Source: Candidatus Adlerbacteria bacterium (GTDB lineage: Bacteria; Patescibacteriota; Minisyncoccia; Phycocordibacterales; SBAW01). From it: a stretch of 64,000 nt of DNA. A program made the position numbers and the translations under genes. Positions 1 to 64,000 of this stretch are shown here, in pieces. Below the pieces are notes generated by a model, which was not told where the DNA came from, made no database searches, and saw only the letters and a list, made by a program, of their open reading frames with translations. The stretch spans positions 12,898 to 76,897 of the forward strand of contig JAQBRA010000004.1 of assembly GCA_028286685.1 (NCBI GenBank). The letters run 5' to 3'. Each line of letters opens with the position of its first letter. Position 1 is the stretch's first letter.

Positions 1-1
1 C

Positions 2-1003
2 TGGGATGATGAAAAAGTCGACAGCTGGTTTAAGACATCGCTTAAGACGGGGACCGAGCTGGGTTTGGGCTTTACGCACGAAGAGCCCATTACGGCGCTC
101 ATGCGCGACCATATTTCTTCGTACAAGGATTTGCCGGCTTATCCGTACCAATTCCAGACCAAGTTCCGCAACGAGACCCGCGCCAAGTCGGGCCTGATGC
201 GCACGCGCGAGTTCGTCATGAAGGACCTATACTCTTTTTCCAAAAACGAGGCCGAGCATCAGAAATTTTACGATGCCTGCGCTGATGCGTACGAGCGCGT
301 TTTTGAGCGCGTAGGACTGGGAGATAAAACATATAAGACCTTCGCTTCGGGAGGCTCATTCAGCAAGTACAGTCACGAGTTCCAAACTATCTCGGCCGCC
401 GGAGAGGATACTATTTACGTGTCCCGCGACCGCAAAATTGCAGTTAATAAAGAGGTGTACAACGACGAAGTGCTCGCCGACTTGGGCCTTTCCAAATCGG
501 ACTTGGCCGAGGAAACTTCTATCGAGGTGGGAAATATCTTTGGTCTCGGCACCCGCTTCTCCGAGGCCCTCGGCCTGGCTTATAAGGACGACAGCGGCAG
601 CGATATCCCCGTGTTTATGGGCTCCTACGGCATCGGGCCTGCGCGCCTCATGGCTACCGTGGCCGAACTTTTGAGCGACGACAAGGGCCTGGTGTGGCCC
701 GAGGAGGTGGCGCCTTTCCGCGTCCATCTCGTGTCGCTTGCTAACGGCAACGACGATGTGGTTACTGAGGCCGACGAGCTCTACCGCGAGCTCACCGAGG
801 CCGGGGTCGAGGTGCTGTATGACGATCGCGACGCGCGGGCAGGGGAGAAGTTTGCCGACTCGGACCTCTTGGGCCTGCCGCTGCGCTTGGTCGTATCGGA
901 AAAGACCCTGGCTGCGGGCAAGTTCGAGTGCGTCGAGCGCGCCTCCGGCACGACGCAGCACAAGAGCCTGTCGGAGCTGATCGGCATGCTCACTACCCGC
1001 TAG
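2..1003 (+). CDS. proS: prolyl-tRNA synthetase, C-terminal part (5' end lies outside the window)
   Basis: Reading frame is open from the first base of the window. Translation shows class-II aaRS motif-2/3 regions and an anticodon-binding domain (…FRNETRAKSGLMRTREFVMKD…, GSYGIGPARL). Confidence 0.85.
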   Translation, partial: WDDEKVDSWFKTSLKTGTELGLGFTHEEPITALMRDHISSYKDLPAYPYQFQTKFRNETRAKSGLMRTREFVMKDLYSFSKNEAEHQKFYDACADAYERVFERVGLGDKTYKTFASGGSFSKYSHEFQTISAAGEDTIYVSRDRKIAVNKEVYNDEVLADLGLSKSDLAEETSIEVGNIFGLGTRFSEALGLAYKDDSGSDIPVFMGSYGIGPARLMATVAELLSDDKGLVWPEEVAPFRVHLVSLANGNDDVVTEADELYRELTEAGVEVLYDDRDARAGEKFADSDLLGLPLRLVVSEKTLAAGKFECVERASGTTQHKSLSELIGMLTTR

Positions 1004-1028
1004 CTGTACCGGTCCTCACAATTTTCTA

Positions 1029-2084
1029 ATGGCCAACTACTTCCAAAACCGGATACTGCCCCTCTTCTCTAACGATGTCGGTATCGACCTGGGCACCGCC
1101 AACACTTTGGTGTACCTGCGCGGCAAGGGCATTGTCGTAACCGAGCCGTCGGTCGTTGCGGTCAATCAGAAAACGGGCCAGGTCGTCGCCGTGGGCACCG
1201 CCGCCAAGCAGATGCTCGGCCGCACGCCGGGCCACCTGGTCGCGGTACGCCCGCTGGTCGAGGGCGTAGTATCGGACTACGAGGCGACCGAGGAGATGCT
1301 TAGCTATCTCATGAGCCGCGCGCAGGGAGTGAGCAAGAAAATGCTCGGACCCCGCGCGGTCCTGGGCGTGCCCTCGGGCATTACCAATGTCGAGGTGCGC
1401 GCGGTCATAGACGCGGCTCGCGGCGCGGGCGCGCGCGAGGTGCATATAGTGGAAGAGCCGGTCGCGGCGGCGCTCGGCATCCGCATGCCCATACGCGAGG
1501 CGATGGGCTCGATGCTCGTTGATATCGGCGGCGGCAACACCGACATTGCGGTTATGTCCCTCGGCGGCATCGTCCGCTCCAAAAACCTGCGCATCGCCGG
1601 CGACAAGCTCAACCAGGACATTATTTCCTACGTGCGCAGTGAGTTTAAGATTTTAATAGGGGAGAAGACCGCCGAGGGGGTCAAGATGGCGATAGGATCG
1701 GTCGTGGAGGGCGACGGCAGCCTCCAGGCCGTGGTGCGGGGGCGCGACCTTATTACGGGGCTCCCGCGCGAGATCGTGATTACCGACTCGGACCTGCGCG
1801 AGGCCATATCGCAGTCCATCGATACGCTCATTGAGGCGGTACGCGAGGTGCTCGAAACGACGCCGCCCGAAATTCTTTCAGATATCATGCGCTCGGGCAT
1901 TGTTTTGGTCGGCGGCGGCGCGCAGCTGCGCGGGCTCGATACGCTCCTGACCCAATGGCTCAAGGTTCCGGTCATGGTAGCCGATGATCCCTTAACTGCA
2001 GTGGCGCGCGGCACCGGCGTCATTTTGGAAAATCTCGACCTGCACCGCGACCTCTTGATTGAAAACGATGGCGATATCTCCTAG
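1029..2084 (+). CDS. mreB: rod-shape-determining actin homologue MreB
   Basis: 351 aa. N-terminal DLGTANTLVY phosphate-1 motif and a GGGNTDIAV segment typical of MreB/actin ATPases. Confidence 0.9.
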   Translation: MANYFQNRILPLFSNDVGIDLGTANTLVYLRGKGIVVTEPSVVAVNQKTGQVVAVGTAAKQMLGRTPGHLVAVRPLVEGVVSDYEATEEMLSYLMSRAQGVSKKMLGPRAVLGVPSGITNVEVRAVIDAARGAGAREVHIVEEPVAAALGIRMPIREAMGSMLVDIGGGNTDIAVMSLGGIVRSKNLRIAGDKLNQDIISYVRSEFKILIGEKTAEGVKMAIGSVVEGDGSLQAVVRGRDLITGLPREIVITDSDLREAISQSIDTLIEAVREVLETTPPEILSDIMRSGIVLVGGGAQLRGLDTLLTQWLKVPVMVADDPLTAVARGTGVILENLDLHRDLLIENDGDIS

Positions 2085-2829
2085 CCCTTTTGACCGGATA
2101 CAGAAGTCCCGGCGGGCCTCGCGCTCCTGGCTGTGGTGGGTGCTGCCCGCCGCACTCCTTATCGGCCTTGCGCTGGCATTTAAAGGACCTGCGGCCGAGC
2201 TTTTCTGGCGCTTGCTGGAGCCCGTCGTGCGTGCGCGTGAGTCATTGCAGTATTCCGAAGCGGTAGCCTTGCGTGCAGAGCTTGCGGCAGCGCAGGCGCG
2301 CCTTATTGACCGCGACGCTTTGTATAAGGAAAATCTCGATCTTAAGGGGCGCTTGGGCCGCAACGACACGCAAACGCCGCGCGTCTTGGCCGGCGTCTTG
2401 CAGCGCTCGCCGTGGGTGCCATACGACACGCTCCTAATCGACGCCGGTGCCGCGCAGGGCGTCGCGGTAGGGGACTGGGTGTCGGCCGGAGGCCAGTCGC
2501 TTATCGGCCGCGTGGCCGAAGTGCAGGCAAGTACCGCGCGTGTCGAGCTCTTTTCCGCACCCGGCCAAGTCCATCAGGCTATGCTTGGCGGCACGAGCAC
2601 GCAGCCGGTGGCAGTTGAAGGCCAGGGCGGCGGCTCGCTGCAGGCGTCGGTGCCCGCAGGTACCGAAGTGTCGGTCGGAGACCCGATTATTTTCCCGGGG
2701 CTCGGCGGCGGCATCACGGCGCTCGTCTCTGCAGTCGACGCGCGGCCTGGAGAGTCGTTTATAGTTATATACATGCGCCTGCCCGCCGATCCCTTCGCGC
2801 TCTTATACGTTGAAGTGCTCAAGCCATGA
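2059..2829 (+). CDS. mreC: rod-shape-determining protein MreC
   Basis: Overlaps the mreB stop. N-terminal transmembrane segment, coiled-coil, then a beta-rich C-terminus (…GDWV…IGRVAEV…). Position is consistent with mreBCD. Confidence 0.7.
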   Translation: MKTMAISPSPFDRIQKSRRASRSWLWWVLPAALLIGLALAFKGPAAELFWRLLEPVVRARESLQYSEAVALRAELAAAQARLIDRDALYKENLDLKGRLGRNDTQTPRVLAGVLQRSPWVPYDTLLIDAGAAQGVAVGDWVSAGGQSLIGRVAEVQASTARVELFSAPGQVHQAMLGGTSTQPVAVEGQGGGSLQASVPAGTEVSVGDPIIFPGLGGGITALVSAVDARPGESFIVIYMRLPADPFALLYVEVLKP

Positions 2830-3116
2830 CCCTTGCCAGCCGCTACATCTACGCCATTACGTTTGCTATAGCCGCGACCGGCTTCCTTTTGCCGTTCTGG
2901 CCTTTGTGCGTTGTCGGCGTGCTTATAGCGGCGCTTTCAGGCCGCTATATTTTCGCCGTTGTTGTAGCGCTTCTTATCGATTTGGGACTGGGCATGCCGA
3001 CGGGCGTATTGCACTACCTCGTCCTGCCATTTACCGTGCTCGCGGTTATAGCGGCGCTTGCGCGCATTTTCGGCGCCGCTTACTTCTTGGACAAGACGCC
3101 CCTCGATAGGCTTTAA
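2826..3116 (+). CDS. mreD: MreD-like small polytopic membrane protein
   Basis: 96 aa, entirely hydrophobic helices. 4-nt overlap with mreC. Synteny with mreBC and PBP2. Confidence 0.55.
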   Translation: MTLASRYIYAITFAIAATGFLLPFWPLCVVGVLIAALSGRYIFAVVVALLIDLGLGMPTGVLHYLVLPFTVLAVIAALARIFGAAYFLDKTPLDRL

Positions 3117-4806
3117 TAGGTGGATGCTCCGCTGGTGGTTTAGGAAAGGCAAGATACGCTCGGAAATACATCCGGACGAAATTTTAATAGACTCCCAAAA
3201 CGTCTCGGACCTGGACCGCGACCAGTTCGAGGGCCGCATCGAGCGGCCGCTTTCCCGCCGGCAGCTGGTGGGCGCAGGGAGCGTCGTGGCCGTGGCAGTG
3301 CTGCTTCTGCTGGTGCGCGCCGGCAGCCTCCAAGTAGTGCATGGGCAGACGTATGCCGAGCAGGCCAAGAACAACCAGCTGACCGAGGAGACTATCTTTG
3401 CTGATCGCGGCACGATCGTCGACCGCAACGGCATCCCCTTGGCCTGGAACGAGCGCGACGAAATAGGCGATGATTTCGCCCGCCGGGCGTATGCCTCCAT
3501 GCGCGGGCTCGCCCATGCGGTGGGCTATACCAAGGCGCCTGCCAAGGACTCTTCCGGCAATTACTTCCGCACCGAGTTCGAGGGGCTCGACGGCGTCGAG
3601 AAGGCGTACAACGCAGAGCTAGGCGGCCAAAACGGGCTGCGCCTCACCGAGACAGACGCGCTTGGGAACGTTGTCTCGGAGGCGACGACGCGCGCGCCGG
3701 CGGCCGGCGCAGAGCTGCGGCTTTCTATCGATGCCAAGGTAACGCAGGGGCTCTACGACGTGCTGGCTAAGAACGCGGGCGCAGCGGGCTTCCAGGGCGC
3801 GGCGGGCGTCATTATGGATGTGCGCACCGGCGAGCTCTTGGCGCTTACCAGTTATCCCGAATACTCGCAGACCGCCATGGTCGAGGGCGACCGGGATTTG
3901 ATAGCCTCTTACAACACCGACAAGCGCCAGCCGTTCCTGGATCGCGCCGTAGACGGGCTCTATGCGCCGGGCTCTATCGTCAAGCCCATCATGGCTGCGG
4001 GCGCTATTTCCGACGGCATCATAGACGAATACAAGCAAATACTTTCAACGGGCTCCATTTCCATACCCAACCAGTACGATCCCAAAAATCCCACCCTATT
4101 CCGCGACTGGCGCGTCAACGGCTGGACCGACGCGCGCCACGCCATTGCGGTTTCCTCCGACGTGTACTTTTACTCCGTGGGCGGCGGCTACCAGGACCAG
4201 CGCGGCATGGGCATTGCCACTATCGACAAGTGGCTGCAGGCCTTCGGGTATGGGCAGGATGCGGGGCTCAAGGGCTTCTCCTCCAAGACCGGCACTATTC
4301 CGACTATCGACTGGAAAGCCAAGACTTTCCCGGACGATCCGACGTGGCGCCTCGGCAACACGTATCACACGGCGATAGGGCAGTTCGGCACGCAGGTCAC
4401 GCCGCTGCAGGCGGTGCGTACCGCAGTCGCCCTGGCCAACAGCGGCACGCTGCTCACGCCGACGCTTATAGCAAGCTCGACCCCGCAAGGCCAAAAGATC
4501 GACATCGACCCGCACGCTCTCCAGGTCGCCCGCGAAGGCATGCGCCTCGGCGTTACCGAGGGCATCGCCACAGGCGTCAAGCTCCCGTATGTCTCTGTTG
4601 CAGCCAAGACCGGCACTGCGCAGATCGGCATGAAGAACGAATACTGGAACGCCTGGATGATAGGCTTCTGGCCATACGAGAACCCCAAGTACGCCTTCGT
4701 AATGATCCTCGATCGGGCTCCCGCGCACACCTCGACCGGCGGAAACGTGGTCATGGCGCAGTTCTTCTCCTGGATGCACGAAAACGCGCCCGAATATCTG
4801 CAATAA
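3058..4806 (+). CDS. mrdA: penicillin-binding protein 2 (peptidoglycan D,D-transpeptidase, elongasome)
   Basis: SxxK (GSIVKP), SxN-like (VSSDVY) and KTGT (AKTGTAQ) active-site motifs. An alternative start at ATG 3124 is possible. Confidence 0.85.
   Translation: MRAFSAPLTSWTRRPSIGFNRWMLRWWFRKGKIRSEIHPDEILIDSQNVSDLDRDQFEGRIERPLSRRQLVGAGSVVAVAVLLLLVRAGSLQVVHGQTYAEQAKNNQLTEETIFADRGTIVDRNGIPLAWNERDEIGDDFARRAYASMRGLAHAVGYTKAPAKDSSGNYFRTEFEGLDGVEKAYNAELGGQNGLRLTETDALGNVVSEATTRAPAAGAELRLSIDAKVTQGLYDVLAKNAGAAGFQGAAGVIMDVRTGELLALTSYPEYSQTAMVEGDRDLIASYNTDKRQPFLDRAVDGLYAPGSIVKPIMAAGAISDGIIDEYKQILSTGSISIPNQYDPKNPTLFRDWRVNGWTDARHAIAVSSDVYFYSVGGGYQDQRGMGIATIDKWLQAFGYGQDAGLKGFSSKTGTIPTIDWKAKTFPDDPTWRLGNTYHTAIGQFGTQVTPLQAVRTAVALANSGTLLTPTLIASSTPQGQKIDIDPHALQVAREGMRLGVTEGIATGVKLPYVSVAAKTGTAQIGMKNEYWNAWMIGFWPYENPKYAFVMILDRAPAHTSTGGNVVMAQFFSWMHENAPEYLQ
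4770..4806. repeat. left copy of a 37-bp direct repeat, equal to the last 12 codons plus stop of mrdA
   Basis: ctggatgcacgaaaacgcgcccgaatatctgcaataa matches 6723-6759 in 36 of 37 positions. Confidence 0.9.
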
Positions 4807-4843
4807 TTCTGTATACGACTTGGTGGCACTTTTTACAAAAAAC

Positions 4844-4870
4844 CCGCCGAGTCGAAACTCAGCGGGTCAG
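4844..4870. terminator. bidirectional intrinsic terminator between mrdA (+) and the histidine phosphatase gene (-)
   Basis: aaaaaaCCCGCCGAGtcgaaaCTCAGCGGGtcagg: 9-bp stem (8/9 paired) flanked by A-rich and T-rich tracts. Confidence 0.6.
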
Positions 4871-4876
4871 GAATTT

Positions 4877-5548
4877 TTAAGTTCTAGATTCTCCGGATAG
4901 TCGGGTGATGGGGAGACCGTGCTGCCGGAGCGGCTTATTCAGGCTGTATGTCCCATCTATCTCCATCGTCAATATTCGGTATTCGCAGTTATCGAGATTA
5001 GCGAATGACTCGAACAGCTCTTCATTCCAGTCTAGGATTATTTTGAGCAGTACTCGGAACTCGAAGCCGTGCGAGAGAACAACAATATTGCATCCGGTAT
5101 CCCGTTGTATCTTGAATATCTTCTCCTTAAACTTTTCTAGCCTTTCGATCAGTTGTGCTGCACTCTCGCCGGTTGGAAAAGTGTAGCGCAGTACTCCGAC
5201 TTTATAGCGTTCAGCTTCGATCCCTGGGCGGTTCTCGGCAGTGATATGCCCCCAATCCTGCTTTACAATGAGGGGCTCGATTTCCACATTTGCATTAATG
5301 TGGTCGGGAAGCAGCGGAAGCACTATTTTGAGCGTTTGCACATTCCTGACGCCTGGAGACGTATAGAATCGGGTATCAGGGTTGCCGTTGAGAAGCTGGG
5401 CAAGTAAAGCCCCCAAGTTATGGGCCTGCTCGCGGCCTCTTTCGGTCAGTGGAATCTCAAGATCGCTCAAGACGTCGTAGACCCTATTGTCGACATCTTC
5501 CAACGACTCGGCATGCCGACAGATGATAATCCTAGGATTTCTTTCCAT
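4877..5548 (-). CDS. histidine phosphatase superfamily protein (phosphoglycerate-mutase-like)
   Basis: N-terminal RHAES (RHG-type catalytic His motif), consistent with histidine phosphatase family proteins. Lies in the low-GC islet. Start chosen at MERNPRIII; the ORF extends to 5584. Confidence 0.7.
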   Translation of the reverse strand: MERNPRIIICRHAESLEDVDNRVYDVLSDLEIPLTERGREQAHNLGALLAQLLNGNPDTRFYTSPGVRNVQTLKIVLPLLPDHINANVEIEPLIVKQDWGHITAENRPGIEAERYKVGVLRYTFPTGESAAQLIERLEKFKEKIFKIQRDTGCNIVVLSHGFEFRVLLKIILDWNEELFESFANLDNCEYRILTMEIDGTYSLNKPLRQHGLPITRLSGESRT

Positions 5549-5599
5549 GATGCGACCTTTCAGTGGTTTGGGGAGATATTTCAAGGTACACTCATTCTC

Positions 5600-6136
5600 A
5601 TGAGTGCCGTTTTACTGACCCTGTCTGATAAGGACATCTTCCCAAACACGCCGGATACGACCGGTACTGACTGGAAGGACCGTCCGACCGGCAAGGTTGT
5701 TCTCTTTAATGATAAGAACGAAATTGTCTTAGTAAGCAATAAGATTACTAATCTTTTTCTGCTACCCGGCGGCGGTATAGAGGAAGGCGAGGATATCGTA
5801 GAGGGCACAAAGCGCGAGTGCCGCGAAGAGACTGGTCACGAGATTGAGATCATCCACGAACTCGGTGTGACGGAAGACTACCGAGTCAGAGACAGTCGCC
5901 ATTGCATCAGCTATTGTTTCGCAGCAAAAGCACTTTCGCAGGGCCCGATCGCTCTCACTAAAGACGAAAGCGACATAGGTTTTTTTATGCAGTGGTTCTC
6001 CTTGGAAGACGCGGCGAAGCTGCTCGCCTCCCAAGAAGAGAAAGTTAGGCGGGGCGAAGTTGAGTTCTATAATACCTGCTTCAACATTGTCAGGGACTCA
6101 TTTTTTATCCGCCGCGCCCAGAAGCTACTCGCTTAA
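5600..6136 (+). CDS. NUDIX hydrolase
   Basis: Canonical Nudix box GGGIEEGEDIVEGTKRECREETG (GX5EX7REUXEEXGU). Start moved to the internal ATG at 5600 to avoid overlap with the divergent gene. Confidence 0.8.
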   Translation: MSAVLLTLSDKDIFPNTPDTTGTDWKDRPTGKVVLFNDKNEIVLVSNKITNLFLLPGGGIEEGEDIVEGTKRECREETGHEIEIIHELGVTEDYRVRDSRHCISYCFAAKALSQGPIALTKDESDIGFFMQWFSLEDAAKLLASQEEKVRRGEVEFYNTCFNIVRDSFFIRRAQKLLA

Positions 6137-6138
6137 CA

Positions 6139-6621
6139 CTAGCCTCCCTTGATTTTTCTGATAATCGAGCCCGTTGAGATTTCTTCTTCAGTATAACGGG
6201 GCAGTATTTGTATCTTTGTATCGGGCGAACTGGCTCTTACTTGTGCGAGTCTTTGCTGGAATCGGACCTCGTCCCCGGAGTTTTCCCCAAATACGATACT
6301 GCCCGGCTTCAATAATGAGAGCACGCGCGGACTGTTTGGGCTTACGCCTGCCAAATACACATAGTCGACACATCGCAGGGCTGCCACCATTGCGGCCCTT
6401 TGCCACTGGTTGATTATCGGACGGCTCGAATTCTTGTAGCCTCGTACATAGTTGTCCGAGAGCACCGCGACGACAAGCAGATTCTCGAGCGTAGCGGCAT
6501 ATTCGAGCAAGTGCAAATGGCCGACATGGATAAGATCGAATACCCCTCCCACCAGGCAAAAACTTTTACCGGGCGGCAGTAATTTCCTAAGGGCATGAGC
6601 GCTTCGAGGGACGCTTTTCAT
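6139..6621 (-). CDS. cytidylyltransferase-family nucleotidyltransferase (TagD/RfaE-domain-II-like, HxGH)
   Basis: GGVFDLIHVGHLHLLE, the (H/T)xGH motif of the PF01467 fold. AGGA ribosome-binding site 8 nt before ATG 6621. The longer ORF to 6756 runs into the duplicated mrdA tail and is rejected. Confidence 0.75.
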   Translation of the reverse strand: MKSVPRSAHALRKLLPPGKSFCLVGGVFDLIHVGHLHLLEYAATLENLLVVAVLSDNYVRGYKNSSRPIINQWQRAAMVAALRCVDYVYLAGVSPNSPRVLSLLKPGSIVFGENSGDEVRFQQRLAQVRASSPDTKIQILPRYTEEEISTGSIIRKIKGG

Positions 6622-6722
6622 GGTTGTTCCTTCTATTGTAGAGGTACAGGTTGAGAGGAATCTCAGCTGGGATGCATAATGGTATATTATTTGCATATGG
6701 TCAAATTCGTTTTTAAGAACGA

Positions 6723-6759
6723 CTGGATGCACGAAAATGCGCCCGAATATCTGCAATAA
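6723..6759. repeat. right copy of the 37-bp direct repeat (vestigial mrdA 3' end)
   Basis: ctggatgcacgaaaatgcgcccgaatatctgcaataa, one mismatch to 4770-4806. Confidence 0.9.
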
Positions 6760-6860
6760 GGCCTTTTCCGGCCCTTGTCCCGCTTGACTTGGGGCCCAAT
6801 TCGGCTAAACTAGTCTATCGAAGAAGCAGCTAACCCCCGCAAGGGGAATTTTAAATCCAC

Positions 6861-7319
6861 ATGGAAGAAATGATGTCCCAGGAGAAGTTCGAGGAGCTCA
6901 CGATAGAGCTTGAGAGCCTGCGCACGACCCGCCGCAAGGAGGTAGCCGAGCAGCTTGAGTACGCCCGCAGCCTGGGCGACCTCTCCGAAAACGCCGAGTA
7001 CCAGGAGGCGCGCGAAATGCAGTCCGCAGTAGAGGAGCGCATCGGCAAGCTCGAGAGCATCCTGAAGTCCGCCAAGATCGTCAAGGGCGGCAAGGGTGAC
7101 GGCGTGGGCATGGGCTCGACCGTTACCGTGCAGAAAATCGGCGGCGAAGACAAGCACACCTACACCATCGTCGGCGCCGAGGAAGCCGATATCATCAAGG
7201 GCAAGGTTTCCTACCACTCTCCGCTGGGCGCAGCGCTCCTCAATAAGAAAAAGGCGGACGAGTTCTCCTTCTCGACCCCGCGCGGCGTGCAGAAGTACAA
7301 AATACTTAAAATAGATTAA
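6861..7319 (+). CDS. greA: transcription elongation factor GreA
   Basis: N-terminal coiled-coil (…LESLRTTRRKEVAEQLEYARSLGDLSENAEYQEARE…) and a C-terminal FKBP-like domain. Confidence 0.9.
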   Translation: MEEMMSQEKFEELTIELESLRTTRRKEVAEQLEYARSLGDLSENAEYQEAREMQSAVEERIGKLESILKSAKIVKGGKGDGVGMGSTVTVQKIGGEDKHTYTIVGAEEADIIKGKVSYHSPLGAALLNKKKADEFSFSTPRGVQKYKILKID

Positions 7320-7330
7320 GCAGTAGATAG

Positions 7331-7360
7331 AAAAATCCCCGGACATACAGTCCGGGGATT
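7331..7360. terminator. bidirectional terminator between greA and the outer-membrane protein gene
   Basis: aaaaaTCCCCGGACatacaGTCCGGGGAtttt. Confidence 0.65.
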
Positions 7361-7386
7361 TTCGATTCCGCCAGCAGAGGAGCTGG

Positions 7387-8109
7387 CTAGAACCGAAAGT
7401 TGAGGCCTGCGCGAACGATATTTTCGCGCAGTTTGGTCGAGTAGTCGGCAGAATTGCCGCGACTGTCGGTCATGCTGCTTGAGCCGCCATTGAGATCGAT
7501 GTGTAGATATTCAATCTTGGCCGACCAGTCGTTGCCTATTGCCCATTCCACCCCGGCACCGAACGCCGGGCCGAAAGCCATGTGCTTTTCAGTCGTTGTC
7601 GACTGGTAGCCGCCGACCGAGAACCGATCGGTCACGGTCAGGCCTCCGTAGGCTATGCCGGCGGTGATGTAGGGCAGAAAGGAGCCCATGCTGTAGCCGA
7701 GACGTCCGCGGGTAGTGCCAAACCAGTGGGCCTCGGTATCGATATCGCTGGTCGCGGTAAAGATGCAGCCGGCGCATCGGTCGATCGAGCTGTTGCCCGA
7801 GAAGCCGGCCCAATTGAGATCGGTCTCGAAGCCCCATACGATGTTGCCCCGCATCCAGTTGGCGCCGGCTGTGATGCCGACCAGCGGCCCGTTGGTGCTG
7901 ATCGAATCGAGATCGAATCCTGTGGCCGTCTGCTTAGTATTGCCGAAGCCGTATCCGGCTGTGGCACCGATGTAGAAGCCTTCCCAGCGATCCCTGAAAG
8001 CCGCCGGTGCCGGCGATTTATACCCGGGTCCCACATCAGCCGCCTGAGCGGCCGAGAAGGGCAAACTACTTAAGGCCAGTGTGGCCAGAGCCAAAAAGCG
8101 AGTACGCAT
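7387..8109 (-). CDS. outer-membrane beta-barrel protein, Omp25/Omp31 (OmpA-like barrel) family
   Basis: Signal peptide ending AAQAAD, alternating amphipathic beta-strands, C-terminal …AGLNFRF with terminal Phe. Confidence 0.8.
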   Translation of the reverse strand: MRTRFLALATLALSSLPFSAAQAADVGPGYKSPAPAAFRDRWEGFYIGATAGYGFGNTKQTATGFDLDSISTNGPLVGITAGANWMRGNIVWGFETDLNWAGFSGNSSIDRCAGCIFTATSDIDTEAHWFGTTRGRLGYSMGSFLPYITAGIAYGGLTVTDRFSVGGYQSTTTEKHMAFGPAFGAGVEWAIGNDWSAKIEYLHIDLNGGSSSMTDSRGNSADYSTKLRENIVRAGLNFRF

Positions 8110-8181
8110 CGAAAACCTCGTTGTTTGCGTGTGAGTCCGCGCCGCTCAGAATGAGCAAACGGGAGGACTGTGTCCTTCATG

Positions 8182-8210
8182 AATGTAATACGTTATTGAA
8201 GATTTGTCAA
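8182..8210 (-). promoter_or_regulatory. sigma70-type promoter of the outer-membrane protein gene
   Basis: Minus strand reads TTGACA-17 nt-TACATT. The extended cTTGACAAAt recurs at other promoters in the window. Confidence 0.55.
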
Positions 8211-8259
8211 GAAAAAAGAAAACCCCAAGCCTAAGCCTGGGGTCCGGAGCGCGTCGCGC

Positions 8260-8556
8260 TCAATGTTCTGGGTAGTCTTCCGGAATGATTCCGTCCGGGA
8301 AGAAGAATTCGACCTGCTGGTTGTTCTTCACGGCGATGAACTTGAGGTTGCCGAGGCAGGTTGCCTCGCCATTCTCGATCGCCAGCAGCAAAGATTCCTT
8401 GCTGCAGCATTTTCGAGCGAAGTCGCTCAGCAGCGACGTTCCGCGCAGTTTCTTGAGCATCTTGCCGACGTGCGTGTGCACGCTGGTTTTCGTTGCGGAT
8501 TTCGTTGCCGCTTCTGCTTGAGCTACCATTTCTTTTCGTCCTGTTATCGCCTGCAC
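8260..8556 (-). CDS. hypothetical protein
   Basis: 98-aa ORF with a GC-rich hairpin (8224-8246) downstream. No recognisable motif. Confidence 0.35.
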   Translation of the reverse strand: MQAITGRKEMVAQAEAATKSATKTSVHTHVGKMLKKLRGTSLLSDFARKCCSKESLLLAIENGEATCLGNLKFIAVKNNQQVEFFFPDGIIPEDYPEH

Positions 8557-8720
8557 CCCGCAGGCTAGGTTTGTTCTACTAGGACGCCTGTTTACTCAAC
8601 TTAACGCAACCCTTTACACGACGGTTATACCCGCTCTGATAAAATGGTACCAGTTTATGCAAATCCGTCAAGTCCCCGTCTGAAGTATTAAAAGCCCCTA
8701 AATAACGCTATAGTAGGGCT

Positions 8721-10271
8721 ATGTTTTGGGCAGACCGCATAGCAGGGGAGATTGAGGCGAAGTTCGGCAAACAGGCCGAGCCCCTTTTGATACGGGACGA
8801 AAAGACTCTTTCCGGCCGCGTGCACGTAGGTTCCTTCCGGGGCGTCGCCATACATGGCGTCATCAGCGAAGCTCTTCAAGAGCAGGGGACACCCAACGTG
8901 TTTAGGTACGAATTTAACGACTACGACCCCATGGACGGGATACCGTCGTACCTGCCGCAAGGGGAGTACGAGCAGTATCTGGGCCTGCCGCTTAAAAATA
9001 TCCCGAGCCCGGAGCCGGGGTTTGATAACTTTGCCGAATACTACGGCGCAGAATTTAAGGCGGTCATAGAAGGCGCGGGCTTTGCTCCGGAGTTTTACCG
9101 CAGCAGCGAGCTGTATCTGTCAGGAAAGATGGACGGCGTCATACGCGAAGCCCTTGAGGGCGCAGCTGACGTGCGCCGCATATATAAAGAAGTCTCCGGT
9201 GGCACGCGCGAGGATACCTGGCTGCCCTTAAGCGTCATTTGCCCCACCTGCGGGAAACTTTCGACTACCCGCGCGAGCGACTTTGACGGCGAGACGGTTG
9301 CGGTCGAGTGCCGCGACTTGGACTGGGTAAAGGGCTGCCATTTTGCAGGCCGCGTAAGCCCGTTTGGAGGCTCTGCCAAGCTGCCCTGGAAGGTCGAGTG
9401 GCCCGCCAAGTGGAAGGTGCTGGGCGTTAAGGTAGAGGGTGCCGGCAAGGACCATTCGACCAAGGGCGGCTCGCGCGATGTGGCCAGCCATATTTCCAAA
9501 GAAGTATTCAAATACGAGCCGCCGTTTGACGTGCCGTACGAGTTTTTTCTCATAGGCGGGCAAAAGATGTCCTCGTCCAAAGGGCAGGGCTCGAGCGCCA
9601 AGGAAATATCCGACCTGCTGCCGGCCAAGCTATTCCGCCTCGCGCTGTTGTCCAAGGATATCAGTCAGGCATTCAACTTCGATCCGGAGGGAGACACGAT
9701 ACCCGTGCTCTACGATCTCTACGACAAGCTGGCCGAGGCGTACAAAGCCGGGGTTAAAGACGATTACACCCGCCTGTTCCTCTACTCGCATCCCTCTACC
9801 GCGAGGCCAAACCTCACGGTACCGGAATTTTTGATGCGCTTCAGCCAGGTGGCGTTTATCGTCCAGATGCCGCACATGGATTTAGAGAAGGAGGCGGAAA
9901 TTGTGAAAGGCGCGCCGCTCACTGATGCGGACAAGGTAGAGCTCCAAGAGCGCGCCGCTTACGCCAAGCACTGGCTTGGCGCTTATGCGCCCGAGAAGTT
10001 CGTCTTCAAGCTCCAGGAGTCGCTGCCGGAGGTTGCACAGAGTCTTCCTGAAACTGCCAAGGCTGCGCTTAAGGCACTGCACGACTTCATTGCAGCCAAA
10101 GACGCAATGCCGTCCGGCGAGGAGCTCCACGCCGAGCTGCATAAATCGAAAGAATTCAAGGCGATCTACCTGGCATTCTTGGGCAAAGAGAGCGGCCCTA
10201 AGGCCGGATGGTTCCTGTCGGTCCTCGATCGCGATTTCGTACTAAAAAGGCTTGCCTCGGCGAGCGCATAG
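8721..10271 (+). CDS. lysK: lysyl-tRNA synthetase, class I (archaeal-type LysRS)
   Basis: 516 aa. HVGS (HIGH-like) and KMSSSKG (KMSKS) motifs in a class-I architecture. Confidence 0.85.
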   Translation: MFWADRIAGEIEAKFGKQAEPLLIRDEKTLSGRVHVGSFRGVAIHGVISEALQEQGTPNVFRYEFNDYDPMDGIPSYLPQGEYEQYLGLPLKNIPSPEPGFDNFAEYYGAEFKAVIEGAGFAPEFYRSSELYLSGKMDGVIREALEGAADVRRIYKEVSGGTREDTWLPLSVICPTCGKLSTTRASDFDGETVAVECRDLDWVKGCHFAGRVSPFGGSAKLPWKVEWPAKWKVLGVKVEGAGKDHSTKGGSRDVASHISKEVFKYEPPFDVPYEFFLIGGQKMSSSKGQGSSAKEISDLLPAKLFRLALLSKDISQAFNFDPEGDTIPVLYDLYDKLAEAYKAGVKDDYTRLFLYSHPSTARPNLTVPEFLMRFSQVAFIVQMPHMDLEKEAEIVKGAPLTDADKVELQERAAYAKHWLGAYAPEKFVFKLQESLPEVAQSLPETAKAALKALHDFIAAKDAMPSGEELHAELHKSKEFKAIYLAFLGKESGPKAGWFLSVLDRDFVLKRLASASA

Positions 10272-10290
10272 GAGTGCGTCCCTAAAATAT

Positions 10291-10326
10291 AAAGCCCGCC
10301 CCGAGTAGTCTCGGAGGCGGGCGTTC
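10291..10326. terminator. bidirectional intrinsic terminator after lysK
   Basis: aaaGCCCGCCCCGAGtagtCTCGGAGGCGGGCgttctt. Confidence 0.6.
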
Positions 10327-10348
10327 TTGTATGGCCTTGCGGGCCTTA

Positions 10349-10621
10349 TTACTTGATTCTCATTCCGGCGGTGGAGCTGGAACGGATATCTGGAGCAACT
10401 TTCGTCGAGGCACTGGGGTCGTTGGACCCTAAGCGCAACCAGGAAAATGGCCGCCATAACAATTTTGTAAAGAACTTTTCGCGCGGCTTGAGCAGGTACC
10501 CTTGATGGTAAACCAGGTCCAGGCAGGAGGTGGAGCAGAACTGGCGCCCCCGGCGCTCAGCGCGGACCATGCCGAAACCCCGGTTGCACCCAAGACGGCT
10601 GCATGTCTTACGTTCACACAT
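10349..10621 (-). CDS. hypothetical Cys-rich (zinc-ribbon-like) protein
   Basis: N-terminal CxxxCSRLGCN…FCSTSC cysteine pattern. Shares the 10291-10326 terminator. Confidence 0.3.
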   Translation of the reverse strand: MCERKTCSRLGCNRGFGMVRAERRGRQFCSTSCLDLVYHQGYLLKPREKFFTKLLWRPFSWLRLGSNDPSASTKVAPDIRSSSTAGMRIK

Positions 10622-10765
10622 CTCTTATTCCTTCCTTGTTTAAGTTTTTGGCCCTCACGCAAAACTCATACAACTCTCTGTACCTGTTGTACGCCTTAAG
10701 CTTTGACGTGTCAATTGCCTGAAGCTTACAGGAAGGGGATAAGTCCCTATTTGTTGGAGCCGAAA

Positions 10766-10792
10766 AAGTAAAAAGCGGGTATCCATTCTGGA
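10766..10792 (-). terminator. terminator of the small membrane protein gene
   Basis: Minus strand GCGGATATCCagaatGGATACCCGC followed by a U-tract. Confidence 0.55.
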
Positions 10793-10823
10793 TATCCGCT
10801 TTGTCGAGCGTGTCTCTTGCTGC

Positions 10824-11024
10824 TTATGCAGTAACCCAGACCGCCCAAGTGAAGAAAAGTGCCGCGACGGATACGAGCAGTCCGGCGCCGAGTAGGATGG
10901 TTTTGATCCTGCAGGAGCGCTGATTTTTAGTCATCCGCTTTCGGCACCGCTTGATGCTGTCTTGCGCCGCGAACTTCGCAGTCATAACCGCCTCAAAGGT
11001 CTTGTCGTTCATGATCGTCTCCAT
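10824..11024 (-). CDS. small membrane protein (66 aa, single transmembrane helix)
   Basis: Has its own promoter and terminator. C-terminal hydrophobic helix ILLGAGLLVSVAALFF. Start chosen at METIMNDK. Confidence 0.5.
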   Translation of the reverse strand: METIMNDKTFEAVMTAKFAAQDSIKRCRKRMTKNQRSCRIKTILLGAGLLVSVAALFFTWAVWVTA

Positions 11025-11084
11025 TGGTTGTGGGAGACGCCTTTCCCTTAGTTTCCCAAACTTTTTTATACTTACTCTATTACC

Positions 11085-11113
11085 AGTATACACCCAGATA
11101 AGCCTTTTGTCAA
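11085..11113 (-). promoter_or_regulatory. sigma70-type promoter for the 10824-11024 gene
   Basis: Minus strand TTGACA-17 nt-TATACT. Confidence 0.55.
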
Positions 11114-11208
11114 GGTCTGTAAAACCCTTTGGTATAGGGCTTTTTTGACGAATACCCACAGCCCTGGCGACTCGTGTGCCAAAGGGGGGAAATGTGGATA
11201 AATACACA

Positions 11209-11259
11209 AGTTAAGTGGGGTAGGGTGGCGTACAATGTCTAGTAGTGGGATGAAGTGGG
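11209..11259 (+). promoter_or_regulatory. mra promoter region with MraZ-operator-like GTGGG direct repeats
   Basis: GTGGGgtagg GTGGCgtaca … GTGGGatgaa GTGGGataga at 10-bp periodicity, overlapping a TACAAT -10 element. Confidence 0.5.
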
Positions 11260-11291
11260 ATAGACCCACCCCACGAACTTCCGAAAAAACC

Positions 11292-11726
11292 ATGCTGATC
11301 GGCGAATACCTCCACACTCTCGACCCCAAGAAGCGCTTGTCGCTTCCTGCCAAATTCCGCAAGGAAGTGGGCCGCAAGGTGGTGATTACGCGCGGGCTCG
11401 ACTCCTGCCTCTTCATGTTTCCGGAGAAGGCGTGGATTAAAATCGCCCAGAAGCTCTCGGACCTGCCGGTAGGGCAGGCCGACACTAGGGGCATGGCCCG
11501 CTTCCTCTTGGCGGGAGCGGTCGAGACCGAGGTAGACGGCGCAGGCCGCATCCTCATCCCGGAGTACCTCAAGGACTTTGCCGAGCTGCGCTCGCGGGTG
11601 GTGTTGGCGGGCGTGTCCGACCGGATCGAGATCTGGAACGAGAAGACCTGGGAGGAGTACAAGCGCAAGATCGAGAAGGGAGCAGACCAGATGGCGCAAG
11701 CGCTGGGTAACATGGGGATCCTGTAA
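11292..11726 (+). CDS. mraZ: transcriptional regulator MraZ
   Basis: MLIGEYLHTLDPKKRLSLPAKFRKE… with duplicated SpoVT/AbrB-like halves (DxxxR). First gene of the dcw cluster. Confidence 0.9.
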   Translation: MLIGEYLHTLDPKKRLSLPAKFRKEVGRKVVITRGLDSCLFMFPEKAWIKIAQKLSDLPVGQADTRGMARFLLAGAVETEVDGAGRILIPEYLKDFAELRSRVVLAGVSDRIEIWNEKTWEEYKRKIEKGADQMAQALGNMGIL

Positions 11727-11729
11727 CAT

Positions 11730-12719
11730 ATGACTACTTTTTCTTTTACGCCCGTTCGTGCATCACACCGCTCCCGTCGAGAGGAGGGCGGCGAGGGGCA
11801 TGAGCGGGCGCAAGAGCGAAAGGATGAGCCGCACGTATCGGTCATGACGGATGAAGTTTTGGCCGCACTCGAAGTAAAGAAGGGCGAGGTGGTGGTGGAC
11901 GGCACTGCAGGTGCGGGCGGCCACAGCGAGGCCTTGGCTCATGCTGCAAAAATAAAACTGATCTCGCTTGATGCCGACCCGGATGCCGTAGCGGCGGTGC
12001 AGAAGCGCCTCGGCAAGAAGGGCGCCGTCATTAACGCCAACTTCGGCGATCTTTTGGCGGTCGCCGAGAAGACCGGCATTACTTTTATAGACAAGGCGCT
12101 GTTTGACCTGGGCTGGAACCGCGGCCAGCTTACGGCCGGCCGCGGGTTTTCCTTCATGTATGACGAGCCGCTCTCGATGAGCTACGGCCCGAAGGCCCGC
12201 TCCGGCTTTACGGCCGCCGAGATGCTCAATACTTTTACCGAAAAGGCCCTGGCCGACATCTTCTTTGGCTACGGCGAGGAGCGCTATGCGCGCCGCATCG
12301 CCAAGGTGATAGTGGAGCGCCGCGAAGAGAAGCCTCTTGCGACCACGCTTGAGCTTGTGGAGCTTATCAAGGACTCGGTGCCCGCGGCCTACCGCCGGGG
12401 GCGGCTCCACCCGGCGACGCGCTCCTTCCAGGGGCTGCGCATTGCGGTCAACGACGAGCTGGGGGCGCTAGAGCAGGGGATTGAGGCAGCTTGGAAACTC
12501 CTAGCCCCGGGCGGACGCATCGCAGTCATTACCTTCCACTCAATTGAGGATCGGGCCGTCAAGAGATTATTTGCGAAGTTCGCCAAGGGAGGGGGCGGGG
12601 AAAAAGGAAGGCTCTTATACAAAAAACCCCTCGTCGCTTCCGCCGCTGAAATTAAACGCAATCCGCCGAGCCGATCCGCCAAGCTTCGCGCAATCGAAAA
12701 AATATGCCCACAAGAATAA
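11730..12719 (+). CDS. rsmH: 16S rRNA (cytosine1402-N4)-methyltransferase RsmH/MraW
   Basis: …HVSVMTDEVLAAL…VVDGTAGAGGHSEAL SAM-binding motif. An N-terminal extension of ~35 aa makes the true start uncertain. Confidence 0.85.
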   Translation: MTTFSFTPVRASHRSRREEGGEGHERAQERKDEPHVSVMTDEVLAALEVKKGEVVVDGTAGAGGHSEALAHAAKIKLISLDADPDAVAAVQKRLGKKGAVINANFGDLLAVAEKTGITFIDKALFDLGWNRGQLTAGRGFSFMYDEPLSMSYGPKARSGFTAAEMLNTFTEKALADIFFGYGEERYARRIAKVIVERREEKPLATTLELVELIKDSVPAAYRRGRLHPATRSFQGLRIAVNDELGALEQGIEAAWKLLAPGGRIAVITFHSIEDRAVKRLFAKFAKGGGGEKGRLLYKKPLVASAAEIKRNPPSRSAKLRAIEKICPQE

Positions 12720-13027
12720 ACCCACTGACGCTCTACCGCCTCTATGTCCGCCGCGTGGTGGCCGCTCTGGGCGCCGCTATCGCAGTCTGCGCGTTCATGT
12801 ACGGATTCTTTCTGCTTGAGGCGGTCTCGCATGCGGCAAGCCAGGCCCAGGCGCGCCGCGAAGTCGGCCAGCTTTCTTCCAAAGTGGGAAAGCTCCAGGC
12901 GCAGTACCTCGCCGCAACCAAGGCTCTTACTCCCGAGCGCGCCCGCGCGATGGGCTTCGTCGAGCCGGCGCACGTCGCTACCGTGTATGCGGACGCGCAT
13001 GCGCTCACGCTCTCGGCTAACCGGTAG
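12704..13027 (+). CDS. ftsL: FtsL-like cell-division protein
   Basis: Single transmembrane helix (VVAALGAAIAVCAFMYGFFLL) plus coiled-coil. Sits between rsmH and ftsI. Confidence 0.5.
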   Translation: MPTRINPLTLYRLYVRRVVAALGAAIAVCAFMYGFFLLEAVSHAASQAQARREVGQLSSKVGKLQAQYLAATKALTPERARAMGFVEPAHVATVYADAHALTLSANR

Positions 13028-13042
13028 TACAATAAGGGAAGT

Positions 13043-14578
13043 ATGTCGTCCCGATTTGTCCTGCGCGTCCGGCTTTTGACCGCGCTTCTGATACTGGTGG
13101 CCCTCGTCATTGTCGGCAAGCTCTACTTTTTGCAGGTGGTGCACGGACAGGACTACGCTCGCCGCGCGGACGCCCAGATTATTGCTACGCACAACCCGCT
13201 GCTTAACCGCGGCGCAATTTACTTTACGGACAAGGACGGCACGCCGATCTTGGCCGCGACCCTGCGCGAGCTGGGCGACGCTTCTACGACTTCCGAAGAC
13301 GGCAATCACCAGCGCTACTATCCGGGCGGTTCCTTGTCGGCCCGGACGCTCGGCTTTGTGGCCTACAACAATGACGACGAGCAGAAGGGACGCTACGGCC
13401 TGGAGCGATATTACGACCCGGTCCTGGGCCGCTCCTCCGATAACCTGTACCGCAACTTCTTCGTCGAGCTCTTCGGCGCGGCGCAGGACGTGCTGAGCGG
13501 CAAAGGCCAGAAAGGCGACCTCGTAACCACTATCGAGCCGTCGGTGCAGGGTGAGCTTGAGCGAACCCTCCTGGAGTACGAGGAGACCTGGCACCCCTCG
13601 CTCTCGGGCGGCATCGTCATGGATCCGCACACGGGCGCCATTGTCGCCATGGCCGTATCGCCGACCTTCGATCTCAACCATTTCAACAAGGAAGACGATC
13701 CGACCATTTACGCCAATCCCATAGCCGAAAACGTCTACGAGCTCGGCTCGATCATGAAGCCGCTTACGGTCGCTGCCGGGCTCGACTCGGGCAGCATTAC
13801 TGAAACTACGACCTATAACGACACCGGCTGCATCACGGTCGACACCAAGAAGATCTGCAACTTCGACGCGGAGGCGCGCGGCGTCATTCCCGTGCAGGAA
13901 ATCCTCAGCCAGTCCCTAAACGTCGGCGCCTCGTTCGTGGCAACCAAGATGGGCCCTGAAATAATGCGCGACTACTTTTTAAACAAGTACAAGTTCAACG
14001 AGGAAACGGGCATCGACCTGCCGGGCGAGGTGCGCGGGCTTACCCAGAATCTCGAGGACGGCCGGGCGGTGGAGTTCGATACGGCGTCCTTCGGCCAGGG
14101 CATTGCCGTAACGCCCATTGAGATGGCGCGGGCGCTGGCGACCCTCGCCAACGGCGGCAAGCTGGTAACGCCGCACTTAGGGGCCGCCATCAAGGAAGAG
14201 AGCGGGATTACCCGCGAGCTGGGCTGGGGCGAGCCCGCACAGGTGCTAAAGCCGCAGACCGCTACTGCCATTAGCCGCATGCTGACCCAGGTGGTCGACA
14301 CGGCGCTCGCCAATGGCGACCTAAAGCTCGAGCGCTACAGCATTGCAGCCAAGACCGGCACGGCCCAGATTGCGGACCCCTCTGGCGGCGGCTACTACAA
14401 GGACCGGTACCTGCACAGCTTCTTCGGGTACTTCCCGAGCTATGACGCCAAGTTCCTGGTATTCCTGTTTGCGGTGGAGCCGCGCGGGGCACCCTTTGCC
14501 TCCCAGACCTGGGCCCCGCCGTTTAAGTCCTTGACCCAGTTTCTGATCAACTACTACAACATCCCGCCGGACCGGTAA
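13043..14578 (+). CDS. ftsI: peptidoglycan D,D-transpeptidase FtsI (PBP3-like)
   Basis: SxxK (GSIMKP), SxN (SQSLNVG) and KTGT (AKTGTAQ) motifs. N-terminal transmembrane anchor. Confidence 0.85.
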   Translation: MSSRFVLRVRLLTALLILVALVIVGKLYFLQVVHGQDYARRADAQIIATHNPLLNRGAIYFTDKDGTPILAATLRELGDASTTSEDGNHQRYYPGGSLSARTLGFVAYNNDDEQKGRYGLERYYDPVLGRSSDNLYRNFFVELFGAAQDVLSGKGQKGDLVTTIEPSVQGELERTLLEYEETWHPSLSGGIVMDPHTGAIVAMAVSPTFDLNHFNKEDDPTIYANPIAENVYELGSIMKPLTVAAGLDSGSITETTTYNDTGCITVDTKKICNFDAEARGVIPVQEILSQSLNVGASFVATKMGPEIMRDYFLNKYKFNEETGIDLPGEVRGLTQNLEDGRAVEFDTASFGQGIAVTPIEMARALATLANGGKLVTPHLGAAIKEESGITRELGWGEPAQVLKPQTATAISRMLTQVVDTALANGDLKLERYSIAAKTGTAQIADPSGGGYYKDRYLHSFFGYFPSYDAKFLVFLFAVEPRGAPFASQTWAPPFKSLTQFLINYYNIPPDR

Positions 14579-14634
14579 CTACCCTGAAAAGCGGGCAGGG
14601 CGGGGTAGGGTAGAATATATAAAACAGAAAAAAC

Positions 14635-15942
14635 ATGCGCACTATTTTCAAATCGATCATCGTTTGGATCCTGCAGATGGAGGCCAAGGCAGTATTGCGC
14701 AAGTATCAGCCAAAGGTGGTTGCTATTACCGGCAGCGTCGGCAAGACCTCGACCAAGGATGCGGTGTACGCCGTGCTTTCTAAGAAATTCCACGTTCGCA
14801 AAAGCGAAAAGAGCTTTAATTCAGAAGTGGGCGTGCCGCTTACGATACTGGGCTTGGGCAACGCCTGGGGCAACCCCTTGCACTGGCTGCAGAACATCAT
14901 CGACGGCCTCTCTCTTATACTGACTACGCACAGCTATCCGGAGTGGCTGGTCTTGGAAGTGGGGGCCGATCGGCCCGGCGACATCAAGTCGCTTTCCTCG
15001 TGGATCAAGGTAGACGTGGCGATTATTACGCGGCTTCCGGAAGTGCCGGTGCATGTGGAGTTCTTTGACTCGGTAGAAGCGGTCATTGAGGAAAAGGCCT
15101 CGCTCATGGACGCGGTGCGTCCTGGAGGCGCGATACTTCTATATGCCGATGACGAGCGCACCAAGAAATTGCAGCAACGCCTGCCGGCGCCCGATGCGCG
15201 CATCGTGCTGTTCGGCTTTAGCGACGAGACCGACGTGTGGGCGAGCAAGTTTGAAGTCGTGCGCGAGGAAGGGAAGGAGTCCTGGCCGATAGGCATGCGG
15301 GCGAATATTTCTGTCGAGGGCGAGTCGGCGCCCGTGCAGATCATCGGTTCTCTGGGCACCCATGCCTTTCTGTCGGCGGTAGCCGCAGCGGCTGCGGGCC
15401 ATGTGCTCGGGGTGAGCCTTCCTGATATTGTCGCGGGGCTCGAGGGTTATGAACCGCCTCCGGGCCGCGTGCGGATATTGCCCGGCATCAAGGATACGCT
15501 GATTCTCGACGATACTTATAACGCCTCGCCGGCGGCGACCATAGCTGCGCTCGATGCGCTCAAGCTGACGGCCCCCAAGGGCCGCGCCATTGCCGTCCTG
15601 GGTGACATGTTGGAACTTGGCCGCGTGTCGGTAGAAGAGCATCGCAAGGTGGGGGCCAAGGCGGCGCAGGTTGCCGATCTTTTGATAGTGGTGGGCGTGC
15701 GGGCGCGCGATATTGCCATGGGGGCACTCGACAATGGCATGAAGGACGAGAATATCTTGCAATTTGAGGACTCTCAAAAGGCCGGTGCCGAGCTCCAGAA
15801 TATGCTTCTGGATCATGACGCCATTTTGGTCAAAGGCTCGCAATCCGTGCGCATGGAGCGCGTGGTCGAGGAAATTATGCAGGAGCCGGAGCGGGCAGGG
15901 GAGCTTTTAGTGAGACAAGACTTAGAGTGGAAAAAGCGCTAG
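14635..15942 (+). CDS. murF: UDP-MurNAc-tripeptide--D-Ala-D-Ala ligase MurF
   Basis: Mur-ligase P-loop VVAITGSVGKTSTKD and C-terminal Mur ligase domain. murE is absent between ftsI and murF. Confidence 0.85.
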   Translation: MRTIFKSIIVWILQMEAKAVLRKYQPKVVAITGSVGKTSTKDAVYAVLSKKFHVRKSEKSFNSEVGVPLTILGLGNAWGNPLHWLQNIIDGLSLILTTHSYPEWLVLEVGADRPGDIKSLSSWIKVDVAIITRLPEVPVHVEFFDSVEAVIEEKASLMDAVRPGGAILLYADDERTKKLQQRLPAPDARIVLFGFSDETDVWASKFEVVREEGKESWPIGMRANISVEGESAPVQIIGSLGTHAFLSAVAAAAAGHVLGVSLPDIVAGLEGYEPPPGRVRILPGIKDTLILDDTYNASPAATIAALDALKLTAPKGRAIAVLGDMLELGRVSVEEHRKVGAKAAQVADLLIVVGVRARDIAMGALDNGMKDENILQFEDSQKAGAELQNMLLDHDAILVKGSQSVRMERVVEEIMQEPERAGELLVRQDLEWKKR

Positions 15943-16003
15943 GTGGGACAAAGCCCTAACGATTTGCTATTATCGGATAAGTAACATGTTCTAAGGGGTA
16001 GAA

Positions 16004-16207
16004 ATGAACCGTGCAAGCGAAAAAGCTATCCGGCGCAGCTGGGAGCATGACCTTAGGAGTCATCCTCTGGGCAGCATCCAAACTGGTCCGAGCAAGGAGG
16101 AGCTCCGAGCGCAGGCAGAAGCGCTTACTGTCGGCGTTACGGTAACGGTCTGCAGGGCCTCGTACAGAAAATCGGACCTCCGTAAACGAGCAGGCGGCTA
16201 TAAATAA
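16004..16207 (+). CDS. hypothetical small basic protein
   Basis: 67 aa. AAGGGG ribosome-binding site upstream. Followed directly by a perfect terminator. Confidence 0.3.
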   Translation: MNRASEKAIRRSWEHDLRSHPLGSIQTGPSKEELRAQAEALTVGVTVTVCRASYRKSDLRKRAGGYK

Positions 16208-16210
16208 GAA

Positions 16211-16240
16211 GATAGCGCGGACACGGTCCGCGCTTTTCTT
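16211..16240 (+). terminator. intrinsic terminator
   Basis: aGCGCGGACacgGTCCGCGCttttctttt. Confidence 0.65.
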
Positions 16241-16320
16241 TTGGCCCAAATTGTCGTACATTGTTCTGGTACGTTCGGTATGGCCTGCGATTAATTAAGT
16301 CGGGTCTAAGGTAGAAATAG

Positions 16321-16392
16321 GGCCCTATCGTCTAATGGTTAGGACAGTTCCCTCTCACGGAACAAATCGGGGTTCGAATCCCCGTAGGGTCA
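16321..16392 (+). tRNA. tRNA-Glu (anticodon CUC)
   Basis: Hand-folded cloverleaf: acceptor GGCCCTA/TAGGGTC (one G-U pair), D-arm with GG, anticodon stem GTTCC/GGAAC, loop CTCTCAC, T-arm CGGGG-TTCGAAT-CCCCG, discriminator A. Overall resemblance to E. coli tRNA-Glu. Confidence 0.85.
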
Positions 16393-16400
16393 CACGATCG

Positions 16401-16428
16401 AAAAACTCCGGCTTTGGCCGGGGTTTTT
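16401..16428 (+). terminator. terminator after tRNA-Glu
   Basis: aaaaaCTCCGGCtttgGCCGGGGttttt. Confidence 0.6.
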
Positions 16429-16526
16429 CGTATCGCCGTGATGCCTGGGAGGCAGATTCGAAAGGCGCAGGCACGACGGTGCCGAGCCGGGGTCGCGAGA
16501 TTTTCTAGCAGGAAAATACTTGTGAC

Positions 16527-16546
16527 CGAATCCCCGTAGGGTCACA
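16527..16546 (+). repeat. 20-nt direct repeat of the tRNA-Glu 3' end (att-like scar)
   Basis: cgaatccccgtagggtcaca is identical to tRNA positions 16375-16394. Followed by hairpin terminators at 16566-16590 and 16704-16740 and a further ggtcacaaaag copy at 16688. Confidence 0.7.
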
Positions 16547-16892
16547 AAAGACACAAACACCTGCCCTGCGGCAGGTTTTGTGCTTTTGTGACAGGCGCAG
16601 CGATGTTTTGCACTGGCAAAACCGCGAGCCGGGGCCGGCAAGCAAAATCGCTGACGAGCGATTTTGACTTGTGGCCAGGCTGACGGGCGGTCACAAAAGA
16701 AAAACCCGGCGCCTTCGTGGCGCCGGGTTCGGTTTTATGCAAATTGCGCCTGCGGCGACGGCACTACGGGCGTAAGCACGACCGACGTAGTCGCTCTCTT
16801 CCCGACTTTTCAGGAAATATAATTTCCGACGGTAAATGAAAAGAGAAAGGCCCGCGCAAATGGTGCGCGGGCCTCATGCTTCTGCGTGCAGA

Positions 16893-17234
16893 CTAGATCA
16901 AATCGATCTGCTCCGCGTTTTCGGTATTGACCAGTGGGAACCGGTCGAGCCGGGCTTGTACCTGCTCGTCGGCAGACTTTACAGGAGGGCCGTCGAGCCC
17001 GAGTCCGGTAAAAGGCTCGATGTCTCGCTCGTTCGCTGCGCCGGTGATGCGCCCTGCGAGCGCGATTGCCGCAGCCACATCTTCAGACGATCGGGCGTAC
17101 GCATCGGAGTTATCGTTCGGAACTCCAAAGCGCCGCCTTGGACGAACCGGGCCTCTCCTTAGATTCTGCCCGAGCCTCCATAGACTATTGCGAAGTTCAG
17201 GATCTTCAATGTCGGTTAACCTTGAGCGTTCCAT
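16893..17234 (-). CDS. hypothetical protein
   Basis: 113-aa ORF with a convincing downstream terminator (16849-16876, AGGCCCGCGCaaatggtGCGCGGGCCT). Confidence 0.4.
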   Translation of the reverse strand: MERSRLTDIEDPELRNSLWRLGQNLRRGPVRPRRRFGVPNDNSDAYARSSEDVAAAIALAGRITGAANERDIEPFTGLGLDGPPVKSADEQVQARLDRFPLVNTENAEQIDLI

Positions 17235-17356
17235 GACTTCCTCGCAGATTCGAGAAATCTCCGAGGGTGACGCGAAACAAACAACCCCTCTGTATTAATT
17301 ATACTCCACTTGACTATGAAAGTCAAGCGATACAAGGGGCGGTTGGGGATAGCTGC

Positions 17357-17809
17357 TTAGGCGAACATGCCGTCGACTACCTCTTTGACGATGGTGCCGT
17401 CGGCCTTGCCCTTCAAATCCTTCATAAGCGCGCCCATAAGCTGGTTGGCGCCGGTCTTATCGCTCACGTTCATTTCAGCGGCCTTGGCGGTTGCGGCAGC
17501 GACGATCTCCTCGCGGCTCATTTGGGCGGGGAGCATGATCTCGAGTATCGCGAGCTCGGCCTTCTCGCCCTCCGCGAGCTCTGGGCGGCCGCCAGCCTCA
17601 AACTGCTGGATAGAGTCCTTGCGCTGCTTGGCGGCGCGCATAACGACGGTCAGCACCTCCTCGTCGGTGAGGACGCCGTCGGGGCCGTAGCCCTTGGTTA
17701 CCGATTCGTTGGTGCAGTTGCTCATGAGACCGCGCACGACGCCGAGCTTAACGGAATCCTTGGCGCGCATGGCGTCCTTCATCATCTCCTTGAGGTCTGC
17801 TTGAGTCAT
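17357..17809 (-). CDS. GatB/YqeY domain protein
   Basis: Whole-length similarity to YqeY (…MKDAMRAKDSVKLGVVRGL…VVMRAAKQRKDS…). Confidence 0.8.
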   Translation of the reverse strand: MTQADLKEMMKDAMRAKDSVKLGVVRGLMSNCTNESVTKGYGPDGVLTDEEVLTVVMRAAKQRKDSIQQFEAGGRPELAEGEKAELAILEIMLPAQMSREEIVAAATAKAAEMNVSDKTGANQLMGALMKDLKGKADGTIVKEVVDGMFA

Positions 17810-17894
17810 AATTTTATATAAAATGGTATGGCTATAGCTTACCAGATGTGGTACTTTGCGGCTAGGAGAACCTTACACACGAAAGGAGGCGACA

Positions 17895-18632
17895 ATGCAT
17901 GCCCACAGGCTCGGAGATACCGCTTTTATCGTAAGCGATGACGGCGCCGTAAAGCGCACCATCGTAAGCAGCGTCGGCAAAGAGGGGAACATCAGGCTGC
18001 TCGACCGCGCATACGGGCAAGTATGCACGACCTTTGTCGAGGCGCTTGCAGCCGCGACGGCAAAGCTCAAGGAAAAGGAGCGCAAGCTCCAGGACGAGCT
18101 CGGCCCGCTTCAGGCATTGATCGCCCGCCTTTCTTCGCCAGAGTACGAGGAGGAAGTCATGGGCGGCCCGCTCTTGCGCACGAGCACGGCTTCTTTCTTG
18201 GCGGACAGCCCTGAAGTCGTGGAGCTTCCCGCTCCTGAGAGCTATATGGAACCGGGGCAGAAAGTCTTCTGCGCTATCGTCCCCGGCACTCATAACGGAA
18301 TGATTCCCCATTACCGGCCACACCCGTACTTCGTTCTCGAATCCGAAATAGCCGAGACGATCCTCGTCGAGCGGGGCAGGGTAGCCTACCGGATCGACTC
18401 CCACTATCATCCCTCGTCGGGCAGCATCTTTATCGACCCGGAAGAGGCCAAGAAGAAGCTGGTTTCGGTTTTTGAAACGGAAACCGGCGGCACTCTTCCT
18501 TCTGAGAACGTCAGGATAGTTTCCCGGGAACAGGAGAAGCAGGGCTCAAAGAGCTCCTTTGATCGCGTGGCCGGCCAGGTCAGCGGCAGGCCGGCAAACC
18601 CGCTGCTTGAGCCGCTTAGCGACTCAACCTAG
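17895..18632 (+). CDS. hypothetical protein
   Basis: AAAGGAGG ribosome-binding site 6 nt before ATG 17895. The 246-aa product has no recognised motif. Confidence 0.5.
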   Translation: MHAHRLGDTAFIVSDDGAVKRTIVSSVGKEGNIRLLDRAYGQVCTTFVEALAAATAKLKEKERKLQDELGPLQALIARLSSPEYEEEVMGGPLLRTSTASFLADSPEVVELPAPESYMEPGQKVFCAIVPGTHNGMIPHYRPHPYFVLESEIAETILVERGRVAYRIDSHYHPSSGSIFIDPEEAKKKLVSVFETETGGTLPSENVRIVSREQEKQGSKSSFDRVAGQVSGRPANPLLEPLSDST

Positions 18633-18701
18633 TCGGCTCATCCCGCCGCGATACACAAATCGCGGCGGGATTTTCTTTTATAAAAAAGTTACAATGGGTG
18701 T

Positions 18702-19793
18702 ATGGACCTCATTACTGTACTGGTGGCCGTACTTATACTTTTGGCAGTCGGGATAATCGCCATGCTGTACCGCCTGCAAAAGGGCGCCCAGGCGCCCCAA
18801 GACAGCTCGTCGATGGTGCTTTTGCAGAACCAGCTCGCCGAGCTTACCCGCGCCATGGATAGCAAGTTGGGCGAGGGCACCAAGACCATGTCGGAGTTTA
18901 TGATGACCCAAACCGACCAGGGCCGCACGCTCATGGCCACCATTACCAAGCAGATCGGCGACCAATTGCTTGAGGTGGTCAAGGGAGTGGCTAAGACGGA
19001 AGAGTCCACCAAGCAGATATTTACCATTGCCGAGCAGCTCGGCAACCTCGAAAAGGTGCTCAAGAACCAGAAGCAGCGCGGCAACCTGGGCGAGGCCAGC
19101 CTCGAGCTGGTGATGAGCAATATCCTGCCGCCCGGAGCTTATCAGATGCAGTACGAGTTTCCGGGCGGTGAGACGGTAGACGCCATCATCCGCACCAAGG
19201 AGGGCTTTATCCCGGTTGATGCAAAGTTCCCGCTGGAGAACTATTCGCGCCTGCGCGACGAGAAGGACGATGTGCGCCGGGTGGAGTACGAGGAGGCGTT
19301 TAAGAAAGATCTTAAAAAGCGCATCGATGAAACTTCTAAGTATGTGCGCCCCAAGGACGGCACGCTGCCGTTTGCCTTTATGTACATCCCGGCCGAGGGT
19401 ATCTACTACGACCTTTTGAACGACGGGGTAGGGGCGGTAAATACCCGCAGCCTGCTCGATTATGCGCAGAACGACCGCAAGGTGATAATTGTCTCGCCCA
19501 CGACCTTTGCCGCGTACCTGCAGTCGGTCCTGTACGGCTTTAAGGCTTTTAAGATCGAGGAGCAGGCCAAAGACATCGCCAAGAACGTCGAGGCGCTGGG
19601 CCGGCACATTAATGCCTACCAGGACTACTATAAAAAGCTGGGTGCCTCGCTTAGTACCACGGTCAACCACTTTAACGCCGGCACCAAAGAGCTGGGCAAG
19701 ATCGAGAAGGATGTCCTGCGCATAGACGCTTCGGCCGAGATAGCCATAGACGTGCCCCTGCTCGACAAGCCTATTTTGGAGGGTAAAGATTAA
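18702..19793 (+). CDS. rmuC: DNA recombination protein RmuC
   Basis: N-terminal transmembrane helix, long coiled-coil, C-terminal RmuC nuclease-like region (…LPFAFMYIPAEGIYYDLL…). Confidence 0.8.
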   Translation: MDLITVLVAVLILLAVGIIAMLYRLQKGAQAPQDSSSMVLLQNQLAELTRAMDSKLGEGTKTMSEFMMTQTDQGRTLMATITKQIGDQLLEVVKGVAKTEESTKQIFTIAEQLGNLEKVLKNQKQRGNLGEASLELVMSNILPPGAYQMQYEFPGGETVDAIIRTKEGFIPVDAKFPLENYSRLRDEKDDVRRVEYEEAFKKDLKKRIDETSKYVRPKDGTLPFAFMYIPAEGIYYDLLNDGVGAVNTRSLLDYAQNDRKVIIVSPTTFAAYLQSVLYGFKAFKIEEQAKDIAKNVEALGRHINAYQDYYKKLGASLSTTVNHFNAGTKELGKIEKDVLRIDASAEIAIDVPLLDKPILEGKD

Positions 19794-19816
19794 TGCCTCC
19801 CTGGGTAGGGAGGCAT
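19794..19816 (+). terminator. terminator after rmuC
   Basis: GCCTCCCTgggTAGGGAGGCatttggtcattt. Confidence 0.55.
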
Positions 19817-20048
19817 TTGGTCATTTGGGCCCCCAAATAATGAGGGCGAGGACGGCTATCGGCAAAAGGCAGATGGCCACCCCTGCAGCTTTGCGCACGA
19901 TCTTGTGGTGACGGTCGGGGTCTTTCCCCTCGGTCACTTCTTCGAGCCGGATTAGGTCGTCATGTCCGTATTGGCTAATATCAGTCACGGCGTTCTCCTC
20001 CGCTGCTTCGGGCTATCGGGGCCTTGTTGGTCCCTTCTGGCATTATTC

Positions 20049-20077
20049 TTGCACAAATATGCCTTATGGGCTAGTAT
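20049..20077 (+). promoter_or_regulatory. sigma70-type promoter of rplU
   Basis: TTGCAC-17 nt-TAGTAT, 30 nt upstream of the start codon. Confidence 0.5.
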
Positions 20078-20107
20078 GTTTGGACGAGCCAGGGGCTCGT
20101 TTTCTAT

Positions 20108-20515
20108 ATGGCAACCACGAGCAAAAAACCGTCTAAAATCGCTAAAAAAGAGGCAACCGCTGCAAAGGCGGCCAAGGAGTTTGCTGTTATCCAAACCGGC
20201 GGCAAGCAGTACATGGTTTCCGAGGGCGATGTCGTCAAGATCGAGGCCATGAAGGGGGAGCTTACCGCCGAGGGCCGCGAGGTCTACAAGGTAGGCGACA
20301 AGCTCACCTTTGAGGAGGTCCTTTTGGTGGACAACGGCAAGGATACCTCTATCGGCGACCCGTTCATCAAGGGTGCGAAGGTTATGGCCGAGATCAAGAA
20401 GATCGATCGCGCCGCTAAGGTAACGGTCATCAAGTACAAGGCCAAGTCCAACTATTTCAAAAAGCGCGGCCATCGCCAGCCATTCTTCGAGGTCGTTATC
20501 ACCAAGCTCGCGTAA
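20108..20515 (+). CDS. rplU: 50S ribosomal protein L21 (with a basic N-terminal extension)
   Basis: …FAVIQTGGKQYMVSEGDVVKIE… core L21 sequence. rpmA is not adjacent. Confidence 0.9.
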   Translation: MATTSKKPSKIAKKEATAAKAAKEFAVIQTGGKQYMVSEGDVVKIEAMKGELTAEGREVYKVGDKLTFEEVLLVDNGKDTSIGDPFIKGAKVMAEIKKIDRAAKVTVIKYKAKSNYFKKRGHRQPFFEVVITKLA

Positions 20516-20520
20516 GGTTT

Positions 20521-20613
20521 CGCAAAAGCAGGCTTGGCAGAGTACGGATAATTTTTTGCTAAAAATTTCCTCAAGCCTCGTGTCGTCACACTTGCGGAGC
20601 CTCTGCCAAACCT
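20521..20613 (+). other. long-range RNA hairpin in the rplU 3' region
   Basis: gcaaaagcaggcttggcagag pairs with ctctgccaaacctcttttgc (about 19 of 21) across a ~50-nt loop. Confidence 0.45.
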
Positions 20614-20628
20614 CTTTTGCTCCGCACG

Positions 20629-20658
20629 AAAAATCCCGCCTTAGAGGCGGGATTTTTC
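20629..20658. terminator. bidirectional terminator between rplU and recR
   Basis: aaaaatCCCGCCttagagGCGGGatttttc. Confidence 0.65.
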
Positions 20659-20770
20659 AAAGGCAGTACAAAACAAGTTGAGGCGAGCATTTCGCAGGCC
20701 GACTGGGCCGAGAATAGCAAATTTCCAGCAGGAAATTATGTGCGCGAGACGAGACTTGGTTTTGTACTGC

Positions 20771-21388
20771 CTAGTGCCTATTGCCCAAGGCCTGGGCGAT
20801 CGTGTCCGGGTCGGCGTATTCGAGCTCGGAGCCGGTTGAGAGACCGCGGCCCAGGGAGGACACGCGGAAGTTGAGGCCTTCTGAAAGCGGCCGGAGCTTC
20901 TCCATTAAGATTTCGCGGGTGTGGTCGCCCTCGGTAGTGGCTGATAGGCCCAAAATAAGCTCGTTTAAGAGGAGCTGCGAGGCGTCTTCCTCGACGCGGC
21001 GCATAAGTTCGCGGATGCGGACGAACTTCTCGGGCTCTTCAGTCGCCAGGGCGATAGTGCCGCCCAGCACAAAATACATGCCCCTAAAGCCCGAGCGCTC
21101 CACATTTTCTATATCGGCGTCTTTCTCAACCACAAACAGTATCGCCGCCTCGCGCGCGGGGTTGGCGCATATGGAGCAGAGCTCGCCTGCGGAGGAGTTC
21201 TTGGCATACCAGCGGTAGCATTTGACGCACTGGCGACTGTCGGCGCCGAGGCGCTTGATAAGGTCGGCAAGCTCGGTGCGCACGCCGGGGCTCGTGGAAA
21301 GCAGGTACTGCACGAAGCGCCGGGCCTGCCGAGGCCCGATGCCGGGTAATTTCTCAAATAGGGCGGCAAGCCGGCTTATTGAATCCAT
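20771..21388 (-). CDS. recR: recombination protein RecR
   Basis: MDSISRLAALFEKLPGIGPRQARR (HhH), C4 zinc finger, Toprim domain. Confidence 0.9.
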   Translation of the reverse strand: MDSISRLAALFEKLPGIGPRQARRFVQYLLSTSPGVRTELADLIKRLGADSRQCVKCYRWYAKNSSAGELCSICANPAREAAILFVVEKDADIENVERSGFRGMYFVLGGTIALATEEPEKFVRIRELMRRVEEDASQLLLNELILGLSATTEGDHTREILMEKLRPLSEGLNFRVSSLGRGLSTGSELEYADPDTIAQALGNRH

Positions 21389-21390
21389 AT

Positions 21391-22776
21391 CTAAAACGCG
21401 TCGAGCGAGCTTGATGAATCAAAGGCGCCGAAATCGGTCTTCTCCAGCGAGCGGAAGGTGGTGCGCTTGTCGTCAAAGTAGAGTTCGACCATGCCTACCG
21501 GGCCGTTGCGGTGCTTCTCGATCATGATCTCGGCGATATTGGGGCGCTCGCTCTCCTTGTTGAGCTTGTCGTCGCGGTGGATAAACATAACGACGTCGGC
21601 GTCCTGCTCGATCGAGCCCGAGTCGCGCAGGTCCGAGAGGCGCGGCTTGCCGCCGCGCTGTTCCACGGCGCGCGAGAGCTGCGAGAGGGCCAAAACCGGC
21701 ACGTCGAGCTCGCGAGCAAGCTGCTTGAGCGAGCGGGAGATTTCGGTTACCTGCTGCACGAGGTTGTCGTTGTTGCGCGACTGGGTGGGCACCATGAGCT
21801 GCAGGTAGTCGACGATGATGAGACCGAGCCCGTGCTCTTTCTTAAGTCTTCGGGCGGTGGCGCGCATCTTAAGGATGTTCTGCGCCGGCTCGTCGCTGAT
21901 AAATATAGGCGCCTGGCCCAACAGGTCGTAGGTCTCGCGGATCCGGTCCCAATCGTCCTGCTCCTTAATATTGCCGGTGCGCAGGTTCCAGGAGTTGACC
22001 CCGGCCTGCGCCGCCACCATGCGGTCTATAAGCTGCTGGGCGGCCATCTCGAGGCTGAATATGCCCACGACCGCCTTGTGCTCCACCGCTGCCTTGCGGG
22101 CGATGTCGAGCGCGAGCGCCGTCTTTCCCATGGAGGGGCGAGCCGCCAAAATGATGAGATCGGACTTCTGGAAGCCGGCCAGGAGGTTGTCCAGATCCTT
22201 AAAGCCGGTACGCACGCCGCGCACCTCGTCCTTGTGCTCATGGAGGTACTCCAGGCGCTGCCAAGCCTCCTTGAGCGAGTCGCCGAGCGCCATGAATTTG
22301 CTCATGGTCGGGGTCTGGGTGACCTCGTAAACCTTCTTCTCGGCCTTGTCCAAGGTCTCGTCGAGCTCGGACGACTCGTCGTAGCCGAGCTCGGCCACGA
22401 ACTCGCCGGCGTCTATAAGCCCGCGCAGCATGTGCTTTTTCTGCACCTGGCCTGCGTAGTGGCGTGCGTTGGAGGCCGCGGGCACGTCGGCTGCGAGTTC
22501 GGCCAAGTAAGCGAGGCCGCCGATGCCGTCGAGCTGCCCGTCGTCTGAGAGCCTCGCGCGCACCGACTCGATATCGATAGGCTCGTTCTTAGAATAGAGC
22601 GCCAGCATGGCGCGGTAAATCATCCGGTGCTTCTCTGCGTAGAAAGCGTCAGGGGAAACCAGGTCGCTGCTCTCGACCATGCCCTCGGGGCGTATCATAA
22701 GGGCGCCTAAGAAAGCTTTCTCGCTTTCCAGTGTCTGCGGAGGCATCCGCAATCCGTCTCGTTTGCCCTTGGTCAT
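21391..22776 (-). CDS. dnaB: replicative DNA helicase DnaB
   Basis: 461 aa. N-terminal DnaB domain, Walker A ARPSMGKTALAL, RecA-fold C-terminus. Confidence 0.9.
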   Translation of the reverse strand: MTKGKRDGLRMPPQTLESEKAFLGALMIRPEGMVESSDLVSPDAFYAEKHRMIYRAMLALYSKNEPIDIESVRARLSDDGQLDGIGGLAYLAELAADVPAASNARHYAGQVQKKHMLRGLIDAGEFVAELGYDESSELDETLDKAEKKVYEVTQTPTMSKFMALGDSLKEAWQRLEYLHEHKDEVRGVRTGFKDLDNLLAGFQKSDLIILAARPSMGKTALALDIARKAAVEHKAVVGIFSLEMAAQQLIDRMVAAQAGVNSWNLRTGNIKEQDDWDRIRETYDLLGQAPIFISDEPAQNILKMRATARRLKKEHGLGLIIVDYLQLMVPTQSRNNDNLVQQVTEISRSLKQLARELDVPVLALSQLSRAVEQRGGKPRLSDLRDSGSIEQDADVVMFIHRDDKLNKESERPNIAEIMIEKHRNGPVGMVELYFDDKRTTFRSLEKTDFGAFDSSSSLDAF

Positions 22777-22876
22777 ATCCCCAAGTGTACCTCTCTAGGG
22801 GTAGGGGTCCAAATGTGGCCATTGAGGGGACAAAAAGGGGATAAAAAGCAAATTGCTTTGCTTTTTATCCGGTGCC

Positions 22877-24337
22877 TTATTTCTTGGTCACTTTCTGGCC
22901 GCCCGGGGCGTCTTTGACCTCGAAGCCCTTCTTGGCTATTTGGGCGCGCAAGTCGTCCGATTTTTTGAAATCCTTATTGGTGCGGGCCTCCTCGCGTGCG
23001 GCAATGAGCCGCTGCACGTCCTCCGGCAGGTCGTCTACCGATATGACCGACACGCGCGCCACGGGGCCGCTGTCGCCCAGGCCCAGGCCTAATATTTTAT
23101 CGGCCTCGGCCAAAGAAGCGCGCTTGACCGCAGGGATAATTGCCGGGTCGCGCAGAAGCTCCCAGACGCGAGCCAGTGCCTGCGGCGTATTGAGATCATC
23201 GGCTATGGCGGCATAAAAATCCTTCAAGAATGTCTCGTCCGGCCGCATCTGAGACGGCGGGAGCTCCAAGTACGCGCGCACAAGTCGGCCGTAGGCGGTA
23301 TTGGCGCCCTCGACGGCGTCCCAGGTGAAGTTCATTGGCGTTCGGTAGTGCCCGTTTAGGAACCAATACCGCAGCGCGCGCGCCGAAAGCCCTTTGTCGG
23401 TCAGGTTATGCAGGTAGATTGTGTTGCGCAGCGACTTGGAGACTTTCTTGTCCTCTATGGTAATGAATTCGCCATGCATCCAGTAGCGCACGAATGGCTT
23501 GCCGGTCGCGGCTTCGGCCTGTGCCAGCTCGTTGTTGTGATGGATTGCGATATGGTCGATGCCGCCCGTGTGGATATCGATCTGCTTGCCCAGCAGCTTG
23601 AAGATCATGGCGACGCACTCGGTGTGCCAGCCGGGGAAGCCGAGACCCCACGGGCTCTCCCAGCCGAGCTTTTTGTCAGACTTCCACAGCACGAAGTCTG
23701 CCGGATGGCGCTTGTTGGTGTTGACCTCGAGCCGGGCGCCCGCCTCTTGGGCCTCAATATCCTGGTCGCCTAGCTTGCCGTAGCCCGGGAAGCGCGAAGT
23801 GTCGTAATACACGCCATCTTCGAGCCGGTAGGCATAGCCCTTCTGCTCGAGGGTTTTTATAACCGCTATCTGCTCGGGTATGTAGTCGCTCGCCCGCGGG
23901 AAGCGGATATGCTCGACGTCGAGGCCCAGCTCGCCGATGTCCTTAAAGAACGACTCCGCGTAGCGCTCGGCAAGCTTGCGCATATTGGCCATGGTGACCC
24001 GCAAGCCTTCGCGCTTGAGGCCCTTGGTCATCTTGTCCTCGCCTTCGTCGGCATCGGACACTAGGTGGCCGAAGTCAGTGATATTGATGACCTGCTGGAC
24101 CTTGTAGCCCCACGCATGGAGGCTCCGGCGTATCGTGTCGGCAAATACATAGGCGCGCAGGTTGCCGATATGCACGAAGTCATACACGGTCGGCCCGCAG
24201 TTATACATCTTGACCGCCGAGCCCATGGGCTTGAACTCCTCAAGCTCGCCCGAGAGCGTATTGCGCAGCATAAGGGGCGGCAGGTTCTTTTGCTTGGCCG
24301 CTGAGCGGCCGGGTCTTAAAAATTTCAGCAGATTCAT
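22877..24337 (-). CDS. cysS: cysteinyl-tRNA synthetase
   Basis: HIGN (HIGH) and KVSKSL (KMSKS) motifs, zinc-binding Cys, 486 aa. Confidence 0.9.
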   Translation of the reverse strand: MNLLKFLRPGRSAAKQKNLPPLMLRNTLSGELEEFKPMGSAVKMYNCGPTVYDFVHIGNLRAYVFADTIRRSLHAWGYKVQQVINITDFGHLVSDADEGEDKMTKGLKREGLRVTMANMRKLAERYAESFFKDIGELGLDVEHIRFPRASDYIPEQIAVIKTLEQKGYAYRLEDGVYYDTSRFPGYGKLGDQDIEAQEAGARLEVNTNKRHPADFVLWKSDKKLGWESPWGLGFPGWHTECVAMIFKLLGKQIDIHTGGIDHIAIHHNNELAQAEAATGKPFVRYWMHGEFITIEDKKVSKSLRNTIYLHNLTDKGLSARALRYWFLNGHYRTPMNFTWDAVEGANTAYGRLVRAYLELPPSQMRPDETFLKDFYAAIADDLNTPQALARVWELLRDPAIIPAVKRASLAEADKILGLGLGDSGPVARVSVISVDDLPEDVQRLIAAREEARTNKDFKKSDDLRAQIAKKGFEVKDAPGGQKVTKK

Positions 24338-24350
24338 TTGGTATGGGGTG

Positions 24351-25283
24351 TTATATCCAGTCTTTGTGTTTAAAGTATCCGATGCAGCAAAGGGCGATTA
24401 TACACATGCCGCCGACCAGTATCCAAAAATCGTACGCGCTCCCGGCGATGGGGTTATTGACCGTATTCATGCCGAAGAGGCCCGCAATAAAGGAGAGCGG
24501 CAAGAAGGTAAATGCCAGGACGGTAAACGTCTTCATGATCTCGTTTTGCTTGGTGTTAAGCAGCGAGTCGTTAGTGGCGCGCAGCTCGCTTAGGGAATCG
24601 CGCAGGCTCTCGACCGTGCGCTCGACGCGGGCGCGGGCGCCCTCGACCTCGCGCAGGTGGTAGCTGTATTCGGGGCCCAAGAGGCGATGGGCAAGAGGCT
24701 CCATAGAGGAAAGCATTTCCTTGTGCGGAGCAATCGCGCGGCGGAAGTCGTACAAGACGCGGGCTACGGCCGAGAGCTCGAACACCATGCGGCGCTCATC
24801 GCCTTTGAATATCCGCGCCTCGATCTCTTCCAGCCGTTCGTGCATCAGCTCGCACTCGCTATCAAGCGAGCGGTAGATGCTCCCGATCATCGCCGCAAAG
24901 AGGTGCCCGCCGTGGCTGTGGTTCGGGTGGCCGATCAGGGTCCGCGCCTCGAACGCCCGGGCAAACGAGTGCAAGGGGTCGATATTCTCGTAGCGGGTGG
25001 TAATCAGGAACTTCTTGCCGATGATAAAGTCTACTTCCTGCTCGGGCCGGCGGTTGAGCCCGAGCCGGAGCGTAGGGAAGTGGAATATGACGTAAAGGGT
25101 TTCGCCCACGCGCTCCATCTTGGACTTATAAGAGGTGGAGAGGAGTTCTTGCGCCACTTTGGGCTCGATATCGAACTCCTGCATAAGATCGCGCACCTCG
25201 CCTGGCGTGGGTGCAACCAAATCTATCCACGTCAAATCGCGCTCCTGGTACCGCGTCAGCATGAAAAAATTATACCACCCCAA
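24351..25283 (-). CDS. corA: CorA-family Mg2+/Co2+ transporter
   Basis: C-terminal two transmembrane helices with the GMN motif (AGLFGMNTV). Confidence 0.8.
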   Translation of the reverse strand: MGWYNFFMLTRYQERDLTWIDLVAPTPGEVRDLMQEFDIEPKVAQELLSTSYKSKMERVGETLYVIFHFPTLRLGLNRRPEQEVDFIIGKKFLITTRYENIDPLHSFARAFEARTLIGHPNHSHGGHLFAAMIGSIYRSLDSECELMHERLEEIEARIFKGDERRMVFELSAVARVLYDFRRAIAPHKEMLSSMEPLAHRLLGPEYSYHLREVEGARARVERTVESLRDSLSELRATNDSLLNTKQNEIMKTFTVLAFTFLPLSFIAGLFGMNTVNNPIAGSAYDFWILVGGMCIIALCCIGYFKHKDWI

Positions 25284-25297
25284 TTAGGTGTTCGCGC

Positions 25298-26083
25298 TTA
25301 GTGAGCGAGGACAAACGCGCGCGTTGCAGGGCCAAAGCGGCCGGCGGCCGGCATGATGCTATTGAGCGCTTGGAGCTTGGCGAGAGCCGCCTTAGTAGCG
25401 GGGCCGAAGTACGCGGTTTCGTTTCCGGCAGAGCCTCCGCCCGAGGCGGCCACGGCAAAGCCGTGCGTGTTGAGGTAGTGCTGGAGCGCGCGCACGTCCT
25501 CGCCGGTCATGCCGAGCTCGAGATCGCGGGAAAACGCAGAGGATGCCGCGGACGAGCCGGTTGCGGAAGCGGGGGCGGCAAGGGCGCTTGTCCCCGCCAC
25601 AGAGGCGCGCGTCAGGGGGCCAAAGTAACCGATCGCGGGCGCAATGCCTTTTGTCGCCTGGTACCGGGCAAGAGCCGCTTGCGTTGCGGGGCCGAAGTAG
25701 TCGGTCTCGTGCCCGGTTGATCCTGCGCCGCTCACTGCCACAGCAAAGCTGCTTGAGTTTAAAAATTGCTGGAGCCGGCGCACGTCCTCGCCCGTGCTGC
25801 CCAGCTGAAGGTCGCGGGAGAAGGGGAGCGAAGCAGTGGGAGTAGCAGCGCCCGGCTCAGTCCCGGAAATGACCACCGGCGTTTGGCGCATGAGTATGTT
25901 CCCGCCCGAGGTGTTGTCTGGGGATGTGGTAGCGGTTGGATTCGTAGAAGCCGCCGCTGCGGCGCAGCCGCCATAGAGAGACGCTCCGTACGCGCAGTTT
26001 CCATACGTGCTTGCGGCATGCACCCAAGGAGCGGCGCTGCATGCCAGAACGGCGAAAGCCGCCAGGAAAAGTTTGCTACGCAT
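25298..26083 (-). CDS. secreted protein with two tandem peptidoglycan-binding (PGBD, PF01471-like) repeats
   Basis: Sec signal peptide MRSKLFLAAFAVLACSAAPWVHAAS. Two ~72-aa repeats: FSRDLQLGSTGEDVRRLQQFLN…YFGPATQAALARYQ… and FSRDLELGMTGEDVRALQHYLN…YFGPATKAALAKLQ…. Confidence 0.75.
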   Translation of the reverse strand: MRSKLFLAAFAVLACSAAPWVHAASTYGNCAYGASLYGGCAAAAASTNPTATTSPDNTSGGNILMRQTPVVISGTEPGAATPTASLPFSRDLQLGSTGEDVRRLQQFLNSSSFAVAVSGAGSTGHETDYFGPATQAALARYQATKGIAPAIGYFGPLTRASVAGTSALAAPASATGSSAASSAFSRDLELGMTGEDVRALQHYLNTHGFAVAASGGGSAGNETAYFGPATKAALAKLQALNSIMPAAGRFGPATRAFVLAH

Positions 26084-26261
26084 GCTTGCCGCCGTAAGTG
26101 CTCTTTCCGTAGGATTGGCTATCTTGGGACAGTACCTTTCCCGGCAAAACCGCGCTTGCTGTATCGGTCATGCTTGCAAATTTCAATGCGACGGCGGCTG
26201 CGGCCATGCCGCCCAGCGCTCCCAGGAATTCTCCTCTGGTTATTTTCTTATCGCTATTCAT
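26076..26261 (-). CDS. small protein with a Tat/Sec-signal-like N-terminus (61 aa)
   Basis: …ITRGEFLGALGGMAAAAVALKFASM… Its stop overlaps the start of the PGBD gene (ATGCGTAG). Directly downstream of tatC. Confidence 0.45.
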   Translation of the reverse strand: MNSDKKITRGEFLGALGGMAAAAVALKFASMTDTASAVLPGKVLSQDSQSYGKSTYGGKHA

Positions 26262-26290
26262 ACAAGATGGTTGTGCTGCTAACTCGTTCC

Positions 26291-27007
26291 TTAATTATAC
26301 ATTTTTTTCGCGAAAGCTATCCCCACTTCCGTGAGGAGCATAGCTGGAACGGATACGAGCATGAGCATCACAGGATCGGTCGTGGGGGTCAAAATTGCCA
26401 AGATAATGAGAATCCCCAGAAATACCAGGCGCCGCTGCCGGGCTAAGGCATACGGGTTAAGAATGCGGATATAGGAGAGCGCGATGATGATTATGGGGAG
26501 CTCCAGTACCAAGAATGAGACCGTCATGGTCATAAGGACGAAGCTGACGTAGCTTTCTGCGGTGAGCATGTAGGTCGTTCCGGGGACGACGAAGTGCGAC
26601 AGCGCCTCAAGGCTCATCGGAACCAGGTACCGGTAGGACAAAGCGATCGATGCGAGCCCCAGGATTCCTGCGGCCGCGACGAAAGCGTAAAAGAGGCTCC
26701 GTTTGCGCGCAGAGAGAGCCTCGCCGACAAAATGCGACAGCAGGGCGAGCCATACCGGCAAGGACACCACGAAGGCGCCCATAAAGGCAACCTTCATCTC
26801 AAACAGGAAAGGGCCGAGCGGCGAGAGGAACACCAAGGTCTTCCCATTAAGCGGCCGCAGGAGATACTGGAGCAAGAGAGTCTCGCCGTACAGGAGCAGC
26901 ACGGTGGCGCTTACTATAAAAAACAGCCCGCCCCCTAGCAGATACCGACGCAGCGCAAGCGCATGCTCCCAAAAGTTCAGAAGTTTAGCTTCGGACCCTG
27001 CGTCCAT
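26291..27007 (-). CDS. tatC: twin-arginine translocase subunit TatC
   Basis: 238 aa, six predicted transmembrane helices, TatC-like hydrophobicity pattern. Confidence 0.85.
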   Translation of the reverse strand: MDAGSEAKLLNFWEHALALRRYLLGGGLFFIVSATVLLLYGETLLLQYLLRPLNGKTLVFLSPLGPFLFEMKVAFMGAFVVSLPVWLALLSHFVGEALSARKRSLFYAFVAAAGILGLASIALSYRYLVPMSLEALSHFVVPGTTYMLTAESYVSFVLMTMTVSFLVLELPIIIIALSYIRILNPYALARQRRLVFLGILIILAILTPTTDPVMLMLVSVPAMLLTEVGIAFAKKMYN

Positions 27008-27184
27008 TTAAGATTTCTTGCCCGAGTCCTTGTCTTTGGATCCATCGGAAAAGCTGCTCTTGAGCTCCTTAAACGACTGCCCGATGCTCTTGGCAAGCCC
27101 GGGGAGCTTATCTTTGCCAAAGAAAAGGAGGAGCACAAAAAGGATGAGGATGATTTCCGGGGTGCCCAATCCAAATAGGTTCAT
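27008..27184 (-). CDS. tatA: twin-arginine translocase subunit TatA/E
   Basis: Manually translated 58 aa: MNLFGLGTPEIILILFVLLLFFGKDKLPGLAKSIGQSFKELKSS… (transmembrane helix, FG hinge, amphipathic helix). Below the 60-aa ORF-track cutoff. Abuts the tatC start. Confidence 0.75.
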   Translation of the reverse strand: MNLFGLGTPEIILILFVLLLFFGKDKLPGLAKSIGQSFKELKSSFSDGSKDKDSGKKS

Positions 27185-27233
27185 GGCATAAGTATACCCC
27201 CAAAAGGGGTATTGTTGTCCACCTTATCTGAAG

Positions 27234-27647
27234 TTGCCTATGGCGCTCCTGTATAATAAAACTCCTATGGCGCGACTACCAACACCTGGCAGCGACGAGG
27301 GTACGTGGGGGGATACCCTTAACGAATTCTTGTCAGTCGGGCACGATGCAGCGGGGCTCAATGCAGGTCCCTTGTCTGAAAACGTAAAATCCGCGGATTA
27401 CACGCTCGCGCCTGCAGATAGCGGCAAGCGCTTCGTGGCGGCTGCGGCTCTTACTATTACGGTCCCGACGGTCGGCACTTTGGGCAATGGGTTCGAGTGC
27501 GAGGTCGTCAACGACAGCGGCGGCTCGGTTACCCTTAACGGCCCCGGCTCGACCAACGTTACCCTGACCGACGGCGAGATCGCCACTATTCTTGAAGTAA
27601 ACGGAAAGCAGCGCGTCGCATTCGGCAGCAGCACGGTCATTTCCTAA
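27234..27647 (+). CDS. hypothetical Gly/Thr-rich beta-type protein, translationally coupled to the following gene
   Basis: 137 aa. 3-nt gap to the next ORF. Composition resembles a fibre or tail-tip protein. Confidence 0.5.
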   Translation: MPMALLYNKTPMARLPTPGSDEGTWGDTLNEFLSVGHDAAGLNAGPLSENVKSADYTLAPADSGKRFVAAAALTITVPTVGTLGNGFECEVVNDSGGSVTLNGPGSTNVTLTDGEIATILEVNGKQRVAFGSSTVIS

Positions 27648-27650
27648 CCT

Positions 27651-29945
27651 ATGCGCACTATCGCCGGAACCATAGCGGCGGGGGAGCTTCACAATCCCGT
27701 CTATACTCTAGATTTTGCGGGCGGCGTCAATACCGGCATCGTGTCTGTCGCGCGCAACGATGCGCTGGCATGCGCCACGTATTGGGACGCAAGTGGCGTC
27801 CTGCGTACCGCGGCGGCTAATGTGCTCCGCTTGGATCATGATCCTAAGACGGGGGAGAACCTGGGTGCGCTTATAGAGGAGAGCCGCATCAATCGCCTTC
27901 TTTACAGCAACGACTACAGTCAGGCCTGGTGGACCAAGACAAACAGCTCTTTGGGTACGGCTATCGCGGGGCCGGACGGCACCGCAGGGAGCTTCAGGCT
28001 CCTTTTAGACGATGCAACGAACGGCGACCACCTGCTTGCGTCGACTTCCGTGGCTATTACAGCGGGGCATATTATTTGCGCCACCCTTTTAATAAAGCCT
28101 AAGGAGCATGCTGTCGTGCGGGTGCGCATCGCAAATGCCGCAGGGACTAACTATGTGGAGGACTGGTTTGACTGCACTCGGCAGATATTCGGGATGCCGA
28201 CCGCGGGCGGTACCGGATGGGCCATGAGCGAACACTCGTACCGCGAGGGGCCGAACGGCTCTTTCATACTGTATTTCCGCGTTACGACGGCCACCGATAC
28301 GACCGCTGTGCTCTCCTTTGGAGGCGTGCCGTCGCTGGAGACGACGACCTTTGCGGGCAATGCTGCCTCGGGCATGTATTTCTTCCACGCCGAGCTGCAG
28401 TCCGGCTCGGGCATCAACCTGTGTCCCTCGCTTATTGTCACGACCGGCGCCGCGCGCACGCGCTTGGCGGACCGCGTCACGCATGCAATGTCGGTGGTCC
28501 CCGGATACGACGGCCCCCAAGGCAGTATGACGGTCAAATACCGCAACATCGTGCGGACCGCTTCTTCGCAGATCATTAACCTGGCGCTTTCGGGCAATAC
28601 CACAAAGGGTCAGGTAGGCCTGGTGCTGGCAGCCAACTCCAACCAGGCCGAGACGGCTATCCGCAACGCCTCCGACGCGGTAGCGACCGCTATAAACGCC
28701 CGGGCCGGGGTCTTTGATGATTGGAACGTGGCCGGCGTGTCCTGGGTCAGCGGCCGGCACGAGATGGCCCTCAACGGGGCGGCAGCCTCTCCCGGGCCGC
28801 TTTTAAGCGCCATCGTCCCTCCTTCAACCGGAGCGCCGACCGCCTACTTGGGCCATGCCCGCACGGCCGCTACCGATACTTTGATGCTCAACGGCTGGAT
28901 AGCCGCGATCAAGTATTGGATTATCCCGCTCACCACCTCCGGGCTGCGCCGCGAGACGTCGCGCCTGTTTAATTACAGCCAGATACCGGGCACCTTCCGC
29001 AACGGGGTCAATTGCGCGGGCCTCGAGTACACCTCGACCGCGCAGCCGGGGACGCACAATGTCGACTACTTCGACACGCGGCAGGCGAGCTTTAGCTACT
29101 ATGCAAGCAAGATCCCGGGCGGCGTGGTGCGCGTGCCGTACCGCTGGGATCGGGCGCAGCCTGCCTTGGGCGGCGCGCTCGACGAGGCGTATTGCGCGCT
29201 TCTGGACGCCGCCTGCGCGCAGGCCCATACCGCGGGCATGGAAGTCATCCTCGATTGCCACAATTACTCCCAGTATCGCGGCAGCCTCGGCGGGTCGTTC
29301 CGCATAGGGGCTGCGGACAACACGGTAACCGTGGCGCACTTTGTCGATTTTTACGACCGGATGGCGCAGCGGTATGCGGGTGTGGACGGCTTCCTCGGGT
29401 TTGACCTTATGAACGAGCCCGGGCTCGTCGACAAGTTTACCCATGCCCGCATGATGCAGCGGGCCATAGACGCGGTGCGCACGCACGACACCGACTGCTA
29501 CCTGTTTATCGAGGCGCCCTTTGCCACACCCACCACGACCTTCCCGTACGACAACCGCGCCTGCTACCTTAATGACCCGTCAAGCAAGCTGGTGTACTCG
29601 GCGCACCACTACTACGACAACCCGGCTTCAGGCGTGTATGCGGGCTCCTTTGCGGCAGAGTTGGCGTATCCGATGCGCGCCCGCGACCGTCTCGTGCCGT
29701 TCCTGCGCTACCTGCTGTCTAAGAACGCGCGTGGCCATATCGGGGAGACGGGCTTTCCGGCGACCGAGGAGTGGCCTGCAATCGCGTACAATTTTGCGGC
29801 GCTGTGCAAGCAAGCCAACCTCATGATGAGCTGGTGGCAGGCCGGCCGCGCCGTGTCGGGGACCGACCCCTTGAGCCTTGAGCCGGCCGATATCAATAGT
29901 CCCGTCGATCGCGTGCACTGGGCGACCATCTCGCATTTCCAATAA
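27651..29945 (+). CDS. large protein with a C-terminal glycoside hydrolase family 5 domain
   Basis: The C-terminal ~320 aa carry the GH5 signatures …ILDCHNY…, FDLMNEP (acid/base), HHYYD, IGETGFP (nucleophile). The N-terminal ~450 aa are beta-rich and unassigned. Confidence 0.7.
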   Translation: MRTIAGTIAAGELHNPVYTLDFAGGVNTGIVSVARNDALACATYWDASGVLRTAAANVLRLDHDPKTGENLGALIEESRINRLLYSNDYSQAWWTKTNSSLGTAIAGPDGTAGSFRLLLDDATNGDHLLASTSVAITAGHIICATLLIKPKEHAVVRVRIANAAGTNYVEDWFDCTRQIFGMPTAGGTGWAMSEHSYREGPNGSFILYFRVTTATDTTAVLSFGGVPSLETTTFAGNAASGMYFFHAELQSGSGINLCPSLIVTTGAARTRLADRVTHAMSVVPGYDGPQGSMTVKYRNIVRTASSQIINLALSGNTTKGQVGLVLAANSNQAETAIRNASDAVATAINARAGVFDDWNVAGVSWVSGRHEMALNGAAASPGPLLSAIVPPSTGAPTAYLGHARTAATDTLMLNGWIAAIKYWIIPLTTSGLRRETSRLFNYSQIPGTFRNGVNCAGLEYTSTAQPGTHNVDYFDTRQASFSYYASKIPGGVVRVPYRWDRAQPALGGALDEAYCALLDAACAQAHTAGMEVILDCHNYSQYRGSLGGSFRIGAADNTVTVAHFVDFYDRMAQRYAGVDGFLGFDLMNEPGLVDKFTHARMMQRAIDAVRTHDTDCYLFIEAPFATPTTTFPYDNRACYLNDPSSKLVYSAHHYYDNPASGVYAGSFAAELAYPMRARDRLVPFLRYLLSKNARGHIGETGFPATEEWPAIAYNFAALCKQANLMMSWWQAGRAVSGTDPLSLEPADINSPVDRVHWATISHFQ

Positions 29946-29985
29946 AAATGCCCTTCAATGGGTGCATGTGTTATAATCTGCGCAT

Positions 29986-31200
29986 ATGAATAGCAGCAAA
30001 CTGAAGGCTCTGGGCGTGTTTTTAGTCGTGGCGCTGGCGTTCGGATTCGGCATGTACGCCGGAGTATCCGAGCGCGTCTCGGGTCTGGTATCCGCGCAGA
30101 CGGTAAGCGGCGTCCAGCCGGCTAATGTTGATTTTGCAAAGTTTTGGCAGGCCTGGTCGCTGCTCCAAAATAACTTCGTCGAAACGCACGCGTCATCTTC
30201 GGTCCCTTCGGACAACGAAAAGCTCTACGGCGCCATAAAAGGACTGACCGAGTCCTATGGCGATCCGTACACGACCTTTTTCCCGCCCGTAGAGGCAAAG
30301 CAGTTTGCCGAAGCTATCAGCGGCTCGTTTGGCGGCGTTGGCATGGAAATGGGCGACAAGGATGGCGCCATTGTCGTCATTGCGCCGCTTAAGAACTCTC
30401 CGGCCGAGCGGGCAGGCATACTGACCGGCGACGCCGTCATAATGGTAGACGCTACCTCGACCGCAGGCTTGTCGGTCGATGACGCGGTCAAGCTTATCCG
30501 CGGCCCCAAAGGCGAGAGCGTCAAGCTTACCCTCAAGCGCCCCGGAGTAGACGATCCGATTGTCGTCAATATCGTGCGCGACACCATAAGCATCCCGCTC
30601 ATCGTTTCCTCTGACAAGAACGGCGTCTTTACTATCGAGTTGTACAGCTTCTCGCAGAACTCGGGCGAGCTGTTCCGTCAGGAACTGCGCAAATTCATCC
30701 AGTCGGGCGATAGCAAGCTTATCTTGGACCTGCGCGGCAATCCGGGCGGCTATCTCGAAGCCGCGGTCCAGATGGCGAGCTTCTTCCTGCCGGTGGGCGA
30801 AACGGTAGTTACCGAGGACTACAAGGGCAAGCAGGAGAATATCGTGCACCGCTCGCTCGGCTATAACGTATTCGCCAAGAAAAAGATCTCCATGGTCGTC
30901 CTGGCTAACCAGGGCTCGGCCTCCGCTTCGGAAATCTTGGCGGGTGCCCTACAGCAGCATGGCGTTGCCAAGCTGGTAGGCACGCGCACCTTCGGCAAGG
31001 GCTCGGTCCAGCAGCTCTTGGAGCTTGGCGGCGGCGCCGAGCTTAAGGTGACCGTGGCGCGCTGGCTGACCCCTAACGGCACGTCTATTTCTGACGGCGG
31101 CCTTACCCCCGATATTGAAGCCGCCCGCACCAAGGAGGACGTTGAGGCCGGCCGCGATCCTCAAATGGACGCCGCGCTCAAATGGCTCGCCAAGCAGTAA
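29986..31200 (+). CDS. ctpA: C-terminal processing (S41) peptidase
   Basis: Signal/anchor, PDZ domain, S41 motifs LDLRGNPGG and TFGKGSVQ. Confidence 0.85.
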   Translation: MNSSKLKALGVFLVVALAFGFGMYAGVSERVSGLVSAQTVSGVQPANVDFAKFWQAWSLLQNNFVETHASSSVPSDNEKLYGAIKGLTESYGDPYTTFFPPVEAKQFAEAISGSFGGVGMEMGDKDGAIVVIAPLKNSPAERAGILTGDAVIMVDATSTAGLSVDDAVKLIRGPKGESVKLTLKRPGVDDPIVVNIVRDTISIPLIVSSDKNGVFTIELYSFSQNSGELFRQELRKFIQSGDSKLILDLRGNPGGYLEAAVQMASFFLPVGETVVTEDYKGKQENIVHRSLGYNVFAKKKISMVVLANQGSASASEILAGALQQHGVAKLVGTRTFGKGSVQQLLELGGGAELKVTVARWLTPNGTSISDGGLTPDIEAARTKEDVEAGRDPQMDAALKWLAKQ

Positions 31201-31222
31201 AATCAGGAGTATATTGTGGCGT

Positions 31223-31669
31223 ATGAAAGTAATCCTGCAAAAAGACATACGGGGCTTGGGACGCGCCCATGAGATAAAAGACGTGGCTGACGGCTACGCG
31301 CTTAACTTTCTCTTGCCGCATAAGTACGCGGTAGCCGCAACCCCGGAGAAGCTCAAGGAGGTAGAGGCAGGCCGCGCCGCCCGCGAGGCCGCAGAGCAAA
31401 AAGAGGAGGCCGCCCTGGTTTCCAAGCTCGACTCGCTTAACGGCAAGTCGGTAACGGTTTCGGCTCGCGCCACGGAGAAGGGCGGCCTCTTTAAGGCTAT
31501 TACTGCCGCAGACATTGCCAAGGCGATCCGCAGCGAGCAGAGCCTTGAAATTCTCGAGAGTGCCATTGAACTTCCGGCACCGGTAAAGACAGTGGGGGAG
31601 CATAAGGCTATCCTTTCCAGCAAGACTAAGAAGGCCGAGCTTTTGGTAGTCGTGGCGGCGGTTAAGTAG
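31223..31669 (+). CDS. rplI: 50S ribosomal protein L9
   Basis: MKVILQKDIRGLGRAHEIKDVADGYALNFLLP… canonical L9 N-terminal domain. Confidence 0.85.
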   Translation: MKVILQKDIRGLGRAHEIKDVADGYALNFLLPHKYAVAATPEKLKEVEAGRAAREAAEQKEEAALVSKLDSLNGKSVTVSARATEKGGLFKAITAADIAKAIRSEQSLEILESAIELPAPVKTVGEHKAILSSKTKKAELLVVVAAVK

Positions 31670-31719
31670 TAGCGGAAGCCTTCATGGTTCTTTTAGAGTG
31701 TAAAAGGTACGATAAGAGT

Positions 31720-32061
31720 ATGAAATTTTTAACGATTGGTTTCCTTGCTCTCGCCGCAGCAGTATTTGTATTTCCAGCAGGGGCAGAAGCGCGCCAGCAG
31801 TTTGGCGGCTTTGGCAGCATCAATATCAATAACAACATACCGTCTTACCAGAGCTATCCCAGCTACCCGGCCTACAACCCGGGCAACTCGTGCGGACGAC
31901 GCTGCGGCTCTTCCTATCAGTACCAGCAGCCAACTTACTACCAGTACCCTTCGTACTCGTACCAGTCTTCTTACTATCAGCCGATGTACTACCAGCCGTA
32001 CTCCTACTCTTATTCGTCTTCCTATTACTCGAGCAGCAACTCAAGCTGGTGGAGCTGGTAA
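31720..32061 (+). CDS. secreted Tyr/Ser/Gln/Pro-rich low-complexity protein
   Basis: Signal peptide MKFLTIGFLALAAAVFVFPAGAEA, then …SYPSYPAYNP…YQYQQPTYYQYPSYSYQSSYYQPMYYQPYSYSYSSSYYSSSNSSWWSW. Confidence 0.5.
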   Translation: MKFLTIGFLALAAAVFVFPAGAEARQQFGGFGSININNNIPSYQSYPSYPAYNPGNSCGRRCGSSYQYQQPTYYQYPSYSYQSSYYQPMYYQPYSYSYSSSYYSSSNSSWWSW

Positions 32062-32077
32062 TTAAGCGCATTTAGGC

Positions 32078-32112
32078 ATTAAAAAATCCCCTCAAGTTGA
32101 GGGGATTTTTTA
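32078..32112. terminator. bidirectional terminator between the Y/S-rich gene and rpmA
   Basis: aaaaaaTCCCCTCAAgTTGAGGGGAtttttta. Confidence 0.7.
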
Positions 32113-32122
32113 GAGGAGAAGC

Positions 32123-32404
32123 TTATTGCTTGGCGGTAACGTCGACGGCGTTGCGGACTTTCATGCGGCCGTCAAAGCGGACCTTGCGCTGGGGGCGGAA
32201 GGAGACGATGCCGTCTACGAGGGCAAAGAGGGTGTGGTCCTTGCCGAGGCCGACGTTCTTGCCCGGGAGCATGCGGGTGCCGCGCTGGCGGACAATAATA
32301 GCGCCCGCCTGGGCTACCTCGCCTGCATAGAGCTTAACGCCCAAATACTTTGCATTTGAGTCGTTTAGGTTTTTAGCTGTGCCGCCCGCTTTTTTACTTG
32401 CCAT
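32123..32404 (-). CDS. rpmA: 50S ribosomal protein L27
   Basis: [29 protein letters not shown]…[20 protein letters not shown]… L27 core sequence. Confidence 0.85.
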
Positions 32405-32816
32405 ACAGTATAATTGGTGTGTGCCTATAGTACCAAAAGAGGCCTTATTCCGCAAGCTGGAGCCTTATCTAGTCCCGGCAATAGTGGTTTTGGTGGGGGT
32501 AGGGGCCTTTGGCTTGGGCCGCCTCTCGGCGGACTCCCGAGAGTCGACCGCCCTGCGCATTATCTATCCCAATGCCCAGCTGGCCACCCCGGTGGCCGCA
32601 GGAGGCGTTCCAGAGACCGCCCAGGCCGCATCTCTGCCAGCCGAGTTGGGGCAGGGGAGCGGCCCTTATGTCGCCTCTAAAAACGGTACCAAATACTACC
32701 TAACCACCTGCTCGGGTGCCGGCCGGATCAAGCAAGAAAACAAGGTATACTTCGTCTCAGTACAGGAGGCAGAGGCGGCGGGCTTCGGCCCGGCCGCCAA
32801 CTGCCCCGGCCTCTAA
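32379..32816 (+). CDS. membrane-anchored protein with an Ada-type zinc-binding-like C-terminal domain
   Basis: C-terminal …[38 protein letters not shown] resembles the Ada N-terminal metal-binding motif. Start uncertain; overlaps the rpmA start on the opposite strand. Confidence 0.4.
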
Positions 32817-32821
32817 TCCTC

Positions 32822-33091
32822 GTGAAATCTAAAATCAAGAAAAAGCTCAAGCGTGTCTTTATCGTCACGCTTGGCGTGCTATTTATTATCGTCGGGCTCC
32901 TGGGCCTGGTCCTGCCGCTCTTGCAGGGCTGGTTTTTCCTGGCCATAGGCGGCTTGCTGCTTTCCATGTACTCGCCGGGCATCCGCACCTGGATGGACCG
33001 CCACACTATCAAGTACCCCAAGCTCCATGCCTTTGTTCAGCGGGCCCACACTTGGACCGAGCGCGTATTCGGCGCTCCTGAGGTAGACTAA
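32822..33091 (+). CDS. DUF454/YbaN-like small inner-membrane protein
   Basis: …GLLGLVLPLLQGWFFLAIGGLLL… signature. Confidence 0.6.
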   Translation: MKSKIKKKLKRVFIVTLGVLFIIVGLLGLVLPLLQGWFFLAIGGLLLSMYSPGIRTWMDRHTIKYPKLHAFVQRAHTWTERVFGAPEVD

Positions 33092-33095
33092 GGGC

Positions 33096-33695
33096 ATGAT
33101 AGCCATAGACGTAGAGGCATCCGGCATCGGCCCTGACACGCATTCCATAGTGTCGGTTGGGGCCATAGACATGGATCAGCCCTCCCGCCAGTTTTATGAG
33201 GAGTGCCGCGTATGGGAGGGTGCGCATATAAACGACGAGGCGCTTGCGGTAAACGGATTTTCCAAAGAAGAGATTACCGACCCCGGCAAGCAGTCCGAGG
33301 CCGACCTGGCGCATAAGTTTGCCGCGTGGGCCGAGGCTTCTGCGGACCGCACCCTGGCCGGGCAGAATGTCTCCTTTGACCGCGACATACTAGAAGCCGC
33401 TGCGCGCCGCGCCGGGCACACCGAGTGGCCGTTTGCCCACCGCACCATAGACGTCCACAGCCTGGCCTGGATGCACCAGGTTAAAAGGGGACTGACTCCC
33501 CCGGTTGATCCGGAAAAGAAGCGCTCGGCCCTTAACTTGGACGCTATCCTTTTGTACTGCGGCATCCCCGAGGAGCCCAAGCCCCATAACGCGCTGACGG
33601 GCGCCAAGTGCCATGCAGAGACCATCTCGCGCCTCCTCTATGACAAAAAGCTCCTTCCGGAGTTCGAGCAGTTTGAAATACCCTGGCTGAGCTAA
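33096..33695 (+). CDS. DEDDh-type 3'-5' exonuclease (DnaQ/RNase T-like)
   Basis: Exo I IDVEASG, Exo II NVSFDRDIL, Exo III H…NALTGAKCHAE. Confidence 0.75.
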   Translation: MIAIDVEASGIGPDTHSIVSVGAIDMDQPSRQFYEECRVWEGAHINDEALAVNGFSKEEITDPGKQSEADLAHKFAAWAEASADRTLAGQNVSFDRDILEAAARRAGHTEWPFAHRTIDVHSLAWMHQVKRGLTPPVDPEKKRSALNLDAILLYCGIPEEPKPHNALTGAKCHAETISRLLYDKKLLPEFEQFEIPWLS

Positions 33696-33699
33696 TTTG

Positions 33700-33770
33700 T
33701 CGGGCCGCCGGGAATTGAACCCGGTCTACATGCACCCCATGCATGTGTACTGCCGGTATACTACGGCCCG
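33700..33770 (-). tRNA. tRNA-Pro (anticodon GGG)
   Basis: Hand-folded: acceptor CGGGCCG/CGGCCCG, D-stem GTAT/GTAC, anticodon stem CATGC/GCATG with loop ATGGGGT, T-arm CCGGG-TTCAATT-CCCGG. Confidence 0.8.
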
Positions 33771-33853
33771 TTTCTGTCTTCTAGCTTTACTACCATACCG
33801 TATTTTGGTACGTTTGTGCCAGCAGTTTAGTCCTTTGCAGTGGGAGAGACACA

Positions 33854-34126
33854 ATGGCCAATGGAGACCGGTGCGTCCACTGCGACCTGCAGGAGACACA
33901 GCACGACCATCCTTACTATGCCCCTGAAGGGGTAAGTCCTTGCGGCATGTTCGAAAGTCCCGTTAAGCACGAGAAAGAGTGCCCTATAATCGGGTGCAAT
34001 GGCGATTGCCAGGAGACTTTGGCCGAAAGGGCCTGGAAGGCCCAGGTGGCAGAGAACCGGCTCCGCAATTCCTGGTATATGGACCCCCGAACGGGAAATA
34101 TTGTCTTAGTCGACATGAGCGATTGA
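33854..34126 (+). CDS. hypothetical Cys/His-rich small protein
   Basis: CVHC…C…CPIIGCNGDC pattern. Downstream hairpin plus T-tract at 34186-34215. Confidence 0.45.
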   Translation: MANGDRCVHCDLQETQHDHPYYAPEGVSPCGMFESPVKHEKECPIIGCNGDCQETLAERAWKAQVAENRLRNSWYMDPRTGNIVLVDMSD

Positions 34127-34209
34127 GCAAAATCGCCAATTGAAATCACCACTCTCAAAATACGTTGTCAAATAAGGGGTTCTTGGCACAGCCAAGGCCC
34201 CGTTTATTT

Positions 34210-34241
34210 TTGTCAAGCAAAGTGCTTGCAGCCCTTGACAA
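34210..34241 (+). promoter_or_regulatory. inverted-repeat operator/promoter element upstream of the SLT-like gene
   Basis: TTGTCAAG-N16-CTTGACAA, a perfect 8-bp inverted repeat. The right half is a consensus -35 hexamer. Confidence 0.5.
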
Positions 34242-34353
34242 GAAAATGGTACTATGTTCTTAACCCCAGAGCTTTCGAGCCCTGGGGACTTTTCGTGCCT
34301 GGGTAGTCGCCTAGGCACTGTGCATTACTACATAACCCCACGCAACCTATTAC

Positions 34354-34800
34354 ATGCCTGTTATCGCTGGTTTCGCCATTGCGCTCTCTGCGGCCGTAAG
34401 CAACGGTGCCGCAGTTGCGCCTCAGACCCAACCGACGGTAGCTATAACGCTCCCGGCCGCCATGCCCCAGTCCCAGTCCGTCGAGCAGTACATCCGCGAG
34501 TACTTTTCCGACGAGCCTGTCATGATCGAGATAGCCAAGTGCGAATCGCGCTTCCGCCAGTACGGCCAGGACGGCCACGTGCTGCGCAACGGATCAGGCA
34601 GCTCTGCCGTGGGCGTCTTCCAGGTCATGGGCTCGATCCATGCCAAGTTCGCCGACGACAAGCTCGGCCTGGACATTTACAGCCTCCAGGGCAACGCCGC
34701 ATACGCCCGCTACTTGTACGACCGCGAGGGCACCATGCCGTGGGCCGCTTCGGCCGGCTGCTGGAACAAGTCCGGCAAGCTCCTTGCCCGCGCCCAATAA
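34354..34800 (+). CDS. secreted lytic-transglycosylase (SLT/lysozyme-like) domain protein
   Basis: Signal peptide. AKCES (catalytic Glu-Ser) followed by AVGVFQVM (GLMQ-like) and an AAYARYL motif. Confidence 0.55.
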   Translation: MPVIAGFAIALSAAVSNGAAVAPQTQPTVAITLPAAMPQSQSVEQYIREYFSDEPVMIEIAKCESRFRQYGQDGHVLRNGSGSSAVGVFQVMGSIHAKFADDKLGLDIYSLQGNAAYARYLYDREGTMPWAASAGCWNKSGKLLARAQ

Positions 34801-34835
34801 AACTTAAAATAGTGGGGAAGTGGTCCCCTAGCAAA

Positions 34836-34862
34836 ACCCGCCCAGATTGGGCGGGTTTTGTG
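34836..34862. terminator. bidirectional terminator
   Basis: caaaaCCCGCCCAgattGGGCGGGttttgtg. Confidence 0.65.
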
Positions 34863-34914
34863 TTGGATGAAGAAACAGAATCGCCCGAAAGGTCAGGCGA
34901 CCTGTCGGGCGATA

Positions 34915-35193
34915 TTAGTTTAGATGCCGCTTGCGTTCCTGGCTTTCTCTGAGGAGCGTGCGCATGGAGTCGACTTCTTCGGCCGTTAAGTCCAGCCGTT
35001 CGATATACAGGTCAGCTTGCTCGCGAGTAATTTTGTTCTCGTCAACCCAGCCATCGAGTATGCCCAGCAACGAGCACTTAACGAGCATTTCGGTTTTTTC
35101 TTCAGATAAGGCAAGAAGTCGCCCTTCCCCCACAATGCCTTTGACAGAAAGCTCTCTTATAAGAGCCATTATCTTTGGCGATAGCTGAACCAT
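34915..35193 (-). CDS. hypothetical protein
   Basis: ORF with the terminator downstream. Start chosen at MVQLSPKIMALI. Confidence 0.35.
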   Translation of the reverse strand: MVQLSPKIMALIRELSVKGIVGEGRLLALSEEKTEMLVKCSLLGILDGWVDENKITREQADLYIERLDLTAEEVDSMRTLLRESQERKRHLN

Positions 35194-35480
35194 CCTTGCT
35201 CTCCTCAAGGTAAGTAGAAAGAATCTATAAATCAAAATACCTGAAATATATAGAAAGTCAAGTAGGGAAGTGACTCCCCCAGCTTCCCGAGAAAATATCG
35301 GCAAGACCCCCCTGAGCCTTTAGTATCAACAGTTCTCGGTTAGGGGAGCTGGGCATCTCGGCTAGCCAGAGTAGCCATATAAAGCCCGCTGTAAGCCCGT
35401 ATAAGGCGGCGGGAGAGGCGGATAGATACAAGAGGACCCAAGGCCGGGCCCCCTCCAGCTTCTCCCTATATAAGGGACGC

Positions 35481-35660
35481 AAAAGATATATTGTGCGACA
35501 CATCTTGCACTGATTCCCGATCGAATACGGACCAGTCAAAATGTGAAACTTTTCCACGCCCCCACCCTGCTGGCGGCCCGGCTGAAAAAGTTTTGGATCG
35601 TCGCACGTTCTATCTCAGATAATTATGTTAAAAAACGGTCCGGAGACCCCTCCCCCGAAA
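35481..35660 (+). repeat. copy A of a paralogous ~180-bp non-coding segment (promoter/leader of the HEPN-like gene)
   Basis: Conserved blocks gatatattgtgcgac, tgattcccga, aaaatgtgaaactttt, cc.accc.gc…gcccgg, agttttgg.tc, gacccctcccccg shared with 38241-38425. Confidence 0.75.
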
Positions 35661-36236
35661 ATTGAGATTCAGGAGGGAAGTGCTATTATTTTAGACGTGA
35701 AGCATCAGGACCTGAGGGACAAAATTGATGGCGCTTTTCTCAAGAAAGAATACTTGGAGTCATTCCTCATGCAGAGTGCCTATTTTGAAGCGGTTCTCAA
35801 GTATTTCCTTGAGTTCGTGCATTTCAAGATTATCTATGCTGAAAATGAAAACAAAGAGCATAAGCTAGTAGATATTCTCCAGAATAAGGTCGGCCGCTAT
35901 TCCCTCTTTGAGGTGATAACGATGCTTCGGGATTCCGAAGAGGTTTCCAAATCGGAAGCAGACGAACTGAATAAGTACAGAGAGAAGCGCAATAAAGTTC
36001 TCCATTCTTTGTTCGACGAAATGATGGGCCGAGAAGAGTTCGAAGAAAACCTTAAAAAGGTTGTCGAGTCTGGAAAAGTTATCGCCGAAACTAAGTGGTT
36101 TAAGTCCTTAGTTGAAGGCGTTGAAGATCTCGAAAAGATGTACGAACGTGGAAGATTAAAGAAAGAAAACATGCCGCCTAAGCAAACTGAGCCTCAGAAA
36201 TCCGGAGAGCAGCCTCCTTCCCCTGCTATAAACTAA
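35625..36236 (+). CDS. hypothetical protein with a HEPN-like Rx4H motif
   Basis: AT-rich codon usage. …NKYREKRNKVLHSLFDEMMG… carries the R-x4-H motif; otherwise helical. Confidence 0.5.
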   Translation: MLKNGPETPPPKIEIQEGSAIILDVKHQDLRDKIDGAFLKKEYLESFLMQSAYFEAVLKYFLEFVHFKIIYAENENKEHKLVDILQNKVGRYSLFEVITMLRDSEEVSKSEADELNKYREKRNKVLHSLFDEMMGREEFEENLKKVVESGKVIAETKWFKSLVEGVEDLEKMYERGRLKKENMPPKQTEPQKSGEQPPSPAIN

Positions 36237-36282
36237 TTATGTATACTATCCGTATGTAACCCATAAGCCGTGCGCCACAACC

Positions 36283-36395
36283 ATCACCTTGCGACCAGAG
36301 TCCTGCTACGGGCTCTGATCACTCGCAAGGTGAGTCAGGGTTCCGTAGTGGGACTTTGGTATTAAAAACTAGACGTAGCAGATCACCTTGCGATG
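36283..36395 (+). promoter_or_regulatory. structured leader with a tripartite repeat overlapping the FkbM start codon
   Basis: atcaccttgcga (36283), inverted tcgcaaggtg (36323), and gatcaccttgcgATG (36381) overlapping the start codon. Alternative hairpins are possible. Confidence 0.45.
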
Positions 36396-37109
36396 TTCTC
36401 ACAACTTAAGAGGCGGGTAAGTATTACCCCCTCACCCTTTCCCATACCAGTGGACGGCATGTGGCTCTTCGGGGCCCTGCCCCAGCACATAAGGCACGGC
36501 TACGACGAGAAGAGCACGATTGCCTACTTCCGCCGCCATATTAAGCCTGCCACCGTGTTTATAGACATCGGAGCGAACTACGGCTACTTCACGGTCCTTG
36601 CAGGCAAGCTGGGGGCTACCGTAGAAACCTTCGAACCCGACAAGACTTCTTTCCGCAGAACCTCGTGGAATGTCCGCCTCAATGGCCTTTCCCGTAAAGT
36701 TACCCTGCATAACACCGCAGTGTCAGACACAAGCGGAGTTGCCACGTTCTATATCGACAAGCCCGGATCGGGACTCAATTCCCTGGTTCCAGGGGTTCTC
36801 AAGAATGCCAAGGAAACGCGCGTCACAATCGAGCCGTACGAGGGGTACTACGACTTCTGCAAGATAGACGTGGAGGGCGCGGAGCTTCAGGTCCTCAAAG
36901 GACTGCGCCATAAGGGGATTGTCGTAGCGGAGTTCTGCCCCTCGCGACTGGATGAGATGGGGCTGGGAGCCCGGACCTTTCTCCAGGAAGTGCGCACAAT
37001 GGGGTGGAAAGTCTACAGTATGGACGAAGTGGAGCTGACTGACCAAGAAGCTATCAACCTGGCCGCCCTAGAATATCGGGATACTATCAATCTTTTGCTT
37101 ATTCCCTAA
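36393..37109 (+). CDS. FkbM-family SAM-dependent methyltransferase
   Basis: FIDIGANYGYFTVLAG (FkbM/Methyltransf_21 glycine-rich motif) and …FCKIDVEGAELQVL…. Confidence 0.75.
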   Translation: MFSQLKRRVSITPSPFPIPVDGMWLFGALPQHIRHGYDEKSTIAYFRRHIKPATVFIDIGANYGYFTVLAGKLGATVETFEPDKTSFRRTSWNVRLNGLSRKVTLHNTAVSDTSGVATFYIDKPGSGLNSLVPGVLKNAKETRVTIEPYEGYYDFCKIDVEGAELQVLKGLRHKGIVVAEFCPSRLDEMGLGARTFLQEVRTMGWKVYSMDEVELTDQEAINLAALEYRDTINLLLIP

Positions 37110-37245
37110 GCCCCATGAAGCGCCACTGGTACCGCTCCTCAGCAGAGATACCGCCTGCCCTGCCCCGCTCTCCGGGGAGACGGGGGCCAGGAAAGAAGAC
37201 GATCATCCTGTGGGAGGAAGGGAGAGACGGTCCCCGAGCATACAA

Positions 37246-37272
37246 CAAGGCCCCCTAGTGGGGGCTTTTGTT
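37246..37272. terminator. bidirectional terminator between the FkbM and protease genes
   Basis: aaGGCCCCCtagtGGGGGCttttgtttt. Confidence 0.65.
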
Positions 37273-37839
37273 TTAACGGCGTCCCTTTTTGGATTTTCGA
37301 GGGTTAGCGGCGCGGTTTATTGCCCGTTTGGCCTTCTCCTCTTCAAACCTATTCCAGTTCTCCACCTCTCCAATAAAATCAAATTCATGCACGGACGGTA
37401 TGCGGAACGACGCTACAGTTTTTCCTCCTTTATTAGTCAGAGCAAAATCTCCTTGAGTGAGAATGTCCATTCCGACAATAACTTCAAAATCAGGCTGGTC
37501 GGTTAGGTTGGCTTGGATGACCCTCAGTTTCGGAAACTTTACCCTACCGTCACACATAGAAAGTTCCTCAATAACGAACACCGGGACGTCACTGACCTTT
37601 CCTGCGGCTGTGCTCGACTCAGTAAGTCCCACTGACTGTAAGCTCATTTCCTGCACGAGTTCGGCTGATACGAATGTATGTGTCGCGCCAGTATCGACAA
37701 GTGCCGGGTACACTTTAGAGGTACCGGAGTCGTTCGTTATTTGTACTGGAATGACGATGCGATTGGCCGGACCAGAGAACCGCATTGACCAAGCTTCATG
37801 GCGTTCCATTTTAGTAGATAGCGGTTCTAGGCGAGGCAA
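37273..37839 (-). CDS. retropepsin-like (clan AA) aspartic protease
   Basis: ALVDTGATHTFVS (DTGA catalytic motif) and a later hydrophobic-GMDIL flap-like segment. Confidence 0.65.
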   Translation of the reverse strand: MPRLEPLSTKMERHEAWSMRFSGPANRIVIPVQITNDSGTSKVYPALVDTGATHTFVSAELVQEMSLQSVGLTESSTAAGKVSDVPVFVIEELSMCDGRVKFPKLRVIQANLTDQPDFEVIVGMDILTQGDFALTNKGGKTVASFRIPSVHEFDFIGEVENWNRFEEEKAKRAINRAANPRKSKKGRR

Positions 37840-38059
37840 AAGAGGCCGTGTAGCTGTCTACTCCTGGCGATACCTCCTGTAGAGAAAAATTTCCACGGCC
37901 AAATTTCTCAACTGCAAAATCATACGCTTCTGCAAGTGTATTCTTTACTTCGAGAATCTGATCGTCTTTAAGGATTAGAGTTTTACCATTGTACTTAGCC
38001 ACCAATTCGTCTTGGTGATCCTTGTAAAATTGTAGCGCCAAGGCGTGGTTTGATGCCAT
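37811..38059 (-). CDS. DUF5678-like small protein, partner of the aspartic protease
   Basis: 82 aa. …AKYNGKTLILKDDQILEVKNTLAEAYDFAVEKFGRGNFSLQEV matches the DUF5678-type pattern. Overlaps the protease ORF by 29 nt. Confidence 0.5.
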   Translation of the reverse strand: MASNHALALQFYKDHQDELVAKYNGKTLILKDDQILEVKNTLAEAYDFAVEKFGRGNFSLQEVSPGVDSYTASFASPRTAIY

Positions 38060-38240
38060 GCCCTCACTATACCAAAACGCTTCGATATAGCTAGCACGAA
38101 TCCCCTGTTTTTAGCAGGGTAAAAAGTCCTTTAATATGGCTTCATTTTCCACCTCGCCCATAAGAGTATTGCTCCCCTCCCAAGAGGTATTTATTCAAAT
38201 AGCCGAGACGTACCTGCAGCATAGCCACTCCAGCGTTCGC

Positions 38241-38425
38241 AAAACGATATATTGTGCGACGTATATGCTATTGATTCCCGACCGGGTTGAGTCTGCTTAA
38301 AATGTGAAACTTTTAGAGTCCCTACCCCGCCGCCGCGCCCCGGAAGATAGTTTTGGGTCCGGTCTCAATTCCCTCCGCTCTTTTTATAAATTTTCTGCAA
38401 AATTTCTCCAAAAGACCCCTCCCCC
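38241..38425 (+). repeat. copy B of the paralogous non-coding segment, followed by a terminator
   Basis: ~70% identity to copy A across ~180 bp, including the homologue of the HEPN gene's 5' end but no ATG. Ends at terminator 38459-38485. Confidence 0.75.
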
Positions 38426-38458
38426 GTTTTTTCAAAATTTGGGTAGGGGACCTAATAA

Positions 38459-38485
38459 AAAAGCCGCGGCATGCCGCGGCTTTTG
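38459..38485. terminator. bidirectional terminator
   Basis: aaaaaaGCCGCGGCatGCCGCGGCttttgac. Confidence 0.7.
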
Positions 38486-38503
38486 ACTTTTTCGCCGAGG
38501 CTA

Positions 38504-38764
38504 TTAATTGAGCCTCTTTGGTTTAACGTCTGGATTGTCTTCCAAAACCTTTTCTTGCAGGTAGCCGGCGGGTACTATGCTGATCGATACAATCGATATC
38601 TTGCGCTTCTTGTATCGGTCGAGAAATTCTTCCGCTTCGCGCCATGCTGCTTTGGGGTCCGGATAGGCAGTTCCGACTTTTTTCATCTGCAGCAGCAAGT
38701 TGTCCTCGCTATATGTTTCAGTGAGAATTCCTTGCCACATCCCTAGATTTTCTGCGTCAGCCAC
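38504..38764 (-). CDS. hypothetical protein
   Basis: 86-aa ORF immediately upstream of the terminator. Confidence 0.35.
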   Translation of the reverse strand: MADAENLGMWQGILTETYSEDNLLLQMKKVGTAYPDPKAAWREAEEFLDRYKKRKISIVSISIVPAGYLQEKVLEDNPDVKPKRLN

Positions 38765-38837
38765 GAGACGCTCCCTTTGTTGGTTTGGTTATCTGTAAAT
38801 TACATTAACATAACAATACAAGTATGTCCAGAGTGCT

Positions 38838-39503
38838 ATGATGAAGAGGATGAGCTACGCAGACAAGATAGGCGCCCTCCTCTCCCCTGCTGAGCGGGCG
38901 GTTTTTATAAAGTTGAACACGCCACAGAAGGTGCAGGACTACTTGGACGCCATGCCACTTAACTTTGAGGTACGCGGCGAAGAAGGCATATACAGCCCAC
39001 GAGAGGTATTAAAGAAAAAGAAGGCCCAATGCATGGAAGGGGCGCTTTTAGCAGTAGCAGCGCTCGAGTACAACGGCCAGCGGGCCTACTTGCTTGATTT
39101 GCGCACGCCCGAGTACGATTACGATCATGTGGTCGCTTTGTTTAAGGTAGGCGGCCGGTGGGGCGCCATAAGCAAAACAAACCACCCGGTGCTGCGGTGG
39201 CGCGACCCGGTGTACACAAGCGTGCGCGAGCTCGCAGTCTCATACTTTCACGAGTACTTCCTTTTTAGCGGCGAGAAGACTCTTAAGTCGCACTCTGACG
39301 CATTCTCCCTGCACCCCTACCCACTTGAGCGGTGGCTCACTACAGAAGATGACTTGGATTGGCTGGCCACCGAGCTTGATAAAGCAAAGCACTTCCCTAT
39401 TGCATCACCCAAGGCGATGAAGTCGCTGCGTCGTGCGTCCAAGATCGAGCGCAAAGCGACCGAGATGGTCGAGTGGAAGGATCCGTCAAAAAAGAAAGCT
39501 TAA
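38838..39503 (+). CDS. hypothetical protein, possible transglutaminase-like/papain-fold Cys-His-Asp peptidase
   Basis: CMEGALLAVAALEYNG … DHVVALF … weak Cys/His/Asp arrangement. Confidence 0.4.
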   Translation: MMKRMSYADKIGALLSPAERAVFIKLNTPQKVQDYLDAMPLNFEVRGEEGIYSPREVLKKKKAQCMEGALLAVAALEYNGQRAYLLDLRTPEYDYDHVVALFKVGGRWGAISKTNHPVLRWRDPVYTSVRELAVSYFHEYFLFSGEKTLKSHSDAFSLHPYPLERWLTTEDDLDWLATELDKAKHFPIASPKAMKSLRRASKIERKATEMVEWKDPSKKKA

Positions 39504-40273
39504 TTTTTAAGCCCGATGCCGTTGCGGAAGAGGTAGAGCGCGGTGCCTACGAAGGCAACCGTGAGGCCGCCTAAGACGCCAAAGCACAGCCCAAGGCTTA
39601 TATCGCTAATGCCCAAGAATCCGTAGCGGAACGCATTGACCATGTAGAGTATCGGATTGAACATCGAGACCGTCTGCCAGAACGGCGAGAACTGCTGGAT
39701 AGAGAAAAAGATGCCGCCGAGGTACGTGAGAGGGGTCAGGACGAAGGTCGGCACGATCGAGATGCCGTCAAAGCCCTTGGCGAATACGCCGTTGATAAGC
39801 CCGCCGAGGCTAAACAGCACTGAGGTGAGCACGATTGCTCCAATGAGGACAAATATGTTGAATATGACGAGGTGCGTAAAGAACAGGGACACCAGGAGGA
39901 CCAGGAAGCCCACCAAGAGTCCGCGCAATACTCCCCCGCTCATAAAGCCGAGTATCACCAGCCAGTCCGGCATGGGCGACACTAGAATTTCGTCGAGCGT
40001 CTTGGTCCATTTGGCAAAGTAGAAGGTCGAGACCGTATTCATGTACGAGCTCGTAATGACCGACATCATGATGAGGCCCGGGACGATAAACTGGATGTAC
40101 TCAAAGCCGTGGATAGGGGCGAGCTGTGAGCCGATGAATTTGCCGAAGACGACGAAGTAGAGTCCGGTCGTGATAACCGGAGGCAGGAGCGTCTGCGACC
40201 AGATGCGCACGATGCGCGTCAGCTCGTTGCGCATCATCGTGAAATACGGGATCCAGTACGGGTGTCGGGTCAT
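39500..40273 (-). CDS. ABC-2 type transporter permease
   Basis: Six transmembrane helices. 4-nt overlap with the upstream ATPase gene. Confidence 0.8.
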   Translation of the reverse strand: MTRHPYWIPYFTMMRNELTRIVRIWSQTLLPPVITTGLYFVVFGKFIGSQLAPIHGFEYIQFIVPGLIMMSVITSSYMNTVSTFYFAKWTKTLDEILVSPMPDWLVILGFMSGGVLRGLLVGFLVLLVSLFFTHLVIFNIFVLIGAIVLTSVLFSLGGLINGVFAKGFDGISIVPTFVLTPLTYLGGIFFSIQQFSPFWQTVSMFNPILYMVNAFRYGFLGISDISLGLCFGVLGGLTVAFVGTALYLFRNGIGLKN

Positions 40274-41010
40274 ACGGTTTCTTTGTCTCCTTTAATGATA
40301 TCGAGGTATACGGTCTCTAGCTTCTGTCCGTTGCGCTCCAAAAGGCCCTTCATGGGCTCGTTGACGGCAATCTGGCCCTTGTTGATGACCGCTATGTTGC
40401 GGCACAGCTCCTCGGCCTCTTCCAGGTAGTGGGTCGTAAGCACTATGGTCGTGCCCGACTCGTTGAGCTTGCGCAAAAAGTCCCACATGCCCAGGCGCAT
40501 CTCGACATCCACGCCCGCCGTGGGCTCGTCGAGTATAAGGAGTCGCGGCTTGTGGATGAGTCCGCGAGCGATCATAAGCCGGCGCTTCATGCCGCCCGAG
40601 AGGCTTTGCGAGACCGTGTCGCGCTTGTCCCACAGGCCCAGGGCCTTCAGGAGTTCCTCGGCGCGCGAGAGGGCCTCCGCGCGCGGGATGCCGTAGTAGC
40701 CGGCCTGGGTTACGACGATATCGATCACTTTCTCGAAAATATTAAAATTGAATTCTTGCGGCACCAGGCCGATGTAGGTCTTGGCCAAGTCCTTGTCGGT
40801 CTCGAGCGACGCGCCGAAAACGCGCGCCTCGCCCGAAGTCGCAGTTACCAGGCTGGTGAGTATGCCGATAAGGGTGGTCTTCCCTGCCCCGTTGGGGCCG
40901 AGCAGGGCGAAAAAGTCGCCTTCCTCGACGCTCAGAGTAACGCCTTTAAGCGCCTCTGTGCCGCCCGCGTAGATTTTGCGCAGGTCCTTAACTTCTATAG
41001 CTTTTGCCAT
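40270..41010 (-). CDS. ABC transporter ATP-binding protein
   Basis: Walker A GPNGAGKTT, signature LSGGMKRRL, Walker B LILDEPTAGVD. Confidence 0.9.
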   Translation of the reverse strand: MAKAIEVKDLRKIYAGGTEALKGVTLSVEEGDFFALLGPNGAGKTTLIGILTSLVTATSGEARVFGASLETDKDLAKTYIGLVPQEFNFNIFEKVIDIVVTQAGYYGIPRAEALSRAEELLKALGLWDKRDTVSQSLSGGMKRRLMIARGLIHKPRLLILDEPTAGVDVEMRLGMWDFLRKLNESGTTIVLTTHYLEEAEELCRNIAVINKGQIAVNEPMKGLLERNGQKLETVYLDIIKGDKETV

Positions 41011-41171
41011 AAGTTCCCCAGTATATCACAGTGTGATATTCCCTTGCTCGCTCGGAATCAAAAGCGAGCTTTTGTTCTCTCACTCGCTGCGGTCTTAGCA
41101 TTTTGGGGTTTAAACAAAAACACCCCTTTGAGTGGGGCGCTTTTGTTTTAAAAACGAGAGGAATGAAAACT

Positions 41172-41399
41172 TTAGCGGCAGTCCTTGCAGTGGCTTTTAT
41201 GGGTTACCAAGAGCCAGAGGGCCGATACGCCTACAAGCAAGTAGATGCCATTCTCGAGCTCCGGCATGGTGCCCACAAGCATATTGACGACGTTCCAGTC
41301 GCCGGCCGCGCCGCCCATAAGCGCGTTAAGACCGATAAGGCCCCAGTTGATGCCTCCGACGGCGACCAAGATAACTGCAGCGATGTGAAGTAATTTCAT
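41172..41399 (-). CDS. DUF378-family small membrane protein
   Basis: …VGGINWGLIGL…NMLVG… pattern. Confidence 0.6.
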   Translation of the reverse strand: MKLLHIAAVILVAVGGINWGLIGLNALMGGAAGDWNVVNMLVGTMPELENGIYLLVGVSALWLLVTHKSHCKDCR

Positions 41400-41509
41400 A
41401 GTGAGATACGGAAATGTTCGATGCGGTTCGACCGGTCCCGCTTGCCCATTAGTATGAGGCCTCCCCTCTTATTGAGAAGGTCCGCAAAGCCGTGTGTGGG
41501 GATATCGAA

Positions 41510-42796
41510 CTAGAGCGCCGGGAGGTACGACAGCGGGTTGAGGTACGCGTTGAGCGGCGCGATCGGAATGAATGCTACGGCGCCACTGTTGCAGGTATAT
41601 TGCTTGAAAGTAACGGCGCTCGAGACGTAGACCGTAAAGTGCAGGTGCGGGCCGGTCGCATAGCCGGTGTCTCCGGCCAGGCCCAAGGTTTCCCCCGTGG
41701 CAACGCGCTGGCCCTTGACGACCGAGATGCCAGAGAGGTGCGCGTACAAGGACGTTAGGCCGTTGTCGTGCTTAACCAGCACCCACTTGCCGTACTGGCA
41801 GTATTTGACGGCGCCTTGGTTAATTTCCTGCACGGTGCCGGAAAGAGCAGCCTTAACCGGCGTACCCACGGCGGCCCTAAAGTCGATGCCGTTGTGGCCC
41901 TGGCCGTTGTAGGCGCCCGATGCGGCAAATGCGGTGTTGCCGAAGTTCTGCGTAATAGTAACGGCGGCCAGCGGCCAGTTGAGTATGCCTCTGGCGGCGC
42001 CCGGAGCGGTGGTGGTGTCCGCAGCGCCCAGTCCCGAGGCCAAGCGCACGAGCTCGGACTCGAAGGCCGCCTGCTCGGCCTTTTTCTGCGCAATAAGCGC
42101 CTGGTACTCGGCCTCCTTGTTCTGGGTCTGCGTCAGGAGCGTGCTTTGCGTTGATCGCGTAGCCGCAACGCCGAGCTTCTGGTCGCTGAGCGTGCTCTGC
42201 AGATTTTTAAGCTCCAGGCGCTTCTGCTCGGCGCTCTTTTTAGAAGTCGAAAGGTTGGTGCGGAGCGCGGAGAGGTCGAGTATCTTGTTCTGCAGCTCGC
42301 TGCGCACCGTAGCGAGCGATATTGCCTGGTCAAAAAACGACGCCAGGGTGCCGCCGCCCAGAAGCGCCGATACCATTGAGTCCTCGGTCATGTGGTCGAG
42401 CTCGCGCAAGGTGTCTGCAACCTGCGTCTGCGAGGTCTCGATCTGATCCTCGGTCGTAAGAATATTGGCGCCAAGATTTTTTATATCCTTGTCTTTCTGC
42501 GAGATCTGAGTCTGAGTCAAAGATAGGCTCTTTTGCAGCTTCTGGATCTGCAGGTCGAGCCCCTTCACTGCGGTCTGGAGGGTCTGGCGCTGCGCCGCCG
42601 TGGTCGTCAGCTGGCCCTCAAGCCGCTTAATCTCGTCCTGCAGGTTCTTTATCTGGTCAGTGGTGGCGTCTACGCGGGCCTCGAGCTCTTCGCGCGTTTG
42701 TGCCTGAGCTTGCTGCGGCTGATTCTGTACAAAAAAGCCTGCCGAAAGCAAAAGCAGAGCGGCGACCCAGATAGAGGCTAGGCGAGTACGGAACAT
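41510..42796 (-). CDS. coiled-coil M23 metallopeptidase (EnvC-like murein hydrolase or activator)
   Basis: Signal/anchor, ~250-aa coiled-coil, C-terminal M23 domain with GHNGIDF and GPHLHF motifs. Confidence 0.8.
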   Translation of the reverse strand: MFRTRLASIWVAALLLLSAGFFVQNQPQQAQAQTREELEARVDATTDQIKNLQDEIKRLEGQLTTTAAQRQTLQTAVKGLDLQIQKLQKSLSLTQTQISQKDKDIKNLGANILTTEDQIETSQTQVADTLRELDHMTEDSMVSALLGGGTLASFFDQAISLATVRSELQNKILDLSALRTNLSTSKKSAEQKRLELKNLQSTLSDQKLGVAATRSTQSTLLTQTQNKEAEYQALIAQKKAEQAAFESELVRLASGLGAADTTTAPGAARGILNWPLAAVTITQNFGNTAFAASGAYNGQGHNGIDFRAAVGTPVKAALSGTVQEINQGAVKYCQYGKWVLVKHDNGLTSLYAHLSGISVVKGQRVATGETLGLAGDTGYATGPHLHFTVYVSSAVTFKQYTCNSGAVAFIPIAPLNAYLNPLSYLPAL

Positions 42797-42808
42797 TATA
42801 GGTTTATT

Positions 42809-44110
42809 TTAAAACGATTCGGCCGCGCGAGCAATGCGCTTGAGTGTCTCGTCTTTGCCAACAAGTGCCGCAATGGTGAAGGGGTCAGGAGATTTCTCGC
42901 GGCCCGAGAGCGCCACGCGCAACGGCCACAGCACGGCCCCCCTGCCCTCTTGCTCCGCATACGGCCACACCGCATCTTTTATATGCGCAGCAGTGAAGTC
43001 CTCATCGGCTACCCCCAAGATGATCGCTTGCACTGCCTGCAAGTGCTTTGACGCATCTTCGGCGGCAATCTTTCCCTTATTGAGCAGCAATGCAGGCTCG
43101 CAGGACACGTCGCCTGTGAAGTCATATTCTTTTATAAGGTCAGTAGCCTCAGTGAGCGTCTGCGCGCGCTCCTTAATGAGCGGCACGAGCCGGGCATCGA
43201 ACTCAGACTTACTGAAGTCCTTGAGCCGCGCGCCATACTCCTGGTCGCTCAGGCGCTTGAGATGCTCGTGATTGAACCAGAGGAGCTTTTCGGTGCCAAA
43301 GACGGCGCCTGCCTTGTGTATGCGCTCCAGCGTAAAGAGCTTTACCAGTTCCTCAAGCGTAAACACCTCCTGCTCGCCGCCCGGGTTCCATCCCAAAAGC
43401 GCCAGGTAGTTGATGATTGCCTCGGGGATAAAGCCCTGTGCTCGATAGTCGGTCGCCGACACGGCGCCGTGGCGCTTGGACAGCTTGGATTTGTCGGGGG
43501 CCAAGATAAGCGGGACGTGCGCATACTCCGGCCGCGCAAAGCCGAGCGCCTCGAGTATCAAAATTTGGCGCGGGGTGTTGGAAATATGCTCTTCGCCGCG
43601 GATGACGTGGGTTACGCCCATGTCATGGTCGTCAATGACAACCGCCAGGTGGTACAAGGGCTCGTCGATACTGCGCGCGATAACGAAGTCGCCCAAGTCG
43701 GTCGTGTCAAAGGTAACCTGCTCGCGCACCGCGTCGGCAAAGGTAATGACCGAGTTTGGGTTCTTAAAGCGCACGACCTTCTTGCCCGGATTATTTTCCG
43801 ACTCCTCGGCCTCGTAGGCCATCCCCGCATCCACCAGGCGCGCTACATGGCCCTGGTAGACGCTCAGGCGCTCGGACTGGCGGTATACGGGCGGCGTCTC
43901 GTATGGGATGCCCAGCCAGTGGACCACATCTAAAATGTCCTGCTCAAATTCCGGCTTGCTCCTTTCCTTGTCGGTGTCCTCAAACCGCAAAATCATTTTG
44001 CCCCCGTTGTGCGCGGCAAAAAGGTAGTTAAAAAGCGCCGTGCGCGCGCCGCCGATGTGCAAAAGGCCCGTGGGGCTCGGCGGAAACCGCGTAATGACCG
44101 GCTGTGACAT
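42809..44110 (-). CDS. gltX: glutamyl-tRNA synthetase
   Basis: PSPTGLLHIGGART (HIGH) and KLSKR (KMSKS); 433 aa. Confidence 0.9.
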   Translation of the reverse strand: MSQPVITRFPPSPTGLLHIGGARTALFNYLFAAHNGGKMILRFEDTDKERSKPEFEQDILDVVHWLGIPYETPPVYRQSERLSVYQGHVARLVDAGMAYEAEESENNPGKKVVRFKNPNSVITFADAVREQVTFDTTDLGDFVIARSIDEPLYHLAVVIDDHDMGVTHVIRGEEHISNTPRQILILEALGFARPEYAHVPLILAPDKSKLSKRHGAVSATDYRAQGFIPEAIINYLALLGWNPGGEQEVFTLEELVKLFTLERIHKAGAVFGTEKLLWFNHEHLKRLSDQEYGARLKDFSKSEFDARLVPLIKERAQTLTEATDLIKEYDFTGDVSCEPALLLNKGKIAAEDASKHLQAVQAIILGVADEDFTAAHIKDAVWPYAEQEGRGAVLWPLRVALSGREKSPDPFTIAALVGKDETLKRIARAAESF

Positions 44111-44136
44111 AGGGGCAGTTTAGCAGAAAATGGCCT

Positions 44137-45267
44137 TTATTTCTCGTGGCTGAGCCCGATATCGAGGAGCGCGTTGGCGATAAGCTTGGCCGCATCCGGG
44201 CGGCTGAAGCCGCGCGCCGCATTCTGCATCGCGTGCTTTATCTGCTCGCTGCTGAGTATCCGCTCGATTTCCGAAATCAAAAGGCCCGGGGTCAGATTAT
44301 TCTGCTCTATTACCGAGGCTCCCCCGGCGCGCGCGTAGGCAAAGGCATTCTTGGTCTGGTCATGGCTTACGGGTTCGGGTATCGGGACCAGTATCATGGG
44401 CAGGCCCCATGCCGCCGCCTCGAAGATATTCCCCGCTCCGGCGCGCGAAATGATAAGGCTGGCCGATCCCGCTGCCATGCGGGTAGCCAGGTCATTTAAG
44501 TAATCAAATGCCTTGTAGCGCTCATATACCACCGAGTCGGTAATAGCGACGCGCGAGCGGCCCACGACGTCGGTAAAGTTCGCCCGGCCGGTCTGGTGCA
44601 CCACCTGGTACTTCTCCAAGAGGCGCGGCAGCGCATCGAGCACTGCGTCGTTTATGGTCTGGGAGCCCTGGCTGCCGCCGGTGACCAGTATGACCGGCAC
44701 ATCAGGCTTGAGCTTGAGAAACTCCCGGGCTCCCTCGCGCGCGGGCAAAAGGGCCGCCTTGCGCACCGGGTTGCCGGTGTGCGCCACTTTCTCTTTCGGA
44801 AAGTATTCCGCCCCTTCGGCAAAGGCTACGGCGATTTTGACGGCAAACTTGGCCGCCCACTTGTTAACCCGGCCCGGGTCTACGTCGCAGTTGAGTATGA
44901 CGACCGGGATGCGGAAGACGCGCGCCGCAAGCAGCGTCGGAAAGCTGGCGTAGCCGCCGGTCGAAAAGACAACGTCCGGGTAGAGGAAAAACACGCGCAG
45001 CATCGAGCGGACGGTTCCCCATGCGGTCTTGAAGTAATCGAAGAAGTTGAGGATCGAGAAGTAGTTGCGGATCTTTCCGGCCGAGGTGGCGACCCAGGTG
45101 ATGTTGTTGGCGAGCAGCACCTCGCGGTCGTACGGGTCCGGCGCGGCATAGAAAAGCTGCGGCTCGAGCAGCTTGCGCTCGCGCGTCTCGTCGTTAATAG
45201 CCTCTGCCACGGCGACAATGGGGTAAAAGTGCCCGCCCGATCCCCCTCCGGTAAAAAGTATTTTCAT
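44137..45267 (-). CDS. murG: lipid II synthase MurG (GT28)
   Basis: TGGGSGGHFYP G-loop. Adjacent to ftsW and mraY. Confidence 0.9.
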   Translation of the reverse strand: MKILFTGGGSGGHFYPIVAVAEAINDETRERKLLEPQLFYAAPDPYDREVLLANNITWVATSAGKIRNYFSILNFFDYFKTAWGTVRSMLRVFFLYPDVVFSTGGYASFPTLLAARVFRIPVVILNCDVDPGRVNKWAAKFAVKIAVAFAEGAEYFPKEKVAHTGNPVRKAALLPAREGAREFLKLKPDVPVILVTGGSQGSQTINDAVLDALPRLLEKYQVVHQTGRANFTDVVGRSRVAITDSVVYERYKAFDYLNDLATRMAAGSASLIISRAGAGNIFEAAAWGLPMILVPIPEPVSHDQTKNAFAYARAGGASVIEQNNLTPGLLISEIERILSSEQIKHAMQNAARGFSRPDAAKLIANALLDIGLSHEK

Positions 45268-45286
45268 GCCTGTTTAAAATAAGCCC

Positions 45287-46390
45287 TTAGTGCTTCATGT
45301 GCCTCGATACGCTCAATATTATCCCGATTTCGGCCAAAGATATAGCCAGGGCGGTGCCGCCGTGGGAGACGAAGATAAGCGGCAGGCCCGACAACGGGAT
45401 GAGCCCGATAACCGAGGATATGTTCATAAATGACTGCCCGATAATTAGAAGGACGAGGCCAACCACCAAGAGGCCCCCGAACGGGTCAGGCGCCCGCGCC
45501 GCAATGCGCAGGCCAAGCAGGGCCACGGCCGCATACAGGAGTATCAGGACTACGCTGCCCAAGAAGCCAAACTCCTCGGCTGCCACGGCAAAAATTGAGT
45601 CGCCGATAGGCTCCGGCAAGAAGGCGAATTTCTCGATGCTTTGGCCAAAGCCCTTCCCTGCCCATTCTCCCGAGCCAACGGCAATTAAAGACTGCTGTAT
45701 CTGGTAGCCGGCGCCCTGGGGGTCGGAGCCGGGGTTAAGGAATATGGTAAACCGCTCCATTAGATACGGCCGCTGGAAGGCCGCCCCGGCTACGGCAATG
45801 ATGCCGATAAGGACTATAAGCAGTATGTGCCAGACGCGCCCGCCTGCGGCAAAGAGCATGCCCAGGCTCGCCAAAACGATTATGGCCGCGCCGTCGGTAT
45901 CGGGCTGCAGCAGGAGGATCATCGCGGCCGAGCCCACAATAAGCGCCATAGGCAATACGCCGCCCCGCACTGTGTCCACATGCTTGAAGTGCATCGCAAA
46001 CATTGCCGCCAAGAAGGCCACGACCGCGAGCTTTAAGAGTTCGACCGGCTGGAAGGTTATGGGGCCTAACGACAGCCAGCGCGCAGCGCCCTTAAGCTCC
46101 AGGCCGATGCCCGGCACGAAGGTGAGCGCGGTTAAAAACAGCGCGAATCCGAAGAAGTACGGCGTGTAGGGGCGCCATTTGCGATAATCGAGGCGCGAGA
46201 GTATCCACAGTGCGATGCTGCCGCAGACCAGTCCGAGCAAGAGCTGGTTAACGGCTACGGAGCCGAACGTCGCTCCCCCGTCGCGCGCCAAGAGTCCGAG
46301 CGCGGCTGAAGTAAAGATAAGCAGGCCAAAGACCACCAGCGCGGAAAGCACCAATAAAAAAGGCGTATCGATTGATTTGCGCGCTTGCAC
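45287..46390 (-). CDS. ftsW: SEDS-family peptidoglycan glycosyltransferase FtsW
   Basis: Ten-transmembrane SEDS topology. Synteny mraY-ftsW-murG. Confidence 0.85.
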   Translation of the reverse strand: MQARKSIDTPFLLVLSALVVFGLLIFTSAALGLLARDGGATFGSVAVNQLLLGLVCGSIALWILSRLDYRKWRPYTPYFFGFALFLTALTFVPGIGLELKGAARWLSLGPITFQPVELLKLAVVAFLAAMFAMHFKHVDTVRGGVLPMALIVGSAAMILLLQPDTDGAAIIVLASLGMLFAAGGRVWHILLIVLIGIIAVAGAAFQRPYLMERFTIFLNPGSDPQGAGYQIQQSLIAVGSGEWAGKGFGQSIEKFAFLPEPIGDSIFAVAAEEFGFLGSVVLILLYAAVALLGLRIAARAPDPFGGLLVVGLVLLIIGQSFMNISSVIGLIPLSGLPLIFVSHGGTALAISLAEIGIILSVSRHMKH

Positions 46391-46399
46391 TTCCTTTTA

Positions 46400-47452
46400 T
46401 TATACCAGCGCTAAAGCGAGGCCTGCTATTGCAGCCATAACGCTCACGATCCAGTAGCGCATCGTGACCTTATACGCGGGCCAGCCTATCGCCTCAAAGT
46501 GATGATGCAGTGGCGCAATGCGGAAAATCTTGCGACCCAGTACTTTCTTGCCGAATATTTGGATGATGTTCGATGCGACCGTCGCAACCAAAGGCAGTGC
46601 GATAAGCGGCAAAACCGAGACGCCCTTGCCGCCGCCCTTAACGTCGGTCAAAAATGCCACCACTACCAGAGCAATGGTCAGCGCCATGCTGCCGGTTTCT
46701 GAAAGGTAAAAGCGCGCCGGCGGGATATTGAACCAGAGGAATGCCAAGAGGCCGCCAGCCAGAGCCGCGCACAGCGCCGCGATGTCGAACTGGTTCTGGA
46801 AGAACGCGATGCCCGCATAGGCCGAGAAAATCGTGGCAAAGATGCCTCCGGCCAGTCCGTCGAGCCCGTCTATGACGCCGCCTGCATATATAAAGAGCGT
46901 AACCAGGACAAACAGCGGGATAAAGAGGATGCCCAGCTCGAGCGGCCCCGGCATAAACGGTACCGTAACGGAGGAGACGTCGAGTTTGTCGTAAAACCAC
47001 CAGGCGCACAGGACAGCGACGGTCGCCACGAACATAAGGCGCACGCGCAGCCGCAGGCCCTGGCGGCCCGATACTTCAAACAGGTCGTCCGCAAAGCCAA
47101 CCAGTGCGCCCATTGCCATGGCGGCCAGAGGCACCCAGGTCTGCGCGCGGCTGATAAACGCGAGCGTGCCGAATGCGTCGGGGAATATGCGCGCCAAGAG
47201 CGAGAGCAAGTCCGCAGTTAAAAGGACGCTTGCCCATACCACAATGCCGCCGAAGCGCGGCGTGCCGACCTCTTTTAGCTCATGGAGGCGGTTAAACTCG
47301 GTGGCCGCGGTGCCGTCCATGGCAATCTTGCCGCCTTTGGGCTTCCACATCTTGTACTTGTACAGGTAGTGGGCCAGAAACGGCGTAATGAGCACTCCTA
47401 TCAGAAAGGCCAAGGTGGCGGGCACGAATATGCGCATTACCTCGAAGGTCAT
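46400..47452 (-). CDS. mraY: phospho-MurNAc-pentapeptide translocase MraY
   Basis: 350 aa polytopic membrane protein with MraY DD…D motifs. Confidence 0.9.
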   Translation of the reverse strand: MTFEVMRIFVPATLAFLIGVLITPFLAHYLYKYKMWKPKGGKIAMDGTAATEFNRLHELKEVGTPRFGGIVVWASVLLTADLLSLLARIFPDAFGTLAFISRAQTWVPLAAMAMGALVGFADDLFEVSGRQGLRLRVRLMFVATVAVLCAWWFYDKLDVSSVTVPFMPGPLELGILFIPLFVLVTLFIYAGGVIDGLDGLAGGIFATIFSAYAGIAFFQNQFDIAALCAALAGGLLAFLWFNIPPARFYLSETGSMALTIALVVVAFLTDVKGGGKGVSVLPLIALPLVATVASNIIQIFGKKVLGRKIFRIAPLHHHFEAIGWPAYKVTMRYWIVSVMAAIAGLALALV

Positions 47453-47510
47453 AGATTTATGTACCTAGTATAGCCCAAAATAAGGCTTTTTCTGAGCCTG
47501 CGGGGCCTAC

Positions 47511-47539
47511 TTGACAAATACATCATTTGGGTGTACAAT
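47511..47539 (+). promoter_or_regulatory. sigma70-type promoter
   Basis: TTGACA-17 nt-TACAAT. Confidence 0.6.
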
Positions 47540-47597
47540 GGGTTCAGGACCAGTACCGGTCACACAACCCAACATTCTCTAACCCCAAGAGGACGCC

Positions 47598-48014
47598 ATG
47601 AGCGCTTATGATGGATACACAGGGCGCCTTCTTGAGGACAAGGTCCTCGGCAGGTGCACTTCCAAGCATCGCGGCTATATGCGATGGAGCGAAGCGGCTG
47701 CAGAGGTTCGCAAGAGCCAGCCAGCAGCGAAGGCGGCAGTAGCCGCAAGCCTCGAGCAGGAACTTCGCCGCAAGCTTCCGGGTGTCGATGTGCGGTTTTA
47801 TACCGCGGTCGGCTCTACGCTCGACCTGATGCACAGCGTCGACGGATTCTTCGTGTTTGAGGGCGTAGTCACGGTGACTATCGACCTGACGATGAATCCG
47901 AACAAGGACGCCTGCAAGGCGGACGTTCTCGTCACTGCGGACGACCTGGAGTCTCTTTCGATCGTCGCGCATCGCGTGGCGCGCGAGCTGCAAACCAAAT
48001 TGGAGAGAATGTAG
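47598..48014 (+). CDS. hypothetical protein
   Basis: 138-aa ORF downstream of a consensus promoter. Confidence 0.45.
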   Translation: MSAYDGYTGRLLEDKVLGRCTSKHRGYMRWSEAAAEVRKSQPAAKAAVAASLEQELRRKLPGVDVRFYTAVGSTLDLMHSVDGFFVFEGVVTVTIDLTMNPNKDACKADVLVTADDLESLSIVAHRVARELQTKLERM

Positions 48015-48015
48015 T

Positions 48016-48261
48016 ATGTGTGCGAAGCCTTCTCACCATTCGCGTAGTTATTTCTTTGAGTGCTCCAGCTGCGGGACTTATCCCGTTGACGAAAGCTCAC
48101 TGAGAAATTTCATTACGCGCAAGCTGAAGCAAAGCCTGGCCGACGAGCTCGCTCAAGGCGCTGCGGGAGCCAAGCTTAAGTTTAAGAATGGCTGCCCCAG
48201 ATGTAAGCCGGACGCGACTCACGAAACTGAGCTGGTAACGCTCAAGCGACAAACGCACTAA
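48016..48261 (+). CDS. hypothetical zinc-ribbon protein
   Basis: CSSCG…CPRC pairs. 1-nt gap to the previous gene. Terminator 48264-48320 follows. Confidence 0.4.
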   Translation: MCAKPSHHSRSYFFECSSCGTYPVDESSLRNFITRKLKQSLADELAQGAAGAKLKFKNGCPRCKPDATHETELVTLKRQTH

Positions 48262-48435
48262 CCAACCCACCGAAGCTGCAGAAATCCACCGGATTCTCTG
48301 TAGTTCGGTGGGTTTTCTTTTTTATACCAGTATTTAAAATATAAGTTGACAATAAGTTTCAATAGGTGTGTAGTAGTAAAAGATAGATAAGTTCCAATAT
48401 AAGTCCGGTGCCACAAAATAAATCGGAGGCAATCT

Positions 48436-49128
48436 ATGCGCATTCTTTTGATCGAAGACCACCCTCCCACTGCTCAGTCGATGATAGTTATGCTTGAGTC
48501 CGAGGGCTGTGTGGTTGATACGACAGCTCGCGGGCAAGACGGCATGGATCTCGCTAAGCTCTACGATTACGACATCATTCTGCTGGATATAGGCCTGCCG
48601 GACATGTCCGGCTTCGAAGTTATTCGGTTGCTGCGAATTTCCAAGATTAAGACGCCGATCATGGTCGTGTCCGGCCTCGCCGGCACGCACGACAAGGTTA
48701 AAGGTCTCATCTTCGGCGCCGACGACTATATAACCAAGCCCTTCCACAAGGACGAGCTGGTCGCCCGTATCCATGCTATCGTGCGGCGCTCCAGGGGCCA
48801 CGCGCAATCGACTATCCAGATTGGCGACCTGGTAATCAATCTCGACGCCAAAACGGTCAAGGTAAATGACCGGCAGGTGCACCTGAGCAAGAAGGAATAC
48901 CGCACGCTAGAACTGCTTTCTCTTAGGAGAGGCATAACAATCACCAAGGAGATGTTCCTAACCCATCTCTATGGTGGGATGGACGAGCCTGAAGACTTGA
49001 TCATTAATAGGTTCATCTGCAATCTTCGCAAGAAGCTGGCTCATGCCTCTGACGGCAAAAGCTATATCGAAACCGTCTGGGGTAGAGGCTATAAGATACC
49101 CGAACTAGACGCTGAAGCTACAGCCTGA
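48436..49128 (+). CDS. ctrA: OmpR-family response regulator with strong similarity to CtrA
   Basis: [15 protein letters not shown]…[17 protein letters not shown]…KTPIMVVSG…[33 protein letters not shown]…[17 protein letters not shown]…ETVWGRGY aligns closely from memory to Caulobacter CtrA across the receiver and winged-helix domains. Lower local GC and an AT-rich upstream region. Confidence 0.8.
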
Positions 49129-49191
49129 TTAAAAGGCCTTCAAATAGCAAACCCCTGGCCGAAATGCCAGGGATTTTTCTATGTTCTAAAA

Positions 49192-49749
49192 TTACTCAGA
49201 CGCCGAAACTTCGGTGCTCTCCTTTTGCCTATAGGCGTCCTCCAATTTTGAAAGTTTTTCGCGGACGTCGTTATAGTCAGGCAGGTCTTGGGCACGCTGG
49301 ACACCCAGGGTGGCCAAAAGCTCGGTCGTGGGCTCAAACAGGAACGAGCGCGAGTCCTTGGGGTTGGCAATTTTGCGCACCATGCCGCGCATCGTGAGCG
49401 TGCGCAGGGTCTGGCTTGAGTTTACGCCGCGGATAAAGTCGATCTCAGAGCGGGTCAGCGGGCCGCGATACAACACAGCAGCCAAAACTTCCTGCCCTGC
49501 CTTGCCCAGCTCGCGCGCGTATTCGTCCTTGCGGATCCGCTCTATCATTTCGGCAGCTTGGGGTGCTGCGCGCAGCTCGACTACCGTGCCGTCGTCTACC
49601 AGCACGACTCCCCCGCTCTGGGATGCTTCTTGTAAGGCAGCGGCTACGTCTTCGGCGCTAACGCCCAGCTGCTTAGCCAGTTCGGCGCGCGACAAAGGCC
49701 GGCCCAGGGCAAACAGGAGCGCCTCTATTTTTATGCGCAGATCATTCAT
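49192..49749 (-). CDS. scpB: segregation and condensation protein B
   Basis: Winged-helix ScpB pattern (…IEALLFALGRPLSRAELAKQLG…). Confidence 0.85.
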   Translation of the reverse strand: MNDLRIKIEALLFALGRPLSRAELAKQLGVSAEDVAAALQEASQSGGVVLVDDGTVVELRAAPQAAEMIERIRKDEYARELGKAGQEVLAAVLYRGPLTRSEIDFIRGVNSSQTLRTLTMRGMVRKIANPKDSRSFLFEPTTELLATLGVQRAQDLPDYNDVREKLSKLEDAYRQKESTEVSASE

Positions 49750-50476
49750 AAGTGGGGGTAGAGACCGAGTCGGACTCCATTGTTATATCACCGAAATCCT
49801 CCTCCTGCTGCGCCCGCAGTATCCCCTGCTTAACGAGTTCCAAGAGGGCCAGGAAGCTTACCACTACGCCGTAGCGCACCTCCTGGGACTGCGCCTTATT
49901 AAGGCCGCTAAACTCCTTAAAGCTCATGCGGAAGGCGCTCGAAATCCGCTGGCTCATCTGCCCTATCATTTCCTCGAGCGAAACAATTTTCTTAACCTCG
50001 ACCTTGGGCAGCGCCAAGGTCTGCGGAAAGCCCTGTATGAGCATTTGTGCGGCCTCGCGCAGGGAGGCCGGAGTGACGGCACTGTCGGGGATAAATAGCG
50101 GCTCGGGCTCCGGCGTATTACCTTCGTACAGATAGGGCGCGCTCAGCTGCGAGCCCAGCCCTTTTGCCGCCTCTTTTATAAGCTGGTAGAGCGCCAGGCG
50201 GTACTCCAGCTCTTTGATGTCGCGCGATTCGTCTTCGCTTAACTGGAGCGTCGGCAAAAGCGAGCGCGACTTGATAAGCAGGAGCGTTGCGGCAAGCGCA
50301 ATAAACTCGGCCGTCTCGCCTACCGGCAGGTTGTCCCTGGCATTGATGCGCGCAATGTATTCGTCGGTTACTTGTGCCAGCGAAATATCATTGATAAGCA
50401 GCTTGCGCTTCTCGATAAGCTCCAAGAGCATCTCAAGCGGCCCTTCGTATACGGCTGTTTTAACCTCGATTGGCAT
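49742..50476 (-). CDS. scpA: segregation and condensation protein A
   Basis: …VYEGPLEMLLELIEKRKLLINDISLAQVTDEY… kleisin N-terminal region. 8-nt overlap with scpB. Confidence 0.85.
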   Translation of the reverse strand: MPIEVKTAVYEGPLEMLLELIEKRKLLINDISLAQVTDEYIARINARDNLPVGETAEFIALAATLLLIKSRSLLPTLQLSEDESRDIKELEYRLALYQLIKEAAKGLGSQLSAPYLYEGNTPEPEPLFIPDSAVTPASLREAAQMLIQGFPQTLALPKVEVKKIVSLEEMIGQMSQRISSAFRMSFKEFSGLNKAQSQEVRYGVVVSFLALLELVKQGILRAQQEEDFGDITMESDSVSTPTYE

Positions 50477-50478
50477 AC

Positions 50479-51708
50479 TTATAGTACGAATTGCCCGTCC
50501 TTATAGATAACCTTGGTTTTACCATCCTTAAGATGCGCGGTAACGGTGCGTCGCGCGGTTGAGAACATGTCGGTGTGGACTGAGGAGTCGTTGTAGCCCA
50601 AGCGCTCCTTGTCCTTCTCGGTAAGTTTGGACGGATCTCCCGCGTAGGTGTCGGCATAGGCGGAACCCACGGCAATATGCGTGTTGCCCTGCGGGCCCCC
50701 GATGTTCTCGTCGTACAGCGTCTCGGCCATAAACTTGGTAATGCGCGAGTGGCGGCTATCGGTCAGGGAAAATTCTCCCACGCGGTCAGCGCCGGGCATG
50801 GCTATCATCTGCTTTACATAGGCCTCGCCTTTCTTGGCTTTGACCTTTACTACTTTCCCCTTTTCAAACCATAGCTCGATGCCGTTGGCGTAATTGCCGT
50901 CGCGGTAGAGCGGCTGGTTAAAGCGGATCCAGCCCTCGGTGCCGCGCCAGTCCGGCGACGTAAATATCTCAAAGCTCGGAATATTGCGCCCGCTGCCGCA
51001 GAGCCATTGGCGCTTCTCTCCCAGCTTGATCCATAGGTTAATGTCCGGACCCTCTACATGGAGCCGGTCTGTCTGAGGCGCGAGCCGGTTAAGCTTCTGG
51101 CGGTACTTCTCCATCCCCCGGTAGGTTTCCTTCCATTTGGCTATCGGGTCTTTCTCGTTAAGGAAGCAGGCATCGATAATCTGTTGCCAGTATTCCTTGA
51201 TAGAAAGCTTCGCCTCTTTTGCCATGGCAGGCGTGCCCCAGAGCGCTATGCACCAGGTAAATTTGCCCGCGTGCTCCTTTTCGTTGCGCCAGTCCATAAA
51301 CGGCTTGCGCGAAGCGCCGCGGCGCATGACCTTTTGTGGGTCGATGCCCTTGAGCGCATGCGGATGATTGTCCCCGACAATAAAGAGCAAGTGGTCTATC
51401 TCATCAATTAGGCCTTTGTAGTATTTGGCCGGAAAGTGGTCGAGCTGGTGGTCCTTTGCGCGCTCGAAAAACTCGCGGCTTAGGTTGTAGCGGCCCTCGC
51501 CCTCGGGCTGGTACTGCATAATGACGTGCCCGCCGGCGTCTAAGACCGCGTTGCGCACCGCCAGAAAGAGCGGCTCGCAGGACTGCGACCCGTTGATGCA
51601 GACAACGTCGCCCTTCTTTATCCCCTTGCCGCCGCCCAGCGCGAAGTTGACCAGCACATCGGCATATTTCTCCAGTACCGCCTTCTTTGGCGCGTAGCCC
51701 TTTGCCAT
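50479..51708 (-). CDS. pepS: M29-family aminopeptidase (AmpS/PepS-like)
   Basis: …YADVLVNFALGGGKGIKKGDVV…WCIALWGTPAMAKEA… pattern. Start taken at MAKGYAP; the longer ORF to 52023 is rejected. Confidence 0.75.
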   Translation of the reverse strand: MAKGYAPKKAVLEKYADVLVNFALGGGKGIKKGDVVCINGSQSCEPLFLAVRNAVLDAGGHVIMQYQPEGEGRYNLSREFFERAKDHQLDHFPAKYYKGLIDEIDHLLFIVGDNHPHALKGIDPQKVMRRGASRKPFMDWRNEKEHAGKFTWCIALWGTPAMAKEAKLSIKEYWQQIIDACFLNEKDPIAKWKETYRGMEKYRQKLNRLAPQTDRLHVEGPDINLWIKLGEKRQWLCGSGRNIPSFEIFTSPDWRGTEGWIRFNQPLYRDGNYANGIELWFEKGKVVKVKAKKGEAYVKQMIAMPGADRVGEFSLTDSRHSRITKFMAETLYDENIGGPQGNTHIAVGSAYADTYAGDPSKLTEKDKERLGYNDSSVHTDMFSTARRTVTAHLKDGKTKVIYKDGQFVL

Positions 51709-51818
51709 ATGCACAAAGTATAGCTTTTTAAGCCTTATAGCGTAAGGCTGTAGAGGTCGGCGCAAAGTTATCCACATAGTACCTTGTACAACAAGGTACC
51801 TGGTGCTACTGTTGGGGT

Positions 51819-52163
51819 ATGAAGCCAAGCGACGAGATAGTGTCGGAGAAAAAGGCGCAGATGCGCCGGGGCCTGCTGGAGTTCTGCATCCTGCTTGCGA
51901 TAAGCGACGGACGTGCGTACTCCTCCGATATTTTAAAAAAGCTGAAGGATGCGGACCTGTTAGTAGTTGAAGGCACCCTCTATCCCCTGCTCTCGCGCCT
52001 GCGGGCACAGGAACTGGTGGCATACGACTGGGAGGAATCCAAGTCCGGCCCCCCGCGCAAGTATTACGAGCTGACCCGCCACGGGCGCGAAACGCTCCTA
52101 AATCTGCAGAAAACCTGGAAGGAGCTCCATCGCTCGATTATCACCTTAGAAGACGCTAAGTAA
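51819..52163 (+). CDS. PadR-family transcriptional regulator
   Basis: …VEGTLYPLLSRLRAQELVAYDWEESKSGPPRKYYELT… winged-helix PadR core. Confidence 0.8.
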   Translation: MKPSDEIVSEKKAQMRRGLLEFCILLAISDGRAYSSDILKKLKDADLLVVEGTLYPLLSRLRAQELVAYDWEESKSGPPRKYYELTRHGRETLLNLQKTWKELHRSIITLEDAK

Positions 52164-52168
52164 TTATT

Positions 52169-53764
52169 ATGGAAAAGACCATCAACATAGTCATCGCCTC
52201 GACCCAGTTCGCGCTCGAGGAGCGCGCGTACGAAAAGCTGCACGCCTACCTCCAGTCGCTCAAGGCGCATTTCGCCACGCCCGAGGGCAAAGAGATCCTG
52301 CACGACATAGAGTCCCGCGTAGCGGAGAAGCTTTTGGAGAAAAAGCATGCGGTCATAACCGAGGCGGACGTCGACGTGATAATGGCCGAGATGGGCGACG
52401 CCTCCGAGCTTGATTCCGAGGATGCGCAGCCCGCGCCTGCGGCGGGCGGCAGCCACAAGAAGCTGTACCGCGATCAGGACGACGCCCTTATCGGCGGCGT
52501 GTCCTCGGGGATCGCGGCCTATCTCGACGTAGACCCTATATTCGTCCGGGCGGCCTTTATCGTCACCGCGTTCTTCGGCGGCACGGGCATATGGGTGTAC
52601 CTCCTTTTGTGGGTGCTCATGCCCGCAGCGACGAGCGCGAGCCAAAAGCTCGAGATGCGCGGGAGCGCCGTAACCCTCGACGCTATCAAGCGCATGGTGC
52701 ACGAGCGCACCGACGAGATCCGCAAGCGCGGCACGTTTAAAAAATTCATCTACTTCCCCTTCGAGGTGCTGGGGGCAATACTGCGGTTTTTGACCGGCAG
52801 CCTCCTGCCGGTGCTGGCGCGCGTATTCGGCGTCTTATGCGCAGCCGGCGCCTTCTTCGGCGCTATCGGCCTCACCATCCTCTTGGGCATCATCGTCTCT
52901 AACTGGAACGCCTCGTATGTCGACTTGCCGTTGCAAGAGATTGTCTCGCCCCTGCTATGGGGCACGGTCTTAGTGGCCGGATACTTGGCCGCGCTTATTC
53001 CTCTTGTCTTGATATTTTCCCTGGGCTGGCGCTTAGTGCGCGGCCGGAGCCTCTTCCCGTCCTCTATAGGCCTAGGGCTTATCGGCCTGTGGGCGCTGGT
53101 GGCGGTAGTTGCCGGGGTATCCGGCGCGCGCATCGGCAGCAACTACTACTCCTACGTTTCTACCAGTCCTGAGTATCAGGAAGTAGTGCAGACTCTGGCG
53201 CCCGGAGAATTTGCCAGCATTGCGGCAACAGAGAAGCATGTCACGATAAAAAACGGGCCGGCCTATGCCGTGGAACTCCGGGGCGTGCAAATGGATATGG
53301 ACAACATTGTAGTTGAGAACAAGGAGGGCGTGCTCTCTATCGGAACGCACTTTGAGGCTGAAAGCTGCATTTTCTGCCGCCACTCATCGCCCTCGGTTAC
53401 GGTTATCGTCCCCTATCTCGACCAAATTACTTTGCGCGATGCTTCGATACAATTTGAATCGTATGCCGACGACAGCCTTTCAATCGACGCGCGCAACTCC
53501 AGCGCAAGCGGACGGCTGACCGTAGCCAGCCTGATTCTTAAAGCAGAAGACTCCTATGTCGGGCTTGAGGGCGCCGCAGGCATTGCCACGGTAACCCTGG
53601 ACGATTCGCGCTTTGCGGGCGAGGACTTCCTGGTACAAACGTCTACCCTGTCCCTGAGCGATTCTTCCGCCACTATTAACTCCTCGACGACCCCCGTCAT
53701 AACCCGCAACAGCGACAGCGTGGTAATGGATGCCGACGGCAATCAAATCGGCAGGCAGGAATAA
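52169..53764 (+). CDS. PspC-domain membrane protein with a C-terminal beta-rich (DUF4097-like) region
   Basis: DDALIGGVSSGIAAYLDVDPIFVRAAFIVTAFFGG (PspC domain), several transmembrane helices, repetitive beta C-terminus. Paired with padR. Confidence 0.75.
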   Translation: MEKTINIVIASTQFALEERAYEKLHAYLQSLKAHFATPEGKEILHDIESRVAEKLLEKKHAVITEADVDVIMAEMGDASELDSEDAQPAPAAGGSHKKLYRDQDDALIGGVSSGIAAYLDVDPIFVRAAFIVTAFFGGTGIWVYLLLWVLMPAATSASQKLEMRGSAVTLDAIKRMVHERTDEIRKRGTFKKFIYFPFEVLGAILRFLTGSLLPVLARVFGVLCAAGAFFGAIGLTILLGIIVSNWNASYVDLPLQEIVSPLLWGTVLVAGYLAALIPLVLIFSLGWRLVRGRSLFPSSIGLGLIGLWALVAVVAGVSGARIGSNYYSYVSTSPEYQEVVQTLAPGEFASIAATEKHVTIKNGPAYAVELRGVQMDMDNIVVENKEGVLSIGTHFEAESCIFCRHSSPSVTVIVPYLDQITLRDASIQFESYADDSLSIDARNSSASGRLTVASLILKAEDSYVGLEGAAGIATVTLDDSRFAGEDFLVQTSTLSLSDSSATINSSTTPVITRNSDSVVMDADGNQIGRQE

Positions 53765-53766
53765 GA

Positions 53767-53800
53767 AAAACGGCCGCTCTTGCGAGCGGCCGTTGCGCGT
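53767..53800. terminator. bidirectional terminator
   Basis: aaaaACGGCCGCTCttgcGAGCGGCCGTtgcgcgtttt. Confidence 0.7.
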
Positions 53801-53801
53801 T

Positions 53802-54374
53802 TTACGCCGGTTCCCATGGCTTGGAAACGAACAGGTACAGGGTCATTTTGCCCAGCCCGGCGTTGCTGGAAGGAACTGAAGAAGCGCTGCAGGGCTCCTC
53901 CGGCACGGGATACCAGAGGCCGAAGTATTTGGCATCATCCGTCTTGTTCGACGGTTCCGTTGCAAGAAGCCCGGGCCCTTTCCTGTCTTTCTTGTTCTTG
54001 GCAGGAAAGCAGTCCTTGATATTTGGTATCGCCCGCGCTACTGCGAGAAGATGGTAAGGGCTTGCCAGTTGGAAGCCGTGTCCCAGGCCCCAGGTAACCG
54101 CTCCATATATGCCTGGGACAAAGCTGGGCCTTACCAGGCATATGCGCAGCAAGCCTCCGGGATGCGTCCCGGGGACCTTAAAGTGCCGGCCGAGGCTGGC
54201 AAGTTCGTAGTGCAGCTTGGTTTCGGATGCCACCTCTTTTACCTGCTCCGCCCAAGGCCTCCTGTCCGCTACATACGGAATGTCCGCATAATGCACCACT
54301 TCCCCGTCCACTTCTTGGGAAGTAAAAGGGTTCGCTATAACTTTTGGCTGCGCTGGTACAAGCCGGAGGCTCAT
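53802..54374 (-). CDS. hypothetical protein
   Basis: 190-aa ORF with no recognised motif. Confidence 0.4.
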   Translation of the reverse strand: MSLRLVPAQPKVIANPFTSQEVDGEVVHYADIPYVADRRPWAEQVKEVASETKLHYELASLGRHFKVPGTHPGGLLRICLVRPSFVPGIYGAVTWGLGHGFQLASPYHLLAVARAIPNIKDCFPAKNKKDRKGPGLLATEPSNKTDDAKYFGLWYPVPEEPCSASSVPSSNAGLGKMTLYLFVSKPWEPA

Positions 54375-54457
54375 TTCCCTCTCCTTTGGGTTATTTCAAT
54401 CTGAATAGACGGTAGCATACCTGTGCCTGGGCGTCTATTTTAGGATTCTGGCAATAC

Positions 54458-54486
54458 TTGACAAATATAGTAAATAGGAGTATACT
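54458..54486 (+). promoter_or_regulatory. consensus sigma70-type promoter
   Basis: TTGACA-aatatagtaaataggag-TATACT. Shares acttgacaaat and taaataggagtata with the promoter at 58873. Confidence 0.65.
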
Positions 54487-54520
54487 TTAAAACAGGTATA
54501 ACGTTCACACAACCTGGAGC

Positions 54521-54889
54521 TTGCGCATGTTCGTTTCCCGCCCTATTTTCCTTTCTGTTGCAGCCTCCGCTCTTATTGCGGCAGCTATCGTCGGCCTGCC
54601 TGCTGCTTTTAAGTGGGCCCAGCCGGCTCAGGTGGAAACCTGCAGCTCGCCCGGAATCCACCTGGTCTCGCTCCCCTCCTCTCGGATCGAGAGAAGCGGT
54701 CTCGTTATCGGCGTCGTGTACACGACAGCCGGCTACGGATACCGCATGGGCGGCAAGGAGGTTGGTATTAAGGTGTCCAACTTCGGCGTCACTCAGTGGA
54801 GCAACGAGCCCCGGCTGGTTGCCATCAAGGCCAAGGAGAAGTTCTGCGTATTGGAAGAGACTACGCAGATGGTCGCACAAGCACAATAG
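54521..54889 (+). CDS. small secreted hypothetical protein
   Basis: Signal peptide MRMFVSRPIFLSVAASALIAAAIVG. Terminator hairpin at 54893-54945. Confidence 0.45.
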   Translation: MRMFVSRPIFLSVAASALIAAAIVGLPAAFKWAQPAQVETCSSPGIHLVSLPSSRIERSGLVIGVVYTTAGYGYRMGGKEVGIKVSNFGVTQWSNEPRLVAIKAKEKFCVLEETTQMVAQAQ

Positions 54890-55005
54890 TCTATCGCCCA
54901 CCGAAAAGTCGCCCACTCTGGGCCACCTCGGTGGGCGATTTTTATTTGACATCTTCTTATATCTTTACTACAGTATCTTTCAGAAAACACAGGGAGGAGT
55001 TTTAT

Positions 55006-55353
55006 ATGAGCATGTTCCTTACTCGGCCCCATCCTTTGCGGCCCTGGTGGCAGCAGGGCCTGAGGTGGCTCTGGAACCTGGTCGGCTGGATCGTTCCCGC
55101 CGCTCAAGACGTCTTCGACCAGGATTGCGGTCCGGATCATCAAAGAGGGGTCCAGGTGCTGTTTGTAGCGCATCTGGCAATGCAGGTAGCCTTGTGGGCC
55201 ACTTGGGCTATGAGCAATGCTGGAACTGCGTGGCTCGCGGTAACCGCTGTTGGTTCAGTCGCCCTCTATCTTCTCTTGGGCGGCATGTACGTCGTCAAAT
55301 TGCTGGAAATGGGCGGCTCCTATCATGACGAGCCAAAACCGCGTCCGTGGTAA
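55006..55353 (+). CDS. small Trp-rich membrane protein
   Basis: GGGAGGAG ribosome-binding site; TTGACA-17-TACAGT promoter at 54946-54974; terminator at 55355-55392. Confidence 0.4.
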   Translation: MSMFLTRPHPLRPWWQQGLRWLWNLVGWIVPAAQDVFDQDCGPDHQRGVQVLFVAHLAMQVALWATWAMSNAGTAWLAVTAVGSVALYLLLGGMYVVKLLEMGGSYHDEPKPRPW

Positions 55354-55391
55354 AAACGCCGCGCCGATTATTCATCGGCGCGGCTTTCTTT

Positions 55392-55658
55392 TTACTTACC
55401 GATCAGCTCGTCTATGTAGCACCACTTCCAGTCCTCGCCGGGCTGGAATGATTTTATGACCGGGTGCTGCGTGGCATGAAAGTGCTTGGTCGCGTGCTTA
55501 TTCTTGGAGTTGTCGCAACAGCCGACGTGTCCGCAGGTAAGGCATAGGCGCAAATGCACCCAAGTATCACCCATCTTTAAACACTCCTCGCACCCCTCCG
55601 GGGTCCGCGCCGGGGTGGAAGTATCAGCTTTTTCAATATGTTCGCAAGTTTCAGCCAT
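55392..55658 (-). CDS. UBP-type zinc-finger domain protein
   Basis: CEEC…HLRLCLTCGHVGCC…KHATKHFHATQHP matches the zf-UBP pattern. Confidence 0.55.
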   Translation of the reverse strand: MAETCEHIEKADTSTPARTPEGCEECLKMGDTWVHLRLCLTCGHVGCCDNSKNKHATKHFHATQHPVIKSFQPGEDWKWCYIDELIGK

Positions 55659-55750
55659 GACCCATTATATCATTTTGAGCTTAGTGGCACTTCGTTTCCC
55701 GCACCTTAACCGACTTTTCATTATGTGTGGGCATTACTTAGGCGTACGGC

Positions 55751-56338
55751 ATGATCACGATCCGCGAAGTCGATAGACTCGAGTCTTTTAGCGATGCGGT
55801 GTTCGCTATTGTCATCACAATAGCGGTTCTTGCGTTGCGTGTACCCCAGCAAGCGACTCTCGAGTCGCTCAGGGATATTTTGCCTATTTTTCTTGTCTAT
55901 ATTTTTAGTTTTCAAACCATCGGTACCTATTGGAACAACCACCATCACCTTTTACAGGCAAGCAAACGCATAAGCACCAAGATCATGTGGGCCAACCTCC
56001 ACCTATTGTTTTGGATATCGCTCATACCATTTACCATGGAGTGGCTCGGTAAAAATATAGGCGCCATATGGTCCACAGCTGCTTTTGCTTTTGTTTTACT
56101 TATGTGCGGCGTGGCTTATAGAATCCTGGTGTTTACTATCGTGTTTCACCATGGCCAGGATTCTGAGCTCGCGCACGCAATTGGCAATGACGCTAAAGGA
56201 TGGATTTCAATTGGCGCTTACGTGCTGGCGCTTATCTTAGCCTTTGTTGCCCCGTGGGCATCATATGTGGTCGTGGTGCTGGTCGCGCTTATGTGGTTTA
56301 TACCCGATAAGCGGTTACAGGGGCAATTAAAAAATTAG
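55751..56338 (+). CDS. TMEM175/DUF1211-family putative K+ channel
   Basis: N-terminal RLESFSDAVFAIVITIAVL (RxxxFSD signature), six transmembrane helices. Confidence 0.65.
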   Translation: MITIREVDRLESFSDAVFAIVITIAVLALRVPQQATLESLRDILPIFLVYIFSFQTIGTYWNNHHHLLQASKRISTKIMWANLHLLFWISLIPFTMEWLGKNIGAIWSTAAFAFVLLMCGVAYRILVFTIVFHHGQDSELAHAIGNDAKGWISIGAYVLALILAFVAPWASYVVVVLVALMWFIPDKRLQGQLKN

Positions 56339-56364
56339 CGCCATTCGGATCTTTCAGTTCCGCC

Positions 56365-57714
56365 CTACTCCTTCTTGTCAGTCGAAAGCGGCTGGTCGAT
56401 GCGGTTCATGTCGCGCGGGAACATGGTGGCCTCGCGGATGTTCTCAAGGTTGAGTATCTGCATGGTGATGCGCTCGGCGCCGAAGGCAAAGCCGCCTTCG
56501 GGCGGGGCTCCGTAGCGGAATGCCTCGAGGAACATCTCGATCTTCTTGGGGTCCATCTCCCACTCCTCCACATGCTTCATGAGCTGCGCGTAGTCATTGA
56601 TGCGCCGGCCGCCCGAGAGCCACTCGCGTCCGCGGCCTATAAGGTCGACGCCTTCGTTAAACTCCGGATTCTCCGGATTGGGGTATACGTAGAACGGCTT
56701 CTGCTTGGTTGGGTAGCCGTAGACGAACACAAAGTCCGAACCGGTCTCCTCTTTGATAATCGCGCAGAGGTCCTGCTCGTCCTGCGTGCTGAGGTCCTTG
56801 TCCCCGCGCGGATCGCGTCCGGTTTTTGTAAATATTTTCTCCTGCGCCTCGGTCAGCGACATGGTCGGGGTCTTCTCGAGCATCACGGGCAGCTCGACCT
56901 TAAGGAGCTTAAGCTCGGCCTCGCACTTGGTAGAGACAGACATGAGGATAAACCGCACGGTGTGCTCTATCATGTCGCGGATGTCGGTCCACGACTCGAT
57001 AAAGGCCATCTCGGCATCGAGCGAAACTACCTCAGTGAGATGGCGGGTGGTCTGGCTCGGTTCCGCGCGGAATATCTTGTTGACGCTAAAGACGCGCTCG
57101 AATGCGGTCATAACGATCTGCTTGTAGAGCTGCGGCGACTGGCTTAGGTACGCGTCCTTATCGAAGTACTTAACCTTGAATACCTCTGCCCCGCCCTCGG
57201 CGGTTGCAGGCACGATAGAGGGTGCCTGGAACTCGAAGAAGTCCTGCGACTTCATAAACTCGCGGAACGAGTCGATGATGACGGCCTGCACTTTGAATAT
57301 TGCCTGGTTGCGCGGATGGCGCAGCGTAAGCGCGCGGTGGTCGAGCTGGGTCGGCAGGTCGAGATTGTAACCGTCGAGCGACATATCAAACGGCAACGGC
57401 TCTGCCTTAGCCAAAATTTCCAAAGTTTGAACTTGCAGCTCAAGATCGCCATTGAGGACATCGGGGTTGATGTTCTTCTCCGGGCGCTTGTTGACCATGC
57501 CGGAGGCGCTAATGACGTACTCGCCGCGGATTTCCTTGGCAACGGCAATGGCCAGCTCTTCGCTCGGGAGCACGACGGCCTGCACGGTCCCCGAGCGGTC
57601 GCGGAAATCAAAAAAGACCATCTTGCCCTGGTCGCGGCGCACCGAAACCCAGCCTTGGATTTTGACTTGTTCCCCTATTTTCCCCTTGAGGTCTTTTATA
57701 AGTGTGCGTGGCAT
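56365..57714 (-). CDS. class IIb aminoacyl-tRNA synthetase (asparaginyl- or archaeal-type aspartyl-tRNA synthetase)
   Basis: 449 aa. N-terminal OB fold, motif 2 …FRAEPS…, motif 3 GGFAFGAER. The length favours AsnRS or short-form AspRS. Confidence 0.85.
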   Translation of the reverse strand: MPRTLIKDLKGKIGEQVKIQGWVSVRRDQGKMVFFDFRDRSGTVQAVVLPSEELAIAVAKEIRGEYVISASGMVNKRPEKNINPDVLNGDLELQVQTLEILAKAEPLPFDMSLDGYNLDLPTQLDHRALTLRHPRNQAIFKVQAVIIDSFREFMKSQDFFEFQAPSIVPATAEGGAEVFKVKYFDKDAYLSQSPQLYKQIVMTAFERVFSVNKIFRAEPSQTTRHLTEVVSLDAEMAFIESWTDIRDMIEHTVRFILMSVSTKCEAELKLLKVELPVMLEKTPTMSLTEAQEKIFTKTGRDPRGDKDLSTQDEQDLCAIIKEETGSDFVFVYGYPTKQKPFYVYPNPENPEFNEGVDLIGRGREWLSGGRRINDYAQLMKHVEEWEMDPKKIEMFLEAFRYGAPPEGGFAFGAERITMQILNLENIREATMFPRDMNRIDQPLSTDKKE

Positions 57715-57872
57715 TGTGGCGTTTAGTGTATCAAAAATTTACTCGTCCTGCTTATCTGGAGCGGGCTGGGTTTCCGGGCGGTATTCCTCAGGCAGTACAG
57801 TGCCCTTGCCGCCATTGGGCATAAAAAATTCCCCAATCGTATGCAGGATGGTTAAAAAGAATTCCATAGTTT

Positions 57873-58820
57873 TTACAGGCTTACGCCGATGTTCTGGCGC
57901 ACCTCCTCCATTTTCTTCGATGCTATCGCTTTGGCCTTTGCGGCGCCTTGGGCCAGGGCCTTCTTAACATCATCGTCGGTAAGCGCAGCGTATTTAGCGC
58001 GCATCGGGGCCAAGTAAGCGTTGATATCGGCGGCCAAAGCCTCCTTGAGAATCTTGTAGCTCCCCTTGTTGGCTTCATAGAGCGGTGCCAGCTCCTCTTC
58101 GCTCTTGAAGAGCTTGTGGATGGCGTAGACATGGGCCGGACGCTCGCCGGATGAGTCGGTAACAATGCTCATGATCGCCTTAAGAGTATCCTCCTCGCTG
58201 CCAAAGAGCGGGATGGTGTTCTTGTAACTCTTGCTCATTTTCTGTCCGTCGGTGCCGGGCACTACGGCTACCTCGTCGCGGATCTTTTCCTGCGGTTCTT
58301 TAAGAGTCTGTCCGTAGGCCAAGTTGAACTTATTTGCGGCCTCGCGCGCATACTCCACGTGCTGGCGCTGGTCGGCGCCTACGGGCACGATGTCGGTGTC
58401 ATACAGGAGAATGTCGGCCGCCATGAGCATCGGATAGTTAAACAGTCCTGCGTTGGCCTCGAGCCCTTTGGCTACCTTGTCTTTGTAGGCGTGCGCGAGC
58501 TCTAAAAACTTTACCGTAACGAGGGTCTCGAGCATCCAGGCAAGCTCGGTGTGCTCGGATACGTCAGACTGTTTGAAAATAATCGAGTTGGAAGGATCGA
58601 TGCCGATAGCCAGGAGCGTCTTGGTGGTGTCGAGGATGTTCTGCCTAAGCGCTGCCGGGTCTTTGACGGTTGTGAGCGCGTGGTAGTCGACGACGCAGAA
58701 GATGCAGTCGTCCTCCTGGCTCATCTCGACCCACTGCTTGAGCGCGCCGAAATAGTTGCCGATGTGGAGCGCCCCGGACGGCTGCACGCCGCTAAATACG
58801 CGTTTTTTGCCCTCTGCCAT
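57873..58820 (-). CDS. trpS: tryptophanyl-tRNA synthetase
   Basis: GVQPSGALHIGNY (HIGH) and KMSKSYKN (KMSKS); 315 aa. Confidence 0.9.
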   Translation of the reverse strand: MAEGKKRVFSGVQPSGALHIGNYFGALKQWVEMSQEDDCIFCVVDYHALTTVKDPAALRQNILDTTKTLLAIGIDPSNSIIFKQSDVSEHTELAWMLETLVTVKFLELAHAYKDKVAKGLEANAGLFNYPMLMAADILLYDTDIVPVGADQRQHVEYAREAANKFNLAYGQTLKEPQEKIRDEVAVVPGTDGQKMSKSYKNTIPLFGSEEDTLKAIMSIVTDSSGERPAHVYAIHKLFKSEEELAPLYEANKGSYKILKEALAADINAYLAPMRAKYAALTDDDVKKALAQGAAKAKAIASKKMEEVRQNIGVSL

Positions 58821-58872
58821 ATGAGTATGAGTGTACCAGAAAAGTCCTTAAGGGGCTTGGGTTTTTAGACAC

Positions 58873-58901
58873 TTGACAAATGAGTTAAATAGGAGTATAA
58901 T
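58873..58901 (+). promoter_or_regulatory. consensus sigma70-type promoter
   Basis: TTGACA-aatgagttaaataggag-TATAAT. Confidence 0.65.
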
Positions 58902-58934
58902 TAAATAAATAGTTCATCAAACACGGGGGTTGCA

Positions 58935-59315
58935 ATGGAATTTCCGAAACCGCTTATGTCATACGAGGAGGCCTTGAAAGAGGTTGATGGATTGGCCGAC
59001 AAGCTCGGTCATAAAATTGAAGAAAAAATCAACCCACTCGTTGCTGCTCTGCGGATGTACGGTATTGTCACATCAGCGTCCTGCCAAGGACACGGCGGCT
59101 GTGGTTTGCGATATCCATGGATCGACGTCGAGATGGAAAGCATCCCTCTGGCAAGTCGGGTGGTTTGTGCCGCAAACTCGGCGCGTCATTGGTGGGTTTT
59201 TGAGCCCAGGCCGACTTTTATGCGGCTCCATCCTGGGAACATCAGGGTAAAACTGAGCCGCATGCAGCATCAGGCTCTGGTGTTTGCTGAACGGATTCGT
59301 AAGCTAAATGACTAG
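58935..59315 (+). CDS. hypothetical protein
   Basis: 126-aa ORF with GGGGG ribosome-binding site. Terminator 59322-59360 (AAACGGCGGGAcaaatGTCCCGCCGTTT). Confidence 0.45.
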   Translation: MEFPKPLMSYEEALKEVDGLADKLGHKIEEKINPLVAALRMYGIVTSASCQGHGGCGLRYPWIDVEMESIPLASRVVCAANSARHWWVFEPRPTFMRLHPGNIRVKLSRMQHQALVFAERIRKLND

Positions 59316-59381
59316 CGAGTCGTTAAGCAAAACGGCGGGACAAATGTCCCGCCGTTTTTTTATTTGCTCTGCTTTTTTGTC

Positions 59382-60491
59382 TTAGATCCCCTCCTCCTTA
59401 AGCTTCTCAACTAAACTCTTAGCTGCTTTGGAAAGCTTGTGAGGGAAGAGGATTTTGACCCGAACATACATGTCTCCCCTCTTGCCGCCGCGCTGCGGTA
59501 CGCCGCGGCCTTTTACCTTGAGCATCTCGCCATGGCTGACGCCGGTCGGGATATCTATATCTTCCTCGCCATCAAGCGTCTGGAGCTTGTAGCTGGTGCC
59601 CAACAGGGCGTCGGTAAGTTTGACGGAGAGCTCGGTAGTGAGGTTGGGCCCATCTTTCTTAAAGCGCGCATCGGGCTGGATATGCACCTTAACGTAGAGG
59701 TCGCCGGGGTTGCCGCCCGAGACCGCCTCGCCCATGCCGGTAAGGCGTATCATCTCATTGCCCTCGATGCCGGCCGGTACGGTGATGTCTATCTCCTCCT
59801 GCTTCTTGTATACCCCTTCGCCGCGGCAGGTCTCGCACTTTTCCTTGGGGACCTTGCCCATGCCCTTGCAGTGGCGGCACACGCTCTGCATGGTAATAGT
59901 GCCAAAGAAGGAATTGGTCGTCTCGTGGACCTTGCCCTGCCCGTTGCAGTGGGTACAGGTCATCATTTCGGTGCCCATCTTGGCGCCCGAGCCCTGGCAG
60001 GCCTCGCAGGTGCCGGTCTTAGCCAAAAGTACCGAGCGCTTGATGCCGAAAATAGAGTCTTTAAAGGAAATTTCGAGGTCAATGGAGATGTCGCGGCCGC
60101 GGCGCACGCGGGTGCCGCCTGCCTGGCCGGCAAAGATGTCTCCAAAAATATCCCCCATGTCAAAGCCTGCTCCGCCCTGATTGAAGGCCTCGGCAAATTG
60201 GCTGAAGTCAAAGCCGCCGCCCTGGCCGAATCCGCCAAAGCCTCCGGCACCCGTCCCGCCGGGAGCGCCCCCTCCGCCAAACACGCGGCCGTAGGAGTCG
60301 TACTCGGCGCGTTTCTTGTCGTCGGAAAGGACCGAGTATGCCTCGCTCACCTCCTTAAATTTGTCCGCGTCGCCCTCTTTCTTGTCCGGATGGAACTTGT
60401 GCGCGAGCTTGTGGAACGCCTTCTTAATCTCCTCTTTAGATGCCTTCTTCTCTATCCCCAAGATCTCGTAGTAGTCGCGTTTGTTGGACAT
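59382..60491 (-). CDS. dnaJ: chaperone DnaJ
   Basis: J-domain with HPD (…FHPDKK), Gly/Phe-rich region, four CxxCxGxG zinc repeats. Confidence 0.9.
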
Positions 60492-60579
60492 AATTATCCA
60501 CATTGTACGCGCCGTATGGCGCGTATGCAAGCTTTAGCCATAGTCCCGCTTAGTTGACAATAAGTGGAAAAATAAAAAA

Positions 60580-60607
60580 ATGCTCATGCGTACTTCAGCA
60601 TGAGCAT
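60580..60607. promoter_or_regulatory. perfect 10-bp inverted repeat upstream of dnaJ
   Basis: ATGCTCATGC-gtacttca-GCATGAGCAT. Preceded by a TTGACA box (60554) and followed by a terminator at 60646-60680. Confidence 0.45.
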
Positions 60608-60645
60608 GAAGCTTCTTTTGTTCGTAGTGCGGACGATTAGGGAAA

Positions 60646-60680
60646 AGAAAAAGGCCGCAACACAAAGTGTTGCGGCCCGG
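60646..60680. terminator. intrinsic terminator
   Basis: aaaaaGGCCGCAACACaaaGTGTTGCGGCCcggg. Confidence 0.65.
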
Positions 60681-60732
60681 GAACTAGTTACCTAATTCCG
60701 AATGTGCTTCTTGTTGTAGATCGAGCCGGCGC

Positions 60733-61197
60733 TTAGTTGTTCCGGCTCGTGAGGGTGCTGATCACGTTCTTGACCTGCGACATGTTGCCGGCCGCGAGCG
60801 CAGTCGAATTCGCCTCGGAGACGCCCGCCGCCAGGCTGTTGGCCACGCCGCTGACCGCCTGGTTCGCCGAGCCGCTGAGCTGGCCGACCACGGTGTTGGC
60901 CTGCGCGCCCATGGCGCCGAACGTGCCCAAATGCTCCGACGTCGCCGAGATGGCGTTGTCGACCGACGAGCTGTTGAGCATGACGGCACCCAGAGCGTCG
61001 GTCTTCGCGTTGGACGTGTTCGACGTGGCGTTGGCAACCGCACCGGCAACCTGCTGGCCGACGATCGTGCCCTGCAGGATGACGGTATTCGCCGCATCGA
61101 ACGTCTGGGCGTTGGCCGGAGCCGCGGGCAGAAGAGCGAGAACAGCGGCGCCGGCAATGAGGGCGGCGGCGCGGAACATGGTACGAATGGTCTTCAT
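60733..61197 (-). CDS. secreted Ala/Asn/Ser/Gly-rich low-complexity protein
   Basis: Signal peptide …AAPANAQT, then imperfect repeats (…AGAVANATSNTSNAKTDALGAV…ANQAVSGVANSLAAGVSEANSTALAAG…). Confidence 0.5.
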   Translation of the reverse strand: MKTIRTMFRAAALIAGAAVLALLPAAPANAQTFDAANTVILQGTIVGQQVAGAVANATSNTSNAKTDALGAVMLNSSSVDNAISATSEHLGTFGAMGAQANTVVGQLSGSANQAVSGVANSLAAGVSEANSTALAAGNMSQVKNVISTLTSRNN

Positions 61198-61295
61198 GAC
61201 TTGCTTCCTTGGTTGTTGTCGCGTGATTACAGTAGCGGGTTGCGACTCCTCCCGCTACAGTTCCCTGCCTCCGGCGGAATGCCAGGGGAGGTATC

Positions 61296-62294
61296 TCAGT
61301 TAAGTGCCGAGACGACTGTCTCGTTGCGGCACTTATAAAGGTTGAACTTCTGCTCCAGCAGGTCGCCGACCGCGAGGTCGATCAGGTCTCCCATCGAGTC
61401 TTGCACCGGCTCGCGCCGCTGCGCACCCGCTTCGAGATTGATCAGCTGCGGCTTTACGTCACCGAAGTAACGCGTCAGCTGCAGACGGATGCCGTCCTGA
61501 ACGACCTGCTTTTTGACCGTGGTGGTTGCCACGATCCGTCCGCCCACCGAGTCTCCAACCGGAAACTCAACGAGTCGCATGTCGAGCCGCTGGGCGATTC
61601 GATTCTGCTCGTAGCCGGCAGTAAGCCCTGCGGCTCCGCCGTTGATGCCGCCGCCGGGCAGAAAGTCGGTTCCGGTGATCGAGCCCATAATCACGTAGCG
61701 CGCGGGGTACAAAGTCCCTTTGCGCAACGGTATGTTCTTAATCTGGACCGTCTGCGACTCCGTCTTGGGCGGCGTGTTGGTGGTGACCTTGAGCGTAGCC
61801 GGACGGGAGACCCCGTCTGGACCCTTGATCTCCTGGTTCGGGATGGTTGTTTCCGTCACCGAGCCTTCCTGAGTTCTTACATTCAGGACGGCAGGACGGC
61901 TGACGCCGTCGCCAACGAGCTCCTGGCCTGCTTTGGCCTGGAACCAGTCGAGCGTTCCCCGGTAAACCGGATCCAGCTCGACAAGCCTCACCCCGGTGCG
62001 ACCCAGGGAGGATATTGCCATATCGGCTCCACCTTGGGTATTGAAGGCGCCGGTGCCGTCGTTGCTGGAGTAGTTGGCTTTGCCGGTTTTATCGCCGCCG
62101 CCGACCACTCCGAACGCAACTTGGCGCTGAGCCTTGGTGAGATTGCGTGCAACGCACGCAAGCTTGCCTTCCGCCACCTTACCCGTAACTTCGGGCTCGG
62201 GGCCCTTGGGCAGCTGTACATTTTCCCCGAACGGGGCAACTGCGCAGCCAGCCAAGGATAGAGCCGCAATAAGTACGGCCACGATGCGATGCAT
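61296..62294 (-). CDS. lipoprotein, possibly CsgG-family (curli-type secretion channel)
   Basis: Lipobox LSLAGC. The C-terminal half (…IMGSITGTDFLPGGGINGGAAGLTAGYEQNRIAQRLDMRLVEF…GGRIVAT…) resembles the CsgG core by pattern. The ORF's N-terminal extension to 62441 is rejected. Confidence 0.45.
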   Translation of the reverse strand: MHRIVAVLIAALSLAGCAVAPFGENVQLPKGPEPEVTGKVAEGKLACVARNLTKAQRQVAFGVVGGGDKTGKANYSSNDGTGAFNTQGGADMAISSLGRTGVRLVELDPVYRGTLDWFQAKAGQELVGDGVSRPAVLNVRTQEGSVTETTIPNQEIKGPDGVSRPATLKVTTNTPPKTESQTVQIKNIPLRKGTLYPARYVIMGSITGTDFLPGGGINGGAAGLTAGYEQNRIAQRLDMRLVEFPVGDSVGGRIVATTTVKKQVVQDGIRLQLTRYFGDVKPQLINLEAGAQRREPVQDSMGDLIDLAVGDLLEQKFNLYKCRNETVVSALN

Positions 62295-62316
62295 GCCACT
62301 CACTCCTGGTTGGGCG

Positions 62317-62787
62317 CTACGGCGTCGACTTGGTGACAACACTGTCAGCCGAGTTGTAGACGCCGCCGGTGCCCTGCGTTGTTGCGTTTGATTTGGCGGT
62401 GCCCGACTGCGTAGCGTTGTTGGCGCTTTGCGTCGTGCCATTCGTCACAGCATTGCCGTTGCCGGTAATGATCGTGTCGTTTTGGCTGTAGTTGCCGATC
62501 ACCGTGTTATGGGACGCACTAAACGGGCCGGTGTAGGTGTATTGCTGCACCACATCGCCGTTGTAGACGGTAGAGCCGCCGGTTGAACCGGGAGCGCCAG
62601 TTATGATGCCATGACGATTCAGGTAGTCCTGATAGGCGTCATTGCGCAACAGACTCTTGTCGTAGGTGCTCGTTGGAGCCCACGTGCCGCTCCATTTCAG
62701 GGGCGCATTGTTAGGCGATTGGGCTTGCGCCGCAGTCGCCAGGAAGGCCAGGCAAAGCCCGACAATCCCGCTTATGAGCTTTGTCAT
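62317..62787 (-). CDS. secreted Asn/Gln/Thr/Gly-rich repeat protein (curlin-like composition)
   Basis: Signal peptide MTKLISGIVGLCLAFLATAAQAQ. Repeats such as TGNGNAVTNGTTQSANNATQSGTAKSNATTQGTGG. Confidence 0.45.
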   Translation of the reverse strand: MTKLISGIVGLCLAFLATAAQAQSPNNAPLKWSGTWAPTSTYDKSLLRNDAYQDYLNRHGIITGAPGSTGGSTVYNGDVVQQYTYTGPFSASHNTVIGNYSQNDTIITGNGNAVTNGTTQSANNATQSGTAKSNATTQGTGGVYNSADSVVTKSTP

Positions 62788-62909
62788 GAGTTCCTCTCTT
62801 TGTTCAAAGTGCAATTTGCCGTTAAAAAGGGCGCCGTTAGGCGCTCTTTCAGCACTGGAGCGATCTTAACCTACTTAATAAAACGTGTCAAGCGTGGACA
62901 ATACTCAAG

Positions 62910-64000
62910 TTAGTGTTCTTCATTTTTGGCCGGTTCTTCCCCATCTCCTAAAAATCCTCCCGCCTGGATGCTCCAGAGCTTCTGGTAGAGCCCGCGCTCG
63001 CGAATCAGCTGCAGGTGGGTGCCCTGGGCGACCACTGCTCCCCCGTCTATGACCACTATCCGGTCCATTTTCATGATAGTGGAGAGGCGATGCGCGATGA
63101 CTATGACCGTCTTCCCTTCCATAAGCACATTGAGCGCATCCTGTATCAATGCTTCGGACTCGGAGTCGAGGCTTGAGGTCGCTTCGTCCAGAACCAGTAT
63201 GGGCGCGTCTTTCAGTATTGCCCTAGCAATGGCGACGCGCTGGCGCTCGCCGCCGGAGAGCTTGATGCCCCGCTCGCCCACGAGCGTGTCGTAGCCCAGC
63301 GGGAGCTTTGAGATAAATTCGTGGCAGTGCGCCTTCTTGGCGGCCTCTATAACCTGCTCGTTGGTTGCATCGCGATAGCCGTACCGGATGTTTTCCATAA
63401 GCGTGCGGTGGAACAGGATAGGCTCTTGCGGCACGAAAGCTATCGCGTCGCGCAGAGTATCTTGGGTAACCTTGCTGATATCTTGTCCGTCTATCTTTAT
63501 TTCGCCCAAGGCGACATCGTAAAGCCGCAGCAAGAGCTTGGTCACAGTCGACTTGCCCGCACCCGAGGGGCCCACCAGCGCTACCCGCTCCCCGCCGGAA
63601 ATAGTGAGGTTGAATTGCTGCAGAATGGGCGTGCCTTTATGGAAGTTAAACGACACGTCGTCAAACCAGACCTCGCCCGTATCAACCCTAAGGCGCTTGG
63701 CGCCCTTTTTGTCGCGTATCTCGTGGGGGGTTTGAAGTATGGCGAGCATCTCCCCGGCGTCGGCAAATGCGTCATAAAATCGGCGCAAGTTAAACCCTAT
63801 GCCCATAAGCAGGTTAAAGACCGTGAGCAGGTAGGCCTGTATGAGTACGAAGTCGCCCAAGGTCAGCTCGCCTTGCCTCCAGAGCAGGACCGCGCCCCAC
63901 AGGAGTCCCACCTGTATGGCTACGACAAAAAGCCCGATGATTCCCCAGGTCCAGCCGTCTATGAGCCAGTTGCGCAGGGTTTTCTGCCGCCAATCGGTAA
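62910..64000 (-). CDS. ABC exporter (fused permease-ATPase, MsbA-like); N-terminal part lies outside the window
   Basis: Walker A GPSGAGKST, signature LSGGERQRV, Walker B LVLDEATSSLD. The frame stays open past 64000. Confidence 0.85.
   Translation of the reverse strand, partial: TDWRQKTLRNWLIDGWTWGIIGLFVVAIQVGLLWGAVLLWRQGELTLGDFVLIQAYLLTVFNLLMGIGFNLRRFYDAFADAGEMLAILQTPHEIRDKKGAKRLRVDTGEVWFDDVSFNFHKGTPILQQFNLTISGGERVALVGPSGAGKSTVTKLLLRLYDVALGEIKIDGQDISKVTQDTLRDAIAFVPQEPILFHRTLMENIRYGYRDATNEQVIEAAKKAHCHEFISKLPLGYDTLVGERGIKLSGGERQRVAIARAILKDAPILVLDEATSSLDSESEALIQDALNVLMEGKTVIVIAHRLSTIMKMDRIVVIDGGAVVAQGTHLQLIRERGLYQKLWSIQAGGFLGDGEEPAKNEEH

Follow-up and report, generated by a model that had tools for sequence, protein, structure and literature searches.

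Gene content and composition of the region

The region lies within a 64-kb stretch (the window) of a genome of Candidatus Adlerbacteria, whose background GC content is ~57%. At its left end, the gene for tRNA-Pro(GGG) (33699–33770, minus strand; ARAGORN and Rfam) is located as an earlier note on this DNA had placed it, and its position next to the exonuclease gene is conserved. It is followed on the plus strand by a lineage-specific, putatively coding 90-aa ORF with six cysteines (33854–34126; GC3 0.66, near native), which matches no Pfam, NCBIfam, PHROG or PADLOC model, and by the gene for an SLT-like secreted protein (34354–34800; 34211–34800 with its upstream palindrome; GC3 0.80). The palindrome, TTGTCAAG-N17-CTTGACAA (34211–34243), is kept in 11 relatives, and the gene has tblastn matches at the syntenic position in 47. 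Further along, a helical 92-aa orphan, hyp92 (34915–35193, minus strand; GC3 0.55), has no family match, is called as an ORF in a Logan contig and counts as variable-region cargo.

The centre of the region is occupied by two convergent units. In the first, a minimal stand-alone HEPN-domain protein, a predicted RNase (35697–36236, plus strand; 179 aa from GTG 35697), is followed by an FkbM-family SAM-dependent methyltransferase (36393–37109, plus strand; Methyltransf_21, E = 3e-9; TIGR01444, E = 2e-19; phrog_8156, E = 3e-23), the two forming one unit of cargo. The HEPN assignment, a guess in the earlier note, is backed by family alignment and structure. In the second unit, a DUF5678-like 82-aa protein (37811–38059, minus strand; Pfam, E = 1e-5) precedes a retropepsin-like aspartic protease of clan AA, which carries a DTGA motif and has a basic C-terminal tail (37273–37785, minus strand; Asp_protease_2, E = 8e-10; PDC-M08B, E = 2e-6; TIGR03698, E = 1e-4, below the cutoff of that model). 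A bidirectional terminator hairpin (37247–37268; 9-bp stem, six GC pairs, T runs on both strands) is common to both units.

The DTGA motif is retained in all 120 listed homologues of the protease. A homologous 81–100-aa gene lies directly upstream of the protease in each of the five contexts examined and, among 11 viral contigs with the protease, in 7; it is the obligate partner. The pair is found in unrelated contexts and on viral contigs, and copies with entirely different neighbours are 62–67% identical to it. It is a self-contained, widely mobile two-gene module.

At the right end, the orphan hyp86 (38504–38764, minus strand; GC3 0.53) is shared only with the closest relative, L003, where a 42% identical homologue occupies the same place. 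Beyond it lies a transglutaminase-like gene (38838–39503, plus strand; Pfam DUF553, E = 6e-6; GC3 0.68), which is syntenic in ~35 relatives and is the last plus-strand gene ahead of a strand switch. All ORFs listed previously exist; the FkbM, retropepsin-like, DUF5678 and transglutaminase-like calls hold on Pfam or TIGR matches, while the Pfam SLT match is weak (E = 0.043). A regular-expression scan of the 64 kb also returned one tyrosine-recombinase candidate, which was rejected.

Comparison with related Paceibacteria reveals a conserved backbone order of L27, exonuclease, tRNA-Pro, SLT-like, variable DNA, transglutaminase-like and ABC transporter genes. The DNA between the SLT-like and transglutaminase-like genes differs in nearly every genome: the exonuclease-to-transglutaminase interval spans 0.64–7.5 kb in 31 relatives, nearly every ORF in it being a singleton. 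In a tblastn matrix of 80 related loci, six accessory ORFs (Cys-rich, hyp92, HEPN-like, FkbM, retropepsin and DUF5678-like) have no homologue, in agreement with the proposal of a horizontally acquired core. One locus found later, outside that set (L089), holds only the retropepsin pair in the corresponding interval, at low GC and in opposite orientation. The tRNA-Pro gene has the same place in most relatives, the gene alone being inverted in some, and no tRNA fragment is repeated; it is a conserved neighbour and not the integration site, in agreement with the earlier note that this is no tRNA-integrated island.

Compositional analysis in 2-kb windows identifies 35–39 kb as the most atypical part of the 64 kb (tetranucleotide-distance z 3.0–3.3; GC z −2.1 to −2.6). 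A GC drop had been reported from ~63% to ~45%; the drop is real, but it runs from a background of ~57% to a core average of 49–50%, with 41–44% reached only in 400-nt windows. GC3 is 0.42–0.50 for the HEPN, retropepsin and DUF5678 genes versus 0.68–0.80 for backbone genes; against a foreign origin, the FkbM gene is near native (55% GC, GC3 0.67). The bidirectional terminators noted before are borne out, with 19 terminator-like hairpins in the region versus 7.6 ± 3.2 in shuffles and strong bidirectional examples at 37247–37268 and 38459–38484. The sequence features first listed are real, and it is their limits and GC figures that needed correction. Because the genes for the SLT-like and transglutaminase-like proteins have a native composition and keep their place in relatives, they belong to the backbone and not to an island, and the accessory part is narrower than first drawn: ~34.9–38.8 kb, with a demonstrable insert at 35,500–38,237 (49.3% GC).

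A duplicated 28-bp site brackets the insert

The insert is bracketed by direct copies of a near-palindromic 28-bp site, in which two arms of 11 bp enclose a centre of 6 bp (consensus ACGTCGCAAAA-GATATA-TTGTGCGACGT). Copy A (GGGACGCAAAA-GATATA-TTGTGCGACAC; 35474–35501, plus strand) corresponds in behaviour to attL and retains the left flank of the chromosome: together with that flank (35465–35499) it is 97% identical to the L003 site and its left flank, and 35450–35501 is 85% identical to L004. Copy B (GTTCGCAAAAC-GATATA-TTGTGCGACGT; 38235–38262, plus strand) corresponds in behaviour to attR and retains the right flank of the chromosome: its core matches L003 without the left flank, and 38413–38453 in its right arm is 90% identical to the right arms of L003 and L004. 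Because copy A has the left flank of the relatives and copy B the right flank, the intervening 2,738 bp, which contain no recombinase gene, constitute an insertion at the core, and the pattern is the one left by site-specific integration. Copy B has a 1-nt insertion in its left arm and copy A a mismatch; one or both sites may therefore have lost activity.

The similarity extends beyond the core. The repeats at 35478–35660 and 38238–38430 are 72–74% identical (blastn, E = 2e-10), as are 35500–35690 and 38261–38455. The right arm of copy A (35500–35690, plus strand), which appears to have come in with the insert, overlaps the first 24 annotated codons of the HEPN ORF and contains a box (AGACCCCTCCCCCG, 35644–35657) 164 nt from the core, as at other loci. 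The chromosomal right arm (38261–38490, plus strand) has the box at the conserved distance (38413–38426) and includes a strong bidirectional terminator (38459–38484). The earlier note saw these paralogous non-coding repeats, which are real, and missed that they are the key feature: two copies of a conserved recombination-type site around an insert.

We identified 58 such sites in 57 loci; they are dyad-symmetric, and their positions are near-invariant. Most related loci have the site once, where plus-strand genes meet minus-strand genes. The window holds only two full copies; at up to three mismatches it contains five matches versus 0.79 expected, a number reached in none of 100 shuffles. Six loci carry clustered half-site copies 300–600 nt from the main site, and four more carry left-arm copies 0.6–5 kb away, which we regard as remnants of past events. 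HEPN homologues adjoin the same core at 207 nt in L096 and lie within 1 kb of it in L094, where an overlapping 125-aa ORF, which has no counterpart in the window, precedes the HEPN gene.

The site also flanks integrase-less, filamentous-phage-like prophages. An exact 19-mer of it occurs on 32 IMG/VR contigs. The clear case comes from oral Saccharibacteria (TM7): in L119 and L124, two sites 5.4 kb apart surround genes for a Zot-like ATPase, a rolling-circle Rep and a DUF2726 protein, with no integrase among ORFs of at least 80 aa, and MurG and DUF3048 genes flank the blocks. In L119, ~400 nt to the right of each site are also ~75% alike. A weaker case is a close relative (L009), in which a Zot-family gene lies between a half site and a full site.

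Origin of the insert and nature of the site

Conserved across ultra-small Patescibacteria, the site looks like their chromosome-dimer-resolution (dif) site; we infer that it is the lineage's dif or another host tyrosine-recombinase site. The literature searched describes no dif in Patescibacteria. Of 44 loci, 42 show a fall in AT skew across the site (p = 2e-10) and 31 a fall in GC skew (p = 5e-4), both confounded with the gene-strand switch. The plus-strand share of coding bases in the window is 68% left of the sites and 28% right. Two observations count against a dif or Xer assignment: the cumulative purine skew of the window has a broad peak at 28–49 kb and none sharp at the site, and the scan of the 64 kb yielded no Xer or other tyrosine recombinase.

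We consider it probable, with moderate confidence, that the region is a hot spot of recombination around the conserved site and that the low-GC core is DNA inserted there. Specifically, a circular DNA carrying a mimic of the site and ~190 nt of its right arm could have been integrated at the chromosomal site by a host Xer-type recombinase, the entry route of Xer-exploiting (IMEX) elements and dif modules. In known IMEX elements, attP is ~28 bp long. If the site is dif-like, this would account for DNA entry without an integrase; the absence of an integrase from the island, reported before, finds a reason in the recombination-type sites that bracket the insert. Against an IMEX-type reading, the insert contains no phage or plasmid genes, and a simple IMEX model does not explain the duplicated ~190 nt of right arm.

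In an alternative, which we judge unlikely, the repeated ~200-nt unit (core and right arm) is a small RNA gene or promoter-leader and the island entered via a classical integrase encoded by the element and since lost, like islands in tRNA or tmRNA genes, the palindrome being a 5′ stem-loop or operator and not dif. The arm is conserved in distant genomes despite stops in all frames, has boxes at fixed distances (ACCmCTyCCCyG at 155–182 nt, and CTTCCCT-type boxes) and often finishes in a GC hairpin and T run; the next gene, transglutaminase-like or HEPN, begins just past the core or arm; and the six outer palindrome pairs co-vary (GTCGCA/TGCGAC to TTCGCA/TGCGAA; TGCGTA/TGCGCA in L067). However, the arm matches no Rfam family, RNAalifold gives no consensus structure across it, and no promoter-like −35/−10 pair is apparent around the core. 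Furthermore, an 11-6-11 dyad around an AT-rich centre is how tyrosine-recombinase cores are built, the remnant half sites retain one arm and the centre, as hybrid att sites do, and the filamentous prophages occupy the same site without an integrase.

We give still less credence to the core as an operator of the transglutaminase-like gene, with variable DNA arriving by flank homologous recombination and illegitimate insertions and the two copies arising by local promoter-region duplication. The core does lie 24–49 nt upstream of the transglutaminase-like start in 17 relatives (one ORF call gives 3 nt), and a profile of the promoter and 5′ coding sequence is collinear with both window copies (core, E = 3e-7 and 3e-6; second block, E = 0.15 and 0.79). 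Yet the site is equally conserved in ~25 loci without an adjacent transglutaminase-like gene and in Saccharibacteria, it flanks prophages, and the split of flank orthology between the copies fits insertion at the core, not tandem duplication.

Terminus-proximal regions are often AT-richer and variable, hot-spot ORFs of relatives are mostly orphans without a family match and their intervals lie only 0–7 GC points under their loci, but it is very improbable that the low-GC stretch is native, fast-evolving terminus DNA whose orphan genes experience weak selection and an AT mutational bias, since the HEPN, FkbM and retropepsin-pair genes have clear homologues in unrelated genomes and viral contigs and are absent from the 80 related loci (the pair alone occurring in L089), the pair resembles copies in other neighbourhoods, and duplicated sites give the block sharp limits.

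As to function, the earlier note saw a defence or conflict island. PADLOC detects no complete known system in the region; it matches one component of the candidate system PDC-M08 (E = 2e-6) and, weakly, CARF_HEPN. A defence or conflict role of the cargo is plausible, and we infer that a conflict role is most likely for the HEPN protein and the protease pair: the former might act by toxin-like or anti-phage RNA cleavage, the latter by proteolysis held in check by the small DUF5678-like partner.

Comparison with known systems

The HEPN protein represents a stand-alone 150–180-aa family and differs from HEPN ribonucleases such as HepT of HEPN-MNT, Csm6/Csx1 and the AbiA HEPN in having no adjacent MNT nucleotidyltransferase, CARF domain or Pfam model of its own. 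The protease pair shares with PDC-M08 and the clan AA 'AF_0612-type' proteases (TIGR03698) the layout of a two-gene cassette whose upstream gene is small, but its small partner matches no PADLOC model; the literature searched contains no published test of PDC-M08.

Like tRNA-linked genomic islands, the locus has accessory DNA of variable content near a tRNA gene; unlike them, it lacks both an integrase and a repeated tRNA 3′ end, a conserved backbone gene lies between the tRNA gene and the insert, and the duplicated target is a palindromic site, not a tRNA. The pdif/dif modules of Acinetobacter include toxin-antitoxin pairs, and pdif modules lie mostly on plasmids between inversely oriented sites, whereas here two direct copies occupy one chromosomal site. 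According to PMC7399989 and PMC12907356, they are small modules between Xer-type sites, often of one or two genes, which encode no recombinase and pass from one replicon to another; small, recombinase-less cargo between Xer-type sites is what our insert would share with them. In Legionella, a mobile element bearing a site mimic, LME-1, revealed a single-recombinase (XerL) dif near the terminus with strong dyad symmetry; the same reasoning identifies the candidate dif here, genetically tested there and all comparative here (PMC9765430).

IMEX elements (CTXphi, VGJphi and TLCphi of Vibrio; the gonococcal genetic island) differ in that our insert is only 2.7 kb, without phage or conjugation genes, ~190 nt beside the core are also duplicated, and the host Xer recombinase and dif status of the site are putative. 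The architecture of dif, IMEX and cer sites is known, and IMEX elements and our insert have in common integrase-less DNA at a 28-bp 11-6-11 site (PMC5357621), a terminus-like strand-switch zone, two dif-like copies in direct orientation, of which one is degenerate, and use of the site by filamentous phages, here by prophages of the same phylum.

The variable interval and its conserved frame

We compared the window with 80 related loci, collected with the neighbouring exonuclease as query (one genome per species; 58-88% identity), all of them Paceibacteria of the Adlerbacteria or Kaiserbacteria type. A tblastn matrix reveals one kept gene order, which runs through L9, L27, a hypothetical gene, DUF454, the exonuclease, tRNA-Pro and the SLT-like gene, continues after variable DNA with the transglutaminase-like gene, the ABC permease, the ABC ATPase and DUF378, and extends farther right to the M23 peptidase, GltX and MurG. 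Because of this conserved order, the SLT-like and transglutaminase-like genes belong to the backbone, and their GC3 values (0.80 and 0.68, respectively) are consistent with that status. The Cys-rich ORF, hyp92 and the HEPN-like, FkbM, retropepsin and DUF5678-like genes have no homologue in the 80 loci, and for hyp86 the sole homologue is in the closest relative. The accessory character that an earlier note had given to the whole region does not extend to the two backbone genes.

The interval between the exonuclease and the transglutaminase-like gene ranges from 0.64 to 7.5 kb across 31 relatives, and nearly all of its ORFs in these relatives are singletons. A Pfam census of the interval gives DoxX in 10 loci, an AIR-synthase-like domain in 4, and one case each of an Xer-like integrase, UmuDC, SIR2, Fic, Zot, NUDIX and another retropepsin. 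The interval is therefore a hypervariable hot spot inside a conserved frame. The hot spot of one relative (L017) holds a SIR2_2-domain protein at 14548-15786 (E 8e-7).

The place of tRNA-Pro(GGG) (33699-33770, minus strand) beside the exonuclease is kept, yet the gene alone, ~75-90 nt, is flipped between close relatives. Specifically, window positions 33697-33771 are 97% identical, in reverse, to positions 10607-10681 of the relative L004; the gene is also reversed in L075 (10623-10707), and has the window orientation in L006 and L008. Upstream of the SLT-like gene, at 34211-34243, lies a palindrome, TTGTCAAG-N17-CTTGACAA, with a third TTGAC box within. It is kept in 11 of 47 relatives under a strict pattern, and probably serves this backbone gene as a conserved operator and promoter.

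The compositional check identifies 35-39 kb as the most deviant stretch of the window (tetranucleotide z 3.0-3.3). The GC drop is real in this stretch but smaller than described, from ~57% to ~49% rather than from 63% to 45%, the mean of the window being 56.8%. The FkbM gene is near native in composition, and two more kb-scale low-GC patches (49-51%) lie at 5001-7000 and 48001-49000. All the ORFs that had been listed exist in the interval from the tRNA to the ABC transporter at 39.5 kb; library scans recover FkbM, retropepsin-like, DUF5678-like and DUF553 transglutaminase-like matches, while the SLT match is weak (E 0.043). Hairpins of terminator type are ~2.5-fold enriched, in line with the reported terminators, and the paralogous repeats are real (35478-35660 and 38238-38430). 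Upstream of L27, positions 31684-32061 encode a small secreted protein of extreme Tyr/Ser/Gln richness, with QPxYYQ- and SYSYSSS-type repeats. The observation behind the proposed horizontally acquired defence or conflict island was largely right and its interpretation partly so; what the region in fact contains is a site-specific insertion into a conserved dif-like hot spot.

The dif-like site and its insertions

Both paralogous repeats start with a motif found in nearly all related loci. The consensus of 58 sites from 57 loci is ACGTCGCAAAA-G(A/G)TATA-TTGTGCGACGT, in which 11-bp arms in dyad symmetry (12 of 14 positions symmetric) flank a 6-bp AT-rich centre, with mostly invariant central positions. 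The site thereby has the layout of chromosomal dif (~28 bp, 11-6-11), which is that of dif and other tyrosine-recombinase cores (PMC5357621); sites of single-recombinase Xer systems are strongly symmetric (PMC5357621, PMC9765430). Each of 57 loci, 10-20 kb long, has the site in one full copy, a count that refers to loci rather than whole genomes. The window carries exactly two, both at the insert, and none elsewhere in the 64 kb.

Copy A (35474-35501) and copy B (38235-38262) are in direct orientation, and each matches the relatives L003 and L004 on one side. By blastn, copy A with its left flank is 97% identical over 35 nt to L003 and 85% identical over 53 nt to L004, whereas copy B matches both in the core and right arm (90% over 39-41 nt), with its left flank unmatched. 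Since the orthologous flanks are split between A and B, the ancestral order was left flank, core and right arm, and the block inserted at the core comprises 2,738 bp (35,500-38,237; 49.3% GC). Two direct dif-like copies with the host flanks split between them are also the arrangement expected of an IMEX. Judged from the aligned sequences, the flank pattern is that of the attL and attR of a site-specific integration, and the block is very probably an insertion bounded by duplicated site copies. The four genes of the insert gave no integrase or transposase match in any of four libraries and received other assignments throughout; the proteins of the insert are carried by only one contig (read set SRR13312974). 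In the mechanism that we propose, an integrase-less circle mimicking the site would be taken by a host Xer-type recombinase and inserted at the core.

An exact 19-mer of the site occurs on 32 IMG/VR contigs, where a rough estimate gives ~1 by chance. In two viral contigs, L119 (2200-7631) and L124 (2067-7517), two direct site copies lie 5.4 kb apart and enclose filamentous-phage-like prophages that encode a Zot-like assembly ATPase, a rolling-circle Rep (REP_ORF2-G2P) and DUF2726; none of the ORFs of at least 80 aa between the sites encodes an integrase. The prophages are bordered by MurG and DUF3048 genes, and exact look-up assigns their host to TM7, Candidatus Saccharimonas or Nanogingivalis (oral Saccharibacteria). 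The duplication on these contigs also takes in ~400 nt rightward of each site, at ~75% identity. Integrase-less filamentous prophages between two site copies are the textbook IMEX situation. In the close relative L009, a Zot-family gene and inovirus-like small ORFs lie between a left-arm half site and a full site; no related locus gave a BLAST match to the TM7 inovirus proteins. Earlier work has reported inoviruses from the Candidate Phyla Radiation and prophages from TM7 (PMC6813254, PMC7739484). In the literature searched, the attachment site of these inoviruses or TM7 prophages is nowhere described as dif, and no dif site is described for Patescibacteria.

Chromosomal dif sits at the terminus, and integrase-less elements that exploit it are termed IMEX (PMC5357621, PMC9765430). 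In every one of the related loci, the site is the meeting point of plus-strand and minus-strand genes, and in the window the plus strand carries 68% of the coding bases to the left of the sites and 28% to the right. AT skew drops across the site in 42 of 44 loci (p 2e-10) and GC skew in 31 of 44 (p 5e-4), both being confounded with gene orientation. Furthermore, half sites, consisting of one arm and the centre, cluster 300-600 nt from the main site in six loci and lie 0.6-5 kb from it in four more, as decayed hybrid att sites would look. The strand switch, the half sites, the prophages at the site and the L009 case all fit a dif-like reading, and on these sequence features it seems somewhat more probable than its negation that the site is of Xer/dif type and is used as IMEX use dif.

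A regex scan of the 64-kb window found no tyrosine recombinase; its sole candidate, at 18678-19670 on the minus strand, was rejected, having no Pfam match and an overlapping plus-strand ORF that is RmuC. In L040, a Kaiserbacteria-type locus, an Xer-like tyrosine recombinase (SAM_1 and Phage_integrase, 318 aa) stands directly after the exonuclease gene; this hot spot (10919-14545) also holds a UmuC-type polymerase, and the dif-like motif is undetected in that locus.

The cargo of the insert

The deposited HEPN ORF is 203 aa long and starts inside the arm. Its first 24 codons (35625-35696) lie in the duplicated arm and are without counterpart in homologues; because the homologues begin at residue 25, the start is probably GTG at 35697, which gives a protein of 179 aa. 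The homologues came from an exhaustive representative search, a word-indexed search having given almost nothing, and form 69 clusters at 50% identity. In 40 aligned members, R98 of the RNxxxH motif never varies, and conservation is 90% or more for both N99 and H103, in agreement with the R-x4-6-H of HEPN proteins. The cargo protein also has the HEPN helical-bundle fold, and family members match Pfam DUF4145, HepT-like and HEPN_RiboL-PSP. The neighbours of the gene are the non-coding arm and FkbM, with no MNT nucleotidyltransferase or CARF partner; a HEPN-MNT toxin-antitoxin system was accordingly rejected, the adjacent minimal nucleotidyltransferase antitoxin being absent. In two other Paceibacteria, HEPN homologues stand near the same core, 207 nt to its right in L096, the spacing of the window, and at most 1 kb away in L094; none was found on viral contigs. 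FkbM follows HEPN on the same strand, ends at a bidirectional terminator and scores above curated cutoffs (Pfam, 37.6 vs 22.7 bits; TIGR01444, 70.4 vs 37.7 bits). The methyltransferase is the only match in PHROGs.

The second unit, convergent with the first, consists of a DUF5678-like gene (82 aa) directly upstream of the protease. The motif LVDTGATH and the Asp_protease_2 score (39.7 vs cutoff 24.3 bits) place the protease in clan AA, and DTGA is retained in 120 of the 120 listed homologues. In five of five contexts, from Patescibacteria to 2-4-Mb genomes, an 81-100-aa homologue stands directly upstream of the protease; the pair is a conserved two-gene cassette. It occurs on viral contigs as well, adjoins nuclease-type genes in the homologue context L087, and in the relative L089 occupies the same hot spot in inverted orientation, where GC is low as well. 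A SEC-C-type zinc motif, CPCGSGKKYKxCCG, ends 47 of 120 retropepsin homologues (loose pattern; among P0007-P0118), and a Lys/Arg-rich tail takes its place in the window retropepsin and its nearest relatives.

Of the two components, A and B, that the PADLOC candidate PDC-M08 requires, B alone was matched (E 2e-6); the DUF5678-like partner gave no PADLOC match at E 0.1, and the assignment was dropped. A known defence system was rejected likewise, PADLOC matches being partial or weak only. A structure of the DUF5678-like protein predicted from the single sequence was unusable (pLDDT 57). The literature search yielded no publication on DUF5678 or PDC-M08, and we infer a toxin-like or defence role of either unit from family and context; by this analogy, the chances that the cargo would serve conflict functions appear about even.

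The right arm and comparison with known elements

The likeness of the two window copies runs ~190 nt rightward of the core. At least 17 loci share a near-invariant box, ACCmCTyCCCyG, at a distance of 155-182 nt rightward of the core (window 35644-35657 and 38413-38426; among relatives L072-L076, L079, L066, L003, L004, L012, L015 and L008). A G-rich partner and a variable GC hairpin come after the box, and the arm also carries CTTCCCT-type boxes. In 17 loci with the transglutaminase-like gene directly after the core, the arm boxes fall within the first ~50 codons; in distant genomes the arm has stops in all frames, yet is conserved. The box is thus coding in some genomes and non-coding in others. 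Possible roles of the arm are an accessory recombination sequence like cer/psi, a promoter and leader, or a small RNA.

That core and arm together form an RNA gene (or promoter-leader) rather than dif is quite unlikely. Conservation of the non-coding arm would suit such a gene, and the reading keeps its standing mainly because each of these three roles would suit the arm; Rfam gathering thresholds returned no family in the window repeats or 8 loci, no consensus RNA fold of the arm was found, and the hairpin at the conserved box pairs in differing registers across lineages. Repeats derived from a decayed promoter and 5' end of the transglutaminase-like gene would account for the well-matching core, but for the second block the match is no better than E 0.15-0.79, and the arm is non-coding yet conserved in distant genomes; this reading was set aside and survives only as part of a minor alternative.

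Returning to the Xer/dif reading, a wider form of it is tentative and rather doubtful: a dif-type unit of the 28-bp core and a conserved ~200-400-nt arm, shared by Patescibacteria, might act as a general gene-capture and expression platform, at which the host recombinase would integrate core-and-arm mimics (filamentous phages, HEPN or DUF5678-retropepsin modules) and the arm would supply accessory recombination sequences or a promoter/leader for the gene behind.

The genomes of Patescibacteria (Candidate Phyla Radiation) are tiny and contain few recognisable mobile elements, and hardly any genetics exists for these bacteria. A conserved recombination site, if true, would provide a landmark for their replication terminus, account for the entry point of strain-specific genes and prophages, and serve as a natural landing place through which DNA could be brought into cultivable Saccharibacteria. 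In addition, two small families are defined, the minimal HEPN, which has no Pfam model of its own, and the DUF5678-like/retropepsin pair; each accompanies such insertions and is a candidate for a toxin-like or anti-phage function.

Among known kinds of element, an integron cassette array does not fit, the window having no integrase and the repeats being one site plus arm, unlike the varied imperfect palindromes of attC type. Nor is the insert a classical tRNA island, as the earlier note had already held: an integrase is missing, the tRNA 3' end is not repeated, no repeat involves the tRNA apart from a 15-nt inverted match at chance level, and a backbone gene stands between the tRNA and the insert. 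The closest known kinds are IMEX and the dif modules of Acinetobacter, which likewise consist of integrase-less cargo between Xer-type sites. The insert differs from them in belonging to another phylum, in being without phage or plasmid genes, in the direct orientation of its copies at a chromosomal site, and in the duplication of the arm together with the core.

Follow-up and report, generated by a model that had tools for sequence, protein, structure and literature searches.

A predicted dif site and a degenerate partner bracket a small integrase-less cassette in a Patescibacteria chromosome

Xer sites and the elements that exploit them

Xer recombinases resolve chromosome dimers at dif, at the replication terminus. 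Integrative mobile elements exploiting Xer (IMEX) are known from Vibrio cholerae (CTXphi, VGJphi and TLCphi), and the gonococcal genetic island is flanked by dif and a degenerate site, difB. The plasmid Xer sites cer and psi have accessory sequences. The closest described points of comparison are the TLCphi context (PMC9226527), the canonical dif/XerCD system together with the single-recombinase systems difSL/XerS, difH/XerH and archaeal dif/XerA (PMC3025954, PMC2731167, PMC2958812), and the dif modules, or pdif modules, of Acinetobacter plasmids and chromosomes (PMC6449649, PMC13141974, PMC12907356). No published dif of Patescibacteria was found in the literature searched.

Here we describe a locus within a 64,000-nucleotide stretch of DNA, analysed as a whole and referred to as the window, in which two related non-coding segments (copy A and copy B) flank a 2.76-kb cassette that carries genes for a HEPN-like protein, an FkbM methyltransferase, and a retropepsin-like protease with a DUF5678 protein (Table 1). 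As in IMEX, the cassette lies at a chromosomal dif, as predicted from its sequence, with a functional-type dif on one side and a degenerate dif-like site, oriented the same way, on the other, and has no integrase of its own; likewise, the same site serves filamentous-phage-like elements in related genomes, where elements or their remnants stack beside dif. Unlike IMEX, the host belongs to the Patescibacteria (CPR), the site is different and more palindromic, the cassette has no phage, replication or transfer genes, and the left arm of the distal site is degenerate in 8/8 cases (seven other loci and the window); moreover, the arrangement is known here from sequence layout alone. The Acinetobacter dif modules also hold small (0.5–5 kb), integrase-less cargo between Xer sites, often toxin-antitoxin or adaptive genes and thus in spirit like the cargo of the cassette, but their site orientation alternates (XerC-XerD, then XerD-XerC) and they are found mostly on plasmids, whereas in the window both sites point the same way and lie on a chromosome, at the terminus. 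We rejected an Acinetobacter-type dif module because the sites of copy A and copy B, 2761 bp apart, are both on the + strand.

A mobile cassette with att-like boundaries was one of the explanations put forward in the earlier note, and our results favour it in a sharper form, with copy A contributing dif and copy B a degenerate dif-like site. We consider it probable that the cassette is an IMEX-like element inserted at dif through the host Xer, and that the non-coding bodies of the two copies represent the right flank of dif. The kind of element appears to be already known (IMEX), and no description of it in Patescibacteria was found in the literature searched.

Table 1. Features of the locus, with positions in the window; functional assignments are predictions.
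Feature	Position	Strand	Remarks
Chromosomal flank left of dif	35430–35473	+	Orthologous to relatives
Copy A site, putative resident dif-type Xer site	35474–35501	+	GGGACGCAAAA-GATATA-TTGTGCGACAC
Copy A body, non-coding DNA right of dif	35502–35680	+	Blocks 2–5; C-rich hairpin at end
Inverted partial dif centre and right arm	35600–35614	-	GATAGAACGTGCGAC on minus strand; copy A only
Cargo gene 1, HEPN-like	35625–36236	+	203 aa
Structured leader of methyltransferase gene	36237–36392	+	Three copies of CACCTTGCGA
Cargo gene 2, FkbM-family methyltransferase	36393–37109	+	Pfam PF05050 3e-9; phrog_8156 3e-23
Cargo gene 3, retropepsin-like aspartyl protease	37273–37839	-	Pfam PF13650, PF13975
Cargo gene 4, DUF5678 protein	37811–38059	-	Pfam PF18929
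Copy B site, putative pseudo-dif	38235–38262	+	GTTCGCAAAAC-GATATA-TTGTGCGACGT
Copy B body, putative resident non-coding flank right of dif	38263–38452	+	Ends in hairpin CCCCUCCCC / GGGUAGGGG
Bidirectional intrinsic terminator	38459–38484	.	11-bp stem, 7 G-C pairs, T runs both sides
86-aa gene, between copy B body and conserved neighbour	38504–38764	-	
Transglutaminase-like gene	38838–39503	+	Conserved right-hand dif neighbour in lineage

The repeat pair and its 28-bp core

The claim of two paralogous segments was borne out by BLASTN of the whole window, which aligned 35478–35657 with 38238–38426 at 130/192 identical positions (68%) with 15 gap columns and E = 8e-16; neither BLASTN of each copy nor an nhmmer profile of the pair revealed a third copy within the window. 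All conserved blocks quoted for the pair were recovered exactly in both copies: GATATATTGTGCGAC at 35485 and 38246, AAAATGTGAAACTTTT at 35538 and 38299, AGACCCCTCCCCCG at 35644 and 38413, and TGATTCCCGA. The similarity also persisted in an alignment without the first block (35500–35720 versus 38261–38500), which still gave E ~1e-8, indicating that it rests on more than this block, and in a local alignment of the two bodies, which scored 44, a value reached by 0/1000 shuffles. As previously stated, the differences between the copies break the reading frame; the copies differ by indels, and therefore their conservation is not at the coding level.

Block 1 corresponds to a site of 28 bp (ATGTCGYAAAA-GATATA-TTGTGCGACRY) whose 11-bp arms are inverted around a 6-bp centre, and conservation in the site alignment spans 28–29 bp, from positions -8 to +20 around the 18-mer AAAGATATATTGTGCGAC. 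While the search for further copies of the whole repeat returned the two in the window, this core 18-mer was widespread, occurring in 27 IMG/VR viral contigs and, in metagenomes, on more than 120 distinct contigs among the matches listed. The 120 metagenome matches listed represented 120 different contigs, eight of them 336–914 kb long, and none appeared twice, with copy number counted per contig. Sources of site-bearing contigs named Saccharibacteria or Saccharimonadaceae as hosts, and some of these contigs were Saccharibacteria chromosomes. The host of the window itself is Candidatus Adlerbacteria. Across genomes of 30% to 55% G+C, the 28-bp site was almost invariant.

The site resembles canonical dif in its length of 28 bp, its 11-6-11 organization, its AT-rich centre and its location at the terminus, and differs from it in the arms, ATGTCGYAAAA and TTGTGCGACRY. 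It matched Bacillus subtilis dif at 18/28 and Escherichia coli dif at 16/28 positions in the same 11-6-11 register (reference sequences from PMC3025954). These values exceed chance and are far from an HMM-level match. The left arm ATGTCGTAAAA and the reverse complement of the right arm ATGTCGCACAA agree at 9/11 positions around the centre GATATA, and such nearly perfect inverted repeats suggest that a single recombinase may act at this site. As in the XerS and XerH systems, a Xer-family recombinase gene adjoins the site in five loci, at a distance of 0.3–0.9 kb (XerC and XerD models, E ~1e-57 to 1e-59); the window ORFs tested included no Xer gene.

The terminus context was evaluated in 20 related loci with at least 3 kb on either side of the site. 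ORFs oriented toward the site amounted to 57,129 aa versus 9,422 aa for those oriented away, GC skew was higher left than right of the site in 15/20 loci (mean difference 0.11), and the conserved neighbour genes were all oriented toward it. Given this gene convergence and the change in GC-skew sign, the 28-bp site is likely the Patescibacteria dif, and we predict block 1 to be a dif-type tyrosine-recombinase core site, neither a promoter nor an RNA. In the window itself the terminus signal was weak, with a cumulative skew that flattens without a peak and a moderate shift in gene orientation. An almost invariant 28-bp dif would provide an anchor for the replication terminus in the fragmented genomes of Patescibacteria, a huge and mostly uncultured group, and might serve as a landing pad for genetic tools in CPR bacteria.

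Resident and incoming sequences at the two sites

Several lines of evidence point to copy A as a working chromosomal dif. Its site scored 38.4 of a possible 48.6 bits with a position weight matrix (window shuffles reached at most 10.5), its left arm is identical to that of the only site in L047, a related locus, and its left flank aligned with those of L047 (local score 22, 0/2000 shuffles) and L005 (score 12, p = 0.006). Copy B, on the other hand, seems to be a crippled second site with a foreign left arm: the centre and right arm are intact, with 15 nt identical to those of copy A, but an extra C (1-nt insertion) shifts the left arm out of register, the ungapped score was 19.0 bits, and its left flank had no similarity to the left flanks of relatives (p = 0.1–0.3).

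The bodies suggest the opposite assignment. In L047, the copy B body aligned with the DNA separating dif from the transglutaminase-like gene (score 27, 0/1000 shuffles), with which it has ATTTGGGTAGGGGACCT and the C-rich block in common, consistent with a resident chromosomal flank. The copy A body, which probably arrived with the element, matched DNA right of dif in L086 (score 24, 0/1000 shuffles) and, at a lower score, in L047 (score 16, p = 0.003). The description of copy B as a gene-less pseudo-copy in the earlier note is therefore apt for the 28-bp site, which is degenerate in B, but not for the body, of which B is likely the resident and A the incoming version.

The layout recurs elsewhere. 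Seven loci (L027, L029, L033, L035–L037 and L121) have a consensus site, followed by an element and by another site of like orientation, in which GATATATTGTGCGAC is retained next to an unrelated or degenerate left arm. In 7/7 of these loci, as in the window, the similarity between the two sites begins inside the site and extends rightward, for 44–384 nt. Inovirus-like prophages were present in six of the seven; the L033 element, assigned to this type by reading translations rather than by a domain search, encodes a Zot-like ATPase, a protein with an HUH-type motif and a membrane protein.

These patterns bear on whether a mobile element is needed at all. The terminus region could have been duplicated locally, by unequal sister exchange at dif and a pseudo-site or by gene conversion copying dif and its right flank, with the intervening genes accumulating separately in a variable hotspot. 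Such an origin would fit the interval between the exonuclease/tRNA-Pro and the transglutaminase-like gene, which varies in content among relatives, the mixed G+C of the cassette (42.8% to 54.8%, as if from several sources), and the closer similarity of the bodies to each other (44) than of the copy B body to its L047 orthologue (27). However, the left flank has no part in the homology, whose exact start lies within the recombination site, and at seven independent loci, of which six carry inovirus-like prophages, it is always the distal member that is degenerate, and always in its left arm; furthermore, bodies at 68% identity are too diverged for a recent event, yet the 15-nt centre and right arm are identical. 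Taken together, we consider local duplication unlikely.

Under insertion at dif, a circular integrase-less element would have recombined with the chromosomal site through catalysis by a host Xer enzyme, the site of the element having a good right arm and a poor left arm. This exchange would have re-created a full dif at the left junction and left the poor arm at the right junction, where it would also hinder excision. The ~160 nt of blocks 2–5 would represent non-coding DNA immediately right of dif in this lineage, resident in copy B and brought in with the element in copy A. If the copy A body came in this way, the element most likely either comes from the neighbourhood of dif in a related bacterium or is one of a family of elements stacking at dif. 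The pair of non-coding paralogues in the window could then be explained as an integration scar, and the terminus would be a hotspot of gene gain for filamentous-phage-like elements and small, possibly defence-related cassettes, which would enter these very small genomes by means of the host recombinase only. The exact 10–16-nt blocks common to both bodies and lacking in the orthologous flank of L047 hint at function or gene conversion beyond the insertion model.

Candidate roles of the non-coding bodies

One possible function for the ~160-nt flank is that of a module in recombination itself, either as an accessory region that determines which way recombination runs, like those of cer and psi, or, in copy A, as half of a CTXphi-like folded single-stranded attP composed of the site and, 100 nt from it, an inverted partial arm. 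As with cer and psi, the core site has ~160–200 bp of non-coding DNA on one flank that accompanies it when copied. This is a resemblance only, and the flank is poorly conserved outside the lineage. The inverted partial arm matches the block 1 pattern with three mismatches and pairs with 35485–35499 in folds of copy A, but it is not a general feature, given that GTCGCA was present within 300 nt right of the site in just 2/103 other sites. We give this idea a slim chance; if true, small cassettes would enter CPR chromosomes as single-stranded DNA through dif.

The earlier note also considered a promoter and leader duplicated with cassette shuffling. The repeat would then have served the right-hand gene (ancestrally transglutaminase-like, HEPN-like in copy A), and the dif-like block would be incidental. 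The homologous ~200 nt are directly upstream of the transglutaminase-like gene in L047, which starts about 200 nt past the site. In L005, L008, L089 and L153 this distance is 30–45 nt, leaving room only for a promoter that overlaps the site or adjoins it. Low-GC loci have a TTGACA-17-TAAAAT promoter directly after the site. In the window, there is a sigma-70-like promoter at 35662–35689, and the C-rich block 5 of copy A can pair with the AGGAGGG preceding possible HEPN-like starts. A promoter would nevertheless leave unexplained why a 28-bp element stays nearly invariant at 30% to 55% G+C, once per listed contig, at a point of gene convergence. In addition, the homologous flank in L086 has a terminator at its end, with the next gene convergent to it, and in the window a terminator and an antisense gene come between copy B and any gene downstream. 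A duplicated promoter and leader is thus quite unlikely as the explanation of the pair, failing for its most conserved block, but is conceivable for the ~160-nt body, where it would be a secondary role compatible with insertion at dif. The strong terminator reported after copy B is indeed present and is bidirectional. It also terminates the convergent 86-aa gene.

The proposal of paralogous small-RNA genes, with a 150–240-nt transcript of copy B reaching to the hairpin or terminator and a leader version in copy A, found little agreement with our results. The block 5 hairpin was kept in 4/4 related flanks and is followed by a U run in L086, one compensatory change favours a possible pairing of block 2 with the TTTGGRTC block, and copy A folded better than shuffles (z = -2.8 on the + strand and -4.0 on the - strand). 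In copy A, the terminal C-rich hairpin forms between CCCUCC and GGAGGG at 35673–35678. However, the good fold of copy A is due to the inverted partial dif arm, which is missing in copy B and L047, and copy B folded no better than shuffles (z = +0.87 and +0.27 on the + and - strands, respectively). No Rfam family matched even at E up to 10, no promoter-like site was found upstream of copy B, and blocks 2 and 3 were not conserved in L047 or L086. The consensus structure of the four related flanks reached just -3 to -5 kcal/mol with almost no covariation, and only the terminal C-rich hairpin was common to them. We therefore regard small-RNA genes as very improbable.

Cassette genes and their absence in relatives

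A comparison across relatives of other species showed no cassette at the corresponding position. L047, L005, L008, L089 and L153 have a single site followed by the transglutaminase-like gene, and the four cassette genes and the 86-aa gene are absent from all five loci, which represent other species with 58–64% identity in the neighbouring protein. A second strain of the species in the window and a same-species empty site were not found, nor was a second occurrence of the cassette at any other dif, and we accordingly infer mobility from the layout only. Near the closest homologues of the methyltransferase gene, which are on short contigs, no dif site was found. The 86-aa gene had no Pfam, PADLOC or PHROG match and no tblastn match in any related locus.

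The low G+C noted previously for the cassette was reproduced, with 49.4% for 35500–38240 and 42.8% for its first gene, compared to 56.9% for the window. None of the four cassette ORFs had a recombinase or integrase domain in Pfam, PADLOC or PHROG. The protease and DUF5678 genes form one operon (37273–38059, - strand), and the protease had weak matches to PADLOC PDC-M08B. Cargo gene 1 is a near-orphan, with one distant homologue (34% identity) in 5.8 billion proteins, and has candidate starts at ATG 35625, at an in-frame ATT at 35685 just after AGGAGGG, and at GTG 35697. Its HEPN-like label is tentative: a PADLOC CARF_HEPN match (E = 5e-4, residues 86–166) and the R-x4-H motif RNKVLH speak for it, and there was no Pfam match. 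The leader of the methyltransferase gene had a minimum free energy of -58.1 kcal/mol (z = -4.5), and its 10-mer CACCTTGCGA, expected 0.17 times per window, occurred at 36285 (+), 36323 (-) and 36384 (+).

A probable dif-type site at the head of each repeat copy

Copies A and B, the two paralogous non-coding segments on either side of the 2.76-kb cassette, are a genuine repeat: BLASTN of 35478-35657 against 38238-38426 gave 130/192 identical positions with 15 gap columns (E = 8e-16), and each copy's sole match in the 64-kb window was the other copy. The conserved blocks quoted in the earlier note are exact in both copies, the strong terminator that it placed after copy B is present and bidirectional, and its low-GC cassette was borne out, with 49.4% G+C between the copies vs 56.9% in the window. 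The similarity persisted without block 1, the 28-bp site opening each copy (E ~1e-8), with a local score of 44 that 0/1000 shuffles reached. A profile search with the copy pair returned no third copy in the window, copy A had no relevant BLASTN match in collections of phage and plasmid sequences, and a pattern scan of viral sequences for blocks 2 and 3 found nothing. In a GTDB scan, blocks 1 and 2 combined were a lineage-specific pattern, with two chance matches that both lacked the other blocks.

The copy-pair profile matched two related loci, L005 and L008, where the match lies a short way upstream of the transglutaminase-like orthologue; the sequence there, CGCAAAAGATATATTGTGCGAC, is identical to block 1. 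Given that this non-coding 22-mer is kept while the L005 and L008 proteins are only ~60% identical to those of the window, we conclude that it is under strong constraint. The 18-mer AAAGATATATTGTGCGAC had 27 exact matches in IMG/VR and at least 120 in metagenome contigs; among the matches listed (at least 120), every one lay on a separate contig, eight of these contigs being 336-914 kb long. Site-adjoining proteins on three metagenome contigs carried the source names Saccharibacteria or Saccharimonadaceae, and the G+C content of site-carrying loci ranged from 30% to 55%; the site is therefore common to distant classes of Patescibacteria (CPR).

Over 138 distinct contexts, the site consensus was ATGTCGYAAAA-GATATA-TTGTGCGACRY, with conservation reaching 8 nt to the left and about 3 nt to the right of the 18-mer. 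The 11-nt arms are inverted repeats (9/11) flanking a 6-nt centre, and this arm-centre-arm layout is the architecture of tyrosine-recombinase core sites, dif in particular. Identity in the same register was 18/28 to B. subtilis dif and 16/28 to E. coli dif (reference sequences from PMC3025954). Block 1 is very probably a dif-type site, i.e., a chromosome-dimer-resolution site for Xer recombinases. The searchable literature, outside which most subscription journals lie, gave no description of a CPR dif site or of Xer-dependent CPR elements; the mechanism is familiar, and the novelty lies in the host group, in the sequence of the site and in the present cargo.

Several other candidates for the repeat were set aside. 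The right half of block 1 fits an NrdR box, but neither its left half nor the genes downstream agree with one. A LexA box, a CRISPR repeat and a rolling-circle origin hairpin were likewise dropped, as were DGR template/variable repeats (no reverse transcriptase; mismatches not adenine-specific) and a replication-terminator (Ter) site, since block 1 occurs singly, is palindromic and, in the form of a direct repeat, flanks prophages.

Terminus setting and loci with two sites

Twenty loci extend at least 3 kb to either side of the site; in these, ORFs pointing toward the site totalled 57,129 aa vs 9,422 aa pointing away, and GC skew was higher left than right of the site in 15/20, which is the expectation at a replication terminus. 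Recurrent neighbours, all pointing toward the site, were M23 peptidase, GluRS, MurG, FtsW, FtsQ, S41 peptidase and an exonuclease. The terminus signal was weak in the window, where cumulative skew climbs to about 28 kb and is then flat, and gene orientation changes from mostly forward to mostly reverse near 39 kb. Five loci (L104, L127, L157, L077 and L056) have an Xer-family recombinase gene at a distance of 0.3-0.9 kb (best models XerC and XerD, E about 1e-57 to 1e-59), recalling XerS and XerH, which are genetically linked to their own sites. In every case the gene lies beside the left arm, and its transcription leads away from the site.

M23 peptidase, GluRS and MurG lie on the left-arm side in 33/38 loci (L038-L157) and on the right-arm side in the window; the window thus has the site in the opposite orientation relative to these neighbours, as does L005, judging by its gene order. 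In L008, an extra left-arm-like motif, ATGTGTCGCATAA, occurs 13 nt left of the site, with an equivalent in L089 and L153, and the arm adjoining the centre in all three is itself diverged. The extra motif may be a duplicated or displaced arm.

In a scan with the position weight matrix, nine loci had a second site scoring 16 bits or more. Seven of them (L027, L029, L033, L035-L037 and L121) carry a full consensus site together with a like-oriented second site that lies 2.2-5.9 kb rightward, keeps GATATATTGTGCGAC and has an unrelated left arm. Similarity of one end to the other, in 7/7, starts inside the site and runs 44-384 nt rightward at 61-95% identity. Copies A and B have this same layout, which supports the att-like boundaries proposed among the explanations in the earlier note. 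Translations read by eye showed that L033 encodes a Zot-like ATPase, a HUH-type-motif protein, a large membrane protein and small proteins between its sites, with host murG-like and ftsQ-like genes outside; the insert is therefore an integrated inovirus-like element. Similar elements, likewise of about 5.4 kb, are integrated at the same site in L027, L029 and L035-L037; the host genomes, that of L033 included, are low in GC and probably Saccharibacteria. Inoviruses have been described in CPR hosts, in a main text that does not mention dif or Xer (Roux et al., 2019; PMC6813254).

In the inovirus-like loci, after each site copy come a promoter and a member of a set of paralogous 77-78-aa genes, a pattern suggestive of stacked elements. 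The small cassette of L121 adjoins an ftsQ-like gene. Another site-carrying viral contig, L034, includes about 20 clustered tRNA genes, which puts the site in a tailed-phage-like genome as well.

Features of the window and of site-carrying loci (window positions unless a locus is named)
Feature	Position	Description
Gene order, left		RNase T-like exonuclease, tRNA-Pro, 90-aa, 148-aa and 92-aa ORFs, copy A
Gene order, middle		copy A, HEPN-like, FkbM methyltransferase, aspartyl protease, DUF5678, copy B
Gene order, right		copy B, terminator, 86-aa ORF, transglutaminase-like gene, ABC transporter
92-aa ORF	34915-35193	reverse strand
Copy A site	35474-35501	GGGACGCAAAA-GATATA-TTGTGCGACAC; 38.4 of 48.6 bits, position weight matrix
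Inverted partial dif centre and right arm	35600-35614	GTCGCACGTTCTATC; about 100 nt right of copy A site
HEPN-like ORF start, uncertain	35625-35700	ATG 35625, in-frame ATT 35685, GTG 35697
Sigma-70-like promoter	35662-35689	TTGAGA-16-TATTAT with TG
AGGAGGG	35671-35677	strong; 7 nt before ATT
FkbM leader	36237-36392	155 nt; ATG follows at 36393
Copy B site	38235-38262	extra C between AAAA and GATATA; 19.0 bits
Terminator	38459-38484	bidirectional
86-aa ORF	38504-38764	reverse strand
Extra left-arm-like motif	L008 2262-2275	ATGTGTCGCATAA
Inovirus-like element	L033 2058-7521	about 5.4 kb; Zot-like ATPase and HUH-type motif read from translations
tRNA-gene cluster	L034 1711-4150	about 20 genes
Small cassette	L121 1503-3745	2.2 kb; ORFs of 94, 247 and 155 aa; between intact and left-arm-degenerate site

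The cassette between its two sites

The matrix scan found no other window sequence above the shuffle maxima, and no third, degenerate site of at least 8 bits before the transglutaminase-like gene. The lower score of the copy B site is due to the extra C, which displaces its left arm. L047, a related locus whose ABC ATPase is 87% identical to that of the window, has a single site, and the left arms of this site and of copy A are identical. The copy A left flank is orthologous to those of L047 (score 22, 0/2000 shuffles) and L005 (p = 0.006); in the same comparison, the copy B left flank had no orthology to either. These matches in left arm and left flank mark copy A as the resident dif; copy B, whose left flank is unmatched in the relatives, is the distal junction, and its left arm is foreign.

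L047 resembles an empty site: its left flank is followed by one site, about 200 nt of non-coding sequence and the transglutaminase-like gene, without the cassette and without the 86-aa gene. The transglutaminase-like gene starts 30-45 nt past the site in L005, L008, L089 and L153. L005 has 1.8 kb from exonuclease to transglutaminase-like gene with other genes in between, and this different content marks the stretch as variable, with conserved genes on both sides. No related locus contained any of the cassette genes, and an exact-protein look-up in collections returned no other strains of the window's species. The 86-aa and 92-aa ORFs matched no family and lack counterparts in the related loci; they may have been left by earlier insertions at this hotspot.

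From this layout, which is directly observed, we infer Xer catalysis, a circle and a donor. A circular element whose site had a good right arm and centre and a poor left arm would recombine with the chromosomal dif via the host Xer recombinase. The proximal junction would be restored to a full dif, thereby keeping dimer resolution, and the distal junction would receive the poor arm, making excision inefficient. We consider it reasonably likely that the cassette entered by Xer recombination. Integrative mobile elements exploiting Xer (IMEX) are known to behave in this way (compare PMC9226527). Those at dif are the closest known likeness to the cassette, and Acinetobacter dif modules are a looser one, their sites being oppositely oriented, unlike those of the cassette.

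No recombinase domain was found in the cassette genes. The HEPN-like protein is identical to one from a Candidatus Adlerbacteria MAG and is otherwise nearly an orphan, and the closest FkbM methyltransferase homologues lie on short contigs without a dif site. The cargo had weak PADLOC matches to a CARF_HEPN-type domain, mad2 and PDC-M08B, and could be defence-related.

Repeat body and gene leaders

Homologues of blocks 2-5, the body of each copy, were only weak and position-matched ones across all 157 loci, in L047 and L086. To the right of dif, L047 has ~200 nt that are related to both copies and closer to B (score 27) than to A (16), sharing ATTTGGGTAGGGGACCT with the copy B body; in L086 the flank is likewise related (scores 19-24) and has at its end a terminator opposite a convergent gene. 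These likenesses place such a flank right of dif in this group. Judging from these alignments, the copy B body is the resident flank and the copy A body would have come with the element. The exact blocks TGATTCCCGA and AAAATGTGAAACTTTT, present in both window copies and absent from L047 and L086, may reflect a closer donor, gene conversion or function.

The earlier suggestion of paralogous small-RNA genes fared poorly. Rfam returned only terminator look-alikes (the window at gathering thresholds; 35200-38700 at E up to 10) and nothing at the site in seventeen related loci, and the copy B fold was not better than shuffles. Over four flanks, no RNA covariation was detected past one hairpin, and alignment folding gave the C-rich block 5 hairpin alone. 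The good fold of copy A is explained by the inverted partial dif arm, which is absent from other flanks. This arm pairs with the copy A site in single-strand folds, an arrangement recalling the folded attP of CTXphi, and is missing from copy B and L047; inverted arms were not enriched right of other sites, the hexamer GTCGCA occurring within 300 nt to the right in only 2/103.

The first candidate start of the HEPN-like ORF, an ATG, lacks a ribosome-binding site, and the AGGAGGG that precedes the ATT is able to base-pair with block 5, which is C-rich. The FkbM leader, which had no Rfam match, has a very strong fold (-58.1 kcal/mol, z = -4.5) and contains CACCTTGCGA three times, two direct and one inverted, vs 0.17 expected per window. 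The last of these extends into the ATG, and the repeats suggest that alternative pairing could mask the start codon.

Follow-up and report, generated by a model that had tools for sequence, protein, structure and literature searches.

A 64-kb stretch of DNA (hereafter the window) from a Candidatus Adlerbacteria metagenome-assembled genome (MAG) of the CPR encodes a CsgG-like lipoprotein between two secreted, low-complexity proteins, which raises the question of what kind of surface system, if any, the three genes specify. CsgG, HfaB and their fold relatives PelC, TraT, LptE and TolB-N are hallmarks of diderm envelopes, so that an HfaB-type barrel protein with two co-evolving secreted partners is unexpected in Paceibacterota. 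To our knowledge, how CPR/Patescibacteria build their envelopes and attach to their hosts is largely unknown. According to a published proposal (PMC12102498), the group has no outer membrane; type VIII secretion across such a membrane therefore cannot be assumed, the membrane that a CsgG-type barrel would occupy is undefined, and the term 'secretion channel' may not apply.

The three-gene module and its surroundings

A preliminary description of the locus had reported three co-oriented genes, and this is confirmed: genes A, B and C are minus-strand open reading frames (ORFs) lying exactly where they had been placed beforehand. They are real genes, identical proteins being annotated in an NCBI MAG (P0001 and P0017, the latter identical to A), and the order A-B-C recurs with homologues in 10 distinct loci besides the window. 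The module and its borders comprise the following features, in window positions:

62910-64000, minus strand: upstream ABC exporter gene (ABC_membrane and ABC_tran, about 600 aa), cut by the window end
62863-62891, minus strand: sigma-70-like promoter 5' of gene A, TTGACA-17 nt-TAAGAT (consensus match only, 10/12)
62317-62787, minus strand: gene A, 156-aa secreted T/G/S/N-rich protein (signal peptide residues 1-23, AQA/Q)
61296-62294, minus strand: gene B, 332-aa CsgG/HfaB-family lipoprotein (start at an RBS-preceded ATG)
60733-61197, minus strand: gene C, 154-aa secreted A/S/N/V/T/G-rich protein (signal peptide residues 1-30, ANA/Q)
60652-60678, minus strand: intrinsic-terminator-like hairpin after gene C (12-bp stem, 8 G-C pairs, T-run)
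60580-60607: second terminator-like hairpin

The putative promoter occupies the gap that separates gene A from the stop (62910) of the ABC gene upstream of it, and both hairpins fall between the C stop and the dnaJ start. As its own promoter-to-terminator unit, A-B-C is a self-contained three-gene operon.

Across genomes, A-B-C (A-B on truncated contigs) was found in 11 distinct loci representing four genomic contexts, with the order kept across diverged CPR lineages; those contexts that could be placed are from Paceibacterota. A scan of GTDB representative genomes yielded only one extra locus, and a metagenome scan two, one of them a duplicate. The family is a rare one: billions of proteins include about 12 close members and a few dozen distant ones. 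More distant members of the A family follow the same layout, all four with a readable context lying immediately upstream of a B homologue. The neighbours of the module are housekeeping genes (dnaK-dnaJ, secDF-pyrH, smpB). An ABC exporter gene stands between dnaK and A in loci L001-L006, and Caulobacter hfaC is likewise ABC-like. The exporter is missing, however, from L007, where the dnaK-dnaJ context is the same, as well as from L009, L016, L018, L019 and L021. Its absence from 6 of the 11 loci leaves it unsupported as an obligatory component, and it is probably just a neighbour.

The GC content of the module lies 5-10 points above that of its flanks, and the CsgG/HfaB fold class is otherwise typical of diderms, as might be expected had a proteobacterial fragment been mis-assembled or mis-binned into a CPR MAG. 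The chance of such an artefact appears negligible: the module lies between the same CPR housekeeping genes (grpE-dnaK and dnaJ-trpS) in independent NCBI, JGI, ENA and Logan assemblies, one of the contigs being 648 kb long, and the nearest non-CPR relative is only 25-28% identical. Moreover, the third-position GC content (GC3) of A and B is 0.72, matching the 0.71-0.78 of neighbouring genes, and the GC excess sits at codon position 2, where it follows from amino-acid composition. Recent horizontal transfer was rejected as the source of the higher GC on the same ground of a GC3 equal to that of the neighbours. With its own promoter and terminators and its native GC3, the module is an independent, long-resident unit.

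Lipoprotein B in the CsgG/HfaB superfamily

The lipoprotein had been described as resembling the CsgG secretion-channel core in its C-terminal half. Its membership of the CsgG family is upheld, but the resemblance extends further. The suggested profile check places B above the PF03783 gathering cut-off (28.8 versus 20.8 bits, E 9.2e-7), and precomputed matches to the same profile exist for most close B homologues. Pfam scores only residues 192-316 of B although the CsgG likeness covers the whole protein, whose alignment with E. coli CsgG is colinear from the lipobox to the C-terminal helix. The landmarks of B, all on the minus strand, are as follows:

62244-62255, minus strand: lipobox L-A-G-C, residues 14-17 (direct sequence reading)
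62019-62093, minus strand: residues 68-92, DKTG motif with the counterpart of the constriction (C-) loop
61728-61910, minus strand: residues 129-189, lineage-specific insertion made of a tandem-duplicated, approximately 30-residue beta-hairpin unit (DGVSRPA...)
61593-61664, minus strand: residues 211-234, equivalent of CsgG transmembrane hairpin TM1
61410-61502, minus strand: residues 265-295, equivalent of CsgG transmembrane hairpin TM2

The lipobox takes the form LGGC, LAGC or LVGC in most B homologues, and its cysteine is missing in two distant CPR members (L018 and L019). The DKTG/constriction region is colinear with D-E-T-G...F-S-T-A-V-P-Q of E. coli CsgG, and residues D68, T70, G71, F84, T86 and Q87 are invariant across the close B family; the spacing from the aromatic residue to Q fits HfaB-like proteins and not CsgG. 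The TM1 equivalent, singled out by both hhalign and hmmsearch, has 24 residues and a mean hydropathy of 0.07, versus 25 residues and -0.53 for mature residues 132-156 of E. coli CsgG; the corresponding values for TM2 are 31 versus 29 residues and -0.62 versus -0.29. An AF2 prediction of the B monomer, of moderate confidence (pLDDT 64.6, pTM 0.55), displays the CsgG fold that the preliminary description had anticipated, an alpha/beta core with two long beta-hairpins, E200-243 (TM1) and E254-293 (TM2). The 129-189 insertion, which varies in length among homologues and is missing in E. coli CsgG, is modelled as two extra hairpins (E132-157 and E163-186). B is a genuine lipoprotein of the CsgG/HfaB superfamily.

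The closest non-CPR relatives of B are found in proteobacterial 'CsgG/HfaB family protein' loci. Comparison with these HfaB-like proteins gives an hhalign probability of 99.8% (E 1.5e-29, 268 columns), and they themselves reach 88-225 bits with the HfaB model of NCBIfam and 15-63 bits with the CsgG equivalog. B reaches 39.1 bits (E 4.9e-10) on the HfaB model NF037935, below its equivalog cut-off of 300, and has no match at E <= 1 to the CsgG equivalog NF011731. Direct comparisons with CsgG give an E of 0.44 (hmmsearch against PDB CsgG) and a probability of 60% confined to the TM1 region (hhalign with E. coli CsgG). These profile comparisons clearly place B on the HfaB branch of the superfamily, not on the CsgG branch. 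One B homologue already carries the automated NCBI label 'CsgG/HfaB family protein'.

The secreted partners A and C

Both partner proteins are low-complexity, nearly uncharged and T/N/S/G/A-rich, carry Sec signal peptides and match no Pfam or NCBIfam family. Mature A consists of 16% T, 12% G, 11% S and 11% N, and mature C of 19% A, 13% S, 11% N, 10% V, 10% T and 10% G. Five segments can be delineated in them:

62608-62700, minus strand: A residues 30-60, N-terminal conserved motif (W-x3-W/Y...S..D) and, after it, an amphipathic helix
62335-62361, minus strand: A residues 143-151 (VYNSADSVV), C-terminal strand motif common to the mature N-terminus of C
61078-61104, minus strand: C residues 32-40, counterpart of the A C-terminal motif, at the start of repeat 1
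60946-61092, minus strand: C repeat 1, residues 36-84 (half-versus-half local alignment)
60757-60900, minus strand: C repeat 2, residues 100-147 (half-versus-half local alignment)

The A family comprises 63 representatives, every one of 89-187 aa, and W32 and A51 are nearly invariant among 62 members. In the AF2 model of A (pTM 0.31, moderate confidence only), the helix formed by residues 41-58 alone is predicted with high confidence (pLDDT up to 94), and there is no beta-solenoid. A small Brucella protein, encoded upstream of an HfaB-like gene, aligns with the N-terminal motif (hhalign 90.7%, E 1.2e-6). The earlier view of A as a secreted repeat protein holds for its Sec signal peptide and low complexity but not for repetition, since no internal repeat was detected (half-versus-half Smith-Waterman z = 0.6) and its autocorrelation shows no peak above shuffles. 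The layout of a motif followed by a helix is reminiscent of the CsgF N-terminus. Comparison of A with E. coli CsgE and CsgF gives hhalign probabilities of <=2%, and a CsgF- or CsgE-like accessory role was rejected, the likeness being kept as an architectural analogy only. Assignment as HfaA was likewise rejected: A and five CPR relatives have no match at E <= 10 to the HfaA model (NCBIfam NF037934), and a single one of 62 wider family members matches, weakly (E 0.0021).

C had been called repetitive, which is borne out by two tandem repeats of approximately 50 residues (z = 3.4 for the window copy, a score reached by 0 of 300 shuffles); the repeat is stronger in its homologues (half-versus-half z = 6.1-10.5). 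Homologues of C lie downstream of B in L002, L005, L007, L009 (two copies), L016, L018, L019 and L021. Their homology across genomic contexts is marginal (hhalign 60%, E 8.7e-5), and no NCBIfam model was matched at E <= 1 by C and five homologues. In L001, C carries an internal deletion, which makes it dispensable there at least, unless the deletion is an assembly artefact.

The pattern [TV][FY][DNH][AES].[ND].[IV][IVT] occurs in the window, over 127,996 six-frame positions, only at the A C-terminus and at C residues 32-40. In 11 of 12 cross-comparisons the terminal motif of A falls at the N-terminus of mature C, and the strand at the C-terminus of A corresponds to the one that opens the C repeats. 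A and C thus appear to be linked through a common terminal motif. They were rejected as mutual homologues (hhalign 1%), having only this 9-residue motif in common. They represent two new partner-protein families, one of which has an N-terminal motif also present in proteobacterial loci.

Curli, holdfast anchor or envelope scaffold

The preliminary description had proposed a minimal curli-type (type VIII secretion) system, with B as the CsgG channel and A, C or both as divergent curlins that form amyloid fibres. What survives of this proposal is a CsgG-family lipoprotein accompanied by two Sec-secreted proteins. B shares with CsgG the fold, the Pfam match, the lipobox, the DxTG/constriction-loop region and the two barrel hairpins; A and C are predicted to be Sec-exported, are Cys-free and resemble CsgA in their N/Q/S/T/G/A-rich composition; C has an internal repeat; and the conserved N-terminal segment of A could act like the CsgG-targeting or -binding segments of CsgA or CsgF. 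In addition, csgE and csgF are lacking in some curli systems (PMC3521004). However, the proposed search with the curlin-repeat profile (Pfam Curlin_rpt, PF07012) gave no match even at E <= 10 for the A family, the C family or the proteins at the C position in proteobacterial loci, and hhalign of A and C against E. coli CsgA and CsgB stays <1%. Of the two features on which the proposal had been staked, the CsgG fold is present and the curlin-repeat periodicity is lacking: A and C show none at 22-23 residues (autocorrelation z of 3.0 or less, versus 9.8 and 9.3 for CsgA and CsgB in the same test), and the repeat of C is about 50 residues long and in two copies. On these three counts A and C were rejected as curlins. 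Nor did the csgE/csgF-like genes that had been suggested come to light, tblastn searches of the 64-kb window and eight related loci with the E. coli proteins CsgE, CsgF and CsgC giving no match better than E 0.59. Further differences from curli lie in B, which does not match the CsgG equivalog, is far closer to HfaB-like proteins and carries the hairpin insertion, and in the presumed monoderm envelope of the host. Curli systems also hold only about a quarter of Pfam-CsgG proteins (PMC3521004), and our search for literature linking CsgG or curli to Patescibacteria, CPR or monoderms found nothing relevant. A genuine curli system is thus very unlikely.

The module resembles the Caulobacter holdfast-anchor operon more than curli, and we favour, with a probability of roughly 0.55, its reading as an hfaABD-like CsgG/HfaB-family cell-surface anchor/adhesin assembly module in a CPR/Paceibacterota genome. 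As in hfaA-hfaB-hfaD, one operon encodes a small secreted protein, a CsgG-like lipoprotein and a second secreted protein; B groups with HfaB-like proteins rather than with CsgG; both partners are secreted and of low complexity; and CsgE/CsgF accessory proteins are absent from the window and the eight related loci searched. HfaB is required for the surface localization of HfaA and HfaD, both of which form SDS-resistant multimers, and HfaA multimerization needs HfaD (PMC6707917; bioRxiv 10.1101/2022.07.20.500906), a dependence paralleled by the predicted interaction of A with C. The differences are also substantial. B attains 39 bits on an HfaB equivalog whose cut-off is 300; A and C match neither the HfaA model nor other NCBIfam models and have no detectable homology to HfaA, CsgA or CsgB; no likeness to HfaD surfaced in the NCBIfam search of C and five homologues; C is a protein of 154 aa with two repeats; no holdfast polysaccharide (hfs) genes are evident in the immediate module neighbourhoods inspected; and the host is a CPR bacterium instead of a stalked alphaproteobacterium, HfaA being reported as confined to Caulobacterales (bioRxiv 10.1101/2022.07.20.500906).

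The same layout of small protein, HfaB-like protein and secreted protein is found in Comamonas odontotermitis and on plasmids of Loktanella salsilacus and Brucella pseudintermedia. There, the small upstream secreted proteins bear a W..F/Y..S..DR...G-Y-Y motif and are similar to A in this N-terminal motif only, while the downstream proteins are A/N/S/T/G-rich repeat proteins that, unlike C, are larger (156-1022 aa) and lack detectable homology to it; a relationship of C to the 1022-aa Comamonas protein was rejected for want of similarity. The hosts of these loci, unlike that of the module, are diderms, and no experimental studies of such loci were found in the literature searched.

Everything on the module beyond homology and synteny is what we infer, its oligomeric state, amyloid character and adhesin role being proposed by analogy. 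Sec would export A and C, while B would be lipidated and oligomerize into a CsgG-like ring, expected by analogy to be a nonamer. Passing, stabilizing or positioning the two secreted proteins at the cell surface would require B. A may use its conserved N-terminal motif and helix to dock to B, by analogy with the targeting segments at the N-termini of CsgA and CsgF, and its C-terminal strand may pair with C, nucleating or capping a polymeric, possibly amyloid-like, adhesive or anchoring structure. Such a structure would serve the episymbiotic CPR cell as a tether, holding it or a surface polymer to a host or substrate.

An anchor assembly of this kind has to be weighed against a B that forms a ring or scaffold in the envelope and transports nothing, with A and C as wall- or surface-layer structural proteins that depend on or associate with it. 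The proposal that no outer membrane exists in CPR (PMC12102498), the two B homologues devoid of lipidation and the position of the module amid housekeeping genes (dnaK-dnaJ, secDF-pyrH, smpB) with native codon usage are all compatible with such a scaffold. Proteins of the same fold class, PelC, TolB-N, LpoB, TraT and FlgT, illustrate what B might then be, namely part of a cell-envelope or a division/attachment structure. Yet conservation, with CsgG-like properties, extends to both amphipathic barrel hairpins and to the constriction-loop region, which a pure scaffold would not need, and the tight linkage to two secreted, disordered proteins fits the substrate logic of CsgG and HfaB; we therefore hold this reading to be a tentative one, doubtful but worth keeping in view. 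The retained membrane-competent hairpins would also allow the barrel of B to reside in a foreign or unrecognized membrane, either an outer-membrane-like layer of the cell's own or, as a pore, the outer membrane of a host at the site of episymbiotic contact, A and C serving as tether. The non-lipidated secreted variants of L018 and L019 would suit release towards a target, and CPR bacteria are known as episymbionts (PMC12206443). This idea is entirely speculative, however, and has a slim chance of being right: the module has no linked genes for toxins, effectors or uptake, members of the family are rare, and a lipidated B would be tethered to the membrane of its producer.

A broader claim, which in its full form we consider improbable, is that a CsgG/HfaB-type beta-barrel lipoprotein, of a fold tied elsewhere to outer membranes, and two dedicated secreted partners are stably maintained in a CPR lineage believed to be monoderm. 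If true, it would imply either an unrecognized outer-membrane-like layer in these Adlerbacteria/Paceibacterota or a barrel that works outside the outer membrane of its producer; the barrel could then, for instance, insert into the host membrane where the episymbiont makes contact, with a tether formed by A and C. Each of the two would amount to a new operating mode for the type VIII/Hfa machinery and a new host-attachment device of CPR bacteria. The module extends the HfaB branch, and with it the operon logic of small protein, channel and repeat protein, far beyond Caulobacterales and Proteobacteria, and it provides a compact, three-gene, experimentally tractable handle on the surface biology of the CPR.

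Gene layout and genomic residence of the module

Three co-oriented genes had been proposed for 60733–62787 in the preliminary description, and three minus-strand ORFs (A, B and C) are indeed present there, together with the following features.

62317–62787, minus strand: gene A, ORF of 156 aa
61296–62294, minus strand: gene B, ORF of 332 aa
60733–61197, minus strand: gene C, ORF of 154 aa
62891–62863, minus strand: consensus-like promoter TTGACA-17-TAAGAT, 5′ of A
60678–60652, minus strand: terminator-like hairpin 1, 3′ of C
60607–60580, minus strand: terminator-like hairpin 2, 3′ of C
62910 onward, cut by the window end: ABC exporter gene, flanking the module on the A side
59382–60530: dnaJ, flanking the module on the C side
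57873–58820: trpS, beyond dnaJ

GAGAGGAA precedes the ATG of gene A, and that of gene B, preceded by AGGAG, agrees with the NCBI annotation (protein P0001). Given the consensus-like promoter before A and the two hairpins after C, A-B-C seems to be transcribed as a unit of its own. The opposite strand also has long ORFs (61401–62261 and 60737–61303 among them), which are the usual high-GC shadows. In the window (57873–64000) and in related loci L001–L007, the module, with or without the ABC exporter, splits an otherwise contiguous grpE-dnaK-dnaJ chaperone cluster, an interruption found in several Adlerbacteria/Paceibacterota genomes. Elsewhere in the window, the 34000–40000 segment adjoins tRNA-Pro-GGG (33699–33770), has a GC of 0.51 against 0.55–0.62 in other parts, and encodes mostly unrecognisable products, along with one methyltransferase-like ORF and another resembling a retropepsin; possibly an island has integrated here beside the tRNA gene.

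B has a 100% identical counterpart, annotated as hypothetical, on a 192-kb contig of a ‘Candidatus Adlerbacteria bacterium' MAG, and A is 100% identical to the product of the gene adjoining B's twin there. B has very few close relatives: among 5.8 billion proteins, a word-indexed search returned 8 at 46–54% identity, a profile search added 3, and GTDB species representatives and JGI metagenomes contributed one locus each, the former from another Adlerbacteria MAG. The 11 distinct loci occupy four neighbourhoods. L001–L006 show the order grpE-dnaK-ABC exporter-A-B-C-dnaJ-trpS, and L007 (648-kb contig) shows dnaK-A-B-C-dnaJ without the ABC gene. L009 reads A-B-C-C′ with smpB adjoining; its two tandem gene C paralogues (L009:3192–3620 and 3756–4205) lie 3′ of B and are not between dnaK and dnaJ. 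In L018, L019 and L021, A-B-C follows secD/F ... pyrH, the L018 SecF clustering with Candidatus Paceibacterota proteins at no less than 90% identity, and L016 carries A-B-C in yet another context. A lies directly upstream of B in 11/11 loci, and C lies downstream of B wherever the contig extends, save in L001. That otherwise syntenic locus holds a gene C remnant (L001:6921–7168) in which the signal-peptide codons (MKFISKIAAALAV...) are joined to the last ~20 codons (...ANIGNAATQQANITSLTSQH), either through a real internal deletion or through assembly collapse of two repeats.

The GC of the module is 5–10 points higher than that of its flanks. GC3 of A and B is 0.72, as in neighbouring genes (0.71–0.78), and the excess is located at codon position 2; it therefore reflects amino-acid composition, and the module is native and long resident, neither a mis-binned fragment nor a recent transfer.

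Fold and family of the lipoprotein B

B starts with a lipoprotein signal peptide (MHRIVAVLIAALSLAGC) and matches Pfam CsgG (PF03783) above the gathering cut-off (28.8 versus 20.8 bits). Its AlphaFold2 model, built from 14 sequences, reaches moderate quality (pLDDT 64.6, pTM 0.55); the first 24 Foldseek matches of this predicted structure in the PDB are all CsgG chains (best E 3.4e-12), including the membrane-inserted form 4UV3. The proposed CsgG likeness thus holds, without its restriction to the C-terminal half, since B, in a multiple alignment that proteobacterial relatives bridge, runs colinearly with E. coli CsgG all the way from the lipobox through the C-terminal helix. The D-x-T-G motif and the constriction-loop region fall within this alignment, as do the two barrel hairpins. 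In length, charge and hydropathy the TM1 (residues 211–234) and TM2 (residues 265–295) equivalents match their E. coli counterparts, so the barrel-forming elements are retained.

Compared directly, B resembles CsgG proper only weakly: its hmmsearch E value against PDB CsgG is 0.44, hhalign reaches 60% over the TM1 region only, and B has no match to the NCBIfam CsgG equivalog. The NCBIfam HfaB model scores 39 bits on B, far under its equivalog cut-off of 300. The nearest non-CPR relatives (Comamonas, Loktanella, Brucella, Photobacterium) score 88–225 bits on HfaB and 15–63 bits on CsgG, and the CPR B family matches them in profile–profile comparison with 99.8% probability (E 1.5e-29, 268 columns). 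B is therefore a divergent HfaB-branch member of the CsgG/HfaB superfamily. Only about a quarter of Pfam-CsgG proteins occur in curli systems (Dueholm et al., PMC3521004); therefore a Pfam CsgG match alone never establishes curli.

The family has a specific conserved cysteine pair (C47 and C322 in B) and a variable insertion following helix 2. In the window copy this insertion (61728–61910, residues 129–189) consists of a ~30-residue hairpin unit duplicated in tandem, residues 129–159 and 160–189 each starting DGVSRPA (DGVSRPAVLNV... and DGVSRPATLKV...). Insertion length varies greatly among homologues, P0004 having a different, longer expansion and the L007 and L016 proteins none. Two distant Paceibacterota homologues (L018:4432–5280 and L019:4101–5192) carry ordinary signal peptides without a lipobox cysteine. 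Lipid anchoring is thus not universally required, and the family includes non-lipidated CsgG-fold proteins, presumably released. The HfaB-like protein of Comamonas odontotermitis (P0013, L011:6001–7380) has a ~170-residue C-terminal extension with weak matches to models of OmpA/MotY/PA1041-type peptidoglycan-binding anchors (E 7e-5 to 0.09), which suggests a channel variant tethered to peptidoglycan.

The secreted partners A and C

A was described as a secreted repeat protein. It has a signal peptide (cleavage AQA|Q) and a T/G/S/N-rich mature chain (T16/G12/S11/N11 %, 9% charged residues, Cys-free); the internal repeat is not borne out (half-versus-half z = 0.6). Autocorrelation peaks best at lags 21–23 and 45, with z ≤ 3.0, below the 95th percentile of shuffled maxima (3.2–3.4), whereas E. 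coli CsgA and CsgB reach 9.8 and 9.3 in the same test. No Pfam curlin-repeat match was found in A or C. A and its CPR relatives match no Pfam or NCBIfam family even at E ≤ 10, and hhalign matches A to none of E. coli CsgA, CsgB, CsgE and CsgF. When 1.84 billion cluster representatives were searched exhaustively with an HMMER profile, 63 relatives emerged at E ≤ 1e-3, all of 89–187 aa with near full-length matches; a weak HfaA match (E 0.002) appears in only 1/62 scanned.

Conserved after the A signal peptide is the motif W-x3-(W/Y)-x2-x-S-x2-(D/E)(R/Q). It is followed by an amphipathic helix (residues 41–58), the sole confident part of the AF2 model (pLDDT up to 94), and then by a T/N/S/G-rich tail with little predicted structure. 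By hhalign, the motif aligns with a small protein whose gene precedes an HfaB-like gene on a Brucella plasmid (90.7%, E 1.2e-6) and, more weakly, with a Loktanella protein (63.5%); in a Comamonas protein it is visible by eye. A can therefore be placed in a loosely defined class of small secreted proteins that accompany HfaB-like genes.

C conforms to its description as a secreted, repetitive, Ala/Asn/Ser-rich protein, with a signal peptide (cleavage ANA|Q), a mature composition of A19/S13/N11/V10/T10/G10 % and two tandem ~50-residue repeats (residues 36–84 and 100–147). Half-versus-half Smith–Waterman z is 3.4 for the window copy and 6.1, 7.6, 10.5 and 8.2 for those of L002, L005, L007 and L016; the repeat score was reached by 0/300 shuffles in each of these five copies. 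Homology of C across genomic contexts is marginal but colinear (hhalign 60%, E 8.7e-5, 125 columns), as expected for fast-evolving low-complexity proteins. C, its homologues and the C-position proteins of proteobacterial loci match no Pfam or NCBIfam family, and hhalign of C against CsgA yields nothing. Directly 3′ of the Comamonas HfaB-like gene, in the HfaD/C position, L011:7512–10580 encodes a secreted protein of 1022 aa, rich in A/N/S/T/G, with numerous degenerate ‘...SGN.A.ASA..N.A.N.I...' repeats and no family assignment.

In the loci with the module between dnaK and dnaJ, the final residues of A match those with which mature C opens. A ends in VYNSADSVV (window), TFDAANTIV (L001), VYDASNTIT (L002) or VFDANNNIT (L005), and C starts with TFDAANTVI (window), TYDAVNNVV (L005) or VYHEVDTVV (L002). 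Among 127,996 six-frame window positions, [TV][FY][DNH][AES].[ND].[IV][IVT] occurs in exactly two places, the A end and the C start. When the A 9-mer is aligned without gaps to C, its best match is the mature C N terminus in 11/12 A-by-C cross-comparisons, and the second best is often the start of repeat 2; thus A ends in a copy of the first strand of the C repeat unit. This can be read as evidence for a putative A–C strand pairing or templating, reminiscent of the CsgB–CsgA nucleation logic of curli and of Caulobacter, where HfaA needs HfaD in order to multimerise (PMC6707917). More distant loci show no evident copy of the motif.

Predicted working and the envelope

The operon encodes a lipoprotein of the CsgG fold and HfaB branch, its barrel hairpins intact, and two Sec-secreted low-complexity proteins, in conserved order and with a terminal strand shared by A and C. 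It is organised like hfaABD, with B as the putative channel component, and is predicted to work like it; A and B fall outside HfaA and HfaB equivalog membership. It is in fact most closely related to uncharacterised proteobacterial ‘CsgG/HfaB family' loci of the same layout. B would oligomerise into a CsgG-like ring, A would engage B through its conserved N-terminal motif and helix, and A and C would be displayed or assembled at the cell surface as a polymeric, possibly amyloid-like, anchor or adhesin. We give this proposal as a whole a probability of about 0.55.

In diderms, the lipid anchor and barrel of CsgG both reside in one outer membrane. In a monoderm, the anchor would hold the lipoprotein on the outside of the cytoplasmic membrane, and an open 36-stranded barrel in that place would be a hazard. 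Groundwater CPR cells are not known to show an outer membrane by cryo-EM. Patescibacteria have also been proposed to lack one (PMC12102498). The main rival is that B, in a monoderm-type envelope, serves as a scaffold ring rather than a conduit, a possible if doubtful reading. It is quite unlikely that a host membrane, or an outer layer not yet recognised, houses the barrel. A CsgG-fold lipoprotein with two secreted partners is what stands of the original curli interpretation; the locus lacks a curlin repeat, CsgE/F (window and 8 related loci) and a CsgG equivalog and so falls outside curli membership, which makes a true curli system very unlikely. An assembly artefact is barely credible.

A literature search returned no paper linking CsgG or curli with CPR or monoderms. 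The functions of the surface-anchor or adhesin module are predicted, and its rarity tempers its interest, which comes mainly from the taxon–envelope paradox and from the new partner families.
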